This document shows positions 1 through 64,000 of a stretch of DNA of 64,000 nucleotides, piece by piece. The stretch spans positions 156,302,001 to 156,366,000 of the forward strand of contig OZ320313.1 of the NCBI GenBank assembly GCA_976226885.1. Reading direction: 5' to 3'. Position numbers and translations under genes: made by a program. This DNA is from Iphione sp. A-MEVVRFRX5 (lineage: Eukaryota). Below the pieces are notes generated by a model. It did not search any database, was not told the origin of the DNA, and saw nothing but the letters and a program-made list of their open reading frames with translations. Each line of letters starts with the position of its first letter. Within the stretch, counting starts at the first letter, position 1.

Positions 1-317
1 TACTGCAATAGGTTAAAAGGGAATGTTCTTTAAATTTAGTAGAGGAAGTAGAGAGTCTTATCGAGCTTTGAATGCGAATGAGGGCCATGATAGGTATCCA
101 GCTAAGTTCCGTTGTCTACAAGACCGGAATTTGTGTGCATTTACGAACATGGTGTACCATGGGCCAGCAACAGTCGAGGAACTACGAGTTTTCTGGACCT
201 ATTCCTGACCATTCTGTGCAGTGTCTGTAAATGGACATACTGACAGCGTGGACAATAGGCATAATAGACTAAATCATGCTCTGTAATGGACTGTATGTGC
301 CTTTGGTCCTATTGCAG

Positions 318-465
318 CTGGAGTTTGCTGATAGTCAGAGAGTGGCCAGCATTACGTTGACGATCCGAGACGATCAGTTACCTGAGCCAGATGAGCTTAC
401 ACAGATAACACTGCTTCAAGTTGTAGAGACTGGAACACCATTACCTGGCCGAGGAGCCAGAATCG
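318..465 (+). CDS. ADGRV1: ADGRV1 exon w1 (Calx-beta)
   Basis: cag|[32 protein letters not shown]...|gtaagt; phase 0-1. Confidence 0.92.
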
Positions 466-3400
466 GTAAGTCTTATGGTCCAGATCATGTAGTAGAAATA
501 AATGTGCAGTTCACTCTATATATCGCTTCTTAGTCCCTTGTCTCTACCTGCCTCCTAATATTTCACTGTCTCCATCTATATTTCCATCGCTATTTTTCTA
601 TCGTTTTCTCTCTAGTTGTCTGTCCGTCTCTTTGACTATCAAAGTCTTTTTTCATCATTTTTATCATCTGCCATGTCACTGCCCACTAAGTCGCTTAGTA
701 CAAGTACCAGGGGATAATATAACGTAATGTTTTTGTAAAATTGCACATTGATATGCTTGTCGATGATAGGATTATTATAGAATTGACTTCCCCTACCTGA
801 GCAGGTGAGAAGAGCAGCTCGCGAGTAACGGTGATGGCGAACGACTCGCCTCACGGTGTCGTGGCCTGGGAGCGTAGCAGCTACATTACCACCGAGCCCG
901 AGGGCACAGACACCACCACCTTCCTGCATATCACTCGATCACAAGGGACCCTGGGCACTATTCGTGTTGCCTACATGTAAAGAGACTCTTCTTGATCAGC
1001 TTCTTTTCCTTACACACTTCCTCAACATGTTGTATTCTTATGTCAGTGTAATTATATCAGTATTATTAAAAGAAACATTGTATTTATGCTGTACAATCAA
1101 TTCGAATCGAGGAGAAAATAGTGTTGTTGAAACAAAATATATATCTGGTTCAAACTTTGTAACTAACAAGAATAATAAGTGTTCTACATACATATTTAAA
1201 TAAATATACGTATAAAACTGGCCAGTCTTTCCGATTTTATACAATACTACATATAAACATTCCGGAATACATATGTATAGTATTGTATGAAATTAGGATA
1301 CACAAGTACAGGATTTTAGCGGCCAGACGACTTATACTAACAAGGTCAACTGACCACCAAGTAACCTAAGATAAACAAGAGGCGAATATTACAAATAGGC
1401 CCCTCAATGTCACCTTTTTCCCTGGCAGTACTTCACAAGACGTGACCCTGCCTACCAAACAGCAGGCCGTGTCGGGGCGTGACTACTTGCCAGTCCAGTC
1501 GTCCGTCGACCTGCAAGACGGTGTCACCCGTGTGCCCATAGAAATCACCATCCTGTCGGTAAGGCTTTCATGGCCCACCACCTTGTCTCATTATGATCCT
1601 GAGTAATGTTTATATATGTACGTGTATGTATGTATGTATGTATCTATGTATGTGTGTATAAACATGTATACAAATATTATGTTGATGGGTGTGGCATGCA
1701 TCGCCCATCAAAATACATATAAAAGTAAGTCTCCCCAGAATACGGTCACATCGGGTCACATTATGGCCATGTGCATCGCATTTTGTGAGGAACTTGGCCT
1801 TTCATACACCCAACAGAGGAACGAGGCTGGCAGATACTGACACTAATACAGGTTGGCTATAGTCATTCATGACTTGGTTCAACTTTTACTCCATAAATCG
1901 TTGGCAGAGGGAAGGGTCATACCATTCCCTTCCAAGTTCCAAGACTTCATAGCGGCGAGAATTCACACCGACCAGAACCCATATAACATCAAATTTATAC
2001 GAGAAACATTGTGCTTTTTTATTATTTGTTATAATAGGACTCTGACCCCGAGGTGGCAGAAAGCCTTCTCATCAACATCACCGGTGTTCAGCTGATAGAT
2101 GGCGCCACGGTAGGCGCCGGTGCCAGCGTGCGGCGACCCGGAAACGTCGCATCTTTGACGATCGCTGAAAATGATGATGCGCGAGGCATTATTCAGTTTG
2201 ATGTCGTCAGAGTAAGTAGTCTCTTTAGGTCTGGAGTGTCACATTTATGTATGCACGGACACACCAGGCCATGATTCAATTCCATTTTGCTTGAGCGCTT
2301 TTTCTTTATATGATTTTGATGTAACCTTTGTAATTTGATTTGTATGCGTACAACTTCTCTCCTCAGAGCTAAGTACGTTTACATCTTCTTCGTACTGGAT
2401 TTGTGAAAGTAATCTGTCTCTTTCCCTCAGTATGACCATACTAATGGGCATTCCATTTGTACATGTACCTACGATCAAATCCCTTTCCACAAATCTAACC
2501 AGAAAACGAATGAACGTGTCAGTGTATGGTGCTATTTTCTCCTCTCTCTTTTTATCTAAGAACCTGGAAGGCCGAGTGGATACCTACGAGGGTGTCGGAT
2601 CCCTCAGACTGAAGCTCATCCGGACTGTTGGTTTCTATGGTGATGTAGAGGTGGCGTGGCAGGCTTCGCCACGAGAGGCCTCCACCGAGCAGTTTTCCCC
2701 GTCGGGCGGTACTGTTACCTTTGCCGAAGGAGAGGACGAGACCTTCATCGAGATCGCAATAACTGATGACACCATCGCGGAGGAATTGCAGGTAGCTTTA
2801 GGCAACCGTGTGGTTCTAATAGCAACTGCCCTTTCCAACGACAGGACAAGAACCCTCCTATTTTACAAACCTGAAAGTACAACCGATGCATTAGGGTTAC
2901 AACCCTAAATGAAAAATAACAGATGAGTTAAAAACTAGCAAAAAGTGCGAAAAATACAACATATAGAAAATTCCTCCTATGTTAATTTTCACTTTCAGAC
3001 CTTTGATGTTCAACTGATCCGGGTGACCTCTGGTGGCGCGACACTGGGTGCTGACAACTCGGTCAGGATCGGTATTATCCGCAATGACTCTCCGAACGGT
3101 ATCTTCTCCTTCGTGCAAACAAGGGTAGGACTCTAGTGGATCCTTTAAATCTTAGTTCGGGCCTAGCACAGGGTTACTGAGAACAGATTAAAAACTGCCG
3201 CATCACTTTGATTTAGAAACATTACTGAAGTCAATTTTGTCAATGAACAACAGTGCGGGTTTATCTCGTCTAGGATACTCTACTTTAGAGAATGAGTATA
3301 TTTTATTGGCACTGATACCTTTGTAGCGGACAGTGAGCGAGTCACGAACGCCCGACGACGCAGACGGCCTTGTGAAGTTTGACGTGCAGCGCGTAGGGAC

Positions 3401-6400
3401 GGAAGGCGACGTCAATCTGGAGTGGCGCCTCTCAGCGGACGCCGTCGACGACTTTGAGCCCCCTCTGACGGGCAATCTCCTTTTCACATCGGTATGCCGC
3501 CTACGGGCCGATTTTCCTTTGATATTGAGACTTTGGGACTCGTATCTCGGTTTATATTGAAACACATGATCTTCGAAAGGTGTTACCTACTACATGTCAT
3601 ATGGACCTCCCTCCCCGCGATTGCTTCCTTGTATGGTTAAAGCCAGGTGTGACCAGCTAGCCCATACTGTGTGTACAATTTACATCTATATATTATATAT
3701 GTATATATTATATATTATGTTATATGTATATATTCCTCTGCCCGCACACGGGATGAATAAAATTTCGCAGGCGTTATTTTCTTGTAAACCATGTTTCTTG
3801 CCTGAGTCACTACGATGCACACCGTACATTTTGTATGTAGGGGGAGGCCTTCAAGGATATTTCACTACGTACGCGAGTTGACAGTATTCTCGAGGGAGAA
3901 GAGGAGTTCACTCTGTCCCTCGTCTCAGCCGACAACAACGGTGATATTTCGCCGACGAAAGGTGACGCCACTGTCGTCATCCTTGCCGACGCCGGCGCCG
4001 GTGGACGCATAGCAGTAGCAGAGCGGGTTAGCATTTATAAGGGAAAACTAAAAATACCTTGGTCAATCACGAAGTTGAACCTTTGCACCTGACTTCAATT
4101 ATAATTTGACTAAAGTTACATAGGAGGTGAATTTTAAAGGTTTGCTGCTGAAAATGCAATATTGTGTATGCACAATGCTTAGAATTTTCACTTCTACGTA
4201 GATGTTGATTGTAAAGGACTCAGAGCAAGATACATTTCCCAGGCGTTAAATTCTTTCATGTCTAAAGTTTTTCTCCTGTTGGAAGTACATGCCTGTAGTT
4301 TTCCCACACCAAGTGGCAATTATCAGTCAATTAGGCCACAACTTCGCGTTTTACTTCACACAACCGACTCAGTTGCCCTGCCTTTGCATTTGCAGTTGTG
4401 TTTAATCGATCATTTCCGTTACAAAAGCCGGTGCATCTCCTCGCCCTGCTCAGTAACGCTAAGCTTTACATTATGTATCTTCCAGTCTCAATTCCTCATG
4501 GTGGGTGAGCCAAGTGTAACTTACGATGGGCGCTTGGAGGTGGCGCTCGAGAGACGGGTGGCATCCTACGGCGAGGTGCGCGCCACCTGGCAGATAATTC
4601 GGCGTGATAACGATGCCTTTGTCAAGCACCAGGACTCGGTCGTTTTCGCCGACGGTCAAAGAGAGGCTATAGTTATCTTACAGGTAGCGCAAACGAAACC
4701 TTACCACATTTAGATATTACCAATAGGGTATTGCGAATACGAATCTAATCTTAACCGTATACACATATATGACAATTACCTGCTATAATTACGGAAATCT
4801 TTAATGCTTAACGTAGAACGCATGCAGTTTAGTCCATAAATATTGAGGCTTCATTGATTCTGACATGAATATGTAGGGACCATTATGGGTCGCACATACA
4901 TGTTTATTTTATCATGTACAATGTACTTGGTTTGCAAAGTCGCAAGCGAATCATAAACGCCGTTTTTTTCCCGGTGGATCTTTAAAATTTCGGATCTTCC
5001 TGTAGACCAAGGACGACAACACTGCCGAACGTCGACAGACCTATGTCTTTGAGATTACATCAGCCACTGGGGGCGCCACCGTCGACCCGACGGCACGCAC
5101 CGCTGACATCGTCCTCGTGGCGAGCGATTTCCCTCATGGCTTGTTCGAGTTCGCCGCGCCGCAGGAAACAACCATATCTGAAGATTCCATACAGGTAGGG
5201 AGGCGCTACCACCCGACTTAAAGTGCGAGATAACGCAAGAAATAGTGTGGCAACTTCTTTCTTGCGATTCCACTAATCATACTTCCCTCCTCGTACATAT
5301 CACACTCAAGCTTATCTCGACACACTTTTATACATAATCTGTCCCTTTTTCATTTTCCCCACTTTTTTGCTAAAGAATCATAAATATAGCGCCGACTCAG
5401 GTGCTCTTTCTATAAACCATCATGTGTCCCTGCAGGTGACCGTGCCCGTGGAGAGGAACTTCGGCAGTCAGGGTCTTGTACGGGTCGAGTACACGACCTC
5501 GCCGGGAACCGCCGTCTCGGAAGAGACACTCACCCCCGACTTCGGGTCAAGTCGAGGCTGGCTTGTCTTCGGCAACAACCAGCGCCGCCAAACGGTCGTC
5601 GTGGACATTGTCAATGACGCACGCGCGGAGGGACCCGAGTATTTCTTCATTAATCTGACTCAAGTCGAGCTCCAACAATCCATGTAAGGGACACTCAATC
5701 GAATGTCATGCTTAATTTTGTGTAGTTATGTAAGTACATGTGTGAATGTATGTATGTATGTATGTGTATGTATGGGCATTATATATTTATGCATGTTTGT
5801 ATACATGTATAATAGGAAGAGAGAGACAATGATGGAAAGGGTCTCTTATGAAAAAAAAAAAAAACTTCAAACTTGAATACTTTTACAAATACATGTACAT
5901 GAATCTGTGCATTTTTCATTATTGTAGCTACATGTAGTAGGAACACAAATAGATTCATTCCTTTTTCAAACAAGCCAAAATGACGCTCATGCCGGTTTTC
6001 TTTCCAGTGCCAATAACTACACGATTATAGGTGGATTACAACTTGATATGGCACCGGCAATAGGAGAACTCGACTACAAGATGATCATCATCGAAAAGAA
6101 CGACAACGCTGAGGGCATTGTGGAATTCACCGAGGAGGCCCTCTCCTTCGTTGGTATGTCGAATTCCCCGTTTACAAGAAACGAATTGTATCTTTATTTG
6201 TGGATATTTAGTTAAGTAACTTTCAATGGACATAAAATGTAAGAAAACTCTTATCATAACAGCACAAATAATGAAGACGACGCAATTACATTTCCTGTTT
6301 GTAAAGTTCTTTCTGACAATAAGCAAGAAACATCAGTGATGAACTATATGCTGACATTTTAAAATATGCTATATGCCAAAGACTATCTGCCGAAGTAATC

Positions 6401-9400
6401 ACACTAATTTTGATCCCATTTAATTCTCAGACCAAGTGGACAATATTAGTAACTTTAAAATTTGATAAATTATTCATTTAATAATACTACATTATGGACT
6501 ACTCAACTATAACCTGAACACTACCCTTAACTCTGTTTATCCTTGACAACTGTTGCTAGGCGTGAAACTGATGAGTCAAAGTGATCAACATGTTCACTGT
6601 CGTTTGGCCTGAGCAAGCCTTACTGTAAAGGCGAAACATTGCTGTAGACCATTGTATCATATCAAGTCATTAAAGTCCCAAGAACACAGCACTTTACTTG
6701 GTTGAGTTGTTTCCTTCCTAGATAGTCTAAAGAGTGGATAGGTTCAGCAAACTTTCCTGACAGAGCCCAGTGGCGAGTTTCTTCCATAAAAAAAGATACG
6801 AGCGATAGACTTGTCCTCCGCCATCTTGTGGGAAATTGTCCATGGTACTTATTTTTATGGTCAGGTTTCAACAAGTTGACGCGAGATGAGTGTAAAACGG
6901 ATACATGTTTAAATTGTGTACATTCCTTCCAGCTTGAAGAACTAATGAAAAGCGCTGATTTGAAACAATTTTACTTGCTCTAGTGGCCGAAGAGAGTGGC
7001 ATGGCTCGGGTGCCCATAATCCGTGGTCCAGGAACATTCGGTGAAGTGCTCATTAAGTACACCACCCTGAACGTGAGCGCCTCACTTGGGCTCGACTACC
7101 TGCTCACAGTCAGAGAACTACTCCTCCCGTCGGGTGTTTCAAGGGCCACCATAAATGTCACCATCATTGATGATCAACTGAGGGAGTTTGGGGAGCAATT
7201 TGAGCTTACCCTGACCGAGGTCACAGGTCGGTAGCATACACTTTCTTTTTCGGGCTTACAACTCGAGTGTGTACTAGTGTAGATTATTCATCTTAATATC
7301 AAGCAGTTACCGAAATAATACGTGAGTAGTGTATGATTATCAGTCCACTCTATGAAAATCATCCCACTGGAACAATGCATAAGGATACATGGTAATAATT
7401 ATCATTCTACCCCGTTATCCAGCTTTGTATCTTATCATCTAAATATTTCTGGTAATGAAACTGCCGTACGTACACAGAATCAACCTGTGGCAATGGGCGG
7501 CCTTTCTTAGTGTCATTGGCTATGGATATCCCGGCTCAGTAGATATATGCTTCACTTAGCGTAGGTGATGTGCTCCTTTATTCCAAACTATCGTAAGGAA
7601 CTTCATTATCAGAGTTATGCCATCCAAACATTAATTTTGGTGGTTTTAGCTTGGTTCACTGACGTATCATGTGTTTACGCAACAATGGCAATGGTTAACA
7701 TCAATATCAAAAGTTAGTTGTTTCAAAACATGTGCATGTACATGTATACAGAAACGGTATCATGCCACAAAGTCTGTGTAGAAAAGTCATTTCACTGTAA
7801 AGAGGATTCATTCCTAGAGGCTTTGTTTACAGGTAAATTCCGAGCATCTAGGCACTGTCTAGTCTTCTGGCAGGCCTACAGACATTTATCCAAGCTTAAT
7901 TCTCTGTATTCTCTGCCACGAGACTCTAAAATACACAAAGACCTTCAAAACCGAATCTACAGGCAGGCTTCAAAATGCGCGTCATAAACCCTCATTTGGC
8001 AGAAAGATTGACCCTGAAACCGTGAAATCCTACTTCTTATCAGATCGCGCAGAATCTCATCAATTAAGTGTCCAGACGTGCCTGGATGATAATTCTACAT
8101 CATATCTTACGGTGGTTCCTTACTGACACACATCCCACATGTCTCCTTTGCCGAAATCCACGAGCTACCGGTTCCTTTCTTTTAATCTTCTAACACTGTC
8201 AGATGGTAGCGCCACCTGGAAAGTGGTAAAGTGCACTACGTGTAGATGTTTCACGTTCCCCGTTTTCATATTGACGGATCACTTTTCAAGGGATATCTTT
8301 GCGAGATTTCTCAGCAAAAAGGGGAATCAAATAAACTCGACAGCAGAGAGAACCATGCGTTATAAATTCACCCTCGGGTATTATATTAAAATCACACATA
8401 TCCGGTATTGTCTGTACACCTATATATAAGTGCATTGAAACGAGGCGATCAAGACGTGCCGGATTACCCATTATGTTGAAATTTCGAACTGTTATGAACT
8501 GGAGGGATAAAATTATTGCTTTGCTCACCTCTAGAATGCACGATCTTTCCGAAAGGTGACCTACAAAGTAATCAGAGATAAAATGGTTTCATTGTTGGAG
8601 TTACTTCCAATGGTTGTCCCAAAAACCTGGGATAGATTCTTCTCAAGTAGCTTTGGAAATGATACTAAAGTTACTCTAAGACTGGGTTTCCATGAAGGTG
8701 TGTCGGCATGGAGTGTGTAAGCATATTTGAAGTGTGTTTTTAATAGACAAATATACACATGTTTCCGTGTCAGCATAGGGATGTGTTGTGTGTTTTCAGG
8801 GGCGTATTGGTGTGTTTGGAAATGGACAAACGTGAACGTGGCACATGTTTTCGGCATGTTATTTTGAATATGTTTGGCAGTAGATGTGTAACACAAATGC
8901 ACAGCGAAGACATGTGTCATGACATGTATCCATGTATAGTAGTTATCAGATTAACTTTTTCATGGGGAAAAACACACACACAAACAGAGCAACACACCTA
9001 CATACATCCATGGAAACCCAGCCTAAAGACTTGGCTTTTTAAAAACATGTTTTGTAAAGAGAAGGTAATCTGTCATATATCGTATGCATTTTTAATATGG
9101 TGATATGTCTCAGTGTCTATTATGGATATGGCAGAAAGCATCAGGCACTAATCCGAAGGTGTAACATGAACATCAATATATTACAATATGACAAATGGGC
9201 CTATATATGTATATATAGATAGAGGCAGCTAGCTACTTAGGCCTATGAACATGTTATACTAATAGCTAGATTCTTGTCAGTGTATTTCGGTAACCTAGAC
9301 ACGGATGAATATATTGATACCTTTTGTTCAGAATGAAGTTAGGCGTGGCTAGTTGGCTCATCTGCACACTCTATAACGCTCAGAATGAAGTGAAATTGCT

Positions 9401-12400
9401 TCCTATGACTGTGTCTTTGGTGGCTATGACAGGTGAGCCCCCTGCTAATCAATATTCACCTGAAAGCGGGGATCTCATATCGTTTACCTCATCTGTCTGA
9501 CAGAACCAGATGTTTATTGAAGCAGCCCAATACTAACAGTCACTGACAAATACACGAAGAATTGCCTCTTTTCCCGTTACTTCGTCATTTTTTATTCTCT
9601 GCCGTAGGGGTAACAATCCGTAACATTGAAAAATTGCCAAAACTATGTCGTTCAGAATATTCAGTATTATGCTAGAAATATGCAAAATGGAGTGTCCGAA
9701 TCCTACTACTTTAAGCGAACATATATTCAGAGAGAGGAAATTAGTGGTTTTACTAGACAAAGATATTCCAAAATTAATAAGTATATTTTATGTGCACATT
9801 TTACTGACTGTCTTTTTTGTAATCCACTAACTTCAGAGAAAGAAACATAGATGCCACAATGTGTTATTACTTTGAGCTACTAAGTGCTGGTATTACTCAC
9901 TGCACAACCACAAAATGGTGGGATGGTCTGCTTCTGCCTGGCGACTCAACTCATCTGTAAAGTAAACATACAGCATATTATCGTATTTAGCTATTCTTCA
10001 CCAGATAGATCATTATCAGAGTTTATTACTTCATCCACATGTCATCACTTTCTACCAGGAAGTCAGCTTCCATGGACAGAATTCCACCCGGAACATAGCG
10101 TCGTTGACTTGTATTTTCAAAATAAGGAAGTAAAAACGAGGTTGCCATGCCTGCACAAAGCCGGCAGCCACGGTTCGATGGCAACCACCGTGGTGCGGCC
10201 AAAGCATCGATTAATCTGGGTGCACCCTTGCGAACGCCTCCTATTGATCTCCTCTGGGTTAATCTAAATTCAGCCAGACCTACCGAAATAGTAATAGGTC
10301 ATCATTTTGCATCGAGTTCGAACTTTTCCTATGGACGACAGGCGGTTTATTGTAGGTCTTATATCCACGTACCTGTTGAATAAACCATGTCTTCAATGGT
10401 GTTTACACTTAATGGTTATATTTAACGTATTGACTGGTCTGTGTTAAAAAAAGATTATCACAAGAGGAAACGTTTGTAGGAAGAAGAAACGTGATGTGGT
10501 GTACATGCTTTATTTTCACGTAGTATGTGCATTTATACATGTATGTATACACGCAGGTGTACATGTATACACGCATTGCAAATCAACGTCGCAGCCAGAT
10601 GGAATTTCATTGTCCCGAAAACAATTCGGACCATATTTTGTCTAGTATCATGTACGCATTTTTAAATCATGTCCCTGCAGATACTGCTTATAATTGCTTA
10701 ATATTTTCAAGAAATAGAAACATAGTAGGCAGATATATGTGAACAGATGGAGAAAGATGAGGGTTTAGGAGCAAGAGAGGACTGAGGGAATCAAAATAGA
10801 TAAACATTGAAAGAAAACAGATATTCATGTACATGTACCTATATGCATGCAGAAAAGACGGGCTCGTCATATCCCTGCATCTTGACGGATTTTACCACTC
10901 GATGAGTTCACTGGACCTGAAACTTTGGAGGGTGCCAGCAAGCTGATTCTCGAGTATTTACTATTGATCCCATAACATAGTCCAGTTGTCTCATACTCAA
11001 AAATTCCCTTGACGCGTGTGAAATATGTGGAGCAATACAAGTCATTACTTATGCATGCGTCTCTCAGCGTGGACAATTTCTGACTAGACAACTGCGTTGT
11101 TTGTGTTGAACAACTTGAAGCATTATATTTATCGTGCTGGAAAATCGACCGACTTGAATTCCTGTTGTTAATTACAATTGTCGGCCATCGTTACCGACTT
11201 AGACTGACAATTTAAGTGGCCATGATCATTCCACGCAGCAGCTAGAGGATAGATACAGTTCTTATTAAGTTTGGTCAATTGTTGTTCTTCATTTGGCTAT
11301 GGCCGGTCGGGGAATCGATATCACTCTGAAGTGAATCTCACAACTGATCACAATAGGAAGCGACACTCCTATTCAAACCCTGAGCCCCCCCCCCTTTAAT
11401 TATAGGACATCGCACATCACTGTACATTCATAAACATATGTAAACAAACACGAGGTCTGTACGCATTCGGTGGAGCGTGACGTGACTCACACGCACCGCC
11501 CCAATCCATCTCAAACTTCGTTAACGCTCCCACTACTCACACACGCCTCATCCACCCCGCAAGGCGGACCACGTGGCCTAGTTTAAACTTTAAGGCGGCA
11601 AGTGTCCCGTTCGTTTTTGGCGAGGCTGGGGGTGGGGTGGGGCGAGGTCTGCCCGGGCAGGTACCGCAATGGGCAGCTCGGCCGGCCTGTAGTTTGCAAT
11701 AGTTTTAATGGCACTGGGCGGATTATACCTGGCAGTGCTGAGCTCCGTTCCAGCCAGAACACGGAGGCGGCTGAACTAGGTCAGATCTTTCAGCACGCAC
11801 ACGTACAGCGGCCAGGTGGGAATACCTTACCTCAGCGGCCACCGACAACACCAGACAACAACATCAATAACACAAGGAGGATGGCGGCAGCTGCTCAAGG
11901 AAAGCGGCATCCTCCAGGGAGTCATCCTGGCTGCCTCCAGTGGTTTCAGAGGTGCTTTTACATAACCCTCCTGCTGGGGTTAGTATACCCGAGGGGAGCC
12001 GGATCGCAGACACAAGGTAAACTGCCTGTCACTGTAAACAAAAGCACCTATGAGGCTGTGTGTAATACTCTTGGTGGTAAAATTTAATCACAACTTGGGG
12101 ACCTAGCCAACTCACCACGATTCGCAAACTGGTGGGTGGGGTTCTATTCATACTTCCTGCTAAGAGCGATTGCATAACATTCAGTAAATCAACAAATACA
12201 TAATATACTACACATATTGGTATTGCAAAAAAAAGAGAGTTGTTCACCGATATACGTAGGCCATACACTTCGGAAAGAGAGAGAGAGACGGGGGGGAGGA
12301 GGAGGGACATAGAGATATGGAAAAAACAGAAACATATTAATGTTGCAAGGAAAATGTTCTGTTTGTTTTTATTTGTAGAAATAACAATATACTTTGATAT

Positions 12401-27400: not shown

Positions 27401-28726
27401 CTAGTCGAATGAGCACATAAACAGTGAGTCATTTAATTAAACAGTATACATTTAATCTGATCCAAGGGAGATACAAGGGAGGAAGGGTACGCGAGGAAAG
27501 AGGAGGGGAAACCCATATATGTACTAAAGCGCTGCCATTAACTTGCAGATTGGGAGTAGATAGGGCCACGGTGACCATCGTAAACCAGCTTGATCTTCCC
27601 TTGTGGGATGTTTGGAGTCGGACCCAGAGGTTCCTCACCAATAGCACTATAGACGGGTGAGTACGCAAACCGTTGTACGGACCAAGATTATATATCAGCA
27701 TATGTACTTTGTGAACCTCATACAAGCCTTAATTTCAAAATATTCTGTCTGATGTGGTCTTGTATCTGTAATCAGTTCCATGAATCGTTACCAATAGCTT
27801 TTGACGCCTGAACATGGCTCATATTTGTCTGCATGTATTACATTATTACTGACTAATACGTTCTCCAACTACCAAGGAAACCACATTATTTTCTTTAACG
27901 GCCCTATTGTGACTTTTTTAGAACTTGCTCATTTTTCCGTCTGCACGAGATGCTCTCTTCTTTCCAAGTAGAACGAAATTAGCAAACAACTCAATATTTA
28001 ATCAGAAAAATGCCACTCATATTGACAATGACACATACGAATACGAACAGGTTATTCACCTCTCCGAGAATGCAGTGGTTCCTAGAGTTCTTCCAATGAA
28101 ATTAGAACTAATTTGGTGACGATTTATGCAATAGCGAGACGAAATTTACAGGCTTCCAATTCATATATACAATCAGAAAAAATATTTGTAAAGGTGATCC
28201 ATGATGCATACACTGATAAGTTGTTAACTTCTTGTTTTGTTAAATTATACATACATACTTTGGTCTGCTCGTATACTATGAACCCCTGGAGTTTTGTTTC
28301 AGTGTAATCGAATTTAATATTGAACAATTTATACAATGGTGGAAGATTTTTTCATGCTACATGCATGTGTCATGAATGAGTCTTCGTTGAATCTAGAATT
28401 GTCATTATCAATCTGTCTTCTGCTCTCAGAATAATGTTCGACTTGGAGCTGGCTGTGCGGGAGCGTCTCAACGCTGAGCAACTCAAGATCGTAGAGGATA
28501 ACCTGGATAAAGTTATCAGAATAGCCGAGACGCACCGGTGCGTGGTCCTGTCTCTTCTTAATTAAGCTCCAGTAATGTAATACGTGTATGAGTAGCATTA
28601 ATTCGTATGGACTGCGGCTTAAATGGAGGCGCCGACGTAAAAACACCTGACCCCGAAAAGAACGTGGCAAGACTGAAATATAAAAATGAGACAGACAGAG
28701 TGTGAAAGTGTCTGTGTGTGAGAGAG

Positions 28727-28777
<51 letters not shown>

Positions 28778-31700
28778 TTGATAAATCAGCAAAACCAAAC
28801 CAATAAATGATATTCATGGTATAATATAGACATATTGCCTAATGGAAACGAGAGATGATGCTGACAAACCTCGTCACCGGGAGGTTCGGAATGCGATTTT
28901 CCTCCCTATGCAGATGATCTTATTAGGAACACATTTATGTCTGTTTTATTCATTTATCCGACCTCAATATTAAGGGGAAGATGGGATGTAGATATATAGA
29001 CATAACTGTAATTACATACATAATGAATACAAACTATGTACTTTTATTCATTCATTTCCCGTGAGACAAGCACAACTCATCAGTCCGATGTTCCCCATTA
29101 CTCGGAACCCAGGTGGTAGTTGGCCGGTAATGTGATGTCTTATTTCCTTGCTCGTAGGCTACTTCAAGGCAGTCGGATTAGCATCATGTCCGTTTTCTGT
29201 CGCCTGCTAAGCCCCGACCGGCAGGACGACACACAGGGTTACTGGCGGTTAAACCAGCTTCTTGAACGCTTCGCCTTCAGCTACCTCACGGAGTTCGACT
29301 GTGACCAATGTTGCACCGCCTCTGCCTTGTGAGTAGAGTATTGTCTGGAAATGGATCTGCGGCTTTTATACTTATAATACTACTAATAATAATTTTACTT
29401 AATAATATATAAATAATCTTGCAAGAAAGTAATAGGTAGGCCGTCTTCGAAATGTGATTCCTGTACATATGCTGGATTTAATTATTTGCATTTTTCCATT
29501 GCATTCTGAGGATCTAACATTATCTCGACCGTTGTCCTCTTGGTTACACTCTATTTATGACCTTTAAGACCATTGACTGATGGAGCCAGGACGTTTATTC
29601 TATATAATATAGGAATTTCGTCCTAAACCATTTCACAATTTGACGACGGGGGGTAGGGGGCTAGTCGTGTGGAGAGTCCCTAATGTATGCGGTCATTAAA
29701 AGGAACCCGCCGCAAATAATTCGTCTTTATAGAAATTGACAGTAAACTTTACATACATCTCAGCACGTGTTATTCAGAAATATATAATTTTACAGAATAC
29801 AACAAGGCATGTACTTAACCTCGCATTTTCTACACCTTTCCATGCCACAGGCGCAAAAAAGGTCCCGCATCACGTTCTTTTGTCAGCTTCTATATCGTAT
29901 AATACAAAAGACACCACAGTTACAATATTGAAGATCGCAATGCTAATAAGATTCAGATATCCAAATCAAAAAGAAATCCAAAAGTAATGATTTGTTGAGA
30001 GATAATCACTCATCTTATCTCAGTGGATAAGGAGAGTTTCTTTTCCTCGCAGCGTAGACGGATAACATGGGTCGTTGAAGTTCACAGTAATGATCTTACA
30101 GTGGATTGATCGATCGAGGGTTTTGGCTTTATCCTGTTGCCTTTAGAAATACGACGTTTATAATGAGAGATGAAAAAGAGGGTGTCTTGGATCATGTTTC
30201 AAATAACTGCCTAAGGTGTCGTTTGCAATATTAATTTGACTTAGCGGCATCATCCAACCCTTTAAAAAAGGTCACATTAGTTCAACATCCCTTAATTAAT
30301 TCGTCTTTCAATATCAGTAACAAGGTTGGAACTTTCAATAAGATTTTAACTGAAGTTATATAGACTATGCACTTTACACACTTGAAATATGCACCCTTAG
30401 ATATCGTATCAATTACATTTTCGGCAGTTTGGGATCTTTATAAAATATTATTCATTACCGAAGTAAAAAAATGCATTCCGTACTGTAGGATAACCGTTGT
30501 ATCAATGCTCCACAATCATTAACAAAGGGCAAAACCATCAACAAAGAAATTAATATTCATATACATTTATTTAGAAGTGGCACCATGCTGCAAGCCTGGC
30601 ACCTCCAGGCCTGAGTAAGGGGTAGAGTATCCTCTTCAATATCACCGATTAGAACTTAATCCCTCTATAGCATTAAAAAAATAATCAAGTTTTTTTTTCA
30701 CCACACTCGTAATAACATCTGAACCTATTGTATATGGAAAATACCCCTCTCTGTCGTTGAGGTCGATAAACCAAGACTGAAAATCGTTTCGTATTGCTTC
30801 AATCAATCTGTCAGACTGTACTCGCCTGAGTGCCAGCATGTCCAGTTCGCTGTAGCCAAATGGTACTCCGAGGACATCAATAGTTACGGCTATCAAGCCC
30901 GCTTTCAAGACAGTTTCATTGTCCCCGACAACCTGCTCCCAGTACAAGACAACGGACGGCAATCTCAAAACCCAAAGGTGAATATCACTTCAGATAATAT
31001 TGTTATAGCCAACATACCCTTGAAATACAAATTGAAGGAATTCGCAACCACATGTATTTTAGTTGAGACATAATAGGTTTTTCTATCAGCATTTTGGTTG
31101 ATTTATTTGAGAGTACAATTAAAGCACTTGGTTATGGCAACCAACAACATTGATTGGTAAAAACAAATTATTAGCTTTTGCAACCACAGGAAAACGTGTC
31201 TAAGAAATCTATTTGCTTGATTGTATAATAATCTTTCTCCCTCACTCCCTTGTTAAACACAAATGAGAGGCATGTATACAGCTGAAATTACTACATCATA
31301 GGAAAAGCTACAGCTACAGACATAATTTATAACCTTCAGTACTATCGTTTAGTAATGTTTATTAGCTGATACAAATTAGCTGATACAAAGTTACATATGG
31401 ATATCTTCCTCAGCTTTCTATCGAAAAAAGATGGTCCTTTCAATCATGTCTGTTGGTTGCTTAATTCTACCAAAATAATCGGTCGAATAATAATCCAAAG
31501 CCATTGGTCAGAACAACTACTAGATTTGTTGAGCATCTTTCGACAAAGAGAATTTGGTTGAAATCAACTAATATTTTATTAACAAATAAGGATTTGGGAC
31601 TGCGCATCACTACTTTTTGAAACGCCTCCTTTATATCCCTTTTCAAGACGACACGGGCCGAAGTTTTTCTTCATTTGACCTACCAGATTTCAGGCTTTCT

Positions 31701-34700
31701 TTCCAATTACTGTCATTCAATGTGTACAAGTACCTGATGGTACAATCGACGAAACCAAAAGAGCCTCTCTTGGAAAACAGACCCTACTCAAACCCTGTGT
31801 ACCCAAGTCATTATTGAAGCCGGAAATAGCTTTTACCCATCGGGCCAGGATGCATTTCCCGAGGTTCCGGGTCAGCTGTGTCTATTCAGAAGTGTGAGAA
31901 AAGCACAGGTGTAGACGAAGTCTTATCTGGAAATCATGAATGAATCTTCTTAAAGAAGAGAGCTATGGGTTATACTCCCAGTGTGTCCTTGTGCCTGTCA
32001 GTCTCCCTTCTTCCCTGGAAACCAGGAGTGGATCTTCGACAGGGGATAGCATAGTCTGTGCGTCTGTCTTTCTCCCAATTCCCCTCCGTGTCTATCTTTT
32101 TGTCTGTCTCTGTCTAGTTCTCATCGACTGATTTTTTTCATTCGCTTCTATTCGGATTAGTTCAAATATCAACTTGTCCTGTTGTGTTCATAACCTTATC
32201 CCAAATAGTTCCTTTACCATACCCAGTGCCAGCTCTTTCCAGTAGAATATATATTTATTGTTACCAAACGTCCTTTTTCCAGTGCCGGAGTATCGCCTTC
32301 ATCGATTATACAAGTAGCCAATGGTATAGAAGATCTCCTGGCACAACCCTTCTCAATAACAGGGTGAGTCTACATCACTGTGAAATTGGACACGAAGGTG
32401 CCCATAAGCAGAACATCGTTTCGCATGAAATAGTCATGCTAAGATTATATTAATGTTGTCCTATCACGAAACCGATTTAATAGGATAAAATACGCGGCGG
32501 CAAATGCACCTAAGCGGCTAGAAGCACTATAATGGCTCCATCTAGTCTTGCTTGTGAAATAATGTCCGTGGCCTTCACAATGTGAATCTTTGCATTATTC
32601 AGACGGTGACGTCTAGAAAATACAAACCTGAATTTGTCAGTAATGATGGTAATGCATCAGTGCCACCATCTAGTGGAATACTTTAAAATCTTCGGGAATG
32701 AGCCATCCCTTTGTTTTACTCAGATATGTTTAAGGAGGTGCTCTGAGCATTTCTAAATGATGTAGTATTAAAATTGTTCACTGCACATAGTGAATATCTT
32801 CCTTGTTGAGAAACCCCCTCTCTACACATATGTCCTGCCGGTAGCTTATCACATCTCTACTCTGGGACACAGTGGTAACATTCAGTGCTCTGTTTCAAAA
32901 GAAAAAAAATCGCTGATCCATCGTCGGTTTTGTTTCAGGTGCTGACTGTGAGCATACAGGGCCAGCCGTCGCGAGAGCTCTCTCAGCCAGTCACCTTCAC
33001 AATCAACACCAACGATGGGAACACAGCGCCGCAACGCGCCAAGTACGTGAACCTAAATGCCATATTCACAGTGCCTGCGTGGGCCCGCAAAGTCGGCGGG
33101 TTGTAATCGAATTAAATTGGTCGCTGGCTATTTCTTTGTTTCCCTCTGTTCTTATTGAGTAGGAGTTAATGTGCCTGATTGCTGCTGTGGGAATGGCGCC
33201 GTGGGCCTGTGGAATGAGGCAAGATGCTCTAGGTTAAACCAGGCTTGCATTCAAAGACAGATGGTTCCTCCTATTTAACCATTGGCCATAGTGGTGCTAT
33301 CCATATGACAAATTGGTATTGCTTCCCATGAGAGGAACAATACGTTCCCGTTAAACGAAAACCGCAGCGATTTGAAAGATGATCGTCGAAGCATTACTTA
33401 AAGCGCGAAAATCCGAGACATGGACACCGACCTGTGCTGCGAGATGAATCAGAAACTCTGGTTCACAATGTCGACATACGGCACGATTAAGCAATCGTTT
33501 ACATTCCTTTGTAGACAACGTGGGAACCATCAATATACTATAGTGTACCGTTCGGAGAATTTCTACCAGTGAAGATGTATTGACACAGTCTTTTAAGTGC
33601 ATTTAACAGCGAGTCCCCATGGCTGCCTTCGCTAGGACGGGTAATGTTGGCAGGGACATGAAGAAACTACTGAATCAATATTAGGTTAGATGCAGATGTA
33701 ATGACAGCATCAGCTGCCATGCCATTTTGGGCCGATTAAACACTGCTGCTAAAATAAGCAGTTAATGTAATTATGATATTACTTTGATTTAAGAAATGAT
33801 TACAGCGGCGCAAAAAAGACACTAAAGTATTGAATATTCTGGTCATTTGATATCGGACTTGTGGCCAACACATTGAAAAACAAGACTTTTTATAGAAACA
33901 CGAAACTTTATCCCTGTAACACGAGGCCGAATTGGATATTTGGATGTTCTCAGTTTTTATTGACGTCAATGAACCCTCATCATCTTTCGAATATTACCGT
34001 CTGTAAAGTAATACCGTCGACGGTGGAGAAAATGCGTTTATTTTGTGTATCGTTAGCTGCTCAACTCCTGTACAAATATGAAAAACATATACATGCATTG
34101 GTTCTATAGTAAGTTAACAAATGTTCAAGCCAGGTTTATTACTCTCTTTCTAATAGAGAAATTTTAAAAGCTGCAGGTGTCAGACTGCCATAGTACATGT
34201 ATACATCCATGAAGCACCCCAGAGGGCTTAAACACACTAACATTTTGCCATAATATAAATGAAGCAGTTTTGCCAATGCTGTTATTGGAAGAGAAATGAA
34301 GTCGCATCTGTCGTTTTGGACAGAACTTAGAGGGAAAAAAACGTTATACCCCTCGTAATCCTCTGTAATAATTAATGCGCTTATAGTCTATTAAAATTTG
34401 TCATTGTGTAACTGAGGTTCCTTAAGGCACTACCTTTGCCCCTGGGTTATACACAATAGTAAGGTCTCAAATGCCCAAGTACAACACAGCTTCCTGTAGG
34501 AAGATTATTTTTCATAGAACCTCCGTGATATTATTTTCTAGGCTATAGAAAGGAGTGTGTAGAGTTATTATAGGTTGTGGGGACATGGTATTGGAGCGAC
34601 TTGAAAAGTCTACTTTCCATTAGAAATGTGTCATCAAGGCCATGAAAACACAGCAGACTGTCCCAAATTCCAGACACGGACACATGCTCCATGCTACTCA

Positions 34701-37700
34701 TGTGAATAGATACAGTCCTGCTGTTTCCTTTTGCACCCGAAATCCAGTGTTGAAACGTGCATACATGGAAATTAAAAAGAAATAAAAATCGGTTTATTTA
34801 TTAACAGATCAGTTGGTGAATTAGAAAAGGGGGTTGGCTAGTTATGGGAACAAGTTACGTTTAGAACCCTAAATAGACTAAACGAGGTTTTGTCTACATT
34901 CCAGTCTGCTAGCGAGATGTGTGAAGTGAAAATAAGAAAAGAAATGACAAAAGTTCTAACCGCAAATAAATCCTGTGCATATTTAGACTGCCTGAGATAA
35001 AGGCTGCTTAGTGGAGAGCTGTTGGAATGTGATAGTAAAATGTGATATTCTACCTACGTATGAAATCCTCATGCCTCGCCAGCTGTTTCCTATAGTCACA
35101 TACTCATTTGGGAAAAAGTACGTTCGTTTACCTTTAACATCTGTGGTCATCCATAGGTAAATGCTAGTCATTAAGCCTCTGTCGCATGCACCTGCTAGAG
35201 AGCATACTTGCTCCAATAGCCTATATGGGAATTGATTCGAGTCAGGACCACGGGCTCGGATAGAATGGAGATGGAAGCACCCGTAATACGATAACCTCTA
35301 CTCTAGCAGAAGCCACTATTGATTAAGTTCTGTGGTGGCTTCATAAGGAGTGAGGTGTATAAATGGCAGGGGGGGCTCTACTAGGCTAGACAAAATGAGG
35401 AAGTCATTTCCACTACAGTGATGAAATACCACTGGTGCACTTTTAATGGGACGGGACTTAATGTGTCCTTTTGAGAGAAGTGCGCTAAGAACGTTTCGCT
35501 GTGATCGAACTTCGTGTCTAGTGGCCATTGAAATGCTCGCCTTTCTGTCTGAATTCTACAGATGTGTGTACTTTGATGAGGACATCCAGCAGTGGACGGA
35601 TCGAGGGTGTTCGGTGAACAATGACCTCAGCCTGGCTACGCAGAAATTTGTCCGTTGTTCATGCAAGCACATGTCCAGCTACGCCGTGTTGTCTGAGGTG
35701 CGCAACCCCGATCTGATCGGCTATCCGATCTGGTTCCAGCTCTCCTGCTTCTTTGTTGTGGTAAGGAACAGTTCACGTGATACTCCGTTTTTACCTCATT
35801 ACAAAAACATTGTGCATAAAAGAAGACCCGCCGTTACGTGCATGATGTAATGCCACGACTGTCTAAAGCCAGGATGCTAGTTAATAAGCTATAACTGTTT
35901 GCTTCGGGAAATGTTGCTGTTGATTTACATGATGATCATAGTACAGCCTCATGTTTGAGTATGTGCGTATCTAAGTGAGAGAGAGAGAGAGACAGACAGA
36001 TGGAGAGACAGAGGGAGGGAGAGAGAGAAACATCTAGATGACAAGGTTCCAATTGTATTATGAGATGGATTGACTGGTTTTGTGATTTCATGGAGTGCTT
36101 TAGAAAATCGATTTTTTATGAATTGATACTGTGCTCAATAAAATGATTTGATAAGATAAGCGTAAATTTAGTATATTAGACTAACGAGTTGAAGGTCAGG
36201 TCCATTTTAAGCATAATGGTATTGAGGTAAAGTTTCAGGATACGTTTAAACCATAGATAATACGGACAGATCTTATGCGGGCTGTTCCATGCAAGGAAAC
36301 ATATGTAGGTCGGGGCAAACTTCCCCAGTCTTCCTCGTTCTTAATTCTGAGGTAAGAATGCCTGAAGACCCTAATTCACTTAATGTCCTCCTCCATTGTG
36401 GGACGGCAATTGGGAGTTGGGTCGTGTCATCTCCATGGTTACTTGTAGTTAAAATGATCAGTCCTAATGACGGGCCACGACCTTGGTCTACAGACATTCA
36501 TAACTCGATTTCCGAACACTCCGTGTCCGAAAATTTGCAATATCTGAATGGATTTCCTTTGTGGAAAGTGGGTTCTAACTGTAGGGGTAGGATTCAATTA
36601 TCCCGATAGACTCAGTTTCTCTTGAAACAACGATCATTCAGACGTCAGGTCCGGACAGTATTGGCTAACAGTTGTGGCCGCTGAAGTGTTTACCTGTCCA
36701 ATTTTCCTACACAAGTTCCGTCTATATGAAATTACTCGTGTATGGATTTGTCTCAATCTGTAACCCTTTGTGAACGGGAATGCCGGATTTTTGGGGTCGA
36801 ATGTTGGTGAGACATGCGTATACATCCGGTTACGCAGCAGTGCCAATAAAACGTTTCTCCTTGAGAGAAATAACTACATGTAGTTGGATGGTGTGCACAC
36901 AATGCACAGGCATATGCTCATAATTGTGCTCACATTTGTTTTTGTCAATTGGTTCCAGTGGCAAATAGCCTTTTGCTGCATTGGCACAGTATTGGGGACT
37001 CGATAAACTTGTTAAAACTTAACTCATATTACATACACACGTCATGCTCTAACTCTGTCGTCTTAGACGAAACCCTTCCCTTGCCTCTTCTGGCAGTGTT
37101 CCCATGTGTTCCTCTCACTGCCTATATATAGAAATCGCCTCCTTCTGTTGCAGGGCTGCCTCGTCGTCGTCATACTCTCCCATCACTTCTGCGTACCTCA
37201 CGCCATGTTCGCTGCCAATCTTTTCATGCATTTCTGTTTTGCCCTGCTCGCCACTGAGGTACGTGATCAACTCTGAACTACCACAGGCAATGAAAGCCCG
37301 TGGGTCTGGCTCCTGCCTCCGTGGGTTATTACTCACGAAGTAAGGTTTTAATTGCACCCTGCTTGTTTCCATGGTATTTAAGCGAAGTAAAATGAATTCT
37401 TTATGATCAAATCCAAAACTGGTCCTTTATAACTATCCGAACACCACGCCACATCCAGGGCGCAAAGGCCATTTAATCAGACAAGACATCTTCATTAATA
37501 TTGATCAATGCGTTTTTTTGGATTGTTGATCTAGATGGTCTAGCTAAGGTTAGTGATTATATTTCAGCAAAAATATGTCCCACTGCGTACCGAATGAAAT
37601 AGATTCAGACATTTAAAGAAATTCACATATTAATTGGGACCCTGGAAACGCCATCGCTTTCCTTTCTACCAAGGGACGTGTCGCTTCTGTAGATAAGGAA

Positions 37701-40700
37701 AAAAACACACAGTTAAGTCTCATTTTTCAAGTCAGTTAATGTCCCCTAGAGCATGGAGGGTCCTAGAAAGAATAACACATGAGAATAATTAAAGGTTAAC
37801 ACACTCTTCCCTCTCCCAACCGCCTTCAGCTGTGCTACGTGATCGACTCGCTCCTCTCCCCGAGGCACCTTCTCGCCATCTCTAACACGGACAATAACTA
37901 CCGCTGTATCGTCATGGCAATCTTCGTCCACTACTTCTTTCTCGCCCAGTTCACCTGGATGATGATGCAGGTCCGAACAATTTTTTTTCTCACTAAGTTT
38001 ACATTTTATCGTACAAATTTGTTATGAAAGAGTTTTTGATTCATATAAGGTTTCCCACATAGATATAATGGTATACATGTCTAAAGATATCTGATTTTTG
38101 TCAAGGGGGACATTTTCGAGATTTTTTTTATGTGTAGAAGATCATCAGTAAATAAAACATTGAGAATCATGTAATATGAATGGGACGATCGCCCGACTCT
38201 TACACGACGTACGCATATAAATAATTCATCGACGAAGGTGACGTACGACTTGCTACCTACAGTACTTATGTGGTTTAAATTCGCCTTGAAAACTTTGTAC
38301 CATGGGCCACATGTTTATGCACTCGATTTGGAATGCAGTCCGTTGGTATACATATGTGTCCCGGGCCTCTTTTTATCGTCGGGCCAGCCACTGTTCCATA
38401 TAAAAAATACAAAGTAGCCTACTTCTTACAGGCGATCAACTTCTGGAAAATCCTGGTGCTGAACGATGAACACACCGAGCGGAAGTACGTCATGTACTTC
38501 CTGTTAGGCTGGGGTAAGTCGACCGTCGACATGCAGCTGCCGCCACCTACCGCCGATCCGGTTACAGTCTGTCTTGCGCAATATCAAAGCGTCCTCCGAG
38601 TCGCCGTGTGCACAACGACAACAAAAAGAAACCTTGGGAAGAACAGCGTGGGCTGCCTCTTTTCTTAGGCGCCTTATGAGGGGGGAGCCCGTGTAAGCAG
38701 ACACGGCCCAGATAAGATGAAACCTCAAGTGATTATACAAGAACTCCCCACACGTGATCATTACTTCTCGTCGACACGAGCTGCTCGCTTTATGACGACA
38801 AATGAGCAGTTCTACCATGTTGTCAGTGCTATATCACCCCCATCCTCTGGTTTATACAGATGATAAAAATGAATGCTATTTGAGATCGTTAATATGTCAT
38901 TGTACTTAAAAGGGGGCGGGTTATTTGGTCTCTTCACAATATTTATCTTGAGCTGTTGTTTGGGAGTAAAGATGAATGGAGAGATTCTATTATATATTAG
39001 TATCAGTACAGCGTGATGAATAAGTATACAGTAGACCTGTACATACATGTATCTATATACGTAAATATTTCTTTTTATACTTTTACCAGGCTCCTCACTA
39101 TGATTACTAAGAGTATACAGCCGCACAATGGCAGTCCAAGCATGGGAACGAGTACCACACAACGCTGCTGACTGAGTGTGGTACTGTGAAACAAGTTCCC
39201 ATGCTTGGACTGCCACTGCACGACTGTATTCTCATTGATTCGTGTATATTTAGTAATAATTCAAATTAGTAAGATGGAATTCATAACATGATAAATTACA
39301 TTTAACAGATAAAGACCTTCTTGATCATTATTTTACTACTTACTACTAATGAACATGACGCTATGTATAAAAAAAACTTGTAATTTAATGGGTAATATGG
39401 ATTGAAATGGCATCTACATACATCTTAAATATGTGTACAATTATGTAAAATTGGTCATTCTATTCATTATTTTGCTGGAAACGGTCCATTTTAATCTTAT
39501 TTCTTTGCTCCAAATTCGATTGACAGACGTCAGCCATAATGTTTGCATAAGTATGCAATGTAATTCTACCCTTTGAACTGCATGGTAGACATACTATGTA
39601 CCACTTTACCGTGTTTCACATGATGACAGAAACCTAATCTATGGAATGGTACAGTACATGAAAAACATGCACTTAAAATTATTCTTTTGCCAGGCAACAA
39701 TACACATTGTATTTCCCTTTTAGAAATAGATAGAGAACTTCCAAAGAAAAAGTGCATGCATGTGAATATAAACATGGTTTCCATCGTATCAATTTATAAT
39801 TATATAAATGAGAACCTTCTTACCCTTTCGTAAATTGTCCTCGGAACGATCTACTCGGAATCAGTGTTAAGATTGTCCCTCTGCCTTCTGCAAAGAAGGT
39901 TTTTTTTTATCATATTCAGGATAGGGAGCTTCTAATATGGCAGAAGATGGTGAGCCTGTCCCTGGCCTCTTTAGTATTCATATGTCAGGAAATATGCATA
40001 GGAAGCCTCACTATAGGTGTCCCTTCGCATCCCTCTCTTACAGCCTATCTCCTACATCCCCCCCTCTCAGCACCCTCGATCTTTCCCTCTGACATATTTG
40101 CCTACGACTGTGCTTCGTCCTCTTACTTCATTCCTTTCGCTTCGTCCTCTTGTTTCCGTCCAATCACCCTTGTTATTCTACCCTTGCACATCCAGTTCTT
40201 ACTTGCCTAATTTTTCCCCAATTACCAAGCGTTGATCGGGTCCTTCTTACTCCAGACACCCTCTGGCCCTTTAACCCATCCTTCCCTGCCGTATTGGTCC
40301 CCTAACGCTCCGATGCAGGACCTACATTCCCTTTCCTTTCCGCCGTGTCGCCTGTTCCACAACCCTTCCGCCACGATGCATCTCACCATCTTCTGCCTTC
40401 GTCATTGTCTGAAACATTATTGCCTACTTCGGCATTAATAATTCTACTTTTACCTTCGCTGATTTCTGTTTCCCGAGAACTACCCACACCGAAGGATACA
40501 ACTGATGATCTCCTTTGCCTTTTTTAAAAAAAAATTCTCCTTCCATTTCCTGCAGGTCTGCCAGGACTGGTCGTCTTCTTCTTTGGCCTCGTCACTTACC
40601 TCATCTACCGCTATGCCACCAGCCTGACGCCAGACCGTTTCTATGGCGACGTCAACGATAACAAGGACATGTAAGGCCACTAACCGTTGGCGGACACAGT

Positions 40701-43700
40701 CGGTCTAAATGTTGGGGTGGGGGGAGGGGGCGGATGGTGGGTTTTGGGGGAGAAATGATGCGGGTGGTATGGCTGCAAGCTGATGGATGACTGAGCATAA
40801 AGCACTACTTAGGCCGACACCGTCCCGTCTCCATGCTGATCCATTATACCACAGTCGTGCCATTTTGAAACGTAATTGGCGGTAATGAAATCGGCCGTGA
40901 TTTATGTACGATTGCCATATGCCCCGCCGACTCAAGGGTGGGGGGGGGGGCAATAGTAGAAGCAACCTCCTTCTCAGATGAGCACCCCGAAATGCCACAT
41001 CTGCTCTTGCCTTTTTAAAGACCATTTTATCCATAACGAACAATAATTCATTGCCTATGCCCGAGTATTTATGCCTTTTGTGTGATTCTCCTCCGGCCAG
41101 ACCAATATAGGAACGGCCACTATGGCATGTGCTCCTTATTTTCTTCTCATTGCTTGGCGGTAGATCTAATTCGCTCTTATATTGCTCGCTTTCAGTTGCT
41201 TCGTGGTTAACCCGTACGCCGCTCTGGCCGGTGTGATCGGGCCTATTTTAGTCTGTCTCATGGTGGTCGGTATCGTGTTCATCCAGGCCTTCCAGCTGAC
41301 GCCACAGTGGCAAGCCTACGACGATGTCTACAAGTCCCGCTATAATATCCATGGTAGGTAGCCCTGCACCTGATACCAGTCTCGGTCTTGGCAATGGCGC
41401 AGGTCAGCGACGTGCTGGCAACATGTTGGCCAATCATTGCCACCAATCACGCCTATTTCTCATTTTCTATAACACCATAGCCTACTTTCTCTTTCTGTCC
41501 GTTTCGTAGTGAGTCTCTCTTAAGGCGAGCACTTCTCCCGAAAAATGTACGCGTGTTTTAAAGATAGTGGCCGCACGCGTAGTACCAGAGGGCCTGAAAG
41601 TTTACAGGATAGATATTTATCTGCATACTTCCTATACCTCACATGCTGTCTCACTCACTAAGCCGTGTCAGTATTTGCACTGCGCAGGATTTTTTTCTAC
41701 CGAGACAAGTTCTGTCTGTCCGCCTCAGTTGCCCATTGAATTTGAATTAATTGAGTTGACAAATCCGATCCGTACACACCCAATCAGGCAGAATCAGACC
41801 AAATTCTATGTTCGTAATTGAATAAACAGATCCCCTAGAAAATATAGGTTAGTATTAGAAATATGCCTCCATCCCAAAGGGCTGATAATACAATTATTAA
41901 ATTGCCTAATTGTGATAACATTTCAGCTTCAGAGTCCTGAATATACAATTTTTAAGGGCTGGCTATACTATTATGAACTCCATACCTGACACTCAATATG
42001 ACCAATCATCCCCGAGATGGTGCAAGAAGCAGAACAATTCTCGCTGGACCAACTCACAATTCAGGATGTTGCCAATGTCGTACAACAACTGAGCTGTAGC
42101 AAAGCTTCTTCTGTTACTCAAATCAAAACCAGAATCCTCAAAATTGTTTTGGGGTACACACTTCAATCAATTAACTCACTTACTTAAGAAATCAATTTAT
42201 ACAAGTGCAAAAAAAATCTCAGAACTAAATATTCAAGTGAGCACAGTATGCAGACAACTAGACAAATTGTACAGTATCCCCACAAGTTAGCTAACAACTT
42301 CTCAAACTCAAAACAAATGACCACCAACAGAGGAAGTGGTTTTTATTTATCATAAATAGACATCATAAATATTTAGGGAAAGTGTTCAGTATCACACATT
42401 GATATATATACACATATACACACAGTAGACATACTTTTAAAGACCAACTCACAGGGAGAGTAACCTAGCAAAGAGACCAAAATCCACCAGTCCCAAACTG
42501 TCTGTTTGGGTTAATAATTAACTCACTGGGGAGTCCAACCCGGGAGAGAGACCAAATCCAGCAGTTCCAAGGTTGCTCTCCTGGAGAAGTACCTCTGTGC
42601 AGTCAAACCCCTATTTCTGACCATATCGGTTTGCGACCATTCTCACTAACATGACCACTTGAACCGGGACCCAGAGTCTTCATTTCTATACAATTTAACC
42701 CATATTTTCTACCAAAATCACTATTGCAACCAGTTTTGGTGGGACCAGAGGGATGGTCGGAAATGGGGGTTTGACTGTTTATGGAAACAAAGCATGAATA
42801 TGTACTTCTGAATTGACGGCTTAACTTAAACATTTTGTTCAAATAAGCTCAGATGTCAGTTTGAACGTTGGGAAAGGATGGTACCAAGAAATGTTGCAGT
42901 ATTGTTTCTAAAGGATTTACAGTATAAATGGCTGTAGAACTAATACGTTTAGTCACCATTTCCCAAGAGAACATTCAGGATTCAATAGTTGGATACTATA
43001 CCGCCAAAAATTAAGCACTTTTGTAGCCCAATGTAATGTGCCATCACTCGCCAGCTGCGCTTGGTGTCTCCGAATTTGTAGTTCCTTGAAAATATCAAAA
43101 TTAATACAGTGTACGGTATTTAGAATTGTTGCATAACTTCCATTTAAAGCAGGGAATATACCATAACGATGCAAAGGATCATATAATAGAATTTCACACT
43201 TACGTGAGTTGATGACAAGACGTCGGTTCAATTGATGTATCGTCTTTCACTTCATATGCATCACTGAGAGGTTCGTCGAATGGCACCATTACTGTCATTA
43301 AGCGGCCATGACTAGTTATACACCATTACGTTCCTCTTTAATATTAATTAGGACAACCAGGAGACAGTCGATGACATAAATGTCCTAGTTTAATTTGTTC
43401 AAACGTGTGGGCGGTATGTTTTGGCCTAGCTAGGAAGGCTGGTACGATGATTTAAAAAAAACACAATTTCTTTTTGAATTCACGGGATCTTCTAAAACGT
43501 CACCAATTGTTCTATTGGTCAGCAAATAAGGACGATAAATTCCTGATTTGCTCATCCATATGACGGTTCATATAAGCACAAAATATTAAATAAAAAAAGT
43601 TTATAATCATTGTGAATGACCAATTTACATGGGCTTTAAGTGAACCTTTTGTTTCACCGACCCTGTCTGCACAAAGGCCTAATGCAGAGCGATTGTAAGC

Positions 43701-46700
43701 CTACGCAGAATCAATCATCCTTTCTGCTTGAATGAAAGAGAAGTACAAAAAGGACGCCATGAAATGTGATTAATATCTTGGTCGACTTCTGAAGAGACAA
43801 CAATAAAAAAGAAACAATGACTGCTTGTCTTTTGAGTGTAGCTGGGCTGGTTGTGGTGATGAGCCCTGTTATGCTCACATTTGTGGACCTTGTCCTTTCA
43901 TTAGGCAACTCTCCAATGTGCTTTACCCTCATTTGCGCATTGTCGTACTGTATTTCTCTGGGGTTTTACTTATTTTACTTTTGCCAGTGAATTAACCAAT
44001 TCAAAGGCGTTACATGAAGAAGATTGTTGTAAAGTGTGTGTGTGTGGAGGGGGGGGGGTATTCCTCAAGAGGTAAAGCCGTCAGGAGTAACATCAAATCT
44101 TTCGCGTCCCACTTGGTTCTACATTGGAAAAATTATACAAAATATTCGCGTTAATTTCTGTGGCTCCTGTGGATTTGAAAAGAAATTTTTGAATGCGCGT
44201 TTATGAATTCACAATAAAAGAGGTGTTTACTTTGTAACTTTCTCAAAAGGTACCATTATTCCCTCGCTTTACAAAAAGACCTTCGTTTCTATGACATTGA
44301 TTTTTGCGCAGTTGCCTTACGCCAAATCCATCGTTATCTCTTTCTCGCTGCAGAAATCCGGTGGCTGCTGCTCTTCTGGGCGATGGTGGTGTTGACATGG
44401 CTGTGGGGAGGCCTACATATGGCCTACGGACAACCGTGGATGCTCATTCTATTCTGCCTGTTCAACGTGGCCGTCGTAAGTCGATCAGCAATCGTTATTC
44501 TCTTTTTAAGCCTGCCCCAGGAGGATGAATTCCTCCTGATCATCAGTCTTAGTCTACGTACATCGCACCTGGTAATTGATGACCCCTGATTCGCTGGAGG
44601 TGTGGGGAGGGGGATTCGACCTTCATGCATTATCAAACTGGCAAGTGGTTCTTTCTGTTAAGGTCGATTTACAATGCACTCGGTGTAAAAGGAATGAAGG
44701 GGCTCTTCCCGCAAGTAATTAGCTTAGTCCGTTGAAATGAAAAAATATAAATTCGTTTTTCAGTATTGTTTTTTGTCTTGGTGAACTTACCGCCTTGTAG
44801 AGCAAGTTGCATTATATATCTATGGGGGGGATGTGTGCGCGCGCACCTTGCTGGCAATATCCTACAAAAGCACTAACGACCGGACAACCGTGAGGAGGCC
44901 TAAATGACAGTCACTGTCGGCCATGGGAGGAACACACAATAGAGTGATCATACAGAGTAGATATATCAGGATCCTCTCACATTAATGTATGAGGGACGAG
45001 TGGGAAGTGGCTGGCTGTGAGTAGTACCCCCTACTGTCGGTGTCCGCCTACTTCTCCATACCTCCTGCCATCCTGATTCCTCTTAGTCTGGGAACATCTA
45101 TATTTTATGGCTTGTGTCGTACAGCCCGTCTGTGGGGGACAGACCACAGGACAAAGAAAACACGAAGGGGGTTTCAAAGCAAAAACTAGGGTGAAAGCAG
45201 GAGAAGACTCAGGAAACCAGTTTTCTGGACTGTGAATCTCCAAGTAAAATCCTAAAATTGTGCAATCGATGGAATACATTTAAGAGTAAGCAGCATTTTC
45301 GAGTGACCAGTTATTGAAGGTGCTGAACCAGCGTGATACACAACCTGTTACTTGTGACTTACAGAAGTGTACTTGCCGCTGAATTTATGCTATCGTCTTA
45401 ATTTGCATGCAGCGAAACTGCCCTCCGTTTGAAAATGTACCAAGATCGTGAGATCTTTTGGATGGTCTTATAAAGAAATACGCAAGGACAGACAGAATGA
45501 AATGGTTGCGTGCTCAATATTCTCATTGAGAACACAGTTGTGTACCTATCGCATCGTACTGTCCTTCAGTATACCTGTCCATTATCGAAGATTGTCATTG
45601 ATTGACACCTGACACCAAACCCACCCCACCCCCCCGACGCCCCCCGACGCACCTGATGGAACCCTAGAGTCTTTGTACTATCTCTACTCCTCCCTGGCCT
45701 GAAGAACCTGATCCCCCCATATTCAAATAGTGCTGCTTAGTAGTAGCTGACTGCCCCTCCAGAACGCAGTCGGAGTGGCGCAGGTTCGGATTACAGGTGG
45801 GCCTCATCAACGCAAGCTGCTGAAAGCACCCAGTTCTGTTACATTCTCGCAATGTCAGCACATCCTCATATTTCATCAGGGACGCAGCCAGATGATGATA
45901 TATTGTGTTCCCCGCCTTTCTCTCGTCCATTCACTGTTTTTTGTTCATGTTCTTTCTTGTTTTCGCTATCTGTAGACCTGTCTGTCTGTCTTCCGGTATG
46001 TCGCTGTCTCTCTGCTTCCTACTGCCTCTGTTTCTTGGTCAGGCTTTTACTCCATACCTTCGACCTCTTCGGCTTTCACTTTCCTTACAGTTATATTCTT
46101 CTACATATTGGTTCGACACGCACTAGTACATTCCGTATTTCCACCTGTGTCATCTTTCCACGTAGCAGACCTTGTCGTATCTTATTTTGTAATTAGCATG
46201 AAAGACACATCCTTTTGATCGCTCTCAACTGCCTCTCAAAACTGTTCTTTTACTTCTCTTCTCCTAATATCCTCCCAGTAATGAAGAACAATTTCTGACG
46301 CATACAGCATCCGCATTTTAAGTATATTCTATTTGTGCTACAATGTATATGTGTCTGTAACTATCGTGCCAAGTCCATGAGGTTCCTCCAACGATTAGTT
46401 CACTGTAATACCAAACTAATCAAGAGTAAATACATGTATTTAATACTGGATCTGTCGAAAGAGAATGGAAGCATGTCTAAGTCCATTCATTACATTTGTT
46501 ATGAATGATATTTGTTTTTACTGAAGTGGCATATTATTAGCCGCTTTAATGTTATTATTTAGATTTGATATTGCTCCGGTAGGACGTTTACGTGTATTGA
46601 GTCCTAATAAAATTACGATCTTAATTAAAAGACGAAAATCTATAAATTAATTTACAAAACTGATGTATGTTACTTTGATCTATATTAATTCCTATCATGC

Positions 46701-49322
46701 TTTGTAGATCGCACATTAAGCCGATGCTAATCACTGCAATACAATCAAAGAATCAAAATAGCCTCATTCATGTTTGAATCCTTCTAATCAGTCTCCGGTT
46801 GGCTCTCCCGCTTGTATAAAGTGACAGATAATAATGATGATGAATGCATGTCTCTCCCTCAACATTCGCTAACTAAGAAGCACGAATCCAATTGCTGCTC
46901 CAGGGTTTGTATGCGCTGATTGTCTACTCCATCCTACGCAACCCATGCCGACCGTGCCTGAGGCCACAAAAGTCCACCACCTATGCTGTTAACTACGGAC
47001 CGAGCGAGATAGGCGAACCATTGCCCTTCCAGCCCGTTACCCTCCCATCGCTAGCCGGCAGCGTCAAAGGTTCGCGGGCTTCGTTGATCAACGATGTGAG
47101 TATCTCAGTCGACTCAGTGACGTTTTTTTTCCTAATTTGAAATGATGTGTACTCTCTTTCGGTATTATGACTGGGAAAACTATAAATCGATAGCATAATA
47201 CTCATAGAGCTGATACTGCTATCTTTAAAAAGACAAATGGTGGACAAATAAATCTGGCGTGTCCATGAGTGTGGTGCATGTACTTTGAATTGAGGGATAG
47301 ATTGTAAAATTTAACTAATTTTTTAACATGAAATGAGTACTTTAATCTTAAACACTATGGCTATTGCTAGAATATGACTAATCAGTTCAGTAAAACACAT
47401 TATGCTTGAATTTTCCATTGGTTCAGTCTGGTAATAGTACATTCGTTCAGCCTCTCCACACTTTGCTCAATACTTATATCAAGTCTTCACGTATTAGAAC
47501 AGTGAATGCAACCGCATCTAGACCTGAAATGTTCAATTTTAGTTATGGTGTAGAAGTTTTTTTCTTGCTGGTTAGAAAATAAATCACATTGCACTGCCAA
47601 ATCTCAAAGTGAACCGAAACCAACGTTTTAACTGGATCTAAAGAGGGCAAAGATCATAGAGAAATGGTAGATGGAGGCGGGGAATGGAATTGCAGGCATA
47701 GGTGGAGTTAATTACTTATAAAGACATCCGTAATTAAGGGTGTGAGATAGTAATATCACGTACCAATCATTAATTACGAATCTGGGTCTTTTAGGAAGCA
47801 TACATAACAAAAAAAAACTGAAAGATAATGAAGAGATCATTGACAATTCGGATTCAGATCGACAGGAATTTTCGGACTGAAAACAGGCTTAGCTCGAAGG
47901 CCTTGTTCCTTAATTCGCGCGGCAACACGATACAATTAATGGTCTTACCATGTCACAAGCAACGTAGCTGAGAAACTGGCACGGGGCATGCGACACTCAT
48001 TAGTAAGACACACGCAATTTTTGTCCATTTGTACGATATTTTTATCATGAGGGTGGCCATCTGTATTCATGGCTAACAGAGAGGCCTACATTTAGCGTGT
48101 GAGGTATTGTTTGGTTCGCTTAACGCAGTGATTCAATCATCTTTAATCATCCATTGTGAAACCGATCTCAAATAAAGAATGTATAAGTATGTCGATAGTT
48201 AAGAATGTCTCCTCATTCATCATAACTGGTTTGATACATTGAATTTTGTACCGATAGCCACTTCTATGAGACTCTTTTTATATACTACTGAGAGATGCTA
48301 CTGGTTGATATTCCGGTCTTATCCATCATGTAACGGGGGGGGGGTGTTTATAAGTGCTAACTAGGCAGTACATATAGACAATTCTTGAATTATGAAAATA
48401 ATGTCTCGGGTTTTGGTCAAACTACACATGGTCAGATAACCATCTAGTTCCCTACATTTTTTTGTATATAAATTGCCCTTCTTAGCCATCAGACGAAAAA
48501 TATAGTAAACTCAGCATTTATTTATGCCTTTTCAGTCATAACTACTTAAAATAGGTCAAATGCTAATAAAAATTCGTTATTGTTGTGATGAATCCCGACT
48601 CTCATATTCTTATTATTGTACAAAGAAAATCAGTCATGTGTGCGAGTAGCGGAGTTAGCCACGATGTGACTTTCAGGCACGCTCAGGAAATGTGTTGCGC
48701 TAGCATGACAGATTATTCATGCAAACTGCCCTCCAGGTCTAAGGTCATAGCTGCATTCCCGCCATTGTAAAAAGAAAGAATAGTGACTGTATTACTCACC
48801 CTCTACGCTCCTTATCAACAGTTTAGGAATTGATGTCTTTCATTATGCGAGTCACTTACATGGATGGTTTTGATGACATGTACGATTTTTTTCCATTCGC
48901 AATTCATTTTTGTATCAGTATACCTACGTAATTCAATAGGCAGGACAAATCACACTCGGTAACTGTTGCCTCTGTGCTTGCCTCTTCCCCAGGCCTGGGA
49001 GAAAGAGTCAATTCACGCCGGTATCAACAGCAGTGCGCTAAGAGTGAAGCGGTCGCCGGTCAACGGAAACGTCTTCGTCGTGCCCTCCCCGCCTTACGAC
49101 ACCAAGCCCACCACCCCTCGGGTGCCGTCCACCGTCACCGCCGGCCCGGTCACCGACCACGACTCACAGGACTTCGATGAGCTCATCTTCGCGCTCAAGA
49201 CGGGAGGTGGCTACACGCCGAGCGACTCGAGCCACCCGCCCCACCCCAACGAGCTGCCCGATCCGGGCGCCGAACCCAACTATGAGATGCGGCGCATCTC
49301 CATCGCAGACACGCATTTGTGA
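318..49322 (+). CDS. ADGRV1: Adhesion GPCR V1 (VLGR1/GPR98), 5'-partial; 47 coding exons in window (listed separately)
   Basis: All exons are flanked by AG/GT and the phases chain without a break (7680 nt incl. stop). Repeated Calx-beta motifs (ND.P.G.F.F; R..G..G.V.V.W; DD..PE.DE.F), a GPS, 7TM segments resembling vertebrate ADGRV1 ([38 protein letters not shown]) and C-terminal IADTHL. Confidence 0.97.
805..976 (+). CDS. ADGRV1: ADGRV1 exon w2
   Basis: [21 protein letters not shown]...[13 protein letters not shown]; phase 1-2. Confidence 0.93.
1429..1558 (+). CDS. ADGRV1: ADGRV1 exon w3
   Basis: [22 protein letters not shown]...IEITILS; phase 2-0. Confidence 0.92.
1612..1660. repeat. Imperfect (TATG)n microsatellite
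   Basis: Seen directly; a similar tract lies at 5744-5772. Confidence 0.85.
2038..2211 (+). CDS. ADGRV1: ADGRV1 exon w4
   Basis: [19 protein letters not shown]...[15 protein letters not shown]; phase 0-0. Confidence 0.93.
2561..2791 (+). CDS. ADGRV1: ADGRV1 exon w5
   Basis: [33 protein letters not shown]...DDTIAEELQ; phase 0-0. Confidence 0.92.
2999..3124 (+). CDS. ADGRV1: ADGRV1 exon w6
   Basis: [17 protein letters not shown]...[15 protein letters not shown]; phase 0-0. Confidence 0.93.
3327..3491 (+). CDS. ADGRV1: ADGRV1 exon w7
   Basis: [33 protein letters not shown]...LLFTS; phase 0-0. Confidence 0.9.
3841..4026 (+). CDS. ADGRV1: ADGRV1 exon w8
   Basis: [27 protein letters not shown]...[14 protein letters not shown]; phase 0-0. 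Confidence 0.92.
4486..4683 (+). CDS. ADGRV1: ADGRV1 exon w9
   Basis: SQFLMVGEP...[14 protein letters not shown]...AIVILQ; phase 0-0. Confidence 0.92.
5006..5194 (+). CDS. ADGRV1: ADGRV1 exon w10
   Basis: [17 protein letters not shown]...[11 protein letters not shown]...DSIQ; phase 0-0. Confidence 0.93.
5436..5683 (+). CDS. ADGRV1: ADGRV1 exon w11
   Basis: [19 protein letters not shown]...[15 protein letters not shown]; phase 0-2. Confidence 0.93.
6008..6153 (+). CDS. ADGRV1: ADGRV1 exon w12
   Basis: [19 protein letters not shown]...[11 protein letters not shown]; phase 2-1. Confidence 0.91.
6984..7226 (+). CDS. ADGRV1: ADGRV1 exon w13
   Basis: [21 protein letters not shown]...[19 protein letters not shown]; phase 1-1. 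Confidence 0.93.
8680..9023. mobile_element. PIF/Harbinger-type MITE (344 bp)
   Basis: 15-bp TIRs GACTGGGTTTCCATG / CATGGAAACCCAGCC (1 mismatch); TAA target duplication on both sides. Confidence 0.75.
11460..11880 (+). promoter_or_regulatory. Putative internal promoter/5'UTR of short ADGRV1 isoform
   Basis: GC- and CpG-rich block inside AT-rich intron. Contains TGACGTGA (~11480), CCGCCCCAAT (~11496), CCACGTGG (~11569) and GGGGTGGGGCG / GGGCGG boxes, and ends at the ATG exon. Confidence 0.55.
11881..12016 (+). CDS. ADGRV1: Putative alternative first coding exon of a short ADGRV1 isoform (signal peptide)
   Basis: ggaggATGG start; [45 protein letters not shown](G); 136 nt; donor CAAG|gtaaac in phase 1, matching the phase-1 acceptor of exon w14. 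Confidence 0.7.
12632..12807 (+). CDS. ADGRV1: ADGRV1 exon w14
   Basis: [26 protein letters not shown]...[10 protein letters not shown]; phase 1-0. Confidence 0.94.
12849..13180. repeat. (CTT)n microsatellite (about 13 units) followed by a polypyrimidine/(CTC,CTG) low-complexity tract
   Basis: Seen directly; explains the spurious ORFs at 12585-13283. Confidence 0.95.
13681..13959 (+). CDS. ADGRV1: ADGRV1 exon w15
   Basis: [20 protein letters not shown]...GNNFTLI; phase 0-0. Confidence 0.92.
14252..14395 (+). CDS. ADGRV1: ADGRV1 exon w16 (absent from ORF track)
   Basis: tttgtag|[26 protein letters not shown]...[10 protein letters not shown]|gtaagt; phase 0-0. Confidence 0.92.
15168..15394 (+). 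CDS. ADGRV1: ADGRV1 exon w17
   Basis: [22 protein letters not shown]...[14 protein letters not shown]; phase 0-2. Confidence 0.93.
15855..16014 (+). CDS. ADGRV1: ADGRV1 exon w18
   Basis: [11 protein letters not shown]...[19 protein letters not shown]; phase 2-0. Confidence 0.93.
17484..17646 (+). CDS. ADGRV1: ADGRV1 exon w19
   Basis: [29 protein letters not shown]; phase 0-1. Confidence 0.9.
18064..18177 (+). CDS. ADGRV1: ADGRV1 exon w20
   Basis: [28 protein letters not shown]...VDE; phase 1-1. Confidence 0.91.
18625..18806 (+). CDS. ADGRV1: ADGRV1 exon w21
   Basis: [21 protein letters not shown]...SFKVQ; phase 1-0. Confidence 0.91.
19407..20006. mobile_element. PIF/Harbinger-type non-autonomous element (600 bp) with internal tandem repeats
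   Basis: Perfect 13-bp TIRs GGGTCGGTTTCCT / AGGAAACCGACCC; TTA duplication at 19404-19406 and 20007-20009. Confidence 0.8.
19689..19861. repeat. About 2.8 copies of a 61-62 bp minisatellite
   Basis: Units start at 19689, 19751 and 19812; shared core GTGAAATTCAC...CACTATTCC.ATCAA. Confidence 0.9.
20099..20290 (+). CDS. ADGRV1: ADGRV1 exon w22
   Basis: [15 protein letters not shown]...[20 protein letters not shown]; phase 0-0. Confidence 0.9.
21173..21201. repeat. 13-bp tandem duplication
   Basis: GTCTACGTGGCTA x2. Confidence 0.9.
21251..21412 (+). CDS. ADGRV1: ADGRV1 exon w23
   Basis: [32 protein letters not shown]; phase 0-0. Confidence 0.93.
21698..21785 (+). CDS. ADGRV1: ADGRV1 exon w24
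   Basis: [20 protein letters not shown]; phase 0-1. Confidence 0.92.
22152..22310 (+). CDS. ADGRV1: ADGRV1 exon w25
   Basis: [26 protein letters not shown]...FTIVRT; phase 1-1. Confidence 0.93.
22727..22917 (+). CDS. ADGRV1: ADGRV1 exon w26
   Basis: [19 protein letters not shown]...[13 protein letters not shown]; phase 1-0. Confidence 0.93.
23201..23341 (+). CDS. ADGRV1: ADGRV1 exon w27
   Basis: [28 protein letters not shown]...DNGRR; phase 0-0. Confidence 0.92.
24296..24451 (+). CDS. ADGRV1: ADGRV1 exon w28
   Basis: [19 protein letters not shown]...[11 protein letters not shown]; phase 0-0. Confidence 0.92.
24756..24908 (+). CDS. ADGRV1: ADGRV1 exon w29
   Basis: [12 protein letters not shown]...[18 protein letters not shown]; phase 0-0. 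Confidence 0.92.
25241..25386 (+). CDS. ADGRV1: ADGRV1 exon w30
   Basis: [12 protein letters not shown]...[15 protein letters not shown]; phase 0-2. Confidence 0.93.
26171..26378 (+). CDS. ADGRV1: ADGRV1 exon w31 (absent from ORF track)
   Basis: [19 protein letters not shown]...[20 protein letters not shown]; phase 2-0. Confidence 0.9.
26421..26474. repeat. 27-bp tandem duplication
   Basis: TAGGCATTCTCCAACT(C/T)TGTAT(T/A)GCAT x2. Confidence 0.9.
26905..27008 (+). CDS. ADGRV1: ADGRV1 exon w32
   Basis: [34 protein letters not shown]; phase 0-2. Confidence 0.91.
27549..27656 (+). CDS. ADGRV1: ADGRV1 exon w33 (end of Calx-beta array)
   Basis: [22 protein letters not shown]; phase 2-2. Confidence 0.9.
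28430..28537 (+). CDS. ADGRV1: ADGRV1 exon w34 (helical GAIN-A-like region)
   Basis: [35 protein letters not shown]; phase 2-2. Confidence 0.87.
28720..28772. repeat. (GA)n/(GAAA)n microsatellite
   Basis: Seen directly. Confidence 0.95.
29158..29328 (+). CDS. ADGRV1: ADGRV1 exon w35
   Basis: [27 protein letters not shown]...TEFDCDQCC; phase 2-2. Confidence 0.9.
30815..30977 (+). CDS. ADGRV1: ADGRV1 exon w36
   Basis: [43 protein letters not shown]; phase 2-0. Confidence 0.9.
32283..32363 (+). CDS. ADGRV1: ADGRV1 exon w37
   Basis: [27 protein letters not shown]; phase 0-0. Confidence 0.9.
32939..33042 (+). CDS. ADGRV1: ADGRV1 exon w38
   Basis: [24 protein letters not shown]; phase 0-2. Confidence 0.92.
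35562..35760 (+). CDS. ADGRV1: ADGRV1 exon w39: GPS motif and start of TM1
   Basis: [16 protein letters not shown]...[12 protein letters not shown]...[10 protein letters not shown]; phase 2-0. Confidence 0.96.
35977..36030. repeat. (GA)n-rich microsatellite
   Basis: Seen directly. Confidence 0.9.
37154..37258 (+). CDS. ADGRV1: ADGRV1 exon w40 (TM1-TM2)
   Basis: [35 protein letters not shown]; phase 0-0. Confidence 0.93.
37830..37970 (+). CDS. ADGRV1: ADGRV1 exon w41 (TM2-TM3)
   Basis: [11 protein letters not shown]...[22 protein letters not shown]; phase 0-0. Confidence 0.95.
38432..38513 (+). CDS. ADGRV1: ADGRV1 exon w42 (ICL2-TM4)
   Basis: [27 protein letters not shown]; phase 0-1. Confidence 0.95.
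39118..39226. mobile_element. Tc1/mariner-type foldback MITE (109 bp)
   Basis: TA|CAG...CTG|TA ends; perfect 21-bp arms 39129-39149 / 39195-39215 and 10-bp arms 39151-39160 / 39176-39185. Confidence 0.8.
39950..40535 (+). mobile_element. Degenerate 3' fragment of a non-LTR retrotransposon
   Basis: C/T-rich coding-like relic. C-x2-(F)-x7-H-x4-C knuckle-like peptide [18 protein letters not shown] at 40343-40396; ends in an A9 run. Confidence 0.45.
40556..40670 (+). CDS. ADGRV1: ADGRV1 exon w43 (TM4-ECL2)
   Basis: [19 protein letters not shown]...[10 protein letters not shown]; phase 1-2. Confidence 0.93.
41196..41353 (+). CDS. ADGRV1: ADGRV1 exon w44 (TM5-ICL3)
   Basis: [50 protein letters not shown]; phase 2-1. 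Confidence 0.95.
42005..42190 (+). mobile_element. LINE (CR1/L2-like) ORF2 relic, region just before the RT core
   Basis: Translates [35 protein letters not shown], resembling F...IT..EV...L..L...KA.G.D.I....LK; a stop follows. Confidence 0.6.
42600..42777. mobile_element. MITE with CAGTCAAACC TIRs (178 bp)
   Basis: 23-bp TIRs 42600-42622 / 42755-42777 with 2 mismatches; TA duplication not intact. Confidence 0.7.
44354..44475 (+). CDS. ADGRV1: ADGRV1 exon w45 (TM6-TM7)
   Basis: [41 protein letters not shown]; phase 1-0. Confidence 0.95.
46904..47095 (+). CDS. ADGRV1: ADGRV1 exon w46 (TM7 end, cytoplasmic tail)
   Basis: [18 protein letters not shown]...[13 protein letters not shown]; phase 0-0. 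Confidence 0.93.
48993..49322 (+). CDS. ADGRV1: ADGRV1 last coding exon w47 with PDZ-binding motif
   Basis: AWEKES...[14 protein letters not shown]...[12 protein letters not shown]; TGA at 49320-49322. Confidence 0.95.
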   Translation, partial: AWEKESIHAGINSSALRVKRSPVNGNVFVVPSPPYDTKPTTPRVPSTVTAGPVTDHDSQDFDELIFALKTGGGYTPSDSSHPPHPNELPDPGAEPNYEMRRISIADTHL

Positions 49323-50107
49323 ATAGATTATGTACATGTAAATCGAAGCTCTCGTTTGGCAAACCCACTTTTCATTTCATATTTCATGAGGATTGAAAAC
49401 ATCTATCTAATAATGAATTCTGCTGTAAAATGGAGCTTTTCTTCTGCTGCCCCCGTCCATATTATTTCACCGACAAGAAGGAGCTGCTCTCCCGCATCAC
49501 CACAGGTTGAATAGTGAGTGTTTACATCGCATCTACAGCTCAACTAACAAGGAGCTCGAGTCATTATTGTCTGTGCTCGTCCCACGCAAAGTATTGACAG
49601 AAAATTCCGATATCAATCTGCTGCTGATATGCTATAAGGTACAATGCTTCGTGCTCCTGTAGTACGACCCGTAGAAAGGCTGCTTATGTAAGAAATCCCC
49701 TTTTAAATTACGACACTCAAAATGGTTGAATTTCACAAACGTCTGCACAGAGGCAATCTTCTCAAGGTGCATTTATAATCACTACATATCGTTCGTCCAA
49801 TTACATGCTGACATTTGTACCGGATGCAGTGTCCATGTGTACTTAGGCGCCTTCAGGGAGAAATTCGAGATCGTTGGGTCAGCATGTGGCCTGCAGGTGG
49901 TCTTCTTAATAGCTGTCTGTCGGGTGACGGATCAGGTCTTGAATCAGACAGTCAAAAACGGATGGGGATTGATCACTTGATGGAACTAACCAATGGTTGT
50001 TGTACACCTGGACATCACCAATTACAATGTACAGAAGTAATGTTTTCAAAGTTGATGACTAACAGTGGACCAAGCAACGCACACATGCACATATAGACAC
50101 TGTATGA

Positions 50108-50789
50108 GGCTGGCTTTCCATGTGTGTTGGTTTTTCCCTGTACTTCATGTATGTGTGTATGGAAAAATGATCTTATGCTAATATATAGTGCTCTTTCCAT
50201 GGGTACATGGAGCATGGTGTGTGGTGCAGAGAGGTCCAGAGACGGAAAACAGCCCTAGGCCATAAATTTACATGTTTTCTGGACTCCGGAGACCCACAGG
50301 AACCACTAGGATAGAGGAATGGGGGTATTCAGCTGGATAGACACTAATTATCACATGATAGCTGTTCTGCAATATTTTCTAATTTATCATTTGCATTAAA
50401 AAGCTCAGTCCACACGGATTTGGATGGAAGTCCTTGAGATATATTCAAAAACTCACCATTTAACCAAAATTGGACAGAATTCCTCGAAATTAGCACAAAA
50501 ACTCACAGTTTACACAGATTTGGATGAAATTCCTCGAGATCTATGCAGAAAAAACTCAATGTTTACACAGAATCGGACAGAATTCTTTGCAATTAACAAA
50601 AGAACCACATGTATACACACACTAGGAGAAGGGTCTGCTTCTGACTATTCCTGTCCCTTCCTGACATGTCCTGACCCTTTCTGATTCATATACATGGAAT
50701 CTGGGAGTTTGGAGGAGTCTGAAAAATCGGCCAATTTTCCAGACACCTACGTGGTACAGAAACAAATCTGTATACATGGAAAGCAGGCC
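50108..50789. mobile_element. PIF/Harbinger-type element (682 bp) with internal minisatellite, in putative ADGRV1 3'UTR
   Basis: TIRs GGCTGGCTTTCCATG / CATGGAAAGCAGGCC (2 mismatches); flanks TGA/TGG; TIR related to the 8680 element. Confidence 0.6.
50412..50591. repeat. About 3.5 copies of a 50-53 bp minisatellite with dimeric (~100 bp) higher-order structure
   Basis: Units at 50412, 50462, 50512 and 50565; units 1/3 carry TTTGGATG, units 2/4 carry GGACAGAATTC. Confidence 0.85.
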
Positions 50790-51737
50790 TGGAGGCGCAG
50801 GATCCTTCATGGCACATGCATGGCTCGGTATACAAAGCACTTTAAGGTTGTACTAGACTTTCCCTGAGGCATAATAGTTTTCTATCGTATGATATTTTAA
50901 AAAATGTATCAATGTAATGTTTAAGCAATTATGTCATCATTACTACAATGGATGATTCATATTTTAACATCGTTTGATGGAGCTTAATCAAAAAACACCC
51001 AGACAAAAACTGTTCCCCAGTTGAGCCTTGCTAACCATAGTGAAGTGCGCAACCCTTTAATAGCTTATTCTATGACCCGCAGATATGTAGTTCGTTAATG
51101 ATTTTTAATACGTCTCATTATCTCTATTTATCTTCCACATAAAGCCCCAGTGCACAAAACCTACCGTTTGTTGGAGGAGCTAAATGTTTTGCTTCCAGGC
51201 TTTCATTTACAAGTCGAGTTTTCCCTGCGCTGGTAATGGCTCCTGATGATCAGCGAACAAGATTACTTCTTGCTTTCTCAACATCCCTAGGCTGTTCATG
51301 TTACCCGAAGGGCAGGCGATAAGTGTGTTAGGGCCTCAGTGTCGACAAACATAACTAGGAACATGTCTTTCTTTATCGCCTGATGATGAATTTACAACAG
51401 GCCATTTTTTTTCAAAAAATGTCGCGACTTCTAGTGGTCACATCTTGAGCAAAGAACAAAACAAGGTGATAGGAATGTAGTTCGTTTCTAAAATACTTAC
51501 AATACCTGAAGGTAGGACGCTGACATTAGTCTTTTAATGGAAATTCCTGCCCTACCGTTGTGGGTGAGTACCTACAAAAGTGACGCTATAACGACCACCC
51601 GGTCAGAATTATTCCTATTTAACATTTGTACTGCATAATGATTTCTCGTAGTTATTTACTCATATATAAATGTAAATATATATTATGTAACTGTATGATG
51701 TTTTCAAATTTAAAGTATACGGTGTGATCCACAGTGA

Positions 51738-51743
51738 AATAAA
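51738..51743 (+). terminator. Candidate polyadenylation signal of ADGRV1 (3'UTR about 2.4 kb)
   Basis: First AATAAA I found after the stop codon, in an AU-rich context with a T-rich downstream sequence. Confidence 0.35.
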
Positions 51744-52519
51744 GAACAAGGTGCTATTTTCCCATAATTATACAATTCATATTGTAATTATTGTAAGATT
51801 GCGTTGAAGCTGTCAGTGGCATTGTCCAGGCTTCATTTGGACCAGTAGGAAACACATAAATGTCATTCCAGTAAGATTTTCCAGTGTTTGTTTATTAGAT
51901 TCTCGTTATTCTTTATAAATGTATTTTCCATGAAAACATATCCTTTCAGGTAGTCAAATTCCAATACGATGGCCATAATCAACTTTACATTTGCGAATAT
52001 GAATCTGAACAAAACGATAATTATTACCTTTGTGATACCAATATTACAACTTGTGAGGTCTTGCCAGTGCATTTTGATCCACTCTGAAATAATATCATTT
52101 CAGAACTAAATGCCCTTTCCTGATTTTGTAGAAGGGACATCACCTTTTGATAAATAAACTATTTCATGTAAATATGCATTTTTTCTCGCTAAAGGCAATG
52201 GAGCGAATAAGATTTGGCCTTGCTTGGTCTATACAAGTAATGCCTTACACCCGTCAACCGACACTGCTGCTCCGAAAGCGTATTCTTAATGAGCATAATA
52301 TATGGGTTTTTGAATGGGCACACGAACAACATGTCTTTTTCCGGTTCGCATGCTAGATATGAACAGACCAGACTTGGGTTCTTGCCCCCAGATTTGAATG
52401 CTCTAAATTCAATTTATTTGGGAGTTCCTAAGTTATGTATCGTTGAAATATTTTAAATGAAGAACAGTACGATGCAGGGGAAGACTAAGTTAACGAATGC
52501 CGAACTGCAGCCCTCTCTC

Positions 52520-53760
52520 GTAAATCAATTGATACAAAATCTGGCTGGAGAGCCTCGAAGTGTTGGCCCTGAAGGAATGCACTGGACGCCGCTCTGATCT
52601 TTGGCCTTTCTCCAGTTGATCAACACAACGAGAAATCTTGTTACTCCATCAGAAATCTGGTCACAGGCAAAGCGCCATTCCCCGAGTTGAACTAGCGTGA
52701 GAGGGTGTGCGACGGTGGGTGTGTACGACTGTCGGAGAGGTGGGTTCAGATCGGAGGTCGGGTGTGGGGAATTTCGGTTATAGTCAGCTGTGGGTTTGAA
52801 GGTTGGCCGGAAGGATTCAGACGTGGGAGTCAAGGTTCGCGGAGGAGTGCACGATAGAATTAGTCAGCAAAAAGGAGGAAGAGGGGGAGGTTGAGCTCAT
52901 GTGAGCTCACGGATAGGAAGGGTGATGAGAACACAGACATGAAAGAGGCGTAGGTGGGGGTAGAGAGGCACGAGAGGAGGTCTGCCTATTTGGAGGGCTC
53001 TGAGAGCTGGTTGGAACCGGAGCTAGTAAGAAATAAAATTAAAGATGCAGAAAGCCTAACGAGCCTCGTATACATTACTATCAGTGACCTGTGAGGTCAG
53101 GATCTTGGTGAGCCGACGGGATCGCATTACGACAAGCTAGGCTGTGGGTTCGGGGTTGATTGCGAATACTACAGGGGCATTTTGAAAGCTGAAGAGGCAG
53201 ACATGAGTCATCGCTAGGTCCGGTACTGAAAGGAGGCGGAGGGATAGAGCTACTCCCCTCTGATTCTGTGCACTGAGTGGGGGGGGGCACAGAGTGGATC
53301 AGGGAATTCCTTTAATGGGGATTACGGCAGACAGGCAGACAAGAAGTAGTGGACCCGACCGCCATGTAATTCGCAGAGGAAGGAGCTCTCGGCAGGAACG
53401 GAGCGGAAATGTTTGAAGGTCAATAGATGAAGGTAAGCTCTCTAGAATAGACGGGGCAGTTTTAGTAGTTGTGGGAGACATGGTAAAGCTCTGCTGGTGG
53501 AGCTCTCAAGATGGCCTGAGCAGGTGGAGGTCCGAAAGAACACTACATCCAGTCAGAGAAGCATTTTGGTGGCTTCTTCTCCATAGGCGGCTACCCCAAG
53601 GTGACGGCAGGTCATAGTAGGTAATCCGATTTTCATGCTTAGGGCTGATTAACCTGCCCTCCCCTGGACCTAGACCGAGACGGTCTGGGCACCGGTGCGA
53701 CTGTCGAGCGGGCTAGCAGGACATCATGGTTCAAAGGTCACCGACCTCAGTCATGGGGAC
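52520..53760 (-). mobile_element. Probable L1/Tx1-like LINE relic (ORF1 end, Pro-rich spacer, endonuclease start)
   Basis: Frameshifted minus-strand peptides SSTRGMALCL and SDGVTRFLVVLINW resemble the APE motifs SRGVAIL and D..GRFLVV; upstream CSGHLES is knuckle-like. Resemblance judged by eye only. Confidence 0.4.
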
Positions 53761-54059
53761 TCCTTGGCCGGCTTTCAATGCCATCCCATTTCGAGAATTC
53801 CTTTAGACCCGCTGGAAATTGAAAAGCTTTTAACGCGTTGGCCTCTGCACTAATGCGAGCCGAATACTTTGTGGCACAGTGGTTTACCTATAGAATTAAC
53901 TGCTGATTTACTTTCTGCTATGCAGTGTGTGGCTTTAAGGACCCACAGACTATGTAAAAGTAGAGTCGGCAAAGTTCGTATCAGTGGACATGCAACAGAT
54001 TACGCACATCTTCTATGAAGGGCTCCAGGAAAATAAAAGTATTTAGAAATAAGAGTAGG

Positions 54060-54207
54060 GGGCAACCCTGGGTACTCTGGTCTCTCAATTCTTAACAATA
54101 GATGGTAGTATGCTACCCCAGGAGGATATGGTAGATCCCTGTCATATAATAGGTGAATATATTCCTGGTAAAAGATACAATGAAATGAAATTAAATGAAA
54201 TGAATAA
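54060..54207 (+). mobile_element. Possible SINE remnant with (TGAAA)n tail
   Basis: CCTGGGTACTCTGGTCTC core-like segment; ends ATGAAATGAAATTAAATGAAATGAA. Confidence 0.3.
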
Positions 54208-57200
54208 GACGAAACATTACTGAACCTCAGGCTTAATCTCTTGTACTGTATAGGGATGTATCACATACTTAAATCAACTAGTGAATAAGTTTTAAATATT
54301 TGTTAAGGTCTATTAAAAATATCTATATTTCCAGTAATCCGACCAAACCTGCCAACTGAAATATTTTTTATTGTTTTGTGAGTTTCTTGAGAAAGACTGA
54401 GGCTAGAGACTCTCGCTGTACACAATTGTGTTCCTGATTAGCCATAACATGATACTAGTTTGATTGCGATCTAAGCAGTACATGTTATATTACCATAAAC
54501 ATTCGTTGTTTTCAGGATCTATTAACAAAGAAGAAATTATGTAAATAGAAAAAAGAGAAAAATAACTAATGACCTTACATGTTTTCAGCATGTCAACAGA
54601 CACACTTTACTTTGGCCTAATAATCTAACGTTTATGGCGTGTGTGCTTTGCAGTTATTTCGATGATTAATCCATGTTGGATATCCATATATAACGTAACT
54701 AGGGTGATTGAGGGTGTTCTTTCGGAACCTCCCCTCCCCTCCCGACTTAAGTTTGCCTTTCGCCTTGAAGATAGTTACCAGAGCTCTACAAATAATATGG
54801 TGTGTTTTAATACGGCACAGGACACTGCTGGCTCCAGTAAATAGAGCTATTGAACAAAAACTTTGTAGAGGATTGATTTTGGTTTAAAAATCAAGTTTAA
54901 AGTGCTACCTCAGCAGAAAAATGACAAACACACCCACACACAAAGCTCCGTACGGGCCAGGAAAAGGTGTATGTTCGGTTGCAAAATACACGTGCATAAG
55001 ACAACCAGTATCATAACCGTATCCCACGAAACTAATGCTTTTCATTCGCGAAACTTGGGTGAGAGCCATTTTCATCAGGATATACATTTTCATCCTAGGA
55101 GACCGTAGCGCTAAGATTCAATTTTCTCTCAGCGTGCATAATTAGTTTAATAAGCACAGAATAGACTCATTTACGTGGGTTTTGTAGGTGCCGTTCTGAC
55201 AACAGCCTGCTTGTAATTGCTAATTAAACATTATTGTTGAGACCCACCGCAGTCATCCAAGTTGTAGGGATTGATGATTTGACATGCTGAAGTCTTGATG
55301 AAGAAGCACATTCACTTATGAGGTATCTGAACACGTCATTAACGTGAAACAATGATGCATCTTTGGTTACAATAGAGTGCCCTGCCACCTTTAAACGCCA
55401 GAGAGACCATTCCTTTGGTCAAGACAGAGTGGTCCATTTGTCGGATTTAGCCCAGAGCAATGTCTGTAGTCCCTACAATGCAGAATTGCCATCGCCGCCC
55501 CTGTATTGAGAATAATTAGCCACTGATCATTACAAATAACCCTGGGGCGTAGAATGGATGTTTCAGCGAGGAAGCACATGTATACGCTGGCAGCCAAATA
55601 GGGGCTGGTGATCTTAATGGAGTGATGTGACTACTTTTCCGTTCTCAGTAATTGTTTGTCGTGGGATCTGTTTTCGTGTTTAGCGAATGGATGTAGGTGT
55701 TTGTTCATGTCTGTGCCTATCATCTTACTTCGATACTTCCGAAAATGTACTTTTAGTCTCTCTTATCTCCCTCTCCTCAACGATGACCATACGTTGGAGC
55801 TACCGCTGGTGGTGAAACTGAATTGGGCACAAGCATTCAAGGAAACCCACTGTTGTATTCATTTGAATATAATGTATTAGTGTACTAATATTTTTCCACC
55901 TCGGGAGAAAAGCTAACCTGATAAGGGCCAATGGTGTCTTAAGGTAGTTCCCACGGTAGGTAGAGGAGTGCCCTCTGGTATTATATCATACTACACTGGA
56001 CCCATTGAATTTCTATGGACAGCATTATTATTCAACAAAACTGACTGTACGTCACTTTACAAGTGGCCATAGGATTAATGCTTAAGTTAAAAACTACTCG
56101 TAAGATAACAGAAAACTAGTTGTAATTGTGCACCAAAATCAACATTTGTATAAAAATCTCTACAAAACTGCAAAAGTCTAACAAAAAACGTTCTGAATAT
56201 CACAGAAATAACTGTCTATGTATTCGTAGGTCTGTTTGATATTCCAAATCCTACAATATCACATTCAAGTTACGGCCGGTCGATAGATGATATCATGAAT
56301 AATAATTGTATATATCACATTGCCCTCTAAAGTTATACAAGTAGTCACAGACTCGTCTCGGATTAAGAGTAATGCCTACTGCCAGTTGTGGGCCAGGCTA
56401 TATTATATCTAAAGAGGTACGTTCTCAATAATTTTATATCGACAATTACAAATGCCTGCTGAAGTTAAGTCAGTTCTCATATGGGACTTCCAGCTCATTC
56501 GTGATATTATCAGTGCCTTCTTCATTAGCCCATTGTATTCGGATCCTAATTTCTTCACTTCTCTTGTCTTGACATTCAAGTGCCTGCCTATGAAAGGAAA
56601 TAATTTGAGGTGGTAATTACAGAGAAACGGTGCCTTATTTCATCATTAAGGTTTCGAATATATTTGAACGACAGACGATAAATTAGCCTAAGATTCTCTA
56701 TAGCTAAGTCTTTTTCTACAGCTACATTTTTGTCCTGGGAAAATGCCTTTGCACAAAATAAAGCTAATTTCAAATAGGATTAGAATCGTCATTTTATGAC
56801 ACTTTGAAACATGCGTGTCATATAGTTTAGAGCACTAATGCCTAATCAATTATTAGGATCCTTCAAACCATGATCGAATATATAGTTCTGCAAAGCGAAA
56901 GGAAAGCAGAAAATATTTGTTTTCATTTGTGAGGAATCACCAAGGTTTATTTGGAAGGAAATATTTTCAACCAGTGAATGCAGTAAACGCTGATTTAGAG
57001 AATGCCCTTGTGATCCGCTGGTGGCACTAACAATAGCTTCAAATGTTGATGTTCGGTTGATCAGTAGAATAACTGACATAGCATATGTAAAGAATTGGTT
57101 TTCATAAATATTTTGTTCTTCTCCGAAACTTGAATACAGGTACAGAGTTTTATGGTCTCTTTATTGATTACGATGGTGATATGTATAATTCATGATCATT

Positions 57201-57779
57201 ATACACCATATTAGTAGTATTCTCTTACAAAGTCAGTGTGTACTCCCCTTGCCTACACTCGACTGTTACATACTGTTGGCTCCGTGAAACACGGATGAAT
57301 ACCCCAGTGACATGGCCATTCATGCCACAGTCCAGCTATGAACAGAGCAAGAACTTCATTGATTGCATCTCCGTACAGGACGACTCTTCTCTCATGAGTA
57401 TGCATCGGTGGGATTCAAAGGATTATTAAAGGAACGTAATTCAACCGTTAAGTAATGTAAATTTGTTTCGGTGAATGAAATACTAAATGCGTAGTGAGGT
57501 AATGAAACCAGAACTCTTAGGACAACGCATTAGGGTTTTTCTTTTCATCAAACCAAAGCATAGATATCTTATGAAAAACGATGAGCTAATTTATCGATGA
57601 CGATCGACATGAAAAACAAAACAAAACTCATGAGAGTGAGATCGTGAGGCATAACACAGTGAGAGGGTCACCAAGAAAAAAAATTACAACGAGTTAGATG
57701 AGGACAACTCCTGGGTTGATTCTAATGGGCACCGAATGGGAGTTGGGAGCTGGGGACGAAACGCCAGGGGCGCATGATA

Positions 57780-58130
57780 CCTATGACGTCACACTTGGCA
57801 GTCACGTGCCAACGGTCCATTACCTGAAGCCGCAGCGCCGCCACACGGACCGATGTGGCCCCGTTGTCGTAAGGGCAAGTTTAACGGTGCAGTACCGTAA
57901 CTTTATAGGCGAACCAGGCCGGCCGGTTTTCACATCTGCATACGAGCTGCTCCTAATCGACAGGAAGTGGCTAGCAAAGAAAAGACGAGAGCCTCGATTC
58001 TTCGTCTGTAGTATTTGACGATGGTCCTCCGTCTCGTGGGGCACCCACCAGTCAACGCTGTCGGCGGCCTACCCTACGTGTGCCGCTATGACAAAACCGC
58101 AATGGCTAATGGACCTTACAAATGGCGGCC
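57780..58130 (+). promoter_or_regulatory. Orphan CpG-rich cis-regulatory/promoter-like block
   Basis: TGACGTCA 57784-57791, GTCACGTG 57801-57808, CAGGAAGTG 57961-57969, AAATGGCGGCC 58120-58130. Confidence 0.45.
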
Positions 58131-60430
58131 ATGCCGCACCTAATGGCTGCTCTCCAGGGCTTTAAGGCAGGCGTCTGTGTGCTACCGAAGACAGAGAGAG
58201 CCTAGAGCCATTCTTAAAAGAATGGATACCTACCCTACATACATACTGAAGTGGGGGTGGGGGCAGTCTAGCCATTTATACCTAGTCGATGTACAAGTAA
58301 GTGGGGTGACATCTAGGCGGGGACTGGAACGATTTGCTGACATTTCGATCTCTTTAGGGCAGAGCCCATAAGATAAATCAGGAGGGAGGGAAAGTTAGGG
58401 AGCCAGAGAGGAAGTCACAGATTTGCTTGCGTTTAACTTACCCACATAGTCGCGCCTCCGCATTAAATTGCCTTTAAAACCCATACAGTGGAAAGTTTTT
58501 AATCAGGACTCTCTGATTCTTTCGCAAACTGTCCCTGACTGAAAAGGTCTCTATTAGAGACTTCTTTTAATATATAGCAAATACAATCTGCTCTTGCCAA
58601 ATGTGTCCCTGTAGGAGGCACATCCCTCATGGAGACGTGGCCCTAAGGTGTGGCTTTCCACTGTACTTGGAAGACAGGGTGAACAGGTTAGAACTAGAAA
58701 CGGTAACGATGAGAATCCCGTGGGACATGTACCAGTATTTAAGGACAGATCTCCAGAAGAGACCAGGAACGATAGTAACACCGACGTACACCACTCTACT
58801 ACATGTTACTGGTTCTGGGAACAACCATAACACACGGAGAAACTCTCCCAGCATTTGAGAGCAGTCTCGGATGAAAAACACGGTCACGTACCAGAGCGCA
58901 TCCTCACGTGTCCAGACAATTAACCTGCTAATTCTAGAGTGGATGATTTTATATATATTAGATTTCGTCAATATATATATATATATTTATAGACTAGCCG
59001 CTACTTACGCAACGAGTCACCAAACATTATGAGTTTCTTTTTTTTATCCAGATGGTGTCATTATGTACACACAACAACAATAATAAAAATATGAGCGGGA
59101 ACACTGCCACAAATAGCCATACAACAGTTTCATGTATCGTTATGTATCGTTCAAGGGGGCTGAATTGGCTAATGATAACATTTCAAGACTTGGCAGGTTG
59201 GTGCACGTTACGTCCTCTCTTCTCCATAATGATATCACAATCAATAAGATTAATAAGTACCTGGATATATAGGCTCCCAGGTAGGCGTTAGCTGCGTCGG
59301 GTAGAGCAATGTTCTGACTGTCGACTCATCAAGTACAACATCTATAGGTATCATCATATATAGGAGACACACGTATACAAAAATCAGTACCTTACTTGTT
59401 GTTAGTCTGTATACACGGATTCACTTCAAAATAGCCATCTCTAATCGTGATATTTTTTTTTTTCTTTAGGAAAGGGGCAGATATCAAAGTAGGTGAGGAA
59501 CACGCATAATTTCTCTTATTGCTTCACAATAATATTCATAGTGGGGGCTAATATGACTATTATAACGCATATCGAAACAATTAATAGTGGCTATACATAT
59601 AAGGAAAAAGAAAATCGACGGTTCAGTTAATTCACACAGGAATGGAGCTAAAATTGCAAGCAAGACCCTGTCTATAATCGTTTCTTCTACACTAGGCAAT
59701 ACAGCCTTTCGAAACGTATATCTCTCGGACGATATAAGCAGCAATGTAACACTCGAATGCTACATCTTAGTATAGGGTAGCAAAATATCCGTCTTATACG
59801 CCATCGCATGGATTAAGTAGTCACTTAAATCTAGAAAACATACCAACTACGTAACTGACGCTAAATCAGGAGGGGCCAGAGAATCTGCTTTGCACGGCTT
59901 GGCGTGCATGAGTATTTTGTGACAATTTCTTTTCAGTTCCATCCAAAGGTCACCATATTGAGAACAACATCTCATCGGCCCCTCTCCTCATATCTAACGG
60001 TAGCTGTACAGGTCCTTACTATTTTGGTGGTACGGGATCGACAATGCATTTCTGTACAGCCATTCTATCATATAGGGATTCTTAGCAGTGCAAGTTATAC
60101 CTCATCCGTTTTCATGGGAAATATATATTACATGTACATATCTTTGTGGATCGCCTCAGGCAAAGGGGCGCGCGTATTGGTCAAGAGTTAGGCAGGAATA
60201 AATGGCAAGTGGAAATGCGAAAGGATAATTCATAGGCATCCATAGTATTAAAAAATATTCCGTTTTGTGTACAACCATGATGCAACCATTATAGAATATC
60301 GTTCAGCAGCTCAGGACTATCCTTCCTCTCGACTGCACATGGAAATTAGTTTTGGGTGTGTATGGAGAGTGTGAGTGTAGTGGTGCGTATGGGCGGTGGC
60401 TGTTGTGGTTGGCTCGTAGCGGGGTGTTTG

Positions 60431-61017
60431 CTAAATCTCATCGATAAGATTTGCTGGCTTGGTCATCGGCTTGAAGACCAAGATACTAATGGAGGATAGG
60501 AAAGAGCCGATAAGGAAGAGCCAGAACAGAAACCGGTCCATGATATGCGCCACCAGGCGCCATTCGTTAATGATGTCCTGGAATTCATCCTCGCCGTCGT
60601 GCTTGGACACGAGGATCTTCAGGTGCCGCGATATCTTATCGTAGTTCACGTTCCTGTCTCTGTTGTTCTCCCCAAGTCTGCCGCCGCCTCCTCCACCCCC
60701 GCCGTCGTTCAAGCCGAACTGGTGGAGCTGCGACTGGTTCAGCCGGCCATTGCAATTATTCGTCTCCTTCAGCTCGAGATTGTCTATGAAGGACGTCAGA
60801 CACACGTCATCCTTTTTGGAGTTCGGCTCACGATAGCTGTAGTACCCTTGTAGATGAGAGGTCATGCAGATTGCGCGCGCAATCACGCCAATGACTACTT
60901 TCCGGATCCACACCGGGACGGCTTTGGTGTTGGGGCCGACGTGGTGCAGCTGTAGCACAAACACCGTCAGCACTATGGAAAGTGACGTCATCGCCATGGT
61001 CACCGTCAGGTATATAC
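60431..61017 (-). CDS. Nicotinic acetylcholine receptor alpha9/alpha10-like, last exon: M3, intracellular loop, M4
   Basis: ctcgtag|GIYLTVTMAMTSLSIVLTVFVLQLHH...EWRLVAHIMDRFLFWLFL...NLIDEI*; the phase-1 acceptor matches the previous exon. Confidence 0.95.
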
Positions 61018-63078
61018 CTACGAGAGAGACAACACGAGAGGAACCTTAGTTTTTGTATTAAGCTCTGATACTGCGCCAGAACTCTTGTTAGAAAAACCAA
61101 TATATATGGGATTCACCTATTTGCTTTGGTTAAGGAACTAAGGGCCTCAAATTTGATCACCTATAATTGGGATTATATGAGGCTTAGACCTGATCTATTT
61201 CGCAAACAAAGTTAACGTATATCCAGTACACAGCATTGGCGGTAAAAAATACAGTTCATATGTATTCAAACAGAGCAAAACAGGGAGCAACCATGACGGG
61301 TTTCCCATCAATATATGCATAACCTTTAAAATGCATTTTTTGCAAATAGACCGTTTTTAGCAAACGATGGAAAGCATTTAAAACGTTACACAGCCATTGC
61401 GTGAAACGTGCTGACTGTCATTGGTGCGGTCTTCGGATGTTCATCATCACCTGGGCACAAACGAAATGCTCCTGAACATACACAAAGCTGAACAAAGAAC
61501 TGCACTTATGATAGCGTGTTAATGGAATAGGCACCGTACGGTACGTCCACCGCTGGGTGGAGACCTCTGGTGGCCGGTTAAGGTGGGCGATAATCAGGTA
61601 GCAATCGGCACTAATGGGTCCCAAAGGCCGGCTGCTTCCGACAAGGAGGTCACTCCCAGAGCCATTCCTTCCCGGGTCCAGACCCTTACCTTGCATCCCG
61701 GCTGACACACACAGGCTCTTGCAGGTCACTCCCACGCTCCCCGGGAGGACTAACCTTCACCCCACGCCAAGAAAGGGACACTTCCAGCGCACTAGCCCAG
61801 ACTCCGCCAAAAATCAACGTCCACCTACTTAAGCCTGCTAAGTGCTCTCTAGTTTCTCTTACTGTCAAATGTAAGTGTTTGTGGTACCTCTCACCTCGAG
61901 GCCACGTTCTTAAGGCTTGGTTTGGTTCGATGGCAAATTGAGCAGTCTAGAGAATTCCTTTCATGCTTATGTCCAAATTGGGATGGTTAGCATAGATGTT
62001 CTAGACAGATTTTTACACAGGATTGCTATAGAGCACTGTGAATATACAGTAGCAAATCAGATTTAAGACCACAGATAGGAATACATAACTTGCCCACTAA
62101 CCATGATGTGCCTGCATTATACATGTGCAATATATATGACGAACTACGTGTATTTAGACCTCCTAATTGAGCGTCGCTCGATCTGAGTTGCTACTGCATA
62201 CTGCTAGTCTCAAATTACTCTCAAATATGGTTGAAATGTTATCAGTCTTATGGCTTATATGCGCGCGTATGTATTTAAGAAACTTGCAAAATACTCATGT
62301 TTAATTATACCTTGGTAAGAATGCTGACTTAATGGAACATTTACTGGGATAACCTGTCTATGACCTGCGCCTAAGCGTGCCAAGAAATATAAAGGGCAGA
62401 TACTGCAGGTCGCGTGCTAGTGGTAGTAGTGCACTGGAAGCTCACTTTTTGTCAGGTATGAGCTTCAGGCAGGGTCCGAATTCTAAAACTTCGTTTTGGT
62501 CACGCACCATTCCATGCAAGACAAATGTCAATCTAACGTTGCAATGTCGTGTTACTGTTGTATGTTAGATACCTATTATCGAGTTAAATGTCTCCTCGGT
62601 TCTCTAAAGTCATCTTTTAAGCAGGTCAAACACCAACTATGAACAATGTTGTTGCCAATATCGGACGCCTCAATTTTCGGCCTTTACAGCCTAACGATCC
62701 TCTAGCGTACAGCTTAGGGGAGGTTTGGATATTAAGCCATATATGTTTTTAAATAGATACATATGCATCCAAAATGTCTATTAAGGTCTGTAACATGATG
62801 AATAACAAACACTCGCATATTAGATATTCTATGCATATGCATGGCGAGTTTCCGATTACGCACACTAAAGGCCTGACAAATGATTTTAATGGATAATTTT
62901 CGCTCGCAGAAAGGTTAATATGTACAAAAGTTATAATTCACTGTTTTGGAACATTGCCTTGTGAGTCATTGCGGCTACTATAAATTTCCAGCAGATAACT
63001 GTTTTCGAATAGAAATATCTTAGCTGCTGTGTTAACACCATTCACTTAAGATAACATAATGTATGAGTCATGACTTAC

Positions 63079-63614
63079 CTATGAGTGGTACAAACTCTGA
63101 AGTAGCCGGCATGCTCTCGGCTATAAGGAGCATGAAGACGGAAAAGGCGAGAAGGACGGTGATGCCAAGTGTTATCTTCTCCCCTGAATCAGGCGGCAGC
63201 CAGAACCCAAGCAGGCTAAGGATTGTCAACCACAGGCAGGGGAAGATGATGTTGAACAGATAGTAGAGAGTACGACGCCGCATGACGATGGTGAATGTGA
63301 CGTCTGGATAGGGCTCCGAGCAGCATGGATAGAACACCTCATTTCGAAGTACTTTGATCCCGAGTAGCTCCCATTCACCACTATAGACATAGTTCTGGAG
63401 GTCCACCCTGGCTGACCTGTTAGTTACATCCACCTGGAAGCCGTCATATGTCCATGAGCCGAACTTCATCTTACATTTCTGATCGTCAAATGGGAAGTAG
63501 GTAATATCAATCTTGCACGAACTTCGCAGTTTGGCAGGAGGCGGCCAAAATACATTGCCTTCATTGGACACCATGGCTTTGCTTTGCATGAAGCCTTCCG
63601 TGAAATCATCCGCA
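63079..63614 (-). CDS. Nicotinic acetylcholine receptor alpha subunit (alpha9/alpha10-like), penultimate exon: ligand-binding C-terminal half, M1, M2
   Basis: Cys-loop CKIDITYFPFDDQKC, loop B WTYDG, loop C YPCC with vicinal Cys (alpha type), M2 GEKITLGITVLLAFSVFMLLIAE. Acceptor caacag|T and donor G|gtaagt. 536 nt, phase 2-1. The gene's 5' exons lie beyond position 64000. Confidence 0.95.
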
Positions 63615-64000
63615 CTGTTGATCAGTTGGCCACCAGGAAAAGGCGAACCGCGCAGAACGGACCAAAAACACAAGAAGTAAAACACATAAGAAATCAGAAC
63701 TCAACACAGATTGATGACAGGAATCCACGCAAGAGGCATCAGACCTGAAGCAATTTGGGATAAGCGATTTTGAAAGACAATGCATTAGAATTCCCTCTGG
63801 CAATGTAAGAATACTGGACATTTTGTAACAAGAAGATTGCTTCATAATCCAGGAAGTACAGCCCGGTTTATCAGACATCCTTGTAATTATTCTACTTAAT
63901 ATTTTGAAATCGCCGACTTAATAAGCAATAAAACTACTTTCTGAAAGTCGGGTCTTGTTACTTTGCTGTATTCTGTTGCATCATCCAAAACACATTGTAT

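What the first reader, a model, noticed from the sequence alone, without database searches (positions are those of the whole stretch)
11881..12016. Hidden signal-peptide first exon inside intron 13 predicts an internally initiated short ADGRV1 receptor
Seen: an ATG in good context (ggaggATGG) opens 45 codons. They give a basic n-region (GKRH...QR), a hydrophobic core ([12 protein letters not shown]) and a small-residue c-region (PRGAGS|QTQ). The exon ends at a strong donor (AAG|gtaaac) in phase 1, the phase the next ADGRV1 exon (12632) needs. It has no Calx-beta similarity, so it is not a cassette of the long form. Joining it to exons w14-w47 gives 5460 nt, about 1819 aa: a new leader, roughly 9 Calx-beta repeats, GAIN, 7TM and the PDZ tail. 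Established (from memory): human ADGRV1 also makes a short isoform, VLGR1a (about 1967 aa), from an intronic promoter. Inference: a long/short two-promoter design exists in an invertebrate, conserved or convergent, here with its own signal peptide.
Basis: partly seen in the sequence, partly recalled or inferred. Interest (0 to 1): 0.85.

Follow-up and report, generated by a model that had tools for sequence, protein, structure and literature searches.

The report
Candidate internal start exon in ADGRV1
Inside a large intron of an invertebrate ADGRV1 (Usher-syndrome receptor) gene lies a GC-rich island ending in a small exon-like reading frame that could start a short receptor with its own secretion signal, but no RNA data or conservation in relatives could be found, so it remains a plausible, unproven candidate.

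Summary
The sequence features are all present as described. An ATG at 11881 (A at -3, G at +4) opens 45 codons with a basic start, a 12-13-residue hydrophobic core and small residues at -3/-1. The donor AAG|GTAAAC follows 12016 in phase 1, the phase the Calx-beta exon at 12632 needs. The host gene is an ADGRV1 orthologue (Calx-beta exons, GPS, 7TM, C-terminal DTHL). Exon 13 (6984-7226) joins exon 14 directly in every orthologue, so the ORF is not a long-form cassette. It ends a 750-bp GC-rich island, the only such non-exonic block in the gene. Nulls give about 0.1-0.7 chance look-alikes per gene in the right phase, under 0.1 with the start context, and 5e-4 inside a random island of this composition. 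Against: no RNA run is listed and the leader has no homologue. None of six relatives has it (four have an intron 13 of about 90-205 bp). Codon usage is not exon-like, and the signal would be unusually long (about 41-42 aa). Human VLGR1a starts about 210 residues further upstream and has no leader of its own, so any likeness is convergent. I put a real alternative first exon at about 0.4. The interpretation cannot be settled here.

The parts
6984..7226 (+). ADGRV1 exon 13 (Calx-beta half-domain). It ends in phase 1 at CAG|GTCGGT and is the long-form partner of exon 14.
   Evidence: Pfam Calx-beta E=3.5e-12. Collinear with Branchiostoma 4434-4515 and shark 4362-4443. Boundaries read.
11301..11880 (+). 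GC-rich island: putative internal promoter plus 5' UTR. It holds CCAAT (about 11501), an E-box CACGTG (about 11571), GT/GC boxes (about 11630-11647) and an Inr-like TCAGATC (11782-11788). There is no ATG in the last 173 nt.
   Evidence: GC 0.51-0.66 against 0.27-0.45 in the rest of the intron. It is the only non-exonic, non-low-complexity block with GC >= 0.54 in the gene span. ATG-free run measured. Motifs were read; they are short and unproven.
11881..12016 (+). Candidate alternative first coding exon: ATG, 45 codons plus 1 base, signal-peptide-like, phase 1 donor AAG|GTAAAC.
   Evidence: It is the only one of 1767 intronic ATGs on both strands to pass all criteria.
12017..12631 (+). Intron that would be removed between the candidate leader and exon 14 (GT...AG, pyrimidine-rich 3' end, GC 0.27-0.44).
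12632..12807 (+). ADGRV1 exon 14. It needs phase 1. It begins with the last strand of the Calx-beta domain started in exon 13, then opens the next repeat.
   Evidence: homologous exon in many animals at 50-64 % identity..
35560..35691 (+). GPS motif of the GAIN domain of the same gene.
   Evidence: Pfam GPS E=6.4e-9.
49308..49319 (+). C-terminal DTHL (PDZ-binding type) followed by the stop codon.
   Evidence: Open frame ending ...ISIADTHL. Aligns to the C-termini of orthologues.

Best explanation
The GC-rich island at about 11300-11880 is an internal promoter in intron 13 of an ADGRV1 orthologue. Transcripts would start roughly at 11710-11870. Translation would begin at the first ATG (11881), and the 136-nt coding part of this first exon would be spliced from 12016 to the ordinary acceptor of exon 14 (12632). 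The product would be a receptor of about 1820 residues. It would have a long, cleavable signal peptide (cleavage predicted around residues 40-42), a roughly 20-residue orphan end of a Calx-beta domain, the remaining Calx-beta repeats, GAIN/GPS, 7TM and the DTHL tail.

Shown: the sequence signals, their phase compatibility and their rarity under null models. Inferred: transcription, splicing, translation, and cleavage and targeting. If real, the exon is lineage-specific and only analogous to human VLGR1a, not homologous.
For: - All signals line up: A at -3 and G at +4; n/h/c layout; a donor on a par with the gene's own donors; the right phase.
- Real-sequence null: of 1767 intronic ATGs on both strands of the gene span, 54 have a usable donor and only this one also passes the signal-peptide criteria.
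- Markov nulls: 0.11-0.15 phase-compatible hits per 39 kb at strict thresholds and 0.7 at relaxed ones; under 0.01 and 0.09 respectively when the start context is added.
- In random 800-nt islands of the local composition the rate is 5e-4.
- The ORF ends exactly where a 750-bp GC-rich island ends. That island is the only non-exonic one in the gene.
- The 173 nt upstream are ATG-free (2.8 % of intron ATG gaps are that long).
- Intron 13 (5.4 kb) is much larger than its neighbours.
- Nothing else explains the island: no repeat, tRNA, Rfam, Pfam or atlas match.
- Precedent: human ADGRV1a starts in intron 64 (PMC13729602, PMC12047242).
Against: - No RNA run is listed for this DNA, so there is no junction or TSS evidence.
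- No protein in 5.8 billion shares even three 5-mers with the leader.
- Six relatives (45-60 % identical) lack any similar exon. Four of them have an intron 13 of only about 90-205 bp.
- The codon-usage score of the leader is -3.3, against +21 +/- 11 for this gene's exons and -15 +/- 10 for intronic ORFs. The proposed frame scores worst of the three.
- The hydrophobic core starts at residue 25-27, giving a signal of about 41-42 residues. That is rare among eukaryotic signal peptides (my knowledge), while 10-18 % of random passing ORFs have so late a core.
- Thresholds in the nulls were set after seeing the candidate.
- SignalP could not be run.
Confidence: 0.4

Rival explanations
1. The ORF is a chance ORF. 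The GC-rich island is intronic DNA with some other role or none (an enhancer, a decayed insertion, a compositional patch). The ATG, hydrophobic stretch and GT are a coincidence, and only the long form (exon 13 to exon 14) is made.
For: - At relaxed thresholds 0.7-1.6 phase-compatible look-alikes are expected per gene, and 2-5 % of random 45-codon ATG ORFs pass the crude signal-peptide test.
- There is no frame-specific coding signal.
- There is no conservation in six relatives and no homologue.
- The n-region is atypically long.
- The same first-stage reader proposed the same kind of exon in other genes of this genome, so selection for this pattern is at work.
Against: - With the start context the expected number falls to 0.09 or less per gene. 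Inside a random island of this composition it is 5e-4.
- The island is unique in the gene and ends at the donor.
- The upstream 173 nt are ATG-free.
Confidence: 0.4
2. The island is transcribed but the exon is not the start of a short receptor. It could be a non-coding or antisense RNA, or a poison cassette exon entered through the AG at 11792-11793. After exon 13 that cassette would be read in a frame that stops at 11868-11870.
For: - A possible acceptor tctttcag|CACG lies at 11793/11794.
- The frame reached from the phase-1 end of exon 13 has a stop just before 11871.
- The promoter-like motifs say nothing about the kind of transcript.
Against: - The tract before that AG is not pyrimidine-rich.
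- There is no Rfam match.
- There are no RNA data either way.
- This reading leaves the intact Kozak-ATG, signal-like ORF and in-phase donor as a coincidence.
Confidence: 0.12
3. The locus is really two genes. An upstream secreted Calx-beta/EPTP protein would end at or after exon 13, and a separate receptor gene would begin at 11881.
For: - NCBI models split the nemertean orthologues into two adjacent genes.
- The candidate supplies the signal peptide that a separate downstream gene would need.
Against: - The nemertean split lies about 900-960 residues upstream of the exon-14 equivalent, not here.
- Exon 13 ends mid-domain in phase 1 with a donor and no stop, and its Calx-beta domain is completed by exon 14.
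- The exon 13/14 junction is spliced in transcript-derived fragments of other animals.
Confidence: 0.05

Closest known systems
Human ADGRV1a / VLGR1a (UniProt Q8WXG9-2, 1967 aa)
   Same: It is a short membrane-bound isoform of the same receptor, made from a transcription start inside an intron of the long gene. It keeps the distal Calx-beta repeats, GAIN/GPS, 7TM and the PDZ-binding tail (PMC13729602, PMC12047242, PMC9146371).
   Different: VLGR1a starts in a 5' extension of exon 65 and equals residues 4340-6306 of the long form, so it has no leader exon or signal peptide of its own (PMC12047242, PMC9262510). By a shark proxy its start lies about 213 residues upstream of the exon-14 equivalent, near window exon 11 and three introns away (an estimate, as the human sequence was not aligned). 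The candidate here is a separate exon with a new signal-like peptide, and its expression is unproven.
Alpha/beta two-promoter genes such as the neurexins (beta-neurexin first exon inside an alpha-neurexin intron)
   Same: An internal promoter and a private first exon encode a new signal peptide that is spliced in phase onto shared downstream exons. This gives a short receptor beside a long one. From my knowledge, the beta-neurexin signal peptide is also unusually long.
   Different: This is a different gene family. The neurexin case is supported by cDNA, by knock-outs and by conservation across vertebrates. Nothing of that kind is available here.

Membership tests
ADGRV1 (VLGR1/GPR98) orthologue - host gene | Long series of Calx-beta repeats collinear with known ADGRV1 proteins | tested here: met
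   tblastn is collinear over 315-49319 with crinoid, amphioxus, shark, nemertean and scallop ADGRV1 at 41-48 % identity. Pfam Calx-beta on exon 13.
ADGRV1 (VLGR1/GPR98) orthologue - host gene | GAIN/GPS motif followed by a secretin-type 7TM domain | tested here: met
   Pfam GPS at 35560-35691. The 7TM exons at 37157-44469 align to the 7tm_2 part of orthologues.
ADGRV1 (VLGR1/GPR98) orthologue - host gene | C-terminal PDZ-binding motif (DTHL in vertebrates) | tested here: met
   The last open frame ends ...ISIADTHL before the stop.
Alternative-first-exon (internal promoter) isoform, VLGR1a type | Transcripts with 5' ends inside the intron | not testable with these tools
   No RNA run was listed for this stretch. 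Another agent on this genome also found no RNA data.
Alternative-first-exon (internal promoter) isoform, VLGR1a type | Splice junction from the private exon to the shared exon (12016 to 12632) | not testable with these tools
   No reads are available. No transcript-derived protein carries the leader.
Alternative-first-exon (internal promoter) isoform, VLGR1a type | Start in the intron orthologous to human intron 64 | tested here: not met
   VLGR1a equals residues 4340-6306 (PMC9262510). The shark orthologue has 1754 residues from the exon-14 equivalent to the end. The human start is therefore about 213 residues upstream, near window exon 11. This is an estimate through a proxy.
Alternative-first-exon (internal promoter) isoform, VLGR1a type | Conservation of the private exon in related species | tested here: not met
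   No similar exon or GC island is present in intron 13 of six relatives. Four of them have an intron of about 90-205 bp. No close relative (over 64 % identity in exon 14) is in the databases.
Sec-type cleavable signal peptide | Positively charged n-region, hydrophobic h-region of 7-15 residues, and a c-region with small residues at -3/-1 | tested here: met
   A heuristic gave net charge +3, an uncharged run of 13, a 9-residue hydropathy of 2.39 and A/G/S at -3/-1. 2-5 % of random ORFs pass the same test.
Sec-type cleavable signal peptide | Typical overall length (about 16-30 residues) and a positive call by a trained predictor | tested here: inconclusive
   The core starts at residue 25-27, so the signal would be about 41-42 residues. 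That is longer than usual. SignalP is not available here.

The most novel reading that the evidence does not exclude
A lineage-specific internal promoter in intron 13 of an invertebrate (probably lophotrochozoan) ADGRV1 gene drives a short receptor of about 1820 residues. A newly arisen first exon gives this receptor its own, unusually long signal peptide. That would be an independent (convergent) origin of the long/short ADGRV1 design known from vertebrates, solved differently from human VLGR1a, which has no leader of its own.
Probability: 0.4. Interest if true: 0.45.

Novelty: new member of a known kind. Interest (0 to 1): 0.3.

Why it matters
If real, the two-size design of ADGRV1 (a giant adhesion form and a short form keeping about a quarter of the ectodomain) would have arisen more than once. 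That would argue that the short form has a function of its own, which is still unclear for human VLGR1a. It would also be an example of a new signal-peptide exon born inside an intron. If it is a chance ORF, it is a useful caution: signal-peptide-like ORFs with in-phase donors occur at roughly 0.1-1 per large gene, and sequence alone cannot establish an isoform.

Tried and rejected
1. RNA evidence.
2. Homologues of the leader plus its read-through (68 aa). No candidate was found.
3. Close relatives through the exon-14 ORF. The best hit was 59-64 % identical, and an exact look-up found nothing. A dN/dS-type test was therefore impossible.
4. Other identities for the island. No tRNA, Rfam, Pfam, atlas match, window-internal repeat or inverted repeat was found. 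A transposon or ncRNA origin is unsupported but not excluded, because only the window could be searched.
5. Cassette exon of the long form. Rejected: orthologues join exons 13 and 14 without extra residues, and the frame from exon 13 through the AG at 11793 hits a stop.
6. Short annotated models as evidence for invertebrate short isoforms.
   - The Pecten maximus 1871-aa model starts at an internal Met of the exon-12 homologue with no UTR, and collinear unannotated Calx-beta exons lie just upstream. It is a truncated model.
   - The Branchiostoma belcheri 2209-aa model is the N-terminal part of the gene.
   - The nemertean 2.6-2.7-kaa models are halves of split annotations.
7. The bacterial promoter/terminator scan is irrelevant to a eukaryote.
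8. The contig of the nearest exon-14 homologue (P0012) gave no DNA.

Full report
**What is there**

The window carries, on the + strand from its start to 49319, the distal part of an ADGRV1 (VLGR1/GPR98) orthologue.
- Translated searches with crinoid, amphioxus, shark, nemertean and scallop ADGRV1 proteins give collinear matches over 315-49319 at 41-48 % identity.
- Exon 13 is a Pfam Calx-beta match.
- A GPS motif lies at 35560-35691.
- The 7TM exons follow, and the last exon ends in DTHL.
- Exon 13 is 6984-7226 and ends with one base of a codon (CAG|GTCGGT).
- Exon 14 starts at 12632 after ttttttag and needs exactly that one base.
- In every orthologue the two exons are contiguous, for example shark 4362-4443 and 4445-4499.
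- Transcript-derived fragments from other animals show the junction spliced.
- Intron 13 is 5.4 kb, far larger than the 0.3-0.8-kb introns around it.

**The observation**

At 11881 an ATG with A at -3 and G at +4 opens 45 codons.
- The peptide has a basic, acid-free start (K8, R9, R24).
- It has an uncharged hydrophobic run at residues 25-37, followed by P-R-G-A-G-S.
- The 136th base (12016) is followed by GTAAAC. This gives phase 1, as exon 14 requires.
- On a generic donor matrix the site scores 3.45 bits. The gene's own inferred donors mostly score 1-7, and exon 13's donor scores 2.0.
- The frame has no Pfam match. It cannot be a long-form cassette, because orthologues have nothing between exons 13 and 14.
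- Entered from exon 13 through the AG at 11792-11793, it would be read in a frame that stops at 11868-11870.

The description is therefore correct.

**Is it more than chance?**

I wrote a crude signal-peptide test: hydropathy of the best 9-mer, length of the uncharged run, net charge before it, and small residues at -3/-1. I combined it with the donor score.
- In the gene's own non-coding DNA (39 kb, both strands) there are 1767 ATGs. Of these, 54 have a donor of 3.0 bits or more at 75-400 nt inside their ORF. Only the candidate also passes the peptide test.
- Taken alone, the peptide test is passed by 2-5 % of random 45-codon ATG ORFs.
- Third-order Markov sequence modelled on the introns gives 0.11-0.15 phase-compatible hits per 39 kb at thresholds just under the observed values.
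- At relaxed thresholds it gives 0.7, and at very lax ones 1.6.
- Adding the start context gives under 0.01, 0.09 and 0.2 respectively.
- The thresholds were chosen after the fact, so the fair family-wise figure is somewhere between 0.05 and 0.5 per gene.

**The context adds weight**

The ORF closes a 750-bp block (11301-12050) of GC 0.51-0.66. Just past the donor, GC falls to 0.43 and then to 0.27-0.32.
- Within the 49-kb gene span, GC >= 0.54 was reached outside the ortholog-anchored exons only here, in the unanchored flank just 3' of exon 14 (12651-13050, which holds a CTT microsatellite) and in the block at 40.5-41 kb.
- In 20000 random 800-nt islands of the same second-order composition, only 5e-4 contained a phase-1 candidate.
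- The 173 nt before the ATG contain no ATG, and only 2.8 % of intronic ATG-to-ATG gaps are as long.
- The island carries short promoter-type words: CCAAT, CACGTG, GGGGTGGGG/GGGGCG and TCAGATC (read). These are weak evidence in GC-rich DNA.
- Nothing else accounts for the island. There is no repeat inside the window, no tRNA, no Rfam family, no Pfam domain and no atlas look-alike.

**What speaks against it**

- No RNA run holding this stretch is listed. Another agent working on this genome likewise found no RNA data. The decisive test (junction 12016-12632, 5' ends in the island) could not be run.
- No protein among 5.8 billion shares three 5-mers with the leader.
- The databases hold no close relative of this species. 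The best exon-14 match is 64 %, so selection on the ORF cannot be measured.
- I fetched six more distant relatives. All have the exon 13/14 boundary and none has a comparable exon, a similar sequence or a GC island in the intron.

| Relative | Intron 13 |
|---|---|
| Unnamed ENA contig L001 | about 100 bp |
| Unnamed ENA contig L002 | about 100 bp |
| Unnamed ENA contig L003 | 2.3 kb |
| Pecten maximus | 4.8 kb |
| Lineus longissimus | about 205 bp |
| Tubulanus polymorphus | about 93 bp |

- A codon-usage log-likelihood trained on this gene's exons gives -3.3 for the leader. Exon chunks score +21 +/- 11 and intronic ORFs score -15 +/- 10. The proposed frame is the worst of the three. Signal peptides differ in composition from Calx-beta domains, so this counts only as absence of support.
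- The hydrophobic core begins at residue 25-27, so the signal would be about 41-42 residues. From my knowledge that is rare for eukaryotic signal peptides, although long ones occur in some alternative-promoter isoforms.
- The mature protein would begin with the orphan last strand of the Calx-beta domain that exon 13 starts. This is harmless but not elegant.

**Comparison with the human short isoform**

- ADGRV1a/VLGR1a is 1967 aa and starts within intron 64 (PMC13729602).
- Long reads show a 5' extension of exon 65 running to exon 90 (PMC12047242).
- However, VLGR1a corresponds to residues 4340-6306 of the long form (PMC9262510). It therefore has no private leader or signal peptide.
- The shark orthologue has 1754 residues from the exon-14 equivalent to its end. 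The human start therefore lies roughly 213 residues further upstream, near window exon 11 and three introns away. This is an estimate through a proxy.
- If the candidate is real, it is an independent invention rather than a conserved feature.

**Apparent short invertebrate models do not help**

- The 1871-aa scallop model begins at an internal Met of the exon-12 homologue, with collinear unannotated Calx-beta exons just upstream.
- The 2209-aa Branchiostoma belcheri model is the N-terminal part of the gene.
- The nemertean models are halves of split annotations.

**Verdict**

I weighed four things:
- the rarity of the full signal set and its place at the end of a unique GC-rich, ATG-free island;
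- the lack of any expression or conservation evidence;
- the non-exon-like codon usage and the atypically long signal;
- the post hoc nature of the criteria.

| Reading | Probability |
|---|---|
| Real alternative first exon | about 0.4 |
| Chance ORF in an intronic GC patch | about 0.4 |
| Transcribed but not a short-receptor start | about 0.12 |
| Two separate genes | about 0.05 |

Even if true, it would be a new member of a known kind (an internal-promoter isoform of a large adhesion GPCR), of moderate interest to specialists.

Noticed in passing
window 60431-63685, - strand: This is a Cys-loop ligand-gated channel gene (nicotinic-receptor-like) downstream of ADGRV1 on the opposite strand. 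One exon ORF matches Pfam Neur_chan_LBD (8.6e-34) and Neur_chan_memb (4.8e-22).
   Followed up: partly
window 12535-12631: An ATG at 12535 is in frame with exon 14 through the 3' end of the intron (a 93-aa ORF). Formally this is a 5'-extended-exon start of the human VLGR1a type. The extension is not signal-peptide-like, and such pyrimidine-tract ORFs are common before exons.
   Followed up: partly
L004 (Pecten maximus LR736846.1) 1439-10102: The annotated 1871-aa scallop ADGRV1-like gene is 5'-truncated. At least ten collinear Calx-beta exons lie unannotated in the 10 kb upstream of its start. Its intron 13 is also large (4.8 kb), as in the window.
   Followed up: partly
L005 (Lineus longissimus) 1-2001 and L006 (Tubulanus polymorphus) 1-2001: In both nemerteans NCBI annotates ADGRV1 as two adjacent same-strand genes separated by only about 60-270 bp. 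The split is at the same place, after the EPTP region and about 900-960 residues before the exon-14 equivalent. It could be a shared annotation artefact or a real gene split.
   Followed up: no
window 12840-12890 and 40000-41000: A (CTT)n microsatellite lies directly after exon 14. A CT-rich low-complexity block of about 1 kb lies in a later intron.
   Followed up: no
window 6048-6060 (exon 12): The scallop and sea-cucumber gene models both start at a Met that aligns with the Met of 'DMAPAIG' in window exon 12. The shark has Gln there, so this is probably the first available Met for truncated models rather than a conserved start.
   Followed up: partly
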